In this document: positions 1 through 36,658 of the stretch, in pieces | Position numbering within the stretch: the stretch's first letter is position 1 | Layout: each line of letters opens with the position of its first letter | Origin: Christensenellaceae bacterium | GTDB lineage: Bacteria > Bacillota > Clostridia > Christensenellales > Aristaeellaceae | Length of the DNA: 36,658 nucleotides | Assembly: GCA_012797085.1 (NCBI GenBank) | Contig: JAAZPT010000365.1 | Coordinates: 1-36,658 of the forward strand | Reading direction: 5' to 3' | The notes under the pieces: model-generated | The model's input: the letters and a program-made list of their open reading frames with translations, nothing else | Databases searched by the model: none | What the model was told of the DNA's origin: nothing | Made by a program: the position numbers and the translations under genes

Positions 1-83
1 CTATTTGTTTAATTAATAAAAAAATTAAACTCAATTAATAAATATTTGTTAACATGGCAAATATTAATATATTTGGAGGATTT

Positions 84-1613
84 ATGAAAAAAAAGAGAAG
101 AGTTTGGAGAAAACTATTATTTTTAGTTATTGTTTTAGCCTTTATAGGCGCGTTTATAGTTCCAAAGTTGCAGGATAATTTTAGCAACAGTGTGCTTGCA
201 CCGGTGCCAAGCCATAGAATCGTAAGGGGCGATATTGATGTTACAATCACAGGCAGCGGTATATTGGAATATCAAAACGAAGCAACAATAAACTTGCCCG
301 AGGGCATTAAAATACAAAAGATATTTGTAAAAGAGGGCGATGCTGTTTCCGAAGGTGATGTTTTAGCCGCTTTGGATAAGGACTCTGTAGAATATCAAGT
401 TGCTATATTAAGTGCGGATATTGAACAGCTTGACTTTAACCTCACGAGCCGTAAAACCATAAGCACGGTAAGCTCTCCTGTAAAGGGCAGGGTAAAACAC
501 ATAGACGTTGACCTTAATGACGATGTAATTGAGGCCATAAATAAGCATGGCGCCTTGGCAATATTATCCGGCGACGGTCTTATGAAAATAGCTTTAAAAA
601 GCGATGAAAAGCTTGCCTTAAATACTGAGCTTACAGTTAAGTGGGATGATGAAGAACAAAGCGCTAAAGTAGTAAAGAACATTGAAGGCGGCTATATTAT
701 CACCCTTGATGACAAAAAAGCCCCCTATTTAAAACAAGCTGAAGTTTACAACGGCAAACAGCTTTTAGGTTCGGGCATATTGGAAATAAATGCTCCCATT
801 TCTATATATGCCAACGGCGGCACTATAAAAACAATCCATGTTGATATAAACAGTCAAGTAGATGCAAGAACAAAGCTTTTTACATTGGATAATGAACCCG
901 CTACGGATGCTTATCGCAAAACCTTGGCCGAGCGTAAGGAAAAGGCTCAAGAGCTGCAAAACCTGTTAAAATACAAACAAAACCCCAATGTTATTGCATC
1001 GGAAACCGGAATTGTAAGAGGTATATTTGTTGAAGAGGACGTAAAAACTCAAAGCATAAATAATGACAGCGAAATAAAGGCCTTTGAGCTTGCAACGGGT
1101 GGGGCTATAAAAATGACAATTGGTGTTGATGAGCTTGATGTTAACAGCGTGCAAGTGGGTCAAAATGCAAAAATCACATTGGATGCCTTTAGCGGTGAAG
1201 AGTTTACGGCAAAGGTTACAAGGCTCTCCAATATAGGAAAGGCTGCCGGCTGCATTACAACATACGATGCCGACCTGATTTTAGAATATGATGACAGGCT
1301 TAAAGATGCTATGAACGGCAGTGCGGCAATACTTGTAAACAGTGTTGAAAACGCTTTGATAGTACCTCTAAAAGCCGTTGAGGAGGATGAAAACGGCTCC
1401 TATGTGCTAATACTTGACGGGGAAAACCAACAGACCAAAGTATACATCACAACAGGCTTATCCGACGGCAAAAATGCGGAGGTATTAAGCGGCCTGAAGG
1501 AAGGGGATAAAATAGTTTTACCCGCTACCATTTTACAGCAACATAAAGCCATAGAATTTGGAATGGGCCCAAGGGACCCCGCCCCAACAGGAGGCGATAT
1601 CGATGACAAATAA
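84..1613 (+). CDS. Membrane-fusion (HlyD/MacA-type) adaptor subunit of a MacB-type ABC efflux system
   Basis: ORF 54..1613. GGAGGA at 75-80 favours the ATG at 84 (MKKKRRVW followed by a hydrophobic anchor). Split lipoyl-type halves are present (IFVKEGDAVSEGDVLAALD ... SPVKGRVKHIDV), followed by a beta-barrel-like C-terminal part. The stop overlaps the start of the next ABC ATPase gene. Confidence 0.8.
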   Translation: MKKKRRVWRKLLFLVIVLAFIGAFIVPKLQDNFSNSVLAPVPSHRIVRGDIDVTITGSGILEYQNEATINLPEGIKIQKIFVKEGDAVSEGDVLAALDKDSVEYQVAILSADIEQLDFNLTSRKTISTVSSPVKGRVKHIDVDLNDDVIEAINKHGALAILSGDGLMKIALKSDEKLALNTELTVKWDDEEQSAKVVKNIEGGYIITLDDKKAPYLKQAEVYNGKQLLGSGILEINAPISIYANGGTIKTIHVDINSQVDARTKLFTLDNEPATDAYRKTLAERKEKAQELQNLLKYKQNPNVIASETGIVRGIFVEEDVKTQSINNDSEIKAFELATGGAIKMTIGVDELDVNSVQVGQNAKITLDAFSGEEFTAKVTRLSNIGKAAGCITTYDADLILEYDDRLKDAMNGSAAILVNSVENALIVPLKAVEEDENGSYVLILDGENQQTKVYITTGLSDGKNAEVLSGLKEGDKIVLPATILQQHKAIEFGMGPRDPAPTGGDIDDK

Positions 1614-2322
1614 AAACAAACCCATAATTCAAATGAAGGGCATAAGCAAGTTTTATAATGTGGGCGGCGAGGAAGTCAGGGCCCTGGATAATGCAAGCAT
1701 AACAATATACGAAGGTGAATTTGTTGCCATTATAGGCCCCAGCGGCAGCGGAAAATCAACCCTAATGAATATTATAGGCTGTTTAGACGTTGCCGATAAG
1801 GGAGAATATTTGCTTGATGGCCAAGCCATAGAAAAATACACCGACAGCGAACTTGCAAAAATACGCAACAAAAAAATAGGCTTTATATTCCAAAGCTTTA
1901 ATCTGTTATCCCGCATGAGCACCTTTGATAATGTTGCCTTGCCGTTAATTTACCAGGGCATGCCTATGCACGAGCGCAAACAAAGGGCCATGGAGGCCAT
2001 TGAAAGGGTTGCCCTTGCAGATAGGGCCAAGCATAAGCCAACGGAGCTTTCCGGCGGGCAGCAGCAGCGTGTTGCAATAGCAAGGGCATTGGCTACACAC
2101 CCTACAATACTTTTGGCCGATGAACCTACAGGCAACCTGGACTCCCGCACAGGGGAGGATATTATGCACTTGTTTCACGAATTGCACGAGGCAGGCAATA
2201 CAATAGTACTTATAACCCACAGCGAAAAAATTGCCCAACAGGCCGAAAGGCGTATACGAATAATGGACGGTCACGTAGAGGAAGAACCCTACACCTTTAA
2301 AACGGAAGGGGGAATTATATGA
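1603..2322 (+). CDS. ABC transporter ATP-binding protein (MacB/LolD/FtsE-like)
   Basis: Walker [13 protein letters not shown] signature [15 protein letters not shown], Walker [14 protein letters not shown]-loop ITHS. AGGAGG at 1588-1593 precedes the ATG at 1603, so the longer ORF from 1558 is probably read-through of the upstream gene's 3' end. Confidence 0.9.
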
Positions 2323-3485
2323 TAATTCAATCTGTAAAAATGGCTTGGGAGGCCATAACATCAAATAAAATGCGCTCATTTTTAACAATGCTCGGCATTA
2401 TAATAGGCGTTACAGCCCTTGTGGTATTGGTATCCCTGGTAAACGGCGCAACAAGCAGCATAACAAGCGAGGTTGAGGCCTTAGGCAACGATATGATAAG
2501 CGTTAATGTTTTTGATGATAAGGGATTACCCCTACGCTTGGAGGATTTAAATACCATTGCAGAGTATGAAAGCGTTGCAAAAATTGCTCCAAGCGGCTCA
2601 AGCAGTGCAAAAGTAAAGTATTTAAACAAGGATATGGAAATTTCACTATATGGCACAACCCCCGCCTATTACAACATACAGGGCTTAAAATTGGACTACG
2701 GCAGGTTTTTAAAATCGGCCGATTTGGATAACAGGTCCTATGTGGCGGTATTAAGCCATGATACAGCTAAAGAGCTTTTCAGTGATACCGATGCCTTGGG
2801 TAAAAATATTACAATAGACGGCCGTATATTTTTAGTTGTTGGCGTGCTGAAGGAGGATGAATCCTTCATGGGAGCTTTTATGGGCAGCAAAAGCATATAT
2901 GTTCCCTATACCGTTGAAAGCCGAATGTCCGGCATACCCTATATTATCAGCTTTAATGTAGCCTCTACGGACAATACTGCGGCGGAGTCGGAAATAAATA
3001 GCATGCTTTTACAACGCTTTAAGCAGGATGAAGAAGCCTTTAACGTAATAAACATGTCCACAATATCAAGCACTATGGACACAATTACAGGCACATTAAC
3101 ATTGCTTTTAGGTGGAATAGCAGCCATATCCCTGCTTGTAGGCGGCATAGGCATAATGAACATAATGCTTGTATCCGTTACGGAGCGCACAAAGGAAATA
3201 GGAATTCGCAAGGCCATAGGGGCCGGCTATGGCAGCATAATGGCACAGTTTTTGGTGGAAGCCCTTATGTTAAGCTTGCTCGGCTGTACAATAGGCCTGC
3301 TTTTATCCTGGGGCTTGCTGGAATTGGCAACAGCCCTTGCCGGCAAAATTAAATTTACAATGACTGCAGATGTGGTTGCATTGGCTGTCGGCTTTTCATC
3401 GGCAATAGGCCTTATATTCGGCCTGTACCCCGCAAACAAGGCCGCAAAGAAACACCCCATAGAAGCCCTCAGGTATGAAGGTTAA
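2319..3485 (+). CDS. ABC transporter permease, MacB/FtsX family (four TM segments with an extracytoplasmic domain)
   Basis: ATGA overlap with the ATPase stop. N-terminal TM (FLTMLGIIIGVTALVVLVSL), an extracytoplasmic domain of about 220 aa, three C-terminal TM segments, and the family hallmark TERTKEIGIRKAIGAG between TM2 and TM3. Confidence 0.88.
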   Translation: MIIQSVKMAWEAITSNKMRSFLTMLGIIIGVTALVVLVSLVNGATSSITSEVEALGNDMISVNVFDDKGLPLRLEDLNTIAEYESVAKIAPSGSSSAKVKYLNKDMEISLYGTTPAYYNIQGLKLDYGRFLKSADLDNRSYVAVLSHDTAKELFSDTDALGKNITIDGRIFLVVGVLKEDESFMGAFMGSKSIYVPYTVESRMSGIPYIISFNVASTDNTAAESEINSMLLQRFKQDEEAFNVINMSTISSTMDTITGTLTLLLGGIAAISLLVGGIGIMNIMLVSVTERTKEIGIRKAIGAGYGSIMAQFLVEALMLSLLGCTIGLLLSWGLLELATALAGKIKFTMTADVVALAVGFSSAIGLIFGLYPANKAAKKHPIEALRYEG

Positions 3486-3604
3486 AAAACTTTACTTAAA
3501 CTTTACACTACCCCCCAGCATTTTACATTCCCTTTGTAAACTAAATTATCATAAACACTCTAAGTGTGTATATGTAAAAAGTTTATAGGAGGAAATAATA
3601 CTTT

Positions 3605-5728
3605 ATGAAGAAATTTTTGGAATTTAAAAGAAGAGTTTTATTACTTGTTTTAACTCTTGTATTGCTACTTGGCAACACCGGTTTTGCTGCGACTTTTACC
3701 GACATTTCAGGTCATAAATATGAAGAGGCCATAGCAAGGCTAGCGGAAAAAGGCATAATTAGGGACTTTGGGGACGGAAGTTTTAAAGCTGACGAGGTAC
3801 TTGATGAGGATGCCGCTTCGGATATGCTTTTCAACGCCTTTAAACTTTTACCGGTTTACCCGATAGAAGATCCGGGTCCGGATGAAGACGGCAACGTTTT
3901 TGAAAAAGCTTTATATTCAACGGAAACAACAACCGCAAATGTAACATCTGCAATGTTGCCTGCTGCACCGGATACAATGGGTACATGGTCTGAAAACATA
4001 ACAAATGCCGTTATAGAAGCAAGATTGTTGGAGGATGACCCGGAAAATAAAATTACAGAAAAAGAATTTGCAACTGCAATTTCTAAGGCTCTATTAGGTG
4101 CTGATAAGGAAATAGACTTTATTGCAGAAGGAAAAGAGAAGGAAATATTACCAAAAGACTTTAACCCTACGGATAATGAAATATTGAGGGGAAATGCCGC
4201 ATATCTATTGGATTATGCCATTAAGGATTTAAATATAATAACAATTATGGCTACATCGGATATCCACGGAAACATTTTACCCTACAAGCGTGGCGGCTCA
4301 CCTGTTGAAGTTGGCGGCTCCGCAAAGGCAGGCTTCCTGTTTGATGAGATGAAGAAGAAAAACCCCAATACATTAATACTTGACGGTGGAGACTCACCAT
4401 ATAATATGGATATAGTAAACCACTCTAAAGGAAAAGCCAGCGTAGACATTATGAATGCTCAAGGTTATGATGCAACGGTTTTAGGAAACCACGACTTCGA
4501 CTATGATTTCGAGAATCTTCTATTATTGGCAAAAAGAGCTGACTATGCTATGTTAAGTGCCAATACCTTCTGGAAGGACGGCAGATACCCTGAAGAATTT
4601 AAACCCTATATTATAAAAGAACTCGACGGATTAAAAATAGGCATTGCCGGCTTAACGGACGACTTAAGCAAGTTGACAACCCACTATGAAAACACAAAGG
4701 ACATTGACCTTTATGACCAATGGGAAGTAGGAGAAAAAACCATAAAAGAATTGGAAGATAAAGTAGATATTATAATCTTACTAGCCCATCTGCACTCACA
4801 CAACAACAGTATTCCCGAAAAAATAAACAATATAGACCTTATAATAGCAGGTGGAAACGATACATTCGGAAGACCTATATTGAAGAATGATTCCATAATT
4901 ATAAACCCCGGCGGAGTTGGAGTTGCAGTTAACCAAATCAACCTTAATTTAATTAAGGGGCAAATTATAGGCTATACCTTCAACCAAATATACTTAAGCC
5001 CCAATGTTCCTGAAAAGGAAGAAGTAAAGGCTATAGTTGATCACTACAAGGCGGATTTGGAAGCCTCAATGTCAAAAGTTGTAGGAAAGAGCACTGTTGA
5101 TATAGCATGGTCATCACCCTTGGTTAGAACACAAGAGCATGAACTTGGCAACTTTATAGCTGATGCCTTAAGAGAATTTGGCGATGCGGATATCGGAATA
5201 ATGAACGGCGGAGGAATTAGAGGTGGACTTACAGAGGGCGACATTACTGTAGGTGACGTATTTAAAATTTTGCCCTTCGACAATAAGGTAACCGTACTTG
5301 AAGTTACAGGTAAAACTTTATTTGAGGCTCTTGAAAACGGCGTTTCAGGCTATCCCGAAACTCGCGGAAAGTTCCCACAGGTTTCCGGAATTAAATATAC
5401 CTTTGACGGTGCAAAACCGGCCGGCGAAAGAATAGTTTCCGTAACAAAGACCGACGGAAGCCCCATAGAGATGGATGCTTGGTACAAGTTGGTATGCAAC
5501 GACTTTATGTCGGGCGGCGGGGACGGATATTCCATGTTTAACGTACTGAACCCCGAAGGCGGTTTAGGTTCCGATACGGACTTTAAAGATTTAGAAGGCT
5601 GCAAGTTGGTATATGCAACAAGCATTTTCTACAGAAACCTCCTCACGGATTATATAAGGGAAAAGGGTGTAATTACACCTGAAATAGAGGGCAGAATAAC
5701 AATACTCAACCCTCAAGAAGTTAAGTAA
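3605..5728 (+). CDS. Secreted SLH-domain 5'-nucleotidase / metallophosphoesterase (UshA-like)
   Basis: AGGAGG upstream and a signal-like N-terminus. One SLH-like segment (FTDISGHKYEEAIARLAEKGIIRDFGDGSF). Metallophosphatase motifs SDIHGN, LDGGDS, GNHDFDYD. The C-terminal 5'-nucleotidase-type region carries GGGIRG and FMSGGGDGY. Confidence 0.85.
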   Translation: MKKFLEFKRRVLLLVLTLVLLLGNTGFAATFTDISGHKYEEAIARLAEKGIIRDFGDGSFKADEVLDEDAASDMLFNAFKLLPVYPIEDPGPDEDGNVFEKALYSTETTTANVTSAMLPAAPDTMGTWSENITNAVIEARLLEDDPENKITEKEFATAISKALLGADKEIDFIAEGKEKEILPKDFNPTDNEILRGNAAYLLDYAIKDLNIITIMATSDIHGNILPYKRGGSPVEVGGSAKAGFLFDEMKKKNPNTLILDGGDSPYNMDIVNHSKGKASVDIMNAQGYDATVLGNHDFDYDFENLLLLAKRADYAMLSANTFWKDGRYPEEFKPYIIKELDGLKIGIAGLTDDLSKLTTHYENTKDIDLYDQWEVGEKTIKELEDKVDIIILLAHLHSHNNSIPEKINNIDLIIAGGNDTFGRPILKNDSIIINPGGVGVAVNQINLNLIKGQIIGYTFNQIYLSPNVPEKEEVKAIVDHYKADLEASMSKVVGKSTVDIAWSSPLVRTQEHELGNFIADALREFGDADIGIMNGGGIRGGLTEGDITVGDVFKILPFDNKVTVLEVTGKTLFEALENGVSGYPETRGKFPQVSGIKYTFDGAKPAGERIVSVTKTDGSPIEMDAWYKLVCNDFMSGGGDGYSMFNVLNPEGGLGSDTDFKDLEGCKLVYATSIFYRNLLTDYIREKGVITPEIEGRITILNPQEVK

Positions 5729-5767
5729 AAAACTAACTAGTAACTTTTTCATAATAAACCTATTAAA

Positions 5768-5804
5768 AGTCGTGGTCGGCTTAAAGGCCGACTGCGGCTT
5801 TTTA
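5768..5804 (+). terminator. Rho-independent terminator after the 5'-nucleotidase gene
   Basis: GC-rich imperfect hairpin (core GTCGGC ttaaag GCCGAC with extra flanking pairs) followed by TTTTT. It lies about 40 nt after the stop at 5728. Confidence 0.6.
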
Positions 5805-5891
5805 TAAGCCCATGAATGCAATCAGGCTTATTATTAACAATTTTTTAAGTATCGGCATTTGAATATTGATTATGTAATATTGTTAAAATAA

Positions 5892-5927
5892 TAAAAAAAC
5901 AGCTTAGTGATAAATATTCACCAAGCT
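5892..5927 (-). terminator. Rho-independent terminator ending the his operon
   Basis: The minus strand reads AGCTTGGTGA atattta TCACTAAGCT GTTTTTTTATT, a 10-bp stem with one G-U pair followed by a T-run. It lies about 25 nt after the hisK stop. Confidence 0.65.
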
Positions 5928-5950
5928 ATTATATGACATAGAAGTTCAGC

Positions 5951-6772
5951 TTATAATGGAATTGCTTGCCATATATTATTTTTAATTTGCCAAAGCTGTT
6001 TAAAACCCATGTTTTTGAGCATGGCCTCCGTTTCACTAAAGGCGCATGTCAAATGTTTTCCGTTGTGGCAGTCGCTTGTTATACAAAGCCTTGCATTCCT
6101 ATCCAAAAGCTGTTTTAACACAAATTTTGAAGGATATGGGCTTGTTCTATAGCCCCTTGATATAGCTCCCGTATTCACTTCAAAAACTATATCTTTTTTA
6201 AAGGCCAATATGCTGTCAACAGCTTTTATAACTGCATTTTTATACTCGCTGCTGTCCTCGTCAAACAATATATTATCGCCGTTAAATTTTGTAGGCAAGT
6301 CTATATGCCCAACAATATCCGCATCGCTTAAGGCTATATTCTTGGATAATATTTTTAAATAATCCACTGCCATGGCAACGCCGTCGTTATTATAGCCCTT
6401 TTCTTTAATAAACTGTGTCATTTGAGGCTTATAGTCAACGGGGTAAAGCTTTCCTTCAACAGGCAAACAGTGCAATGAGCCTATTGTATAGTCAAGACCC
6501 TCATATACCCGTATATCGTGCAAATCTATTTCCAGGCCAAGATAAATATCGATTTTACCCTTGTATTCAGCCTTCAGGGAATTTATTTCATCAAAGTATT
6601 CAAGGGTTTGAGCCTTTGTCATGCAGCAGCTGTCGTCAAAATATGTATGGGCATGCTCGGAAAATCCCAAACTTTCAAGGCCGAAGCTTAAAGCATACTC
6701 CACCATTTGCCTTGGGCTGTCCACACCGTCAACATAGTTTGTATGGGTGTGCAGGTTTTGCCTTGTTATCAT
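5951..6772 (-). CDS. hisK: Histidinol-phosphatase, PHP (HisJ/HisK) family
   Basis: N-terminal PHP metal motif [11 protein letters not shown], then GFSEH. Length 273 aa. It is the last gene of the his operon and overlaps hisIE by 4 nt. Confidence 0.85.
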
Positions 6773-7419
6773 TTCATGGTTTCCTGTTTTACTTTTTTAT
6801 CAACCACATGACGGCTTGCCAGTTCTTCTTTAATATCGGAGGGTTTAATATCCATTTGAGCCATAAGCACAAGCACATGGTAGGCAAGGTCGCTAATTTC
6901 AAATATGGTTTCCTTTTTATCGTCCTTCATGCCTGCAATAACGACTTCCGTACATTCTTCCCCTACTTTTTTAAGTATCTTTTCCTTGCCCTTATCAAAT
7001 AAGTAGCTTGTGTAGCTGCCTTCCTTTTTATCGGTTTTTCTGCCCATAATCAACTTGTAAAGATCTTGCATGGTAAAGGAGCCCTGTTTATCCATTTCAA
7101 TAATATCGTTAAAAAAGCAGGATTCTGCGCCTGTATGGCAGGCAGGGCCGTCCTTTATTACCTTTATTACAAGGGAATCGAAGTCGCAATCGGCAGTAAT
7201 TGAAACCACAGTTTGAAAATTGCCGCTTGTTTCACCCTTGCGCCAAAGGGCTTGCCTTGATCTGGAATAAAAACAGGTTTTGCCTTCATCAATTGTAATT
7301 TGCAGCGATTCCTTGTTCATATAGGCAAGCATAAGCACTTCCTTTGTATACCAATCCTGCACTATTGCCGGAATAAGCCCCTTATCATCAAACTTTAATT
7401 TGTTAATAATATCGCTCAT
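6769..7419 (-). CDS. hisI: Bifunctional phosphoribosyl-AMP cyclohydrolase / phosphoribosyl-ATP pyrophosphatase
   Basis: The HisI half carries [14 protein letters not shown]. The HisE-like helical half contains EECTEVVIA and [10 protein letters not shown]. Length 216 aa, typical of the fused HisIE. Confidence 0.9.
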
Positions 7420-7420
7420 A

Positions 7421-8179
7421 CTACAACCTCACTTCTATATTTTCTTGTTTAAGGTACTGTTTTAAATCCATAATATTTACTTCTTTAAAGTGGAATATTG
7501 AAGCGGCAAGGCCCGCATCAATCTTAGGCAAAGCTTGGAATAATTCCTTAAAATGCTCCTTGCTACCTGCACCTCCGGAGGCTATTATAGGCAGGTTTAC
7601 CACGTCGGATATAGCTTTAAGCATTTCAATATCAAAGCCGCCCTTTACACCGTCGGTATCTATGCTGTTTACAACCAACTCGCCGGCGCCTCGCTTTTCA
7701 CCCTCTATGGCCCAAGCTATGGCATCTATGCCCGTATCCTCACGGCCACCCTTTGTAAATACGTTAAACTTGCCGTTTACGCGTTTTACATCCATGGATA
7801 ACACAACGCATTGCTTGCCGTATTTTTCCGCAGCCCTGTCAATAAGGCTCGGGTCTAACAAAGCGCCTGTATTAATGCTGACCTTATCGGCACCGCATTT
7901 AAGCACCCTGTCAAAATCCTCAAGGCTTTTAATGCTGCCGCCTACTGTAAGGGGTATAAAAATTTGTTCCGCAACCTTTTTTAATACGTCTGTAAAAAGC
8001 TGCCTTTGCTCAACGCTGGCGGTAATATCATAAAAAACAAGCTCATCGGCACCGCTTTCATTGTAATAGCGGGCTAAGGCAACGGGGTCATCAACGTCTT
8101 TTATACCTTCAAAGTTTACTCCTTTAACAACTTTACCGTCCCTGATATCCAAACAGGGTATTATTCTTTTAGTTAGCAT
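7421..8179 (-). CDS. hisF: Imidazole glycerol phosphate synthase, cyclase subunit
   Basis: [16 protein letters not shown] at the N-terminus, [20 protein letters not shown]. 252 aa. Confidence 0.93.
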
Positions 8180-8892
8180 ATTCTTTTTGCCCTTTCTATA
8201 GCTGTTTTTAAATCTAATTTGTTTTCATATAAGGCCTTGCCCAATATGGCGCCGTATATGCCCATTCGGCTCAGTTCATCAATCTCTTCAATAAAGCTTA
8301 TGCCGCCGGAGGCTACAATATTTAAGCCCTTAATAGTATTAAGCTGTTTATAGGCCTCCATGTTCGTACCTGTAAGGGTCCCGTCCTTGCTTATATCGGT
8401 ATATATTATGGTTTTAACCCCCATATTAAACATGTCCTTGCAAAAATCTATAGAGCTTAGCTGTGTAACTTGCTCCCAACCGCTTACTGCAACCATGCCT
8501 TTTTTGGCATCAATGCCTACCGCTATAGCCTCGCCGTATTTTTGCACCATGCTTTCTACAAAGCTCGGATTTTTTGCGGCTACAGTGCCTAATATCACCC
8601 TGTTTATGCCAAGGTCAAGCATGGCCTTTATATTATCCTCGTTACGTATGCCGCCTCCAAGCTCTATAAACAAGCCTTTTTTGCACAGGATTTTTATGGC
8701 CTCCATATTTGTGGTTTGACCGCTCCTTGCACCGTTAAGGTCAACAAGGTGAAGGTTTTTTGCTCCCTTTGCAATAAATTGGTCGGCAACATAGCCAACA
8801 TCGTTGTTATAAACGGTTTTATCGTCATAATTACCCTTATAAAGCCTTACCACCTGACCGTCAAGTAAATCTATAGCTGGAAATATTTGCAT
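8173..8892 (-). CDS. hisA: ProFAR isomerase (1-(5-phosphoribosyl)-5-[(5-phosphoribosylamino)methylideneamino]imidazole-4-carboxamide isomerase)
   Basis: IFPAIDLLDGQVVRL, ELGGGIRN, ASGGIS. 239 aa. Positioned between hisH and hisF. Confidence 0.92.
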   Translation of the reverse strand: MQIFPAIDLLDGQVVRLYKGNYDDKTVYNNDVGYVADQFIAKGAKNLHLVDLNGARSGQTTNMEAIKILCKKGLFIELGGGIRNEDNIKAMLDLGINRVILGTVAAKNPSFVESMVQKYGEAIAVGIDAKKGMVAVSGWEQVTQLSSIDFCKDMFNMGVKTIIYTDISKDGTLTGTNMEAYKQLNTIKGLNIVASGGISFIEEIDELSRMGIYGAILGKALYENKLDLKTAIERAKRIC

Positions 8893-8893
8893 A

Positions 8894-9502
8894 TTAAGCT
8901 CCTAACTCGCAAAAGGCTTTTAATATTTTCAAGCCTATACTGCCACTTTTTTCCGGATGAAACTGCGTACCCATAACATTTTTATTGGCTACAACGGCAC
9001 TTACATCTATGCCGTAATTGGCCGTTGCCACCAATGAGTTGCTGCATTTGCTTGCATGATATGAATGAACAAAGTACACATAGTCGCCCTGTTTAACATA
9101 TTTCAACAGGGGATGATATTGCCTTATATCAAGGCTGTTCCAACCCATATGGGGTATTTTTAAGCCCATATTTGCATCAAGGGGTACAACCTCCCCTTGA
9201 AGCAGACCTAATCCCTTGTGGGTTCCAAACTCCATGCCCCTTTCAAAAAGCAACTGCATGCCTAAACAAATGCCTAAAAGGGGTTTGCCCTGCTTTACAT
9301 TATTTAATATTGCAGGTATAAGGCCTATACTTTCCAACCTTTTTATAGCATCGCCAAAGGCACCTACGCCGGGCAAAATTATTTTGCTTGAGCTGTTTAT
9401 AAGGGCCTCATCGGCAGTTACTATGCCGGGTACGTTTAAATACTTAAGGGAACTTTTTAAAGAAAAAAGATTGCCTACACCATAGTCAATTATAGCTATC
9501 AT
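8894..9502 (-). CDS. hisH: Imidazole glycerol phosphate synthase, glutamine amidotransferase subunit
   Basis: IAIIDYGVGNL, nucleophile elbow GICLGMQLL, QFHPEKSG. 202 aa. Confidence 0.93.
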   Translation of the reverse strand: MIAIIDYGVGNLFSLKSSLKYLNVPGIVTADEALINSSSKIILPGVGAFGDAIKRLESIGLIPAILNNVKQGKPLLGICLGMQLLFERGMEFGTHKGLGLLQGEVVPLDANMGLKIPHMGWNSLDIRQYHPLLKYVKQGDYVYFVHSYHASKCSNSLVATANYGIDVSAVVANKNVMGTQFHPEKSGSIGLKILKAFCELGA

Positions 9503-10095
9503 TAATTTTGTATTACCCCTTTTGTGGATGGAATTTCACCCTCCATAGTGGGGTCTATGGCAACGGCAATTTTAATTGCCCTTGCAAAGGCTTTAAAGGC
9601 ACATTCTATTATATGGTGAGTATTTGTGCCCGCAAATTGAACAATATGCAATGTAAGGCCCAAGGCTCTGCATAAGCCCTCAAAAAACTCCTGAACAAGC
9701 TCCGTATCAAAGCTGCCCGCTTTGGGGTTTAAGTTTGTAATACCATAGTTTAAATAGCATCTGCCACTTATATCAAGGGCAACATTAACAAGAGCCTCAT
9801 CCATAGGTATACAGGCATTGCCATACCTGTATATGCCTTTAAAATCACCCAAGGCCTGTTTTATTGCAAGGCCAAGACTTATGCCTATATCCTCAACGCT
9901 GTGATGATAATCAATATAGGTATCCCCTTTGCAGTCAACATTCAAGTCTATCCTGCTGTGGGCTGAAAAAAGCCTGAGCATATGGTCTAAAAAGCCTATG
10001 CCCGTGTTTATTTCGCCTACACCCTTGCCGTCTAAATTCAGGCTTAATTTAATTTGGGTTTCCTTTGTTATTCTCTCTACACTTGCCTGCCTCAT
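9502..10095 (-). CDS. hisB: Imidazoleglycerol-phosphate dehydratase
   Basis: GIGFLDHML, DYHHSVEDIGI, NTHHIIEC. The ATG at 10095 lies 1 nt after the hisC stop and is preceded by GGAGGT, so it is preferred over the ORF-track start at 10122, which would overlap hisC. Confidence 0.9.
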   Translation of the reverse strand: MRQASVERITKETQIKLSLNLDGKGVGEINTGIGFLDHMLRLFSAHSRIDLNVDCKGDTYIDYHHSVEDIGISLGLAIKQALGDFKGIYRYGNACIPMDEALVNVALDISGRCYLNYGITNLNPKAGSFDTELVQEFFEGLCRALGLTLHIVQFAGTNTHHIIECAFKAFARAIKIAVAIDPTMEGEIPSTKGVIQN

Positions 10096-10096
10096 A

Positions 10097-11155
10097 TTAT
10101 ACCTCCAAGCTGTCAATGGCATTAAATAGAGCCTTCATTTGCTCCATAGTGCCTATAGTTATTCTAACATAGTTATATATTCTGTTTGAATTAAAATACC
10201 TTACAAGTATACCCGAATTTTTAAGTTTTTGATATAGCTCTTCACCCTTAATAACAGGGTGGCTTGCAAACACAAAATTGCTTTTGGAGTCTATATATTT
10301 AAAGCCCCTTTTATCTAATTGATTAATCGTGTAATTGCGTGCCTCGATAATCTTGCTTATACAATCATTGAAATATTCCCTATCCCTTATGCTTTCCTCA
10401 CCTAAAACAAGGCTGAGCCTGTTTATATTATAGGGGTTGAAGCTGAATTTAATTGTGTTTATATCATCAATTATTGCCTTGTTTGCAAAGGCATAGCCTA
10501 TCCTTGCCCCTGCAAGATTGTAAGCCTTTGAAAAAGTTTTTACCACAAGCAAATTATCATATTTATCTATAAGTTTAACCGCACTGTCGGCCCCAAAATC
10601 CACATAGGCCTCATCAATAACAACAAGGTTATCAGGGTTGTTTATAAGCAATTGCTCAATTTTATCAAGACTTAGGGCTATGCCCGTTGGAGCATTTGGG
10701 TTTGCAATAAATATAGTTGCATCGGCATTAAAATAATCCTTTACATCTATGCTGAAATCTTCCTTTAGGGGTACAATTATTTTTTGTACACAGCAAAGGT
10801 CTGCAAAAACCTTATAAAAGCCATAGCTTATATCCGGAAACATGGCCGGTACATCATCACCGCAAAAGGCTAAAAATGCAAAGGCTAATATTTCATCTGA
10901 GCCATTACCTACAGCCACATTGCTTTCATCCACGCCATCAACTTCGGCAATGGCCTTTACCAAATTACTGCAATTGGGATCGGGGTAAAGGTTCAGCTTG
11001 CTCAGCTTATCGCCGTCAATGGCCTTTATAGCCTTTGGGGACGGCGGGTATGGGCTTTCATTTGTATTCAGCTTTATATATTGTTTATTTTGAGGTTGCT
11101 CCCCGGGTGTATAGGGAGTAATTCCGCTATACCTGTAGTTTAAAAACCTTCCCAT
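10097..11155 (-). CDS. hisC: Histidinol-phosphate aminotransferase
   Basis: Class-II aminotransferase layout with the PLP-lysine context KTFSKAYNLAGARIGY. 352 aa. Positioned within the operon. Confidence 0.9.
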   Translation of the reverse strand: MGRFLNYRYSGITPYTPGEQPQNKQYIKLNTNESPYPPSPKAIKAIDGDKLSKLNLYPDPNCSNLVKAIAEVDGVDESNVAVGNGSDEILAFAFLAFCGDDVPAMFPDISYGFYKVFADLCCVQKIIVPLKEDFSIDVKDYFNADATIFIANPNAPTGIALSLDKIEQLLINNPDNLVVIDEAYVDFGADSAVKLIDKYDNLLVVKTFSKAYNLAGARIGYAFANKAIIDDINTIKFSFNPYNINRLSLVLGEESIRDREYFNDCISKIIEARNYTINQLDKRGFKYIDSKSNFVFASHPVIKGEELYQKLKNSGILVRYFNSNRIYNYVRITIGTMEQMKALFNAIDSLEV

Positions 11156-11163
11156 AATTCTCC

Positions 11164-12441
11164 TTATTTGTTCAACCTTATCTGTACAGAGTTTGCGTGG
11201 GCATACAAGCCCTCATGCTCGGCAAAATTAACTATCCTGTCGCCAACTTCCTTAAGGGCCTCATCGGAATAATATATGAATGAGGATCTCTTTTGAAAAT
11301 CATAAACGCCCAAGGGCGACGAAAACCTTGCCGTACCGTTTGTTGGCAATGTATGGTTGGGCCCTGCAAAATAATCGCCTAAGGCCTCGGGAACATTCCT
11401 GCCAAGGAATATGCTGCCCGCATTTTTAATTGCATTTAAGTACCTGAAAGGCTCATCAACACATATTTCAAGATGCTCCGGAGCAATCATGTTGGATATT
11501 TCAATAGCCTTATCTATGCTGTCGGCTATTATAATTTTGCCATAATTATCTATGGAAACACGGCAAATATCGCGCCTTGGCGCTGCTTCTATCTGCACTT
11601 CAAGCTCCTGCTGAACAGCCTTTGCTAAAGCCTCGCTGTTTGTAATAAGTATGGCTTGGGCAAGCCTGTCATGCTCCGCTTGGGAAAGCATATCCGCAGC
11701 TACATAGCTCGGATTACAATTTTCATCAGCAATTACAAGTATCTCGGAGGGGCCTGCCACCATATCTATATCGACTATGCCGAAAACTCGACGTTTAGCT
11801 GCTGCCACATAGGCATTGCCCGGCCCTACTATTTTATCAACAGGGGTGATGCTTTCCGTACCGTATGTAAGGGCTGCAACAGCTTGAGCACCGCCAACTT
11901 TGTATATGATATCGACCCCGGCTATGCTTGCCGCTACAAGTATGGGTGCCGCAATGCTTCCGTCCTTTGAGGGCGGTGTGGTAATGCAAATGTTTTTAAC
12001 CCCCGCAAGCTTTGCAGGTATTGCATTCATAAGCACGCTGGAAGGGTAGCTTGCCGTACCGCCCGGAACATATAGGCCAACCCTGGCAATCGGAGTAATC
12101 TTTTGACCCAAAACTATGCCGTTATCCTGGTTGATAATATAATCGTTTTCACATTGGGCGGCATGGAATTTTTTAATGCGTTCCGCCGCCATTTTCATAG
12201 TATCAATCAAATAGGGGTCCGTTATGCTGAGGGCATGGTCAATTTCATCCTTGCTAACTGTAAGGCTTTGCAGCTTTACCCCGTCAAATTTTTCCGTATA
12301 AGCTAAAAGAGCAGCATCGCCGTTAGTTTTTACATCATCCAAAATAGCCTGAACAGTGGTTTCAATGGCGCTGTTGTCGCTTATACTCCTTGATAATATA
12401 TCTTCCTTTTCTAAGCTATCGGCATAGTATATTTTTATCAT
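11164..12441 (-). CDS. hisD: Histidinol dehydrogenase
   Basis: LSQAEHD, IAPEHLEI, GDYFAGPNHTLPT. 425 aa. Overlaps hisG by 4 nt. Confidence 0.93.
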   Translation of the reverse strand: MIKIYYADSLEKEDILSRSISDNSAIETTVQAILDDVKTNGDAALLAYTEKFDGVKLQSLTVSKDEIDHALSITDPYLIDTMKMAAERIKKFHAAQCENDYIINQDNGIVLGQKITPIARVGLYVPGGTASYPSSVLMNAIPAKLAGVKNICITTPPSKDGSIAAPILVAASIAGVDIIYKVGGAQAVAALTYGTESITPVDKIVGPGNAYVAAAKRRVFGIVDIDMVAGPSEILVIADENCNPSYVAADMLSQAEHDRLAQAILITNSEALAKAVQQELEVQIEAAPRRDICRVSIDNYGKIIIADSIDKAIEISNMIAPEHLEICVDEPFRYLNAIKNAGSIFLGRNVPEALGDYFAGPNHTLPTNGTARFSSPLGVYDFQKRSSFIYYSDEALKEVGDRIVNFAEHEGLYAHANSVQIRLNK

Positions 12442-13058
12442 TTATTGTAAGCCTCCATAAGTTTTACAAGCAAATCGTTAATTTGTTTTTCTTTAAATTT
12501 ATAGGCCGCCTTATTGGCAATAAGCCTTGCGCTGGAATAGGCAATAGTTTCCACTACCTCTAAATTGTTTTCCTCAAGGGTTTTACCCGTTTCAACAATA
12601 TCCACAATAACATCGCTAAGGCCTAATATGGGCGCCAACTCTATTGAGCCGTTAAGTTTTATAATTTCTATATCTCTGTTTTTTGTTCTGTAATGGTTTT
12701 TTGCTACATTGGGGTATTTTGTTGCAACCCTTAATATATTGTTGGGGTTTTCATAATAGTTTACAGGGGCAGCCACAGCAAGCCTGCATTTGCCCAATTG
12801 CAAATCCATAAGTTCATACACATTGGGGTTTGTTTCCAATATAACATCCTTGCCAACAACGCCTATATCGGCGGCACCATGTTCAACATAAATTCCAACA
12901 TCGGAGGGTTTTATAAGCAGGTAACGAACTTCGCTTTCCAGGCTTTCAACAACGAGGCGTCTATCCTCACCCAAGCCTTCACAGTAATAACCGAAGGACG
13001 AAAACAGCTTATATACATCATCACCAAGTCTACCCTTCGGTAATGCTATATTTAACAT
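12438..13058 (-). CDS. hisG: ATP phosphoribosyltransferase, short form
   Basis: MLNIALPKGRL start and SDVGIYVEHGAADIGVVGKD. Only 206 aa, so it lacks the C-terminal regulatory domain, consistent with the adjacent hisZ. Confidence 0.92.
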   Translation of the reverse strand: MLNIALPKGRLGDDVYKLFSSFGYYCEGLGEDRRLVVESLESEVRYLLIKPSDVGIYVEHGAADIGVVGKDVILETNPNVYELMDLQLGKCRLAVAAPVNYYENPNNILRVATKYPNVAKNHYRTKNRDIEIIKLNGSIELAPILGLSDVIVDIVETGKTLEENNLEVVETIAYSSARLIANKAAYKFKEKQINDLLVKLMEAYNK

Positions 13059-14173
13059 TTGCCCACCTCCTTAAGTTCACCGTCTACAATAGTATAGTAG
13101 ATTCTTGCTTGTATATTATCGGCTCTGTCCCCTGTAAGTACTGATTTGCCTTCCCTTACAAGGCTTTGAACAAAATTGTTCAGCTCAATGGGGTTGTTTT
13201 GTCCGCTGCAACAAATGAAGGCATCGTATACTTTTGGCTTATACTCGGCAATTAGTCTTGCTATTTCATCAAAGCGAAGGGCAAAGCCTATGGCTCCCGT
13301 ATCCTTTTTATGCATATGCTTAAGCAGGTTATCATAACGTCCACCAATAAGCACAGCGCCCGGTATGCCTTCTATATAGCCGCTTAACACAAGGGAGTTG
13401 TAATAATTCATATCACCTATTATAGAAAAATCAAGCCTTAAATTGTTCAGCTCTTTTTTACCCTCAAAGGATTTTATTATCAGCTTAATTTCATCAAGAG
13501 CCAAGCGCATTTCATCGTTTACGGCAAGTTCATAGGCCTTATCTATGCAGTCAACAGCCTTGCCTGTAATATCAATAAGGCTTAGGAGCATATTTATACC
13601 CTCATCATTCAAGCCAAGCTGTTTAGCCTTTATGCTAAGCTCATGCCTGTTTTTTTCCTCTATGGATATTAATATATCCTTTTTAGTTTTATCATCCATG
13701 TTGAAGTAGTCAAGCAAGCCGTTTACAAAGCCCAAATGGGATATATCAAGCATCCAATTGTTTGATATGGCCGCCAAGCTTTGGGCAGCAAGGTTGGATA
13801 TTTCCACAAGGCTGTAATTGTTTACCTTGCCCAGCCATTCCAAGCCTATTTGGGAAATTTCTTTATAATCCCCCGTACCGGGCATAGTTCTGTAAACCTT
13901 TTCCGCATAGTAAATTTTTTCGGCAATATCGCCCTCACAGTTGGCATTTTTAACTATGCTAAGGGTTACATCAGGCTTTAGCACCATAAGCTTGCCATCG
14001 GTATCGTTAAATGTAATAAACTGCCCCTTAGGCAAAAAGCTTTTATACTTCGTATAAAAATCATACTCCTCAAAGCGCGACATTTTAAAACGATTATAAC
14101 CAAACTGTTCATACAGATTGCCTAAATATATGCTTAGTTGTTCCTCTCGGGGCAATGTATTTATATTAAACAT
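13052..14173 (-). CDS. hisZ: ATP phosphoribosyltransferase regulatory subunit (HisRS paralogue)
   Basis: Class-II aaRS-like core (LKPDVTLS, GGRYDNLL) without an anticodon-binding domain. 373 aa. It is the first gene of the operon, with GGAGGGA before the ATG. Confidence 0.88.
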   Translation of the reverse strand: MFNINTLPREEQLSIYLGNLYEQFGYNRFKMSRFEEYDFYTKYKSFLPKGQFITFNDTDGKLMVLKPDVTLSIVKNANCEGDIAEKIYYAEKVYRTMPGTGDYKEISQIGLEWLGKVNNYSLVEISNLAAQSLAAISNNWMLDISHLGFVNGLLDYFNMDDKTKKDILISIEEKNRHELSIKAKQLGLNDEGINMLLSLIDITGKAVDCIDKAYELAVNDEMRLALDEIKLIIKSFEGKKELNNLRLDFSIIGDMNYYNSLVLSGYIEGIPGAVLIGGRYDNLLKHMHKKDTGAIGFALRFDEIARLIAEYKPKVYDAFICCSGQNNPIELNNFVQSLVREGKSVLTGDRADNIQARIYYTIVDGELKEVGKC

Positions 14174-14202
14174 TATACTCCCTCCTATAAAATAATAAGG
14201 AT

Positions 14203-14231
14203 ATAATATAACAGAGTTTCGCTTTTGTCAA
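14203..14231 (-). promoter_or_regulatory. Candidate sigma-A promoter of the his operon
   Basis: The minus strand reads TTGACA, a 17-nt spacer, then TATTAT. The -10 lies about 30 nt upstream of the hisZ ATG. This is a sequence match only. Confidence 0.5.
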
Positions 14232-14332
14232 GTAAAGTGATAAAGCGTTAAAGTAAATATTTTAATTTACCTTATTATTTTATATGTATTTTTATGCAAG
14301 GTCAATTATAATAATGTTTTTTGACGGTTTAC

Positions 14333-14361
14333 TTGCAGAAAAATATCTAAAGTGATATATT
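14333..14361 (+). promoter_or_regulatory. Candidate sigma-A promoter (extended -10) for the methyltransferase gene
   Basis: TTGCAG, a 17-nt spacer ending in TGa, then TATATT. It is divergent from the his promoter and lies about 37 nt before the ATG at 14398. Confidence 0.45.
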
Positions 14362-14397
14362 AAATTTTTAATAAACATAATAAGGAAAGAGATAAAT

Positions 14398-15186
14398 ATG
14401 CCTACAAGAATTGACATAATAAATGATTTATACAATCAAATAGATGAAGACAGCAGACTGCAAAATTCCAGACAAGGTCAGTTGGAATACATAGTAACTA
14501 TGAATTATATTCATCGCTATATTACACAGCAATCAAAAGTGCTTGAACTGGGAGCCGGTACTGGCAGGTACTCTATCGCCCTTGCAAAGGAAGGCATGGA
14601 TGTAAGCGCCGTGGAGCTGGTGGAAAGCAACCTTGCGGTATTAAGGGAAAACAGCAAGGATATTGAAAATATAAAATCCTATAAAGGTGATGCAACGAAC
14701 CTTGATTTTCTAGGCGACAATTTATTTGACGTAACCTTGGTTTTTGGCCCCCTTTATCATCTATATGAGCCGGAAGATGTTCATAAAGCCATTGATGAAG
14801 CAATTAGGGTTACAAAACCGAGCGGTGTTATTCTATTTGCCTTTATTTCCATTTTTGGCATAATGTATACAAATTTCTTTAAAGGTAATTGGGCTTTCGG
14901 GCAAAAGTTGAATTTTACCGATAACTACAAAATAAGGCACTTTAAAGAGCAGTTATTCACAGGATATGATATTGTTGAATTTGAAAGCTTATTTGAAGAT
15001 AAACCCGTTGAGTGGATTACTACTACCGGCACTGACGGTTTGTTGGAAGCTATTGAAGCTCGACCCGATTTCGCCATATCCGATGAGGACTTTAAAGCCT
15101 TTACAGATTGGTATATGATATTTTCGGAAAAGCGAGAGCTTTTAGGAAGTACGAATCATCTATTATATATATGCCGTAAGAAATGA
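14398..15186 (+). CDS. Class I SAM-dependent methyltransferase
   Basis: Motif I VLELGAGTGRYS, an acidic residue after beta-2 (VSAVE), and the post-I/II pattern GDATNL ... FDVTLVFGPLYH. Substrate cannot be inferred. Confidence 0.8.
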   Translation: MPTRIDIINDLYNQIDEDSRLQNSRQGQLEYIVTMNYIHRYITQQSKVLELGAGTGRYSIALAKEGMDVSAVELVESNLAVLRENSKDIENIKSYKGDATNLDFLGDNLFDVTLVFGPLYHLYEPEDVHKAIDEAIRVTKPSGVILFAFISIFGIMYTNFFKGNWAFGQKLNFTDNYKIRHFKEQLFTGYDIVEFESLFEDKPVEWITTTGTDGLLEAIEARPDFAISDEDFKAFTDWYMIFSEKRELLGSTNHLLYICRKK

Positions 15187-15311
15187 ATCAATTAAAGATT
15201 GGGCTTAAAAACACTTCAATAAAAATTAAAATTTAAAAAAATGTTCAAATAATATGAGTGATATTAATACTATAAAAATTTGTAATGTTCAAATATCGAA
15301 AGGATTGTAAT

Positions 15312-16109
15312 ATGGAACACAAATATATCGAATCCAAAAACGGAATTACCCATTATTGGGTTAAACACAATAAAAATGCTTCTGCCAAGTGTATTGTTTT
15401 TACACACGGATTAACAGCAAATCACTCCATGTTTGAAAAGCAAATAGAATACTTTTATTCAGACTACCATATTATTGCATGGGATGTTCCTTTGCATGGT
15501 CTTTCAAGGCCATATTTCAATTTTTCCTATAAACAGGCCTCTATAGAACTTCATAGTATTTTAGAAGTTGAAAACATAACAAAAACTATTTTAGTTGGTA
15601 TGTCAATGGGAGGTTATCCAAGCCAGATGTTCGCAGATATGTTTCCTGAAATGGTCGAAGGCTTTGTGGCAATTGATACAACCCCCTTTGGGTTAAAGTA
15701 TTATTCTAAATCAGACATGTGGTGGCTAAAGCAGGTTGAGCCTATAGTAAAATTGTTTCCCGACAGTTTACTTAGAACAAGCATGGCAAGGTCTGTTTCT
15801 AAAACGCAATATTCCTATAATAAAATGATGGAGATGTTAAAGCCACTAACAAAAGCACAAATAATAGAACAAATGGGAATTGGATATGGAAAATTTGTAT
15901 TAGAAAACAAAGATGTTGTATTTAACTTTCCTGTTCTTATATTGCTTGGGGATAGCGATAAAACAGGGAAGGTAAAAAAATACTGCAAAGATTGGTCAAA
16001 AAGCACAGGATATCCGCTTCACATAATTAAAAACGCTGCTCACTTTTCAAATGGGGACAATCCTGAACAAGTCAATGCAGAGATAGAATCCTTTATAAAA
16101 GGATTATAA
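15312..16109 (+). CDS. Alpha/beta-fold hydrolase
   Basis: Oxyanion-region VFTHGL, nucleophile elbow GMSMGG, C-terminal AAHFSN histidine. The ATG at 15312 has AAAGGA upstream and is preferred over 15285. Confidence 0.8.
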   Translation: MEHKYIESKNGITHYWVKHNKNASAKCIVFTHGLTANHSMFEKQIEYFYSDYHIIAWDVPLHGLSRPYFNFSYKQASIELHSILEVENITKTILVGMSMGGYPSQMFADMFPEMVEGFVAIDTTPFGLKYYSKSDMWWLKQVEPIVKLFPDSLLRTSMARSVSKTQYSYNKMMEMLKPLTKAQIIEQMGIGYGKFVLENKDVVFNFPVLILLGDSDKTGKVKKYCKDWSKSTGYPLHIIKNAAHFSNGDNPEQVNAEIESFIKGL

Positions 16110-16326
16110 GTTAGTTTATTTAATAATTGTTAAATTGATTAGCTCTGTTTTATCAATTAATTTTTATTGTTTACTATTAAATTATAAATGCAAGTTCCCT
16201 AAAATTATTGTTGATTTAGATAATGTTATTTTGTTTTATGATGTAATAATTTTGATAGATAGGTTTTAAAGCAGAAATCACCTATGATTTTTTAGCGAAG
16301 GAAGTAACAAAAATATCTTGTTACCC

Positions 16327-16436
16327 ATGAAAACGTCACACAGTATTTACATTTTGATCTCTACTCCGGATAGGACATAATACTAAAGGATAAAACTCAG
16401 TAAAGAATAAGATTTAATGCTTACACAAAGTATTAA
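16327..16436 (+). pseudogene. Possible decayed N-terminal fragment of a paralogue of the downstream C92-like gene
   Basis: A short ORF encodes MKTSHSIYILISTPDRT*, sharing IYILIS with the start MRKIYILISQTG of the 16548 gene but with different codons. Across a frameshift, LSKE then RIRFNAYTKY parallels LFSKGIRWYTKQPY. There are multiple stops and no continuation. Confidence 0.3.
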
Positions 16437-16437
16437 A

Positions 16438-16464
16438 TTGAAAATTTGCTATTAGTGATATAAT
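16438..16464 (+). promoter_or_regulatory. Candidate extended -10 promoter for the C92-like gene
   Basis: TTGAAA, a 15-nt spacer, then TGaTATAAT (perfect -10 with a TGn extension). It lies about 85 nt upstream of the ATG at 16548. The spacer is short, so the call leans on the extended -10. Confidence 0.35.
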
Positions 16465-16547
16465 ATATCAGAATACAAATTAAATATATAATTTGGTAAA
16501 AAATATTAGGCAGAAAGATATTAACAATATTAAAGTAAAAAAAAGAT

Positions 16548-17114
16548 ATGAGAAAGATATACATACTTATTTCACAAACCGGCTCGCTTTTTTCAAAAGG
16601 TATTAGATGGTATACAAAACAGCCCTATAATCACAGTTCCATAACCACGGATAAGCATTTTCCCGTTTTTTGGTCATTTGCAAGAAGGTGGCCAAGGCTT
16701 CCTTTTCCGGGAAGTTTTGTAAAAGAGGAATTTAACAAAGGGACATTTGCTTTGTTTCCCGATACCGATTGCGTTGTTTTAGCTTTTGAAATAGAAGATG
16801 AAAAAGCGAAAAAGGCGGATGCAATTTTGGATAAACATATAAATAGAAAAAAAAGGTACGGCTACAACTATTCAACAATTTTTTCCACCTTTTTGTTCCA
16901 CAAACCAACAATATCTAAACGCAAAAGAAGAACCTGTGCGGAATTTGTGGCGCTTGTTTTATCGGAAAGTGATATTCATTCCTTTGATAAACAGCTTCAA
17001 ATGGTTCACCCTATGGATATTTTTAATAATTTCAGCGAAAATATTATTTATAGAGGCAAAATGAGAGATATTAAAGAGAGCGACTTTTTACAACAAACAC
17101 CATTTAATCAATAA
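16548..17114 (+). CDS. Hypothetical protein, probably a permuted papain-fold (YiiX/YaeF, C92-like) amidase
   Basis: His-before-Cys order typical of permuted NlpC/P60 relatives: an early PYNHSSI and a late RRTCAEFVALV. 188 aa with no signal peptide. Assigned by pattern memory only. Confidence 0.45.
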   Translation: MRKIYILISQTGSLFSKGIRWYTKQPYNHSSITTDKHFPVFWSFARRWPRLPFPGSFVKEEFNKGTFALFPDTDCVVLAFEIEDEKAKKADAILDKHINRKKRYGYNYSTIFSTFLFHKPTISKRKRRTCAEFVALVLSESDIHSFDKQLQMVHPMDIFNNFSENIIYRGKMRDIKESDFLQQTPFNQ

Positions 17115-17165
17115 TAGCGGAAAGAAATATATAAACATAGGTTAGAAGAAAGGGGTCGACGGAAA

Positions 17166-18122
17166 ATGAATTACCAAAAACTATTGGAAATTAGCGATGA
17201 CTGGCTGAAATACGCTATCCGTCTTAACTTGGGACACGAACCTGAGAACGATCTTGTTGAAGCCAGAGATGCGGCCTTAGATGATGAACGAATAAAAAAA
17301 TATCTTTCTGACATTACAAACTTTCATGAAAGCCTTGTAACTAATCATAAAAACCCCGATTTACCTATACAAAAACTGCTGTTTCTGCTTGACCTGGGAT
17401 TTGATAAGGAGATCCCGGAAATTAAAACGGCAATTGATGAAATACTTAAACACCGTGACGAGAACGGCGTTTATCAATCCATGACAAATATACCCAAGCA
17501 TTTTGGCGGTACAGGTGAAGATGTATTCAGCTGGTGCTTATGTGATGCACCTTTGCTTTTGCTTGCTCTGCTAAAGGCTGGTGTGGATTATAGTAAATAT
17601 ATCAAACCCGGTGTTGACTACCTTGTATCCTTATGTCGTGATAACGGATTTCCTTGTGCTGTGTCGCCTGAGCTGGGCAAGTTTCGCGGACCGGGTAGAA
17701 AGGATGACTGTTGCCCCTATGCAACCCTCATCATGGCCGATTTACTGTCGTATATACCGGAATATAGGGATTCTCAAGTTGCCGTCTCCTCTGTAGAAGC
17801 CTTGCTGAACCTGTGGGAAAACAGCCTTAATCATCATCCTTATATGTTCTACATGGGCACTGATTTCCGTAAGTTGAAAGCACCATCTTGCTGGTATGAT
17901 ATTGTAAGCGTGGCCGGAATTCTTAGTAAATACGAGTTTGTGAAAAAGGATGCTCGTTTTATTGAAATGATTGAACATATAAAAAGCAAACAAGATAAGG
18001 ACGGCCTTTTTACACCTGAATCAGCATACCAAAAATTAAAGGGCTGGGATTTTGGTCAAAAGAAAGAACCGTCTCCTTATTTAACATACCTTTGCTATCA
18101 AATTCTTGAACGTTTGAAATAG
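17166..18122 (+). CDS. Hypothetical Cys-rich helical-repeat protein (weak prenyltransferase/terpene-cyclase-like alpha-alpha toroid resemblance)
   Basis: Intact 318-aa ORF with an AAAGGGG RBS. Repeated motifs HRDENGVYQS and KQDKDGLFTPES, plus Cys clusters SWCLCDAP and DDCCPYATL. The coding call is solid but the family is uncertain. Confidence 0.55.
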   Translation: MNYQKLLEISDDWLKYAIRLNLGHEPENDLVEARDAALDDERIKKYLSDITNFHESLVTNHKNPDLPIQKLLFLLDLGFDKEIPEIKTAIDEILKHRDENGVYQSMTNIPKHFGGTGEDVFSWCLCDAPLLLLALLKAGVDYSKYIKPGVDYLVSLCRDNGFPCAVSPELGKFRGPGRKDDCCPYATLIMADLLSYIPEYRDSQVAVSSVEALLNLWENSLNHHPYMFYMGTDFRKLKAPSCWYDIVSVAGILSKYEFVKKDARFIEMIEHIKSKQDKDGLFTPESAYQKLKGWDFGQKKEPSPYLTYLCYQILERLK

Positions 18123-18149
18123 AATATAAAAACCATTTGTTTTTATATT
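18123..18149 (+). terminator. AT-rich perfect hairpin immediately after the stop at 18122 (possible weak terminator)
   Basis: AATATAAAAAC cattt GTTTTTATATT, an 11-bp perfect stem. The 3' arm is itself U-rich, and the sequence that follows is A-rich. Confidence 0.4.
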
Positions 18150-18222
18150 CAAAAATAATTTTAATTTTTTTAAACTGTCTCATTGCATGGGTTAAATAAA
18201 GTCATTACACTTATATTAGGAG

Positions 18223-18711
18223 GTGGTAAAAATGGCTAATGAAGATAAAAAAGATTTTAATGCCATGTTGCATGATAGCAAGGATATGCCAAAATTTAAA
18301 ATCATAACAGATGAACCAAGTATTGAAAAATACGGTGGAAGCAAAATGTATTTCGCTCCACCAATTGACTATGACAAAGTTATGAGAATGATTCCCTTTG
18401 GAAAAGTTATTACTGTGGGCAAAATTCGCGAATATTTTGCCAATAAATCCGGTGGAGATTTTACAGAGCCGATTACAGCAGGTGTTTTTGTGTCTATTGC
18501 TGCATGGGCAAGTCACCAAAGAACAGATGACAAGACTCCCTATTGGAGAACATTGAAAGCAAATGGAGAACTAAACGAAAAATACCCCGGTGGTGCAGCG
18601 GCACAAAAAGAGAAATTGGAAGCTGAAGGTCATACAATAATTCAAAAGGGCAGGAAAAACATCACATACTATGTTAAGGATTATGAGCATGTTCTATTTG
18701 ACTTAAACTAA
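18223..18711 (+). CDS. MGMT-family DNA-binding protein lacking the acceptor cysteine (alkyltransferase-like, ATL-type)
   Basis: AGGAGG RBS. The winged-helix segment IPFGKVITVGKIREYF is followed by PYWRTLKANGEL where O6-alkylguanine transferases carry PCHRV. Confidence 0.6.
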   Translation: MVKMANEDKKDFNAMLHDSKDMPKFKIITDEPSIEKYGGSKMYFAPPIDYDKVMRMIPFGKVITVGKIREYFANKSGGDFTEPITAGVFVSIAAWASHQRTDDKTPYWRTLKANGELNEKYPGGAAAQKEKLEAEGHTIIQKGRKNITYYVKDYEHVLFDLN

Positions 18712-18734
18712 ATTTCAATTAGATATAGTATAAA

Positions 18735-18769
18735 TTAAAGACCTCTTGTATTAAACAATAGGTCTTTAA
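18735..18769. terminator. Bidirectional-looking hairpin between the ATL-like gene and the addA-derived repeat
   Basis: TTAAAGACCT, a 15-nt loop, then AGGTCTTTAA (10-bp perfect stem). The flanking T-tracts on either strand are short, so termination efficiency is unknown. Confidence 0.4.
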
Positions 18770-18778
18770 TAAAATATT

Positions 18779-18854
18779 ATAATCCTTACACCCTCAAAGC
18801 CTCGCTGTAATACAGGCTATAAATATAACATTCAGCCACGTTGAAAGGGCTTAA
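18779..18854. repeat. Direct repeat copy A (76 bp), a detached duplicate of the addA 3' end
   Basis: 73/76 identical to 21201..21276. On the minus strand it reads LSPFNVAECYIYSLYYSEALRV* plus 7 nt, but it is not joined to any upstream reading frame. Confidence 0.95.
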
Positions 18855-18906
18855 CTACTTACATCGCTTAAAAAAACCTTTTTTGCTTTATTATACTTTT
18901 TTATTT

Positions 18907-20697
18907 TTATCTGTTTACCGAATAATCCAAAATAGGCATTTGAGATACTATTGATTCATCGATTTTTTTTACAGTCAAATTAATTTCTTCAAAGTTTTGA
19001 TATCGAATTAAATAATCATACTCAATACCACTACTGTCTTTCTCATACTCCAATTTCAATTCCTTATTTGGTGCAATATCCTGTTCAACAACAATATATT
19101 TTTTTAATATGTTTATATCACTTGCATCTACAAACGTTCCATCTTCCGCAGTAAAAATAATTCTTAATTCCCCAGCACCATATTCATCAATACGTTTTCC
19201 TATTTGTGCTTTACCAAACGACGCAGCATTTCGTCCAACATAATCTTTTACATGATATATATGCCGATCCAGTGTAGGAAGCAGTTCAGTAATAGTTGGA
19301 ACATACGAAGTTGTGCCTATAGGCGCCACATACAACAAGATTTCATCATAACTCTGATAATCAACCAAATAACTATATGGCTTTCCATTACTATCACGCT
19401 GATTCACAATAGTTAAATTTTTACCAACAGGTATACTCTGTTCTACAACAGTATACTGCTTTTTGAATTCATCATCATTTAGTGGAATAATCATTCCGGA
19501 TTCTGTAACAAAAATAATATTTAACTCTCCAGCACCATATTGATCAGTCTGGGTTCCAATCCAGTATTTTCCAATTGAGGCAACATTTTTCCCTATGTAA
19601 TTTCTGACTTTGTAGCTATATATGCCCTCACTATTATTCGTTACTGAACTAACATCAATGGTAGGGCTCACAGGATTAACAACTTGTTTGGGAATATTGA
19701 TATATCCATTTCTGTATACAATTAACATCAATGCAACACAAATTAAAGCAACAACAAATGACCCCCAACTTAATGGTGTCTTAATATTTCCCCCTTTTTT
19801 TATATTTATGAACATTCTAATAAGAATAATTCCACTACAAATAATATCAACCAGCAAAATAAGGTTATATATATTTACACCGTAATTATTAGAGTTTTTT
19901 TCGTTAAGGGAAATCAAAATAACAATACTTAATCCCAATCCAAATAAAGTTATAAGTTTTGGCAGGTGTGATTCACATCTTAATGCAAATGGAATTAATA
20001 TTGCTCCTATCACAAAATCAATCAAAATAAATAATTGATAACTCATTGCGTTAGCGTTACCAAGACTTTCATCACATAAAGGCATCAACGCAAAAATGCT
20101 TATTAACCATCCTGTAACTACTATAACATTAATCAATACAGACATCAATTCTGAAATGAAGTTTCTTACATTCTTGCCCTTTTCAACTTTCTTTTTCTTA
20201 TTTAACTTAGAACAAACTTGTGTGTAAATTTTTTGAATACGCAAAAATTCTTTTTTATTTTCTAAAATAATCTCTGCTTTTTCATATGCTTGTTCAATTT
20301 TTGTCTGCCATGCAACAGAAAGATCGCTTTCAAGATTTCTACCAACATTTGTAGAAGCAAGAATCATAAATTCCAAAATATCCTCTTTTGTATTGGGAAT
20401 TGGAAAATTTCTAATGATTGTTACTTTTTTTTGATGATTTTCAGCTTCAGCTAATTTTTCAGCAAATTCTTTAACTGCATAAGAATTTGATACACCTCTT
20501 ACCTCATAACCACAAGATGAACAGTGCGATACAAACGAGCCTAATGTGTCACCACAATTTGGGCATTTATAAATATTACCTTCAAATACAGATTTTCTTT
20601 GATTGATTATTTTTTCACTTGAAACCGCTGTTCCACATGATGTACAGTACTTTGATCCATTTTGAATTTTATATCCGCAATTTGTACAAAACGGCAT
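18907..20697 (-). CDS. Zinc-ribbon / multi-pass membrane protein with two tandem extracytoplasmic repeat domains of about 100 aa (function unknown)
   Basis: Two N-terminal CxxC...CxxC ribbons (CTNCG..CTSCG; CPNCG..CSSCG), a helical cytoplasmic segment, about 5 hydrophobic spans, then the duplicated C-terminal module. GGAGG-type RBS (AGGGAGGAAAA) before the ATG at 20697. Confidence 0.8.
   Translation of the reverse strand: MPFCTNCGYKIQNGSKYCTSCGTAVSSEKIINQRKSVFEGNIYKCPNCGDTLGSFVSHCSSCGYEVRGVSNSYAVKEFAEKLAEAENHQKKVTIIRNFPIPNTKEDILEFMILASTNVGRNLESDLSVAWQTKIEQAYEKAEIILENKKEFLRIQKIYTQVCSKLNKKKKVEKGKNVRNFISELMSVLINVIVVTGWLISIFALMPLCDESLGNANAMSYQLFILIDFVIGAILIPFALRCESHLPKLITLFGLGLSIVILISLNEKNSNNYGVNIYNLILLVDIICSGIILIRMFINIKKGGNIKTPLSWGSFVVALICVALMLIVYRNGYINIPKQVVNPVSPTIDVSSVTNNSEGIYSYKVRNYIGKNVASIGKYWIGTQTDQYGAGELNIIFVTESGMIIPLNDDEFKKQYTVVEQSIPVGKNLTIVNQRDSNGKPYSYLVDYQSYDEILLYVAPIGTTSYVPTITELLPTLDRHIYHVKDYVGRNAASFGKAQIGKRIDEYGAGELRIIFTAEDGTFVDASDINILKKYIVVEQDIAPNKELKLEYEKDSSGIEYDYLIRYQNFEEINLTVKKIDESIVSQMPILDYSVNR
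18958..19626 (-). repeat. Internal tandem duplication within the zinc-ribbon protein gene
   Basis: aa 358-461 (IYSYKVRNYIGKNVASIGK..DQYGAGELNIIFVTESG..YTVVEQSIP..) aligns with aa 479-580 (HIYHVKDYVGRNAASFGK..DEYGAGELRIIFTAEDG..YIVVEQDIA..). The two copies are colinear at the protein level but diverged at the DNA level. Confidence 0.8.
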
Positions 20698-21200
20698 TGA
20701 CGATTTTCCTCCCTTTACTCTTTATAATCTTTTCAGCATCGCAATATCACCAATGTTGAAATCCAAACACTCATAAATTCATAATAGTACAGAAAGCATC
20801 ACTTAATTATTATGTCTAATTTTAATCAGCGTTCCATTAGAAATACTCAAATATTTTTTTAAAAAAAAGATTTCCTTTCCAATAATTAGTATCCATTACT
20901 TCTTATTACTAATCTAATGTTGCCCTCTCCCTATAATATTATTTTGTATATTATATCCAAATTTTGCTAAGTCATCAATATATTTGTCACAAACTGTCAT
21001 TAAATTCTTCAATTTATTGCGAATTATTATAAACACATTGATTTATAAATAATAAAATTTCGAGAAATAATAATTTGCATATTGTCAAATATTTTATAAA
21101 TACTTTAAAGTTTTATTTTTCCTTTTATTATTAAATAGTTTATATAATTACATAATTGAAATAAAGTTATGTTCAAATTCTGATTTCTGATATATGTTTA

Positions 21201-21276
21201 ATAATCCTTACACCCTCAAAGCCTCGCTATAATACAGGCTATAAATATAACATTCGGCCACGTTGAAGGGGCTTAA
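21201..21276. repeat. Direct repeat copy B (76 bp): the last 22 codons plus stop of addA, plus 7 nt downstream
   Basis: Pairs with 18779..18854 at a period of 2422 bp. The three mismatches (21229, 21256, 21268) all fall on third codon positions of addA and are synonymous. Confidence 0.95.
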
Positions 21277-24200
21277 TTTTTCCAAGGCTAAGCGGTACAT
21301 ATTCATCTGTTGAAGATAGTTTTCCTGCAAGCCTTCTGCTGTTTTAGATTTGTCGGTTTTAAAATCTACAATTATCCATTTTTCATTTTCAATAAAGCAT
21401 AAGTCTATAACGCCTTGCATTAGGGATGTAGCCCAACCCTTAAGGTGTAGAGTAAATGGTTTTTCCCTGTACACAACATGGCTGTTTAACATTCGCAGGC
21501 CTAAGGGGCTTAAAAAGAACTTGGCTATGGATAAAACATCAACCTTATTATAAAGCTCCTCATCAAAGTGACCCATATTTAACAGTTTATCAAGGGCTTC
21601 AAGCACAACATTATAAAGCTGTGCGGCTAAATTGTTAGAGGAAAAGTCCTTATTGTTTAGAGCCTTTTGAGCCTCTTCGATTTGGCTTTGTGTATATTTG
21701 CTAAGGCTTTGACTTTGGGGCTTTTTACCCGCCTCACTTAACTTTTCATCGGGATCTATGTCGCTGCCCCCTGAGCCTAATATTGCCCTAACTTTGCCAA
21801 TATCCAAATTTTCAAACACAGTATGGCTAGCCGAGCCTATTTGTGCAGCGCTGAGGGGCTTTGTTTCCATCATAAAATCCGGCATTCTCTTGGCATATTT
21901 TATAGATTTTGGCCTGTACTTGGGCAATAGTCTTGGAGCCGGCAAATCCATAGGGGCATCTGTAATATAGCCCTCATAAACAGGCTCATCCTTTAGGCTT
22001 TGTACTATAGTAGTAACCGTGGTTTTAAGGGGGATATGATCATACTGTTTTGTTACAAGGCCTTGATTTACAAAATCCGTTGAGCTTTCCAGTTGAATTG
22101 TTGGCGTATCATCCGGCAGTTGCACTGCTTTAATATCCTCCAAAATATCGAAAAAGCTTTTATTTTTAGCATTAAAACTACTATCAATATCTTCAATTGT
22201 TATAAAGCTGTCATCACAATAAAGAAGATTAATATTCCAATGTTTGAATGTACCGTTATCAAGCATTTCACTTATATTTTTATATTCAAAGGCATTTTCA
22301 TAACAGCTGTCATCATATTGGGGAATATTTTCTTCCCTTAAGCAAAGTGCGTCATTATCCTTATAGACAGCTTGGCAAACCCAATCCGCCATGCTTTTTG
22401 CCCTTTTAACCGCTAAGCTTTTATTGTTTATATCCCAAAATTTGCTGTAGTTTTTACTTTCCTTAAAGGCCGTGCTTAAATGCAGAGCCTCTCTTGCCCT
22501 TGTCATGGCAACATATAAAAGCCTTGCCCTTTCAGCCTGCAGCTCCTTTTGTTTAACTAGGTTTATAATGGTTTGGGGCAATGTTTTGCGCTTTATATAA
22601 AGCTCGCTGTTTATATACTCCAAGGCAACACCAAGCTTTGAATGTATAAAAATTCCTGTTCCGCCACGGGAAGCAATATCCTTTTCCAAGCCTATTACAA
22701 ACACATAGGGAAATTCCAAGCCCTTGCTTTTATGTATTGTCATAATGCGAACAAGGTCATCCTTGGGGCTTAACAGTACGGGGCTAAGGGAGTCCCCCGA
22801 TTTTTGTAAAGAGCGACAATCTTCAATAAAGTCCTCTAAGTTGCCCTCCCTCTCCTCTTGAAACTTCTTTGCTCTTACACATATGCTTCTTAAATTATCC
22901 GCATATTTTTCGCCCTCTTTAAATGTAGCAAAAAAGCTGAATAACCCACTGCGTTGATAAAAGTTCCATATATATTTATCAAAGAGCATATTTTGACATA
23001 AAAAGCGTTCTTGACTGAGTATTCGCCTAATATCGGCACATAGGCAAAACAAGTTAAAATCCTTTTGACTTATGCCCACATCCTTAGCTGCCTCTGTAAG
23101 TTCAGCATTTTGACTTTGATATTTATTCGCCTCACTAAATAACAGTAGTTTGTTGCCAAAGCTCCAAGGCACATCTACTTTAAAGCCTAAAATATCATCG
23201 CTGAAGCTTTCTTCAATCTCTATTATTTTTTGTTCATCATCTATAATATCATAAACCCCTTCCGATGAAACATCATATTGGGCATAGTTTTGCTCGTTTT
23301 CCTCAAATGTTGGAGCATCTAAAAGGGCATCTGCGCTATCTGCGCAAGAGTAAAAAGCCTGACTGAAGCTAACGTCCCTATCGGGGTGCATCAGCCTTAT
23401 TTGCGCTAAAGTTTCCTCGGTTAAAGCAAATATCGGGCCTCTAAGCACTGCAATTAAAGATATATCGTCAAGGGGATGAGTTAAAAGTGTAAGCCAGGAC
23501 AGTACTTGCTCCGTTTCTATGGATATTTCTTCCGTTGTTGCCACATCGGCATAGAGGGGAATATTCTCCTCCTCAAACACCTTGCGAATTTTATCCTCAA
23601 CACCCTTCATTTGGGAGCAGAGTATAACAATATCCCTGTACATTAGGGGTTTGCCTGTACTTAATATGGTTTTACCGATCATTTGCTTTATTTGCTTTGT
23701 TACAAAATTAGCTTGAAGCTCTATATTATCTAAATCTTCCACCCTGTTTTCAAGTACGCTGAGGGAAACAGGTACGGCTTCTTTATCTTCCCTGCCGGCA
23801 ACAAGCCAATCCTCATCAGGCAAATAGTTAAGCTCCGTAATATCCTCTTGCATTACATGGCTGAAAACCCTGTTTACACCGTCAAGCACCAAGGGGGTGG
23901 ATCTGAAGTTTTTGTTTAATAATATTTTACGCTTGCTAAAGGCTTCATCGCTTTTTTCATAAGGATAGCTTTTCATTTTTTCCATAAACAAAGTAGGCTC
24001 GGCCTGCCTGAAGCGATATATGCTTTGCTTTACATCGCCAACCATAAACAATTTGTTTGAGGCGCTGTGCAGCTTATTTAAAATTTCTTCCTGTATGGAT
24101 GAGTTATCTTGGCATTCATCTATGAAAATAGCATCAAAGGCTGAGGATACCCTTTCGGCAATGCCTTCGGTATTAAGTATTTCAAGGGCAAATTGCTCCA

Positions 24201-25296
24201 TATCGTTAAAGTCTATGGTGTTTACCTTGTTTTTAATTTTTCTGAAAATATTGTGGAATACTATTGTAATTTGAGCCAAGCCTCGTAAGTTTATAAGCAT
24301 TTGCTCATTGTCCTTAGGGGCTTTTTTTATCATTGCGCTACGGGTTGCAATATCCTTAATTTCATCCTTAAGGCCCTGCCTTGATTCTGTAATCAAGCTT
24401 TTATATTTATCAATTAAATCCTCACCATATAGTTCTTTATCAGCCTTTTTTGCCGATGGCAGATTTTTAAACTTAATTGTTTCTATGGCATCAAAAAGAG
24501 CAACATCCTTATTTAAAGCCATTTGATAACAGCCATATATGGAATCTTTATCATTATTGCCAACTTCTTTATATATATCCGGGCAGTATATATCGCTGCA
24601 AATATTGCAAGTTTCCTCAGCAACAATATATGCATCAACAAAATCTTCAAAAATGTTGTTATAAAAGCTGTTATAAACTTCCTTGTATATTTCCGCCTCG
24701 CTTATGTTATAGTTTGCAGTATTGTCATCATTTAAGCCTGTTTTTGCCCTAAGCCAATCAAGGGGATAAGGCAAGCTCATCATTGTTGTATAAAGCTCAC
24801 GAAGCATTTCCATTATTTGATTTTCGTTATAACAGGCAATAAGGCTTTCCATCTCTAAAGTGGGATTATCATAGCAAAAATCCAATGTATCCTCTAATGC
24901 GGCATCATATAGTTTATCCCTCAATGAAGTAGGGCAAACCCTGACGCGAGGGTCCACATCAACCACTTGAAACTGGCTGCGTACAAGGCTGCCGCAAAAG
25001 CTGTGGAGTGTTTCTATATGAGCAAAGGCAACATTATCAAGCTGTTTTTGCAAGCTTGAATCCTCAAGGGCAAGGTCAAAAAGCTGTTTGGATATACGCT
25101 CCTTAAGCTCCGACGCGGCGGCATGGGTAAAAGTCAATATAAGCATGCGCCTAATATCTATTTTATCCTCCACAAGCATACGCATAATTCTTTGCACTAA
25201 AACGGATGTTTTACCCGCTCCTGCAGCAGCACTTACAAGCAATGTATGGGAATTATCTGTAATAGCATCAAGCTGTTGCGGTGTATATTTTGCCAA
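21208..25296 (-). CDS. addA: AddA/RexA-type ATP-dependent helicase-nuclease (UvrD-like helicase plus C-terminal PD-(D/E)XK nuclease)
   Basis: Walker A AAAGAGKTS, motif II FIDECQDNS, NFRSTP, IHKSKGLEFPYVFV, YVAMTRAREAL. Nuclease motifs GVIDLCF..IVDFKTDK and QQMNMYRLAL. Apparent TTG start with AAGGGGG 7 nt upstream. Confidence 0.88.
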   Translation of the reverse strand: MAKYTPQQLDAITDNSHTLLVSAAAGAGKTSVLVQRIMRMLVEDKIDIRRMLILTFTHAAASELKERISKQLFDLALEDSSLQKQLDNVAFAHIETLHSFCGSLVRSQFQVVDVDPRVRVCPTSLRDKLYDAALEDTLDFCYDNPTLEMESLIACYNENQIMEMLRELYTTMMSLPYPLDWLRAKTGLNDDNTANYNISEAEIYKEVYNSFYNNIFEDFVDAYIVAEETCNICSDIYCPDIYKEVGNNDKDSIYGCYQMALNKDVALFDAIETIKFKNLPSAKKADKELYGEDLIDKYKSLITESRQGLKDEIKDIATRSAMIKKAPKDNEQMLINLRGLAQITIVFHNIFRKIKNKVNTIDFNDMEQFALEILNTEGIAERVSSAFDAIFIDECQDNSSIQEEILNKLHSASNKLFMVGDVKQSIYRFRQAEPTLFMEKMKSYPYEKSDEAFSKRKILLNKNFRSTPLVLDGVNRVFSHVMQEDITELNYLPDEDWLVAGREDKEAVPVSLSVLENRVEDLDNIELQANFVTKQIKQMIGKTILSTGKPLMYRDIVILCSQMKGVEDKIRKVFEEENIPLYADVATTEEISIETEQVLSWLTLLTHPLDDISLIAVLRGPIFALTEETLAQIRLMHPDRDVSFSQAFYSCADSADALLDAPTFEENEQNYAQYDVSSEGVYDIIDDEQKIIEIEESFSDDILGFKVDVPWSFGNKLLLFSEANKYQSQNAELTEAAKDVGISQKDFNLFCLCADIRRILSQERFLCQNMLFDKYIWNFYQRSGLFSFFATFKEGEKYADNLRSICVRAKKFQEEREGNLEDFIEDCRSLQKSGDSLSPVLLSPKDDLVRIMTIHKSKGLEFPYVFVIGLEKDIASRGGTGIFIHSKLGVALEYINSELYIKRKTLPQTIINLVKQKELQAERARLLYVAMTRAREALHLSTAFKESKNYSKFWDINNKSLAVKRAKSMADWVCQAVYKDNDALCLREENIPQYDDSCYENAFEYKNISEMLDNGTFKHWNINLLYCDDSFITIEDIDSSFNAKNKSFFDILEDIKAVQLPDDTPTIQLESSTDFVNQGLVTKQYDHIPLKTTVTTIVQSLKDEPVYEGYITDAPMDLPAPRLLPKYRPKSIKYAKRMPDFMMETKPLSAAQIGSASHTVFENLDIGKVRAILGSGGSDIDPDEKLSEAGKKPQSQSLSKYTQSQIEEAQKALNNKDFSSNNLAAQLYNVVLEALDKLLNMGHFDEELYNKVDVLSIAKFFLSPLGLRMLNSHVVYREKPFTLHLKGWATSLMQGVIDLCFIENEKWIIVDFKTDKSKTAEGLQENYLQQMNMYRLALEKLSPFNVAECYIYSLYYSEALRV

Positions 25297-25413
25297 AATA
25301 TTGCCCCCTTTTATTTACATAGATATATTATAATACATATTAACACAATTTTCATTCAAATAAAAAACCTTGAATCAACAAGGCTTTTTATATATTTTAA
25401 ATTATCACTTTTA

Positions 25414-25441
25414 CAAAAAACACAGTGCAATACACTGTGTC
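25414..25441 (-). terminator. Rho-independent terminator after the acyl-CoA synthetase gene
   Basis: The minus strand reads ACACAGTG tattg CACTGTGT TTTTTG, 7 nt after the stop. A second, weaker hairpin plus T-run follows at about 25362-25389 (GCCTTG ttgatt CAAGG TTTTTTATTT). Confidence 0.65.
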
Positions 25442-25447
25442 TGAATA

Positions 25448-27097
25448 TTAGTTTTTATCGCCATAGGCTAATGTTTCTTTAGCTACTAAGCCTACTACTC
25501 CATATTTTTCACGGAGTTTGGGTTTTTCTATTTTACCGGTGGGGTTGCGGGGAACCTTATCAAATATTACCTGGCGTGGGCGTTTATACTTGGGCAATTC
25601 CAAACAGAATTCGTTAAACTCTTCCTCGCTCATGGTTTCGCCATCCTTAAGCTCAACTATGGCTGTGGCAATTTCGCCAACCCGTTTATCAGGTGTGCCT
25701 ATAACGGCGGAATCCTTTATTTTAGAGTTTTTACGAAGAAAATCCTCTATTTGAACGGGATAAATATTTTCACCGCCGGATATTATAACGTCCTTCTTTC
25801 TATCAACAAGGAAAATAAAGTCATCTTCATCTTTAATGGCCATGTCGCCGGTGTATAGCCAGCCATTGCGAAGCACTTCATTTGTTGCCTCTTCATTTTT
25901 ATAATAGCAGGTCATAAGCCCCGGCCCTTTTACAATAAGCTCGCCGGCCTCATTTACGCCAACTTCATTATCCTTTTCATCAACTATTTTGGCCTCCCAG
26001 TTATAGCCGGGCTTGCCTATAGCACCAACCTTATGAATGTTTTCTATGCCAAGGTGCACACAACCTGGCCCAATAGACTCGGAGAGGCCATAGTTGGTAT
26101 CATAATCATGATTTGGGAAATATTGTTTCCAACGCTGTATCAAGCTTGGTGGAACGGGTTGTGCCCCTATATGCATAAGCCTCCAACGGGAAAGGTCATA
26201 ATCTTCCAATTTAACTTCTCCACTTTCAATGGCATCAAGTATATCCTGTGCCCATGGTACAAGCAGCCAAACTATTGAAACCTTTTCATCGGAAACGGTT
26301 CTAAGAACCCACTCAGGACTTACACCCCTGAGCAATATAGCCTTGCTTCCACTTAAAAGGGAGCCGAACCAGTGCATTTTTGCCCCTGTATGATAAAGGG
26401 GAGGGATACAAAGAAACACATCATCACGCTTTTGCATATGATGCTTTTGCTCTGTAATACAGGCGGAAACAAGGGAAGTATGTTTATGCAATATAGCCTT
26501 TGGAAAACCTGTTGTACCGGATGAAAAATATATTGCCGCATAATCCTCTTCATCAATTTCAACAGGGGGTGTCGTTGATGAACAAAAACAAATATAATCC
26601 TCAAGGGGTTCTGCAAAGCGGGGTAGATCGTTACCTTCATAAAAAATAGTATTAACAAAGCCTAATTTTGAATGAATCTGCTCTATACGGCCAATAAATT
26701 CCGGACCCATTACAAGGCAGCTTGCATCAGCCAATTTTAAGCAATATAAAATTTCCTCGGATGTATATCTATAGTTCATTGGTACAACAATGCAGCCTGC
26801 CTTAAGTATTCCAAAATAAATCGGCAACCATTCCAGGCAGTTCATAAGCAAAATTGCAACCTTATCGCCCTTTTTAAAGCCCCTTGTTTTTAGCAAGTTG
26901 GCAAACTTACAAGCCTTTACATCAAATTCTTTCCAGCTCATTTCCCGGCGATATTTACCACCGGTTGCTGCCTCAATAAGGTTATACTCACGCCAAGTTA
27001 CGGATTTTGAAGGTTGTAATGCAGGGTTAACCTCCACTAAAGCAATTTCATCAGGCAAAATTCTTGCATTTTTTTCTAAAAAATCTGTAATAATCAT
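25448..27097 (-). CDS. AMP-forming acyl-CoA synthetase / fatty-acid--CoA ligase family (ANL superfamily)
   Basis: AMP-binding motif YFSSGTTGFPKA, then YGLSE, TGDMAIKDEDDFIFLVDRKKDVIISGGENIYP, and the C-terminal catalytic Lys context GKIEKPKLRE. Substrate cannot be inferred. Confidence 0.88.
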   Translation of the reverse strand: MIITDFLEKNARILPDEIALVEVNPALQPSKSVTWREYNLIEAATGGKYRREMSWKEFDVKACKFANLLKTRGFKKGDKVAILLMNCLEWLPIYFGILKAGCIVVPMNYRYTSEEILYCLKLADASCLVMGPEFIGRIEQIHSKLGFVNTIFYEGNDLPRFAEPLEDYICFCSSTTPPVEIDEEDYAAIYFSSGTTGFPKAILHKHTSLVSACITEQKHHMQKRDDVFLCIPPLYHTGAKMHWFGSLLSGSKAILLRGVSPEWVLRTVSDEKVSIVWLLVPWAQDILDAIESGEVKLEDYDLSRWRLMHIGAQPVPPSLIQRWKQYFPNHDYDTNYGLSESIGPGCVHLGIENIHKVGAIGKPGYNWEAKIVDEKDNEVGVNEAGELIVKGPGLMTCYYKNEEATNEVLRNGWLYTGDMAIKDEDDFIFLVDRKKDVIISGGENIYPVQIEDFLRKNSKIKDSAVIGTPDKRVGEIATAIVELKDGETMSEEEFNEFCLELPKYKRPRQVIFDKVPRNPTGKIEKPKLREKYGVVGLVAKETLAYGDKN

Positions 27098-27126
27098 AAA
27101 TAATCTCCAAACTTAAGAATATTAAT

Positions 27127-27154
27127 ATTATACTCTTATTTTAATAAAATGCAA
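27127..27154 (-). promoter_or_regulatory. Candidate sigma-A promoter for the acyl-CoA synthetase gene
   Basis: The minus strand reads TTGCAT, a 16-nt spacer, then TATAAT (perfect -10). The -10 lies about 30 nt upstream of the ATG at 27097, with GGAGA as RBS. Confidence 0.5.
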
Positions 27155-27265
27155 GAATGGCCTATTTTAAACATAAGCTTACAGGCTTGTTTAAAAAATT
27201 AAAAAAATTTAGACAAAAAATAAACAAAGTTTTTAAGAGCCTGTATTGCCTTTAAAACAAGCAAA

Positions 27266-27288
27266 TAAAAACGCCTTTCGGCGTTTTA
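27266..27288 (-). terminator. Rho-independent terminator after the hydro-lyase beta subunit gene
   Basis: The minus strand reads AAAACGCC gaaa GGCGTTTT TATTTGCTTGTTTT directly after the TGA at 27289-27291. Confidence 0.75.
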
Positions 27289-27900
27289 TCATTTTATAAA
27301 ATTAAGTTCCTTTGAAATCCTTGCAAGTTCTTCATCCTTGCGTTTGTTGAATTCAATTTTGTTTTGTTCAAACAGGTTGTTGCCTTCAGTATCTATGGAT
27401 ACTACCAATGGCCCTAAATCCTCAACATCGCTTATCCATAATGCTTCCGGCATACCGGCATCCTTCCATTGTACATCAACAATTCTTTTAAACTTTATTG
27501 CTGCATGTACTGCATTACCGGCAGGCAATACCAAGTGAAGAGCTTTAAATTGTTTGCATGCTTCCTCAGTATTTTTACCCATGCCACCCTTGCCTATAAT
27601 AAGTCTAACGCCTGTTTTTTCAACAAAGGGTTTTTCAAATTTTTCCATACGACTGCTTGTGGTTGGCCCTATAGAAACCATCATATAGCTTCCATCTTCA
27701 TTTTGTTTTGTAATGGGTCCTGCATGAAAAACTGCACAATCCTTTATATCTGTAGGCAACTCTTGACCCAACTCTACAACCCTACGATGTGTAATATCCC
27801 TGCCTGTTACTACCCTACCTGTTAGATAAACCACATCACCAATGCGTATATCCTTTATATCGTCTGCTGATACGGGAGTTGTTAATTTCCATGTTTTCAT
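27289..27900 (-). CDS. Fe-S hydro-lyase beta subunit (class I fumarate hydratase / L(+)-tartrate dehydratase family)
   Basis: TGRDITHRR, GPTTSSRME, IGKGGMG. 203 aa. Overlaps the alpha-subunit stop by 4 nt. Confidence 0.88.
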   Translation of the reverse strand: MKTWKLTTPVSADDIKDIRIGDVVYLTGRVVTGRDITHRRVVELGQELPTDIKDCAVFHAGPITKQNEDGSYMMVSIGPTTSSRMEKFEKPFVEKTGVRLIIGKGGMGKNTEEACKQFKALHLVLPAGNAVHAAIKFKRIVDVQWKDAGMPEALWISDVEDLGPLVVSIDTEGNNLFEQNKIEFNKRKDEELARISKELNFIK

Positions 27901-28790
27901 AGCTTTGCTCCTTTATGTGATTTTATAGTGTAGTTTAAATCCTTATCAAAGTGAATTAATCCGCGCCTATGACTCCAACAACCAACGTTTACTGCTACAC
28001 CTATTGCTGAGGGATGCCTTGCCGTGTTAACAATGTTTACACCCAAAACAGATTTTTTACCACCAAAGCCTTGAGGCCCTAAGCCTATGTTATTAATAGC
28101 CTCCTCTAAAAGCACTTCCATTTTATGAGCATTTGCATTAGGATTAACTGCATTAACATCCTTCATTAAGGCTTTTTTAGAGTTTAATGCTGCAGTTTCT
28201 ACAGATGTGCCTATGCCTACACCTACAAGTAAGGGAGGGCATGCATTTAAGCCATAGCTTGTCATTGCATCAAGTATAAACTCCGCTGCGCCTTCATAGC
28301 CTTCCCCGGGCATTAATACTTTTGCCCTGCCCGGCAATGAGCAGCCGCCACCGGCCATATAAGTATAAATATCAACATCATCTTTGCCTTCAACAATTTC
28401 CCAAAATATTGACGGTGTTCCATTGCCAACATTTAAACCAGTGTTGTATTCGTCAAAGCTTTCAACGCTGTTATGCCTTAGGGGCATTTCTTTTGTGGCT
28501 TTAATTACTGCTTCTTTAAGTAATGCAGGCAATTTACCAATTAATGGAAAGTTTTCGCCGCAGCTGATAAAAAATTGTATAACACCTGTATCTTGACAGC
28601 TTGCTCGGTTTAATTCCACAGCTAATTTTTGGTTTTCAAACATGGTATCATAAACCATGCTTTGCAGTTCACCTTTTTCTTCTTTACGAAGTTCTTCCAA
28701 TTTTGCAGTAACATCGTCGGGCAAAACTTTGCCTACAAAACTAACGAAGTCCGCCATTACATCAATTAATTTTTGTGAATTGTCTTTCAT
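27897..28790 (-). CDS. Fe-S hydro-lyase alpha subunit (class I fumarate hydratase / L(+)-tartrate dehydratase family)
   Basis: The three cluster-ligand contexts are present: SCQDTG, GGGCSLPG, NACPPLLVGVGIG. 297 aa. Confidence 0.88.
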   Translation of the reverse strand: MKDNSQKLIDVMADFVSFVGKVLPDDVTAKLEELRKEEKGELQSMVYDTMFENQKLAVELNRASCQDTGVIQFFISCGENFPLIGKLPALLKEAVIKATKEMPLRHNSVESFDEYNTGLNVGNGTPSIFWEIVEGKDDVDIYTYMAGGGCSLPGRAKVLMPGEGYEGAAEFILDAMTSYGLNACPPLLVGVGIGTSVETAALNSKKALMKDVNAVNPNANAHKMEVLLEEAINNIGLGPQGFGGKKSVLGVNIVNTARHPSAIGVAVNVGCWSHRRGLIHFDKDLNYTIKSHKGAKL

Positions 28791-28809
28791 ATTGTTCTCC
28801 TTTACATCA

Positions 28810-30081
28810 TTATGGGTAGAATGGGAAGAATATTGGTAGTAGTATGCAAGATATTACTATTGCAATTATTATCATGGGCAAGCCGGCTTTAACATAGTCG
28901 TTAAATTTATAGTTTCCAATTTTGTAAACCATTGTGTTGGCAGGCATGCCTATAGGTGTTGCATAAGCTAAGGAACCACCTATAACTGTTGCCATTAGTA
29001 CAGCCCTTGGGTCTGCACCTAAGGTTTGGGATATGCTTAAGCTTATAGGTACTAATAATGCTGTTGTAGCAGTATTTGACATGAAGTTGGTCATAACACC
29101 GGATATCAACAGTATTGCAACTAACAAGGCAAAGGGCGAGGGGGTTGTACCTAATGCACCAATAATGGTATTTGCAATGGATTCACCGGCACCTGTAACT
29201 TGTAACGCTTTTGCCAAAGATAGTGAGCCAACAAAAAGTAAAATTGTGCTCATGTCTATGGATTTCATAGCATCTTTTTCTGATATGGTTTTTGTAACTA
29301 TAAGTACTAAAGCACCAACCCAGGCAGTAACATGCAATTTAATACCAATTTGTTTTTCAAATATCATGGCTAATATTGTAAGAACCAATACTACTAAGGA
29401 AAAAATACTTTTCCATCTGGGAACTGAATCATAATCTACAGTTTTATTATATATTGAGTCACTTATATCTGCATCTTTATTTTCCGGAAGAAGCCTATAG
29501 CCTATAAAAGCATAAAATAAAATTCCTGCAATTAATATAGGTAAACCTACTAAACCATACTCAAAAAATCCAAACCTTTGCCCTACGGTTTCTAAACCGC
29601 TTTGGGCGATCATATTACCCGGTGCACCTATTAAGCTTAGGTTTCCACCCATTGCCGCAGCAATTACCAAAGGAATAAAAAATTTACTGCGTGCAAAACC
29701 TGATTTTGCAGCTATACCTATAACAACAGGTATAAGAACTGCTGCTGTACCTGTGTTTGATAAAAAACCGGACATCAAACCTGTTATTGACATTATAGCA
29801 ACAATAAGTTGACGCTCCCTTTTAGCAAACTTGGTAACCATACCGCCAATTTGTTGTGCCATACCGGTTTCAAAAAAGGCGGCGCCGATAATAAACATTG
29901 CCATAAACAACAACACGTTACTGTCAACAAAACCTGCAAAAGCTTCCGCAGGTGTTAGCACACCGGTAACTGTTAAGCCAATAGCTACTATCATTGCTGT
30001 TACAGAAAGCGGAATTTTTTCTAAAACAAACATGATTATTGCAAAGGCCAAAAATAAAAGGGTGATTATTTGTGGATTCAT
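28810..30081 (-). CDS. SLC13/DASS-type anion (di/tricarboxylate) transporter
   Basis: Polytopic protein of 423 aa from the ATG at 30081, preceded by GGAGGT. The 46 extra N-terminal codons in the ORF track are AT-rich upstream DNA. Hydrophobic inverted-repeat layout with two SNTG/SNTA-type hairpin motifs (FLSNTGTAAVL, FMSNTATTALL). Confidence 0.8.
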   Translation of the reverse strand: MNPQIITLLFLAFAIIMFVLEKIPLSVTAMIVAIGLTVTGVLTPAEAFAGFVDSNVLLFMAMFIIGAAFFETGMAQQIGGMVTKFAKRERQLIVAIMSITGLMSGFLSNTGTAAVLIPVVIGIAAKSGFARSKFFIPLVIAAAMGGNLSLIGAPGNMIAQSGLETVGQRFGFFEYGLVGLPILIAGILFYAFIGYRLLPENKDADISDSIYNKTVDYDSVPRWKSIFSLVVLVLTILAMIFEKQIGIKLHVTAWVGALVLIVTKTISEKDAMKSIDMSTILLFVGSLSLAKALQVTGAGESIANTIIGALGTTPSPFALLVAILLISGVMTNFMSNTATTALLVPISLSISQTLGADPRAVLMATVIGGSLAYATPIGMPANTMVYKIGNYKFNDYVKAGLPMIIIAIVISCILLPIFFPFYP

Positions 30082-30317
30082 ATTTTTACCTCCAATATAA
30101 TATATTTTAATTATATTATATTTGTATAAAATATGATATTCTATCCATATTTTTAGCATTTTATTTTTTAAGTTTTGTGATATAAAGCAGTAAAAAATAC
30201 GCTTTATATAAATAATCACCTAAATATTTGACCAAAATATATAGCTTTTTAGCTTGTTTTTAATAAAAGAATTTTTTATTATATATACATAATCACCCTT
30301 TAGGTAAAATATTTATA

Positions 30318-31361
30318 TTATAAATTTTCTAAGTTTATTAATTCATTTTTTATATTATCTGCAAAAGCCTGTAATGCATTAAGTTTTTGTTTTATGTTGT
30401 TACAATAATATTGTGAATTAATGGAATCTTTATTTATATCTTTATTATACTCTAAAATTTTTTGTTTGATTAGCTTGGAATTGCTATCCAAATATGTCCT
30501 TTTAAAAACTCTGTCAATCTCTTTATGTTCGGCGCTTAAGCTATTTTTATAGCTTGAAGGGCTTTTTGAAAAATGACTTTTAAAATAATAGTTAAAGGAT
30601 TTTACATCGGCAAAACCATTTTTATAAGCCACATCCGCTATAGATAAGTTTGTTTCCCTTAGGTCTATGATAGCCTCCCTAAGCCTAATACGTGTAAGAT
30701 ATTCATAAAAGCTTACACCGGAATGTTTTTTAAAAAGTTGTGATACATAGTTGGTATTATAACCGCCAATACGACCAAGTTCTTCAAGGCTTATATTGTT
30801 CATATAGTTTTTATCTATATATTTGCTCATTTTTTTAATAGGGTTTTCGGTTTTCCCTCTAAAGGCTTTAAAATTGTTTTCTAAAACAAAAGTTTCCAAA
30901 TTAAAAAGTGGACTTATGGCACTTAGTAAATTTAAAACAACTTGTAAATCTTTATTTTTATCATCAACAGCAATTAATTCCATTAAATTAGCAGCACATT
31001 GACGTATAGCAATTGCTTCAGCAGAATACCTATTGTCATCAGATGGAACAAAATTTAGATAAATATTATTCTTTAATTTACATATTGCTTTGAATAAATC
31101 CAAATCAAAATGCACAACAAAAGCGACACATTCTTTGCTAATGGCAAAAGTTGTATGCCCTTCTCCCGGATTTATTATTATAATATCATCCTCATACATG
31201 GCATAGCTTTTACCACCGCTTGTAAGTTCTAAATTTCCCTTTAAAACTATTAACAGCTCCACCTGATTATGCCAATTATAATGATAAGAGCCTATGTTGT
31301 ATGCATAATACTCAATATTAAAAATATCTAATTTTGTTTTTGTACTATAATATAGTTCCAC
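30318..31361 (-). CDS. AraC/XylS-family transcriptional regulator (cupin sensor plus double HTH plus C-terminal helical extension)
   Basis: Cupin-like N-terminus (IIINPGEGHT) and an AraC HTH region (ISLEELGRIGGYNTNYVSQLFKK...IADVAYKNGFADVKSFNYYFKSHF). Apparent GTG start. About 70 further residues follow the HTH. Confidence 0.85.
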   Translation of the reverse strand: MELYYSTKTKLDIFNIEYYAYNIGSYHYNWHNQVELLIVLKGNLELTSGGKSYAMYEDDIIIINPGEGHTTFAISKECVAFVVHFDLDLFKAICKLKNNIYLNFVPSDDNRYSAEAIAIRQCAANLMELIAVDDKNKDLQVVLNLLSAISPLFNLETFVLENNFKAFRGKTENPIKKMSKYIDKNYMNNISLEELGRIGGYNTNYVSQLFKKHSGVSFYEYLTRIRLREAIIDLRETNLSIADVAYKNGFADVKSFNYYFKSHFSKSPSSYKNSLSAEHKEIDRVFKRTYLDSNSKLIKQKILEYNKDINKDSINSQYYCNNIKQKLNALQAFADNIKNELINLENL

Positions 31362-31431
31362 AACATCACCTGCCTTTATAACATTTTAGCATATTAAAAG
31401 CATATTTTTATATTATATTTTTTATTAAACT

Positions 31432-31458
31432 AAAAAAGAACCTTAATTAGGTTCTTTT
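31432..31458 (-). terminator. Rho-independent terminator ending the permease/adaptor operon
   Basis: The minus strand reads AAAAGAACCT aatta AGGTTCTTTT TTAGTTT. The hairpin overlaps the TAA at 31443-31445. Its symmetry means it could also terminate plus-strand transcription. Confidence 0.65.
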
Positions 31459-32489
31459 ACAGTAAATAATAATGTTGTGCCTACCCGCAATTCTCTAATT
31501 TTATCGGACATTAATTTTACTTCATATAGGCCCTTATCATCCGGTATAAAGGCTATGGAGTCTATAATGCATTCTACATTCTCAATTTTCAAGCTTTCTA
31601 TATTTGCTGTAAGTATATCCCCTACTTTTATGCGGCTTATTTCAAGCTCATTAAGGTTGGCGGAAACATACATTTCTTCGCTGGCAATATAGTTTGCAAT
31701 GCCTGAATTAACTTCGGCCGTATCGTTAACCTTTTTATCAAACTTTGTAATTACACCGTCTTGAGGCATTTTAACTATGGGATCCTGACCGTCATAGGAG
31801 CTTTTTGTATATATAAACAATGGATCTCCTGCTTTAACCTTATCGCCACGTTTGCACAGCATTTTAATCAGTGTGCCCTCCGCATTTACAGCAACGGGGT
31901 CCGTTCTTGCTATTGTGCCGCTGCCAAGGCGCATTTTTGCATCAAATGTGCTGCTGCGGAATATGAACACCCTGCTATCATAGCGCATATCCCCTTCAGT
32001 AATTTTTACGGTATAGCCATCCTTATCCCTTGCAACAATTATACCTTTGCCTGTTTGAGTTACGTCGCTGCGGTTTTGTATGTATACGGTTTCGCCTAAC
32101 TGGGCAACCCTATACTCATAGGGGCGACTGCTATGCAAATATGTACATTTTATTGTGCCGTTGTCTTTTGCATCTATGTATATGCTTGCCTTAAGCAACT
32201 CTTTAATTATGTCAAGGTTGTCCCCCGTTTTAGCTAAAATAACACCTATTGTTCCATCAACAGGAGAATAGCATATATCACCCTCTACTTCAAAAATTGG
32301 AGTATCTTTTTTTATAAGCTCATTCTCTTTTACAAATATGTTTTTTATTGAGCCTGAGAAGGGTACTTGAAGGGAAATTTCTTTACCTGCCCTTACTTTG
32401 CCCTCAAACATCCACTCATAATCCTCCATTAAAGCAACAGGCATAACGAGCATTAATGCAATTAAAAGTGCAAGTATTTTTTTAATCAT
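31443..32489 (-). CDS. Secreted/anchored HlyD-like adaptor protein with two lipoyl-type (barrel-sandwich) modules and no coiled-coil hairpin
   Basis: N-terminal hydrophobic anchor ILALLIALMLVMPVAL. GSIKNIFVKENELIKKDTPIFEVEG is followed almost directly by YSPVDGTIGVI. A second module reads KRGDKVKAGDPLFIYT ... MPQDGVITKF. Overlaps the upstream gene by 8 nt. Confidence 0.6.
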   Translation of the reverse strand: MIKKILALLIALMLVMPVALMEDYEWMFEGKVRAGKEISLQVPFSGSIKNIFVKENELIKKDTPIFEVEGDICYSPVDGTIGVILAKTGDNLDIIKELLKASIYIDAKDNGTIKCTYLHSSRPYEYRVAQLGETVYIQNRSDVTQTGKGIIVARDKDGYTVKITEGDMRYDSRVFIFRSSTFDAKMRLGSGTIARTDPVAVNAEGTLIKMLCKRGDKVKAGDPLFIYTKSSYDGQDPIVKMPQDGVITKFDKKVNDTAEVNSGIANYIASEEMYVSANLNELEISRIKVGDILTANIESLKIENVECIIDSIAFIPDDKGLYEVKLMSDKIRELRVGTTLLFTVKEPN

Positions 32490-33528
32490 AAGCTTTGTTC
32501 CCCTTTCGGTTAAAAATAATTGTGCTGAAACTAAATATCGATAGCGTGCTTAATATATTAATTATACGCTGAAAACTGTTTAACATTACAACTTGCGGTG
32601 TTCTTAATACAACAAGTTTTGAGGCTGTATTTACATTGTTGATATATGTTTTTTTAATCATATCAAAATCCACAAGAATTTCCGGTACCCATTCGGGAAA
32701 CTGCAACAGAGCCTCTACAATAAAATACATTAGAAAGCCGTATGAGGCGGCAATTACACCAAAGCCACATATAAAGGATAACACATGGCCTGTAATTTGC
32801 AAGGGTATTTGACTTGGATATTTTTCAACAAGCAATGCTTTTATCTTTTTAAAATTAAGACTTAGCCATTTTTTAAAAATTCTTAAAACATAGGTTGTTG
32901 TAATTAAGCCATATAAAAATATAACAAATTTTACAATAAGCGTTGCCCTTTGTTTTTCCTTAGGCAAGTTCCAAACATTTTGAGTAAATTTTGTATTAAA
33001 CTCTGTAACATCAAAAAAATTTGGGTTGCATGTATAAATAAGCAAATCCGCCTTTGTTTTTGCTTTAACCGCTGTTACAAAGGGTATATATACATTCTTT
33101 GTAAAATTTTCCTGAGCCGCAGAATCAATAATACCAACAACTTTATATTTTTCCTGATTAATTAAAATTTCTTTACCTAAGGCGGATTCACTGCCTGAAA
33201 CAACTAATGCAATTTGCTTATCAATAATTGCAACATTAGCCTCTTCTCCCCTATAAAAATAGCGACCCTCTATTAATTTTGCGTGGTAACTATCAAAATA
33301 ATCGTGGCTAACTGCATGCAGCTCGGCGCCGGTGCTGGCCTTAGCTAAGCTAACGGCAGCATTTTGTATTGTAAGCTCGCCGGTATACTTAACTTCAAGG
33401 TCAATTTCCTCCACATTGGGGTTTTGCTCAATATATTGATAAACCCCCGGTATATTGGCAACTTGAACCCAAAAATATGCAATTAAACCAAGGCAAAGCA
33501 CAAGTAATATTGCCCAAACTTTTTTCAT
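32482..33528 (-). CDS. Membrane protein with MacB/FtsX-like topology (TM1, extracytoplasmic domain, three TM segments), highly divergent
   Basis: TM1 is VWAILLVLCLGLIAYFWV. The extracytoplasmic segment resembles the MacB periplasmic core (VAIIDKQIALVVSGSESALGKEILINQEKYKVVGIID). Three later hydrophobic spans follow. It lacks the RTKEIGxxKAxGA motif present in the canonical permease at 2319..3485. Confidence 0.55.
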   Translation of the reverse strand: MKKVWAILLVLCLGLIAYFWVQVANIPGVYQYIEQNPNVEEIDLEVKYTGELTIQNAAVSLAKASTGAELHAVSHDYFDSYHAKLIEGRYFYRGEEANVAIIDKQIALVVSGSESALGKEILINQEKYKVVGIIDSAAQENFTKNVYIPFVTAVKAKTKADLLIYTCNPNFFDVTEFNTKFTQNVWNLPKEKQRATLIVKFVIFLYGLITTTYVLRIFKKWLSLNFKKIKALLVEKYPSQIPLQITGHVLSFICGFGVIAASYGFLMYFIVEALLQFPEWVPEILVDFDMIKKTYINNVNTASKLVVLRTPQVVMLNSFQRIINILSTLSIFSFSTIIFNRKGNKAYD

Positions 33529-34805
33529 TACTTATTCTCCATTATTCTGGCTTTTTCACTTATTGCCCTATCCTCACGGTCTATTACCTGGCTCATAATT
33601 TCCTCAGAAATTGCAACTTGATCATCATTTTTGCCAAGCACTGTAACATTTAATTTCTCGCAAACATAATAGCTGCTCATAATTCCGCCATCAGTCCATT
33701 TGGCTATGTAAACAAAGGTTTCATCACCATTTTGACGCAGGGCTGATGCAGGTATTAGTGTGCTTGCTTGTGTCGCACGTTTTGTAAGGGTAAGCTGAAT
33801 TTTTTCCAAATTCATCATAGCTTTAAGGCCGCTGTTAGCATCTATAAGTTCTTGAGTGAGTTCAAAATCTGCATAGCGTTGACCTTCTTTGTCTTTGCCT
33901 GTGCCCTTTAAACCTACGGAATAACTGCCCCAATCGCTTTTTACCTTGGCCTTTGAGCCATCACTGGGCAATTCATCAAGCTCTTGCACAAAAGCGCGCA
34001 AAACGGGTGGATTTTTCGCAGGGCTAAGCTTATAAAGTGCCTTTGAGCCGTTATAATCCTCGCCTGCTTTAATCTCTAAGGAGGTAATTATGCCATCTTC
34101 CTCTGCCTTAATTTCGCTAAGTTGTAAAACGGCATAGTCCAAATCGGTAATTTCTTTTTCCTTAATATCCATTTGTTTTAATAACTCATCACGCTTTTTA
34201 ACGTATTCAAAGCCTTCATCGTTTGTACTTGAGCCATACCTGTTTAATTGTTTATATAAACTGTTTGCCTTATCAAATTCCTTTTGTTGCGCCTCCCATG
34301 CCTTGGGATTTGCTTCCACCCCTTCTATTCTTGCACGGGTATTCTCGGCTGTTTTGGCCTTAATAAGGGCGTCATTAGTTTCCAAAAGTTTATTGTAAGC
34401 ATCATTTTTTTGTGTTGATGTGGGATATTTAGCATTTTTTGCATCCAAATCAAGCAATTCCGCCGTTATTTTAATAAGATCGTCGCTAAGGTCACTTTTT
34501 CTTTTTTCTGAATCATTTATATAGGCATCAAAAATAACATCGCCTTTTTCTACTTTATTGCCCACGCCAAAATATATGGCATTTATAACAATTGGATATT
34601 TTTGTGCAAGGTTAATAATTACCTCCCTCTCCTCAGGGTAAAAAACCTTGCCCTCTAATACGCTATTGGTAACCATTCTACCACGATCGGGATAAGTAAA
34701 CCTTGCCTTTGCCGTTGTTACTGTTTGAACCGTTCTACCAAAAAACAAACAAACACCTACAACTACTAATAAAATTATAAGGCCACGTACAGCAAATTTT
34801 TTCAT
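33528..34805 (-). CDS. HlyD-family membrane-fusion/adaptor protein with a long coiled-coil hairpin
   Basis: TM anchor GLIILLVVVGVCLFF. Lipoyl halves (VGNKVEKGDVIFDAY ... AEEDGIITSLEIKAGED) flank a helical segment of about 130 aa. C-terminal barrel-like region. GAGGTAT RBS overlaps the stop of the upstream permease gene, leaving a 13-nt gap. Confidence 0.75.
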   Translation of the reverse strand: MKKFAVRGLIILLVVVGVCLFFGRTVQTVTTAKARFTYPDRGRMVTNSVLEGKVFYPEEREVIINLAQKYPIVINAIYFGVGNKVEKGDVIFDAYINDSEKRKSDLSDDLIKITAELLDLDAKNAKYPTSTQKNDAYNKLLETNDALIKAKTAENTRARIEGVEANPKAWEAQQKEFDKANSLYKQLNRYGSSTNDEGFEYVKKRDELLKQMDIKEKEITDLDYAVLQLSEIKAEEDGIITSLEIKAGEDYNGSKALYKLSPAKNPPVLRAFVQELDELPSDGSKAKVKSDWGSYSVGLKGTGKDKEGQRYADFELTQELIDANSGLKAMMNLEKIQLTLTKRATQASTLIPASALRQNGDETFVYIAKWTDGGIMSSYYVCEKLNVTVLGKNDDQVAISEEIMSQVIDREDRAISEKARIMENK

Positions 34806-34818
34806 TATATAAAATACC

Positions 34819-35679
34819 TCATTTCATTTCGGACAACTGCAAGCCTTCTGTAATATCCTTTTGGAAAAAGAAAAATACAAACAGTGCCGGTAGAATGTAT
34901 AATACTGCGCCTGCAAAAGCTATTTCCGCATTTTTATCGCCTATTACGTTAAACATAACGGATAGAGGCATAAGGTCTTGCCTGTTGGATAAAAATGCAA
35001 GGGGTTGTTCCGCCATATTCCAAATATCCGCAAAGGATAGGGATACTGCCGCACCAATTATAGGTTTTGATACGGGCAATGCCACATAAAAGAATGTACC
35101 GAAGGCACCACGCCCATCCAAGGCTGCCGCCTCCAAAAGCTCTGTGGGAATATTCAACATATATTGTCTTAGCAAAAATATATAGAATGGCGAAAAACTT
35201 GCCGGCAATATTATTGCCCATATGCTGTTGAGCAAGCCCAACTTTTGCAATGTTAGTATATTAGGTGACATTGTTACCTGGAACGGTAAAACCATAAGCA
35301 CAATTATCATAAAAAACAATACGTTTTTGCCTTTAAACCTCAACTTTGCAAGGGCAAAGGATAATGCCGGAATTACTAAGGCTTGGCCTAATAAAATTAA
35401 ACTAACATATATTACTGAATTGGTAAACAGCTTTAGTATGGCCGGGTCACCTATAAAAATTTTATAATGTTGGTTTAGTGAAAACCTGCTTGGAGTAAAA
35501 TTGGATACTATCCATTTTGTATTATCAAAATTGTTGCGACTTTTTAATATGCCTGTAATTTCATCGGGATGAAAAAAGGAATATGAAAATGTTCTGACTA
35601 ATGGAAAAAGTGTTATTACAACAATTGAAGCTACAAATATGTAAACAAATATTTGGGATAATTTAAAACGCTTTTTCAT
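34819..35679 (-). CDS. Carbohydrate-type ABC importer permease (MalG-like, binding-protein-dependent family)
   Basis: Six hydrophobic spans and an EAA loop LLEAAALDGRGAFGTFFYVALPVSKP. 286 aa. An 11-nt gap separates it from the upstream permease gene. Confidence 0.85.
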   Translation of the reverse strand: MKKRFKLSQIFVYIFVASIVVITLFPLVRTFSYSFFHPDEITGILKSRNNFDNTKWIVSNFTPSRFSLNQHYKIFIGDPAILKLFTNSVIYVSLILLGQALVIPALSFALAKLRFKGKNVLFFMIIVLMVLPFQVTMSPNILTLQKLGLLNSIWAIILPASFSPFYIFLLRQYMLNIPTELLEAAALDGRGAFGTFFYVALPVSKPIIGAAVSLSFADIWNMAEQPLAFLSNRQDLMPLSVMFNVIGDKNAEIAFAGAVLYILPALFVFFFFQKDITEGLQLSEMK

Positions 35680-35690
35680 ATAATTACCCC

Positions 35691-36545
35691 CTAACCTAAG
35701 GCACTTGCATTGCGTTTTTGCATTAAATAAAGCAACGCAAACACCGCAATAACCACTGCCGCAAATATGTAAGCACCCGCCATAACATTGGAATAATTTA
35801 GCTTTTGGAACATGTTATTCATGTAGTTTTGGAAGGTGTAAATACTCTCATCCGGATAAGGGCCGCCTATATAATAGGCCTCCCTAAATATTTTAAAGCT
35901 GTTTATACAGGCAAACACCATTACTAAAAATGATGATGGCGCAATAAGGGGCAATGTGATTTTAGTTTCACGCTTTACAAAGGATATGCCCTCAAGGTCG
36001 GCATACTCATAAAGGGATTGGGGTATTGCCTGCATTGCCGCTGAAAAAACTATTGCACAAAAGCCTATGTTTTTCCAAAGATACAGCAAAATTACAGGAA
36101 CCCTGAGCATGCTGCCGCTTAGCCATAAAACCCTTTCAATGCCCAATATACCTAATATACGGTTTAGCATACCGCCCCAGTCAAACAACAATAAAAAATA
36201 TAGCAATATTGCACTTGACGGCATAATATAGGGCACAATAAGGGTACCCGTTACAAAGCTTATTTTTTGTTTTGTGCGCTGTAAAACCACCGCAATAAGA
36301 TAGGCTATAAGCCAACAAATAGGCGCACCTATTGCTGTTAACAACAAGGAGTTTTTTAAGCCGAGTACAAACATGGGATTTTGAATTATTTTAGTATAGT
36401 TTTCAAAACCTATAAAAACGCTTTTTGCGGTATCGCTCATAAGGCTTAAATAAAAACCCCATACAAAGGGTACTGCATAAAATGTAAGTAGGCCTATAAG
36501 GCCCGGTAATATAAAACCTAAAGTAGCGCGTTTACTATAACGCAA
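35691..36545 (-). CDS. Carbohydrate-type ABC importer permease (MalF-like)
   Basis: EAA-type loop YEYADLEGISFVKRETKITLPLIAP. The ORF is open from a TTG at 36590, but GGAGG lies 9 nt before the TTG at 36545, which gives MRYSKRATLGFILPG, a typical N-terminus. The start is therefore uncertain (36545 or 36590). Confidence 0.8.
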   Translation of the reverse strand: MRYSKRATLGFILPGLIGLLTFYAVPFVWGFYLSLMSDTAKSVFIGFENYTKIIQNPMFVLGLKNSLLLTAIGAPICWLIAYLIAVVLQRTKQKISFVTGTLIVPYIMPSSAILLYFLLLFDWGGMLNRILGILGIERVLWLSGSMLRVPVILLYLWKNIGFCAIVFSAAMQAIPQSLYEYADLEGISFVKRETKITLPLIAPSSFLVMVFACINSFKIFREAYYIGGPYPDESIYTFQNYMNNMFQKLNYSNVMAGAYIFAAVVIAVFALLYLMQKRNASALG

Positions 36546-36581
36546 TTTGAAAAACCTCCAATAACAGCAATTTTGCTGTAG

Positions 36582-36608
36582 GCCTGCCAAGCATAATACT
36601 TGGCAGGC
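36582..36608 (-). other. GC-rich intercistronic stem-loop upstream of the first permease gene
   Basis: GCCTGCCAAG, a 7-nt loop, then CTTGGCAGGC (10-bp perfect stem). No T-run follows on the minus strand. It lies between a 9-codon ORF tail at the window edge (stop at 36630-36632) and the permease start. Confidence 0.5.
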
Positions 36609-36658
36609 TTATAAGTTTAGTTTTCTTGATTAATTTCCTTCAAGGGTCATCATTTTAA

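Follow-up and report, generated by a model that had tools for sequence, protein, structure and literature searches.

A putative CIME-like remnant of a mobile element at the 3' end of addA in a Clostridia genome

In the stretch of DNA analysed here (36,658 nucleotides, hereafter the window), the 3' end of addA occurs twice, once as the end of the gene and once as an orphan copy, and the 2.35 kb between the two copies hold a single intact gene, which encodes a zinc-ribbon membrane protein. We interpret this insert as a CIME-like remnant of an integrative mobile element that carried a three-gene module and entered by a single crossover at the addA 3' end, a reading to which we assign a probability of about 0.5. 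CIMEs are decayed ICE or IME which retain attL and attR (2017, PMC5704250). An earlier reading, made from the sequence only, had left the mobilisation unexplained; the decay of a larger mobile element seems a better explanation than a new cassette without integrase.

The insert is an ordinary genomic scar in a variable chromosomal spot, and current views on the formation of genomic islands are unchanged by it. Nevertheless it offers a small and clean case of mobile-element cargo that appears to have been stripped down and then kept by the host: the dead regulator remains in place, the partner and all genes for mobility have presumably been lost, and the one preserved gene seems to have become part of a repair gene's transcription unit. 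The insert also identifies the interval between addA and the his operon as variable in a Clostridia lineage with sparse sampling, and draws attention to a very widely shared, uncharacterised module of HTH_26, zinc-ribbon membrane protein and SPFH/GYF_2 genes.

Table 1. Features at the addA 3' end (positions in the window)
Feature	Position	Strand	Basis
Variable interval, addA stop to upstream region of the his operon	14362..21207		blastn against the congener locus L090
ATL-like gene (159 aa), convergent with addA	18232..18711	+	weak match to PF01035 DNA_binding_1
Hairpin	18734..18770		16-nt arms, 94% complementary
Copy A, orphan duplicate of the addA 3' end (22 codons, stop, 7 nt); attR-like	18779..18854	-	comparison with copy B
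Spacer of 52 nt, zinc-ribbon stop to copy A	18855..18906	-	fold no better than shuffles; without terminator
Intact gene of the 596-aa zinc-ribbon membrane protein	18907..20697	-	Pfam Zn_Ribbon_1 and DZR
Pseudogene of a VanU-like HTH_26 repressor	20722..20919	-	tblastn, 52-58% identity, E about 1e-13
Promoter-like site TTGATG-17-TATAAT	20950..20978	-	best sigma-70-type match in the region, 10/12
Putative decayed operator palindrome TCGCAATAAATTGAAG	21007..21022	-	consensus TCGCAA-N4-TTGCGA
End piece of 178 nt without assignable homology, about 19-24% G+C	21023..21200		blastn, Rfam, fold
Copy B, functional addA 3' end (22 codons, stop, 7 nt); attL-like	21201..21276	-	continuous with addA
addA (1362 aa)	21208..25296	-	UvrD-helicase, UvrD_C and PDDEXK_1 domains (Pfam)

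The repeat pair and the addA locus

The sequence-only reading had described two 76-nt direct repeats, identical at 73/76 positions (96%) and spaced by 2422 nt, and the same figures were recovered by a repeat search, in which this pair was the sole direct repeat of at least 40 nt within the whole 36.7 kb. Exact runs of 28 and 26 nt lie inside the pair, compared with longest exact repeats of 14-19 nt in 20 shuffles of the window. Copy B had been correctly recognised as the end of addA, as the reading frame to which it belongs carries AddA domains and its stop codon (21208-21210) falls within the repeat. Both copies encode the same peptide, LSPFNVAECYIYSLYYSEALRV, followed by the stop. The three differences, at 21229, 21256 and 21268, are all third-codon-position transitions and, as had been stated, synonymous: Tyr (TAT/TAC), Ala (GCC/GCT) and Pro (CCC/CCT). 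The abrupt end of similarity at the repeat edges was likewise confirmed, with nothing found beyond them at the DNA or the peptide level; the homology of copy A to addA thus extends no further than the repeat, and an in-frame TAG immediately upstream shows that copy A does not lie within a longer reading frame. A third, older copy of the addA end, pointing to accretion of several elements, was sought and not found.

It had further been proposed that both copies evolved as coding sequence. The synonymy of all three differences stands, and it supports this proposal only modestly: with neutral drift of copy A, three synonymous differences have a probability of about 0.006-0.03, which rises to 0.02-0.09 under a fairer null in which changes may also have fallen in the selected copy B. 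Polarisation with an outgroup suggests that copy B is ancestral at the 2 sites that are informative, although synonymous positions have reached about half saturation.

The duplication is not an assembly artefact, a danger which the earlier reading had itself named. As the window comes from a metagenome and mis-joins classically occur at repeats, a chimeric join or an expanded repeat might be considered. Against this, the same structure and junctions recur in assemblies from two other sequencing runs, made with a different pipeline: a Logan contig from ERR14964773 contains both repeats and the insert, with 6 SNPs relative to the window in 18.2 kb and none in the insert, and a contig from SRR11032310, a run in which the exact ATL-like protein is also present, is 100% identical to the window over 17896-19827, spanning copy A. 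Moreover, the two copies differ at 3 sites and the repeat is shorter than a normal read, so that such an error has a negligible chance.

The product of addA shows UvrD-type helicase domains followed by a C-terminal PD-(D/E)XK nuclease, and many of its homologues are named AddA. It is 78% identical to its counterpart (P0272) in the syntenic locus of a congener; the next relative, in a locus which is not syntenic, is 38% identical over the full length and 33% over the C-terminal 400 aa. The convergent ATL-like gene matches PF01035 below the cut-off (E 8.7e-6), with PYWR in place of the PCHR active site. Between this gene and copy A stands the hairpin, with dG of -18.8 and -20.1 kcal/mol on the two strands (z -3.7 and -5.4), which in the original arrangement probably terminated both addA and the ATL-like gene, acting in the two directions; it ends 8 nt from copy A, rather than the 10 nt first counted. 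In the congener, which has neither repeat nor cassette, the addA stop is followed by 9 nt, a hairpin with an 11-bp stem and a convergent gene. The same layout is seen in the window from copy A through the 8 nt and the strong hairpin to the convergent gene, while it is through copy B that the homology to the congener addA continues to the stop codon.

Regarding the wider locus, the blastn blocks shared with the congener end at 21208, the addA stop, and restart at 14361. Both flanks are 77-82% identical and the addA-his interval between them is non-homologous: 6846 bp in the window, with a methyltransferase, an alpha/beta hydrolase, two reading frames without Pfam match, the ATL-like gene, copy A and the insert, versus 1459 bp in the congener, with one polysaccharide-deacetylase gene. 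The earlier idea of a hotspot agrees with this variable interval of 6.8 kb and 1.5 kb with unrelated contents. The empty site that had been suggested as a check was found in part, namely as the congener addA without repeat or cassette; genome contigs scanned with the AddA C-terminus yielded no strict empty site and no other copy of the addA end. Metagenome contigs scanned with an exact 23-mer of the addA end and viral contigs scanned with a degenerate pattern of it gave no match, and searches of phage and plasmid DNA for such copies gave nothing useful. In the searchable literature, we did not find addA described as an integration target.

The insert and its module in other genomes

The insert was rightly called AT-rich, its G+C content being 28.8% versus 37.4% in the window and 38.8% in addA; the zinc-ribbon gene has 30.9% and the stretch 20698-21200 has 22.1%. 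Since genes of the zinc-ribbon family have 31-33% G+C in loci of 36-41%, AT-richness is a trait of this family on its elements. The 596-aa protein comprises a cytoplasmic double zinc ribbon, a helical domain, a polytopic membrane region and two tandem extracellular beta domains, with an AlphaFold pLDDT of 80 overall and 92 in the C-terminal domains. Its 596-codon frame is open, all 26 of the 26 family-invariant residues are kept, and homologues are 45-56% identical over the full length; that only the membrane-protein gene is kept intact implies selection. As to its function, PADLOC gave no match, the NCBIfam and PHROG matches are at motif level only, no PDB sequence matches beyond the zinc ribbons, and Foldseek matched neither the whole protein nor its C-terminal domains, which are predicted with confidence.

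Upstream of this gene, the 503 bp which had been regarded as non-coding hold a dead HTH_26 gene, a promoter-like site and a putative decayed operator. The pseudogene has lost its start codon and has acquired 4 in-frame stops and one 6-nt deletion. Three intact homologues agree with one another at 125 invariant sites, and the pseudogene departs from them at 37 of these, spread evenly over codon positions. The intact homologues share 81-85% identity and have a match to NCBIfam VanU at 2e-20. The promoter-like site aligns with TTGAC..TATAAT in three loci with intact modules (L087, L088 and L004). Of 57 loci, 38 have a palindrome of the operator type with at most 1 mismatch, placed upstream of the HTH start at a median distance of 104.5 nt; the window has it at 103 nt, with 3 mismatches confined to one half-site. 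The 178-nt end piece beyond it has no blastn match to any fetched locus, no Rfam family and, at the addA-proximal end, no stable fold; the window as a whole contains no tRNA genes and no Rfam families.

In other genomes the zinc-ribbon gene stands second in a module with the order HTH_26, zinc-ribbon protein, SPFH/GYF_2. Among 80 species-representative loci, the SPFH/GYF_2 gene lies just downstream in 71 and the HTH_26 gene upstream in 51, at 69-93% identity to the query proteins. The insert resembles this Bacillota module in gene order, in the position of promoter and operator and in the zinc-ribbon family, but its regulator is dead and the SPFH/GYF_2 partner is absent, leaving only the zinc-ribbon gene intact; the earlier notion of a self-contained single-gene cassette is therefore not upheld. 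A four-sequence alignment hinted that the 52-nt spacer keeps the first SPFH/GYF_2 codons, but a DNA profile built from 76 SPFH gene starts found no significant match there.

The closest homologues are located on mobile DNA. One 9.1-kb block recurs, at 99.9% identity, between two different sets of flanking sequence and is accompanied by a large serine recombinase. Another homologous module (L088) adjoins ParA, ParB and RepA_N genes, and one further zinc-ribbon homologue adjoins an IS110 transposase, while the best full-length zinc-ribbon homologue in GTDB (L007) has no flanking repeats. Our literature searches found no description of the module. Among named proteins, its regulator comes nearest to VanU and the N-terminus of its zinc-ribbon protein, very weakly, to TcaA; as these named matches are far below family cut-offs, no function can be transferred to the module from them.

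Origin of the insert

No integrase, transposase or relaxase was found between or beside the repeats, in line with the sequence-only reading, or anywhere else in the window. Like integron gene cassettes, the insert is a promoter-dependent single gene inserted as a small unit, but its ends lack a suitable inverted repeat of the imperfect attC type, the window holds neither intI nor attI, and the flanks are 76-bp repeats of a host gene end. The sole inverted pair near the ends is a 77% AT-rich match that lies off the boundaries. A transposon or IS is not indicated, there being no transposase and a duplication of 76 nt with 3 differences, nor is a prophage remnant: the lone PHROG match is a zinc-ribbon motif, 2.9 million viral contigs contain only 3 distant relatives, and there is no noteworthy match to phage DNA.

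A CIME-like remnant agrees better with these data. As in CIMEs (PMC5704250), direct repeats flank the insert and one of them overlaps the 3' end of a target gene; no recombinase or transfer genes lie inside, where only the zinc-ribbon gene and the dead HTH_26 gene are present; and the locus varies between relatives. The interior is homologous to cargo of integrative or conjugative elements and may derive from an ICE or IME, its closest homologues lying in the same module on mobile DNA, but the zinc-ribbon/SPFH pair is also chromosomal in Streptococcus sanguinis, between mutS and mutL. The insert differs from CIMEs in being just 2.35 kb long with one live gene, in the putative att role of its repeats, and in a pseudogene which is much older than the repeat pair. 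Elements that integrate at a 3' end and carry a replacement for it are familiar from tRNA and tmRNA islands and from streptococcal ICEs at fda, lysS and rplL. The insert shares with them a duplicated segment that runs from inside the gene to just past the stop, with the target gene intact, and the homologous module at L088 sits just after a lysS-like gene; however, the insert is far smaller, has no adjacent integrase and uses another target gene.

On this reading, a Campbell-type single crossover would have joined the chromosomal addA 3' end to a near-identical end on incoming DNA, after which copy B would have stayed fused to addA, keeping the gene intact, and copy A would have been displaced by 2.4 kb, beside the old terminator. 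The earlier proposal that the incoming DNA carried its own addA end fits this geometry, with the orphan copy A next to the apparent original terminator. We tend to favour a site-specific recombinase, whose gene would lie elsewhere or have been lost later: elements with such enzymes classically leave a repeat from the last codons to a few bases past the stop. Integration, transfer and SPFH/GYF_2 genes would once have been present and then lost. No terminator lies between addA and the zinc-ribbon gene, which may now be driven by its own derepressed promoter, by read-through from addA, or by both, and transcription through it would stop at the old addA terminator. The dead repressor has diverged by about 30% at formerly invariant sites, versus 4% between the repeat copies; the fragment was thus probably no longer autonomous by the time the present pair of repeats arose, unless the copies are kept similar by gene conversion, and it may have moved in trans or by recombination between strains.

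Several observations run counter to the CIME-like reading. Neither an integrase nor a cognate att site is seen. In the closest mobile relative whose recombinase can be seen, this enzyme is of the large serine type, which is not known to make 76-bp repeats. The coding history of copy A is backed by only three differences and a weak outgroup polarisation. Retention of both repeats needs two deletions, or one that ended exactly at a repeat edge, and the 52-nt and 178-nt end pieces hold no trace of lost genes. Finally, the age gap of 30% versus 4% misfits simple decay in place.

The crossover may instead have followed a homologous route without dedicated recombinase, RecA acting through the short addA-end homology on a mobile element or circular fragment that had gained the addA end of a sister strain via imprecise excision, the way in which specialised transducing phages and F-prime factors acquire host DNA. 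This suits a window without integrase, differences that are synonymous and look allelic, a fragment seemingly non-autonomous before the repeats arose, and perfect runs whose lengths, 28 and 26 nt, are close to the shortest that RecA is known to use. Moreover, the repeat includes 7 downstream nt that are unconserved in the congener, so that the donor would be a close relative of this species. On the other hand, a length of 76 bp is very little for homologous integration to be efficient, the repeat edges coincide with the usual ends of site-specific elements that restore a gene end, and short repeats should also promote loss, yet the insert is retained in all three samples. We consider this route unlikely, though worth keeping in mind. 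A de novo duplication of the 76-bp target at insertion, through staggered breaks or template switching in repair and followed by drift, would mean that the repeat carries no information on a foreign addA allele. Three differences are few, and the P of 0.02-0.09 given above is not negligible; nevertheless, the changes fall on the copy A lineage at the two polarisable sites, and for all-synonymous changes the lower range given above applies if copy A was neutral. In addition, the target duplications known from transposases are far shorter than 76 bp, and the insert has no terminal inverted repeats and no transposase. We regard a de novo origin as improbable.

There is also a slim chance that the 2.4-kb unit remains mobile as a non-autonomous mini-element, a minimal cassette in which one selected membrane-protein gene is combined with an addA-end att site. 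A recombinase from another locus, specific for the last 22 addA codons, would have carried it between strains in trans, which we likewise think rather doubtful. Such mobility would account for repeats about ten times younger than the dead regulator gene.

Direct repeats at the addA terminus

The gene whose 3' end is duplicated encodes a protein of 1362 aa with UvrD helicase and PD-(D/E)XK nuclease domains, which identify it as addA. Its 22 final codons, the stop and 7 further nt constitute copy B, and the orphan duplicate, copy A, lies 2422 nt away; each spans 76 nt, of which 73 are identical. This pair is the sole long repeat within the window, with perfect matches over 28 and 26 nt compared with 14-19 nt in shuffled sequence. 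Transitions at third positions account for all three differences, and the translation of either copy reads LSPFNVAECYIYSLYYSEALRV followed by the stop, so that the sequence-only reading was right on the length, identity and spacing of the repeats and on their purely synonymous divergence. At the repeat edges similarity ceases at both the DNA and the peptide level, and no third copy of the addA end was found. A strong hairpin (z -3.7 and -5.4) stands 8 nt from the end of copy A, with a convergent ATL-like gene beyond it. The insert between the copies has a G+C content of 28.8% against 38.8% in addA, and no recombinase is encoded in the window.

The structure is not an assembly artefact, since the Logan contig of run ERR14964773 contains the insert in full together with its two repeat copies, with 6 SNPs in 18.2 kb relative to the window and 0 in the insert, and the SRR11032310 contig is identical to the window through copy A and on into the insert gene. 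Three of the six SNPs fall inside 300 bp of addA, two of them being non-synonymous (N214S, L179F); this cluster may mark a short tract of recombination or a patch that varies.

Coordinates of the features discussed (L090, congener locus; L004 and L005, homologous module loci; L050, Streptococcus sanguinis SK355R)
Sequence	Feature	Position	Strand
Window	Genes missing from L090	14362-18778	
Window	Hairpin	18734-18770	
Window	Copy A	18779-18854	
Window	Zinc-ribbon gene	18907-20697	-
Window	C-terminal beta domains	18910-19665	
Window	HTH_26 pseudogene	20722-20919	-
Window	Promoter TTGATG-17-TATAAT	20950-20978	
Window	Operator remnant TCGCAATAAATTGAAG	21007-21022	
Window	Copy B	21201-21276	
Window	addA and upstream neighbour	21208-27097	
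Window	SNPs in addA	24656, 24762, 24952	
Window	39-nt inverted repeat	27060-27158	
L090	Counterpart of 14362-18778	14102-15560	
L090	Pirin gene	9062-9895	
L004, L005	Shared block	5339-14421	
L050	Zinc-ribbon and SPFH/GYF_2 pair	5956-8056	

The locus in a congener

A full-length AddA search gave one close relative, P0272, which is 78% identical and encoded on an 83-kb NCBI contig (L090); this congener aside, the nearest full-length relatives of the long AddA are at most 39% identical. L090 is syntenic with the window on both sides, with MacB, AraC, CitMHS, fumarase, AMP-binding and addA on one side and hisZ, hisG, hisD and the remaining operon on the other. The DNA homology, of 77-82%, ends exactly at the addA stop (21208) and restarts at 14361, and the interval between addA and the his genes measures 6846 bp in the window versus 1459 bp in L090; as judged from this comparison, it is a variable spot. 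The L090 interval holds a single gene, a convergent polysaccharide-deacetylase gene, and its addA stop is followed by 9 nt, a hairpin with an 11-bp stem and then the convergent gene. The succession of addA end, hairpin and convergent gene is thus the ordinary layout, which in the window is found only at copy A. Neither a duplicated addA end nor the zinc-ribbon gene is present in L090. With its different flank, the congener does not amount to a strict empty site of the kind envisaged by the sequence-only reading.

Several other differences were seen around the locus. Missing from L090 are a methyltransferase gene, an alpha/beta hydrolase gene, ORFs of 188 and 318 aa (no Pfam) and the ATL-like gene. 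In the window addB does not adjoin addA, the upstream neighbour being an AMP-binding enzyme gene, and in L090 an extra Pirin gene lies between these two. The start of the AMP-binding enzyme gene is overlapped by an inverted repeat (74% complementary, 21-nt spacer), which may be a regulatory element.

A ruined module and its intact relatives

The three closest placed relatives of the 596-aa zinc-ribbon protein all lie within one type of three-gene unit, which consists of an HTH_26 regulator of 70 aa (NCBIfam VanU-like at 2e-20, below cut-off), the zinc-ribbon protein and a 455-aa SPFH/Band_7 plus GYF_2 protein, and these three units are on mobile DNA. One belongs to a block, 9.1 kb long or more, which two MAGs with dissimilar left flanks share at 99.9% identity; the block carries a RES-domain gene, HTH_26, a 140-aa ORF, a zinc-ribbon-LRR protein, SPFH/GYF_2 and a large serine recombinase, and resembles an integrative element that was active not long ago. 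Another stands behind ParA/ParB/RepA_N genes, directly after a lysS-like gene, and the third adjoins an IS110 transposase. Among 80 species-representative GTDB loci, the SPFH/GYF_2 gene directly follows the zinc-ribbon gene in 71 and an HTH_26 gene (69-93% identical to the query proteins) lies upstream in 51, with hosts in Lachnospiraceae, Erysipelotrichaceae and Muribaculaceae, that is, in distant families and even phyla; the zinc-ribbon family is nearly missing from viral contigs. Intact regulators are mutually 81-85% identical even when their zinc-ribbon partners share only 45-52%, and in 38 of 57 loci the regulator start is preceded, at a median distance of 104.5 nt, by the palindrome TCGCAA-N4-TTGCGA. 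We found no description of the three-gene module in the literature; this very widely shared, uncharacterised module is among the most interesting loose ends. The zinc-ribbon/SPFH pair is not always mobile, since in Streptococcus sanguinis it lies, with a short zinc-ribbon protein and without an HTH_26 gene, between mutS and mutL, as a chromosomal and apparently non-mobile version.

The 503 bp that had been regarded as non-coding turn out to be the ruin of such a module. The HTH_26 pseudogene (tblastn identity 52-58%, E ~1e-13) has lost its start codon and acquired 4 in-frame stops and one 6-nt deletion; it is changed at 37 of the 125 sites (29.6%) invariant among three intact homologues, and its differences are spread evenly across codon positions, which indicates long neutral decay. 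The region's best sigma-70-type promoter match aligns with the promoters of intact modules, and an operator remnant with one decayed half-site remains at 103 nt. With its repressor dead and only half an operator left intact, constitutive activity would be expected of the module's own promoter; read-through from addA into the zinc-ribbon gene is also possible, as no terminator lies between them. Downstream of the zinc-ribbon gene only 52 nt are left before copy A, with no detectable trace of SPFH/GYF_2.

The zinc-ribbon gene itself is under selection, since its 596-codon frame has stayed open in an AT-rich sequence and it retains all the family-invariant residues. Low G+C is usual for the family (31-33% in loci of 36-41%), which is large and modular, with a conserved N-terminal half and variable outer domains; full-length relatives are at most 56% identical. 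The protein is modelled with high confidence (pLDDT 80 overall and 92 for its C-terminal part) as a pair of N-terminal zinc ribbons, a helical domain, a polytopic membrane region and two beta domains in tandem, and it matched neither solved structures nor PADLOC defence models. For the beta domains, ~120 aa each within the C-terminal 252 aa (pLDDT 92, pTM 0.89), Foldseek matched nothing in the PDB (best E 0.16, TM <=0.16), so they may represent an undescribed extracellular fold.

Origin of the repeat pair

Gene-end direct repeats thus flank a fragment of a mobile module, with the intact addA end on one side and the orphan end beside the old terminator, and the congener lacks the whole structure. 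The geometric reasoning of the sequence-only reading was sound, and its proposal that both copies evolved as coding sequence is favoured without being proven. With only 3 sites, an all-synonymous outcome has a probability of 0.006-0.03 if copy A was drifting neutrally and of 0.02-0.09 if changes could also fall in the selected copy B. At the two polarisable sites (Pro CCC, Tyr TAT) L090 shares the copy B state, the Ala codon GCA being a third state, which assigns the changes to the lineage of copy A and so speaks for the stricter test. Synonymous sites between window and L090 are about half saturated (49.6% of four-fold sites identical), so a coding past of copy A is likely, short of proof. 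The 7 nt past the stop are common to both copies and not to L090, so the second copy came from the same species-level lineage.

The only simple route to direct repeats that differ like alleles would be for the chromosomal addA end to recombine, in a single crossover, with an addA-end copy on incoming circular DNA, through the action of either a site-specific recombinase or RecA. A site-specific recombinase may have acted, as the repeat begins within the last codons and ends shortly after the stop, which is the classical picture for integrases that restore the gene they target; however, the sole recombinase encoded next to a close homologue is of the serine type, which is not known to make such repeats. 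A new integrase-less mobile cassette was not favoured: the insert is best read as the pared-down remainder of an element of known kind. Its lack of mobility genes would fit a CIME, defined as an ICE or IME that has decayed and retains attL and attR (PMC5704250).

Simple in-place decay of this remnant does not fit the ages, since the dead regulator has changed at ~30% of formerly fixed sites versus 3.9% between the repeats. Either the fragment was not autonomous any more by the time these repeats arose, and would have moved in trans or by inter-strain recombination, or gene conversion keeps the two copies alike. This gap in age between pseudogene and repeats is also among the most interesting loose ends.

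Follow-up and report, generated by a model that had tools for sequence, protein, structure and literature searches.

Why are the permeases of a sugar-type importer encoded in one operon with two adaptor proteins and a MacB-like membrane protein, and with no ATPase of their own? The question is raised by one end of a 36,658-nt stretch of Christensenellaceae DNA, here called the window. Membrane-fusion proteins (MFPs) and MacB-type proteins are understood as export or extrusion parts, and what they do in bacteria that lack an outer membrane is an open question. The module described here, which occurs in Clostridia of gut and rumen, gives the impression of an uptake machine of an undescribed kind, because an importer is joined to three proteins that are otherwise known from efflux pumps alone, one of them without a motor docking site. 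The preliminary description of the locus knew of no counterpart, and our literature search likewise found no description of a module combining importer, adaptors and MacB-like protein.

Anatomy of the operon

The window contains the distal five genes of a conserved operon, tightly packed on the minus strand at 31443-36590 (Table 1). All five reading frames of the preliminary description were recovered, as was their spacing: two gaps measure 11 nt and 13 nt, and at two junctions the genes overlap, by 1 nt (TAATG) and by 8 nt. The same is true of the ribosome-binding site of the first adaptor gene, a GAGG that overlaps the TGA stop of permease 2 and lies 9-10 nt before the MFP-A ATG, and of the single terminator behind the last gene, whose stem-loop and U-tract overlap the MFP-B stop (-15.7 kcal/mol, z = -4.6 by RNA folding). 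Two boundaries had to be moved. Permease 1 most likely starts not at 36590 but at the TTG at 36545, which follows GGAGG, in line with the gene call on the longer contig, and the operon does not begin inside the window, as the window's edge already holds the end of an upstream binding-protein gene.

Table 1. Features of the operon and its surroundings, in window coordinates and in the order of transcription.
Feature	Position	Strand	Remarks
bigSBP2, 3' end (beta-propeller/solute-binding fusion)	36630..36658	-	cut by window edge, last 29 nt
Stem-loop between bigSBP2 and permease 1	36577..36613	-	no U-tract after it
Permease 1, MalF/UgpA-like	35691..36545	-	284 aa; listed ORF reaches 36590
Permease 2, MalG/UgpE-like	34819..35679	-	286 aa
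MFP-A, membrane-fusion protein	33528..34805	-	425 aa; N-terminal TM anchor and probable long helical hairpin
PCD4TM, four-TM protein with MacB-type periplasmic core domain	32482..33528	-	348 aa; no FtsX domain, coupling-helix motif or nucleotide-binding domain (NBD)
MFP-B, hairpin-less membrane-fusion-protein homologue	31443..32489	-	348 aa; signal peptide or anchor
Intrinsic-terminator-like hairpin closing the operon	31434..31458	-	10-bp stem and UUUUUU
AraC-family regulator gene, downstream of the operon	30318..31361	-	Pfam AraC_binding, Cupin_2, HTH_18

The stem-loop in front of permease 1 has a perfect stem of 12 bp; for the whole 87-nt intergenic RNA the folding energy is -30.5 kcal/mol (z = -5.2). 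By inference, the stem-loop would protect or attenuate the message for the upstream binding protein. Promoter-like sites were not enriched inside the operon (21 found, 29 +/- 5 expected). The AraC-family gene downstream was seen in the window's nearest relatives (L001-L005 and L013) and is lacking at most other loci. It is possibly a regulator of the operon, a role that is inferred only. In L057 an AraC-like ORF is found on the upstream side of the module.

That the first two genes are importer-type permeases was borne out by the BPD_transp_1 domain (PF00528), which scored 41 bits in permease 1 and 51 bits in permease 2 against a gathering score of 26.4, and by intact EAA loops in both. In importers of this type, the EAA coupling loop of each permease serves for docking a MalK/MsmX-type NBD. 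In permease 1 the EAA-type loop YEYAxLEGA...ITLP is invariant in the family, and in permease 2 the loop ELxEAAxxDG is conserved, with E-L-x-EAA-x-x-DG invariant. The best NCBIfam matches were UgpA, GlcT and MalF for permease 1 and UgpE and MalG for permease 2. Identity within the family is 50-59%, and every match falls far below its equivalog cut-off; the permeases are a subfamily of their own.

Extending the contig, as the preliminary description had proposed, brought two binding-protein genes and no ATPase. On the longer contig (L001) the operon opens with two proteins of about 720 aa, in each of which a beta-propeller is joined to a binding domain of sugar type: bigSBP2, complete with 721 aa at L001:3245-5410, and its paralogue at L001:1017-3194. 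The pair lies directly upstream of permease 1. Single-sequence Pfam searches of the bigSBPs gave weak matches only, and the family profile matched the CUT1 sugar-binding proteins 4zza/4zs9 (E = 3e-16) as well as XOS- and maltose-binding proteins. The build comprises an N-terminal beta-propeller, the SBP domain and a helical tail of about 130 aa. The N-terminal part is propeller-like according to AF2 and Foldseek, a prediction with pLDDT 75-90 for residues 40-215 only, in a model that is poor overall (pLDDT 52.7).

Of the two adaptors of the preliminary description, MFP-B is supported by Pfam as well as profile, and MFP-A by weak matches. MFP-A stays below the gathering score of HlyD_D23 (25.7 against 30); its family profile finds structures of HlyD (8dck, 5c21), MexJ, MacA and EmrA, with E-values of only 2e-4 to 5e-2, and its best-conserved parts include the N-terminal TM segment and an FFxxTxxTxTTAK motif. 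MFP-B matches Biotin_lipoyl and Biotin_lipoyl_2 above threshold, HlyD_D23, HlyD_3 (23.4 against 22.2) and, below the cut-off, NCBIfam RND_mfp with 54 bits. Its profile finds MexJ (1.7e-12), the "Membrane fusion protein" chain of 4kks (8.7e-12), Spr0693 (5e-11) and MacA.

Conservation of the module

Whether the neighbourhood search set out from MFP-A (homologues at 28-47% identity), from PCD4TM or from permease 2, it led to the same module. The PCD4TM motif scan of genomes recovered it at 12 of 12 loci, and the permease 2 scan of metagenomes gave more than 510 matches, many from human gut, rumen and digester samples, of which 80 loci were examined. MFP-A follows permease 2 immediately in 94/96 loci, and MFP-A and PCD4TM both stand behind permease 2 in 77 of the 79 loci with enough sequence and in all 36 permease clusters; those exceptions that were checked are contig breakpoints or chimeras. 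Linkage is kept down to 22-30% identity of the distal proteins. Gaps between genes mostly fall within -4 to +21 nt, as does the junction of permease 2 and MFP-A in the majority of loci; these are distances of translational coupling.

Since three separate search starts, 77/79 loci and 36/36 clusters show it, the pairing is not due to chance, and a real composite operon of importer permeases, two adaptors and a MacB-like protein is supported. Chance juxtaposition or an assembly artefact in this single contig, for which only its prior probability and three short metagenome contigs with chimeric joins could be cited, is refuted by a gene order that recurs in independent NCBI, ENA, JGI and Logan assemblies with different flanks and 22-59% protein identity.

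With its 224 clusters of PCD4TM at 50% identity and the metagenome matches of permease 2, the module is not rare. Across loci its core carries one to three secreted fusions of beta-propeller and CUT1-type solute-binding domain. MFP-B is a usual but not universal member, and some clades are without it. The flanks of the module are unrelated between loci, and their genes do not point consistently to any substrate. In 32 loci MFP-B is translationally coupled to protein X, a large, secreted, PT-rich protein that does not occur in the window's clade; that clade has a pyroglutamyl peptidase upstream.

The absence of an ATPase, first noted for the visible part of the operon, extends to the whole operon of the longer contig and beyond. 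BLAST and searches for Walker A and signature motifs found no NBD or FtsE-like ATPase inside the module in any of 103 loci. A few ABC_tran-like ORFs occur near the module, belong to other ABC types and are not conserved.

PCD4TM, a MacB fold without its coupling element

The preliminary description called the fourth gene product FtsX-like, which holds for topology, periplasmic domain and fold but not for the Pfam FtsX domain, which is undetectable. MacB_PCD (PF12704) matches with 44 bits and was found in 61/61 relatives, and the family profile matches periplasmic-domain structures of MacB and YknZ. The AF2 model (pLDDT 92.6) places helices at residues 2-24, 197-235, 242-275 and 311-339, giving a four-TM protein in which a large extracytoplasmic domain separates TM1 from TM2. 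Its top 47 Foldseek matches were all of MacB/LolC/E type (MacB, LolC/E, YknZ, Spr0695, HrtB, YbbP, YtrF) or periplasmic domains of these proteins.

We know of no characterised MacB-type membrane domain that works without an NBD. In the PCD4TM family the Pfam FtsX domain (PF02687) was found in none of 61 relatives, and the coupling-helix motif between TM2 and TM3 (ExxREIGxxxAxGA) in one of 150 representatives. The TERTREIGIRMAVGA segment of MacB aligns to a non-conserved stretch of PCD4TM. The window provides a positive control, as the textbook exporter previously noted at its other end is indeed a canonical set of MFP, ABC_tran and MacB_PCD/FtsX proteins (54-3485), whose permease (2319-3485) has the FtsX domain with 73 bits and the coupling motif VSVTERTKEIGIRKAIGA; when it is compared with PCD4TM by hhalign, the periplasmic domain alone aligns. 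PCD4TM is thus shown to be a membrane protein with the MacB fold from which the FtsX signature, coupling-helix motif included, has been lost. Location and role of the coupling helix, and the MFP channels of Gram-positive bacteria, are described in PMC5985334. Because the family has lost this motif, the expectation that the MacB-like protein needs a dedicated ATPase is weakened.

The hallmark of the family is FPEWVPE[IV]LV[DE] after TM3. The cytoplasmic turn between TM2 and TM3 contains a nearly invariant tyrosine (Y237), whose conservation suggests that PCD4TM has a cytoplasmic partner of some kind. In the clade without MFP-B, PCD4TM bears a cytoplasmic SCP2-like domain.

Possible mechanisms and relation to known systems

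The reading we prefer, with somewhat less than even confidence, is a CUT1-type importer whose ATPase is encoded elsewhere and to which an unpowered MacA/MacB-like scaffold outside the membrane permanently belongs; the function of the scaffold is inferred. Permeases and binding proteins would together be a type I ABC importer that takes up an oligosaccharide-like solute, transport itself being an inference. It would be energised by a shared ATPase of MsmX/MsmK type encoded elsewhere, as CUT1 systems of Firmicutes usually are; PMC7658222 deals with ATPase sharing among type I importers. MFP-A, PCD4TM and MFP-B would then not be an autonomous efflux pump but part of the importer. If the hexameric tubes of the MFPs YknX and pneumococcal Spr0693 are a guide, the trio may form a cage or funnel in the wall zone that docks the large binding proteins, steers substrate to the permease, or both. 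The preliminary description had offered, as hypotheses only, a wall-spanning conduit or a coupling of uptake to export. Since oligosaccharides pass freely through peptidoglycan, it is not obvious why a funnel would be needed. Contact of the trio with permeases or binding proteins is without direct evidence, and an ATPase for PCD4TM encoded in trans cannot be excluded, because the ATPase search covered loci and not whole genomes. The NBD dependence of the characterised MacB-type domains and the conserved tyrosine Y237 also count against this reading, and sugar capture leaves unexplained the SCP2-like domain of the clade without MFP-B and the pyroglutamyl peptidase of the window's clade.

Possible, though doubtful, is the stronger proposal that importer core and trio make up a single physical machine, a "tripartite importer" of monoderms. 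Either the ATP cycle of the MalFG-type core, run by the shared MsmX-type ATPase, would drive the NBD-less MacB-fold protein and the MFP cage in a hybrid of type I and type VII mechanics, or an MFP tube through the wall zone would feed the propeller-bearing binding proteins as a funnel.

Alternatively, two machines may merely be co-transcribed, a sugar importer and a MacAB/YknXYZ-like extruder, for instance of a toxic by-product, peptide or lipid, that borrows its ATPase from elsewhere. An MFP with a MacB-type membrane domain is the standard Gram-positive efflux and detoxification set (PMC5985334), and the fold of PCD4TM and its conserved cytoplasmic tyrosine would fit, while the SCP2-like domain could point to a hydrophobic ligand. 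We nevertheless consider this unlikely in view of the lost FtsX signature and coupling-helix motif, of the lack of an ATPase in the module at all 103 loci and of a conserved one nearby, and of an obligate linkage to the importer, with overlapping or near-abutting frames in 36/36 clusters, that goes beyond the usual co-regulation of independent systems.

The survival of a mechanotransducer fold without its own coupling helix or NBD, and its absolute linkage to EAA-bearing permeases, would be explained if the two halves shared one motor: movements of the MalFG-type core, powered by an MsmX-type ATPase, would pass sideways in the membrane to PCD4TM, whose periplasmic domain would do mechanical work with the MFP cage, for instance by loading large binding proteins, by releasing them, or by pulling a polymeric substrate. 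Conservation is highest in the TM segment of MFP-A and in the extracytoplasmic TM3-TM4 loop, which is enlarged and contains FPEWVPE; this would be consistent with specific contacts within such a complex. Motor sharing of this kind is however without precedent and lacks structural or co-evolution evidence, and it seems rather improbable.

Very improbable is a module that works outward or in surface assembly, in which the MalFG-type pair would not be an importer and the operon would place or hold secreted proteins (bigSBPs, protein X) or a surface glycan. The accessory proteins are all extracytoplasmic and protein X is coupled to MFP-B, but the binding-protein domain is a typical CUT1 sugar binder, protein X is missing from the window's clade, and we know of no characterised BPD_transp_1 system with binding proteins that is not an importer.

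The module ties MFPs and a MacB-like protein without the ATPase-docking element obligatorily to an importer. It lends itself naturally to studying the purpose of MFPs in monoderms. Should its parts prove to be a single machine, this would be a new architecture among ABC transporters, one that is common in Clostridia of gut and rumen, and possibly a Gram-positive counterpart to the surface capture devices of Bacteroidota.

Like the CUT1 importers of Firmicutes (MalEFG/UgpBAE-like, with shared MsmX/MsmK), the module has two BPD_transp_1 permeases with EAA loops, a sugar-type binding domain encoded upstream, a stem-loop between binding-protein and permease genes, and no ATPase gene in the operon. 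It differs in having binding proteins that are fusions of about 720 aa, permeases of a separate subfamily and, in every case, a MacB-like membrane protein together with two MFPs (in some clades only one). MFP-B resembles the hairpin-less MFP of 4kks, presumably Borrelia BesA, in its lipoyl and beta-barrel parts and in being without a long helical hairpin, but its lipoyl-like region is duplicated and its gene accompanies those of an importer rather than an RND pump.

With the type VII ABC mechanotransducers MacAB-TolC, LolCDE and FtsEX, PCD4TM shares the overall fold (Foldseek probability 1.0 to MacB and LolC/E), the four-TM topology and the large extracytoplasmic domain; those systems need NBD docking via the major coupling helix, whereas in PCD4TM this element is not conserved and no NBD is linked. 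The window's own exporter has MFP, ATPase and FtsX-type permease together when set beside the Gram-positive MacAB-like pump (YknXYZ/Spr0693-95). The module, too, resembles B. subtilis YknWXYZ and S. pneumoniae Spr0693-0694-0695 in its anchored, probably hairpin-bearing MFP, its four-TM protein with MacB core and its presumably monoderm host, with profile and fold matches to YknZ, Spr0695 and Spr0693. In contrast to these pumps, it lacks the ATPase partner, FtsX domain and coupling-helix motif, PCD4TM has an enlarged, conserved TM3-TM4 loop in place of the short "shoulder", and the set is always embedded in an importer operon.

Operon anatomy and upstream genes

The five minus-strand ORFs were recovered where they had been placed (31443-36590; gene coordinates in the table), with the gaps of 11 nt and 13 nt and the overlaps of 1 nt and 8 nt described for them. 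The first two encode proteins with Pfam BPD_transp_1 and intact EAA loops, in keeping with their designation as importer-type permeases, and are nearest to UgpA/UgpE/MalF/MalG, with scores far under the NCBIfam equivalog cut-offs. The remaining three, together the trio, have no curated NCBIfam family and comprise MFP-A, a putative long-hairpin membrane-fusion protein with a sub-threshold Pfam match to HlyD_D23, PCD4TM, a four-TM protein matching MacB_PCD (44 bits), and MFP-B, a membrane-fusion protein matching Biotin_lipoyl and HlyD.

Permease 1 most likely starts at a TTG codon at 36545, 3' of GGAGG, which is also the start called on a longer contig. A terminator had been placed after the last gene, and a terminator-like hairpin with a U-tract indeed overlaps the final stop codon (-15.7 kcal/mol, z = -4.6). 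The stem-loop between bigSBP2 and permease 1 probably acts in mRNA stability or attenuation, thereby setting how much binding protein is made relative to permease. Consensus promoter sites were not enriched inside the operon, and an internal promoter is neither shown nor excluded. An Rfam scan of the operon and its leader matched only a tRNA upstream. The exporter cited for comparison was confirmed as a canonical set and was used as an internal positive control; the SLH-domain protein encoded beside it implies that the host uses SLH-type wall anchoring.

Coordinates of features in the window and in related loci
Feature	Sequence	Coordinates	Strand	Remark
Exporter set	window	54-3485	+	MFP, ABC_tran and MacB_PCD/FtsX
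Canonical permease	window	2319-3485	+	part of exporter set
SLH-domain 5'-nucleotidase	window	3605-5728	+	adjoins exporter set
MFP-B	window	31443-32489	-	
PCD4TM	window	32482-33528	-	
MFP-A	window	33528-34805	-	
Permease 2	window	34819-35679	-	
Permease 1	window	35691-36545	-	
Stem-loop	window	36577-36613	-	12-bp stem, very stable, z = -5.2, no U-tract
bigSBP2 3' end	window	36630-36658	-	last 29 nt inside window
Pyroglutamyl peptidase	L001	345-938		
Pyroglutamyl peptidase	L006	1151-1753		
Pyroglutamyl peptidase	L007	1153-1743		
Ordinary CUT1 binding protein	L006	18128-19390	-	
Ordinary CUT1 binding protein	L007	18152-19465	-	
ECF-type sigma factor and two unknown genes	L010	1116-3778		module's orientation
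Protein X	L071	3547-5559		
Protein X	L040	3489-5495		
Protein X	L022	1200-3242		
Protein X	L069	2525-5422		
Long PCD4TM variant	L045	12246-13910		554 aa
Long PCD4TM variant	L008	11447-13114		

Extension onto L001, a 23.5-kb Logan contig with genes identical to those of the window, revealed two large binding-protein genes upstream and no ATPase. Their ~720-aa products (the bigSBPs, the second being bigSBP2) are encoded immediately 5' of permease 1, and a pyroglutamyl peptidase gene comes before them. Taken singly, these proteins gave only faint SBP_bac_1 matches. A profile built from 23 family members matched CUT1 sugar-binding proteins at positions 311-592 (4zza/4zs9, E = 3e-16; also XOS-, maltose- and trehalose-binding proteins) and, weakly, a PQQ-type propeller at positions 41-286. 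The AF2 model, based on a four-sequence alignment, was poor overall (pLDDT 52.7) and usable for the propeller part alone, where residues 40-215 are all-beta (pLDDT 75-90) and match generic six- to seven-bladed propellers. These profile and model matches point to an architecture of a propeller, a sugar-type binding domain and a helical tail of ~130 aa.

A missing lipobox is unusual for binding proteins of monoderms and raises the question of their retention. In 48 of 52 bigSBP clusters the lipobox is absent and the signal peptide is of the AxA type. Anchorless bigSBPs were considered as evidence for a retention scaffold, an argument that was dropped because the feature is not module-specific: neighbouring ordinary CUT1 binding proteins in two related loci, L006 and L007, likewise carry AxA-type signal peptides without a lipobox cysteine.

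In the window's clade, the Peptidase_C15 (pyroglutamyl peptidase) gene is the immediate 5' neighbour of the first bigSBP gene, with a 4-nt overlap of the following start in L006. The presence of a cytoplasmic pGlu-peptidase within a sugar-type importer operon is unexplained.

Conservation and genomic context of the module

Linkage was assessed from three independent entry points, namely MFP-A, PCD4TM and permease 2. MFP-A had 23 homologues, with identity down to 27%, and all seven neighbourhoods fetched (28-87% identity) contained two BPD_transp_1 genes before it, a MacB_PCD gene after it and one to three large SBP-like genes upstream. With PCD4TM as query, a word-indexed search recovered only one relative besides the query itself; the exhaustive HMMER search used instead returned 224 cluster representatives, of which 83 had E <= 1e-10. 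Most are 340-420 aa long and match across both the periplasmic and the C-terminal TM parts. Genomes were scanned by a family motif from a 10-sequence subset, as the 61-sequence alignment was too diverse. The 12 loci obtained, in MAGs of Oscillospiraceae, Clostridia and Bacillota, all contain the module to the extent that their contigs cover it. Scanning metagenomes with a permease 2 alignment gave more than 510 confirmed matches, a lower bound, of which the best 80 loci were examined. In the pooled loci, MFP-A was immediately 3' of permease 2 in 94 of 96 with at least 400 nt downstream, mostly at a spacing of -4 to +21 nt, and was found together with PCD4TM in 77 of 79 with at least 2.2 kb downstream. 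When permease 2 was clustered at 95% identity, both were present in all 36 clusters; at 80% there were 24 clusters. The linkage of the distal proteins with MalFG-type permeases that the preliminary description hypothesized is thus borne out from every entry point. Flanking genes are unrelated from lineage to lineage; the module is self-contained and vertically conserved, its importer parts complete save for the ATPase, and we have high confidence that it is a real composite.

Some short metagenome contigs (L077, L101, L102 and L067) break or switch within or just past the MFP-A start, to NlpC/P60, an ABC exporter NBD or BPD_transp_2. In L077 and L101, similarity to MFP-A ends after its first 65-90 nt, which is read as contig breakpoints, and L102 is an MFP-A::BPD_transp_2 chimera. 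Likely, these are assembly chimeras, except that L067, a 2.3-kb contig with an ABC_tran ORF where permease 1 is expected, remains unresolved.

MFP-B is encoded either last, as in the window, or before the binding-protein genes. It is absent from seven wide-flank loci of clades with a longer PCD4TM, five of which encode a 554-aa form. This variant of ~550 aa occurs in L045, L008, P0032, P0045, P0061, P0070 and others, in loci without MFP-B, and in L045 it carries a C-terminal, predicted cytoplasmic SCP2_2-like (sterol-carrier-like) domain. Where MFP-B is upstream, its start is abutted or overlapped by the gene for a large secreted protein of ~480-965 aa, here called protein X (four loci in the table, ~28 more). 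Protein X is Pro/Thr-rich with a conserved C-terminal region of ~390 aa and is absent from the window's clade; the representative in L071 had no Pfam match.

Pfam analysis of 14 diverse loci, covering 83 flanking ORFs, identified no recurrent family that might hint at the substrate. Deducing the substrate from neighbouring genes was rejected, as GH2, AraC, ECF sigma factors and Pcp are each confined to single clades. The Sigma70_r2/r4_2 family accounts for 2 of the 83 ORFs, and one lineage (L010) has an ECF-type sigma factor gene upstream along with two unknown genes. These sigma factor genes suggest regulation by envelope signals in some clades, as opposed to AraC in the window's clade.

The bigSBP2 of the window is identical to a protein from a Christensenellaceae MAG. 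Relatives occur in Oscillospiraceae and Clostridia MAGs and in human gut, rumen and digester metagenomes. No isolate featured in the genome scan; of its 12 loci, ten have MAG or uncultured titles and two only "bacterium isolate". Two loci (L017 and L021, CAVDRM010000017.1) are labelled Anaerovibrio sp., a Negativicute that would be diderm, while the remaining carriers are all Clostridia; possible explanations are an error in binning or labelling, or true presence of the module in a diderm Firmicute.

The trio and the missing ATPase

The reported lack of an ATPase holds beyond the window: no ABC NBD-like ORF was detected inside the module in any of 103 loci, whether by BLAST with the window's NBD or, independently, by Walker A and signature motifs. 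Nine NBD-type ORFs near modules belong to other ABC types and lack conservation; most lie on the opposite strand.

The AF2 model of PCD4TM, built with a 61-sequence alignment (pLDDT 92.6), consists of TM1, a mixed alpha/beta domain of ~170 aa and three more long helices. All its strong Foldseek matches are type VII ABC membrane domains or their periplasmic domains (MacB, YknZ, Spr0695, LolC/E, HrtB, YbbP and YtrF). The label "FtsX-like" therefore stands for the four TM segments and for the MacB-like extracytoplasmic domain and fold, and fails for the Pfam FtsX domain, found in 0 of 61 relatives. The major coupling helix contacting the NBD has been placed between TM2 and TM3, where TERTREIGIRMAVGA of E. 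coli MacB lies (PMC5985334). Profile alignment set this segment against a non-conserved stretch of PCD4TM, and the motif E[RK]x[RKQ]E[IVLF][GA] was present in only 1 of 150 representatives, in the periplasmic domain. The canonical permease of the window, as positive control, gave FtsX at 73 bits and VSVTERTKEIGIRKAIGA, and hhalign aligned PCD4TM to it over the periplasmic domain only (97.5% probability). Two features are best conserved in PCD4TM. One is the extracytoplasmic motif FPEWVPE[IV]LV[DE] at the end of TM3, which opens a TM3-TM4 loop of ~35 residues in place of the short "shoulder" of MacB; the other is a Tyr in the cytoplasmic turn, a tight one, between TM2 and TM3. Taken together, the fold matches, the FtsX and motif negatives and the absent NBD show that PCD4TM has the MacB fold but passes neither the FtsX nor the NBD test.

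The MFP-A profile had weak matches to HlyD (8dck, 5c21), MexJ, MacA and EmrA, and its best-conserved parts include the N-terminal TM segment followed by an FFxxTxxTxTTAK motif. MFP-B matched MexJ, MacA, pneumococcal Spr0693 and the 4kks "Membrane fusion protein" chain, presumably BesA (E = 1e-12 to 1e-10), which is consistent with the hairpin-less adaptor initially proposed.

Possible roles and known systems

We infer that the importer would be energised by a shared MsmX/MsmK-type ATPase, an arrangement often met among the type I sugar importers of Firmicutes (PMC7658222). On balance, we lean slightly towards the trio not being an autonomous pump. It may instead serve the importer as an extracytoplasmic scaffold, cage or funnel without power of its own, a role that is possible but tentative. 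The analogy is to Gram-positive MacAB-like systems, in which MFPs form hexameric channels of a height that suits the zone next to the wall (PMC5985334).

The alternative of two co-transcribed machines, with PCD4TM served by a trans-encoded ATPase, would suit the MacB fold; it is unlikely, given a MacB-like member without an ATPase-coupling element. Motor sharing, in which the ATP cycle of the importer moves PCD4TM, would account for a MacB fold that persists without that element or an NBD of its own; it is also unlikely, slightly more so. An outward or surface-assembly function is very improbable beside sugar-type binding proteins. Chance juxtaposition is excluded for practical purposes by the conserved linkage.

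A full-text literature search yielded no paper on an importer operon with MFPs or on an NBD-less MacB-like protein, although absence there is not proof of absence. That the module represents a truly new ABC architecture is doubtful, yet the chance is not negligible. Among known systems, the module is likened to a CUT1 importer, whose sequence tests it meets. The distal genes are similar to YknXYZ/Spr0693-95 but fail two tests that define that system, an FtsX domain with a coupling helix and a cognate NBD.
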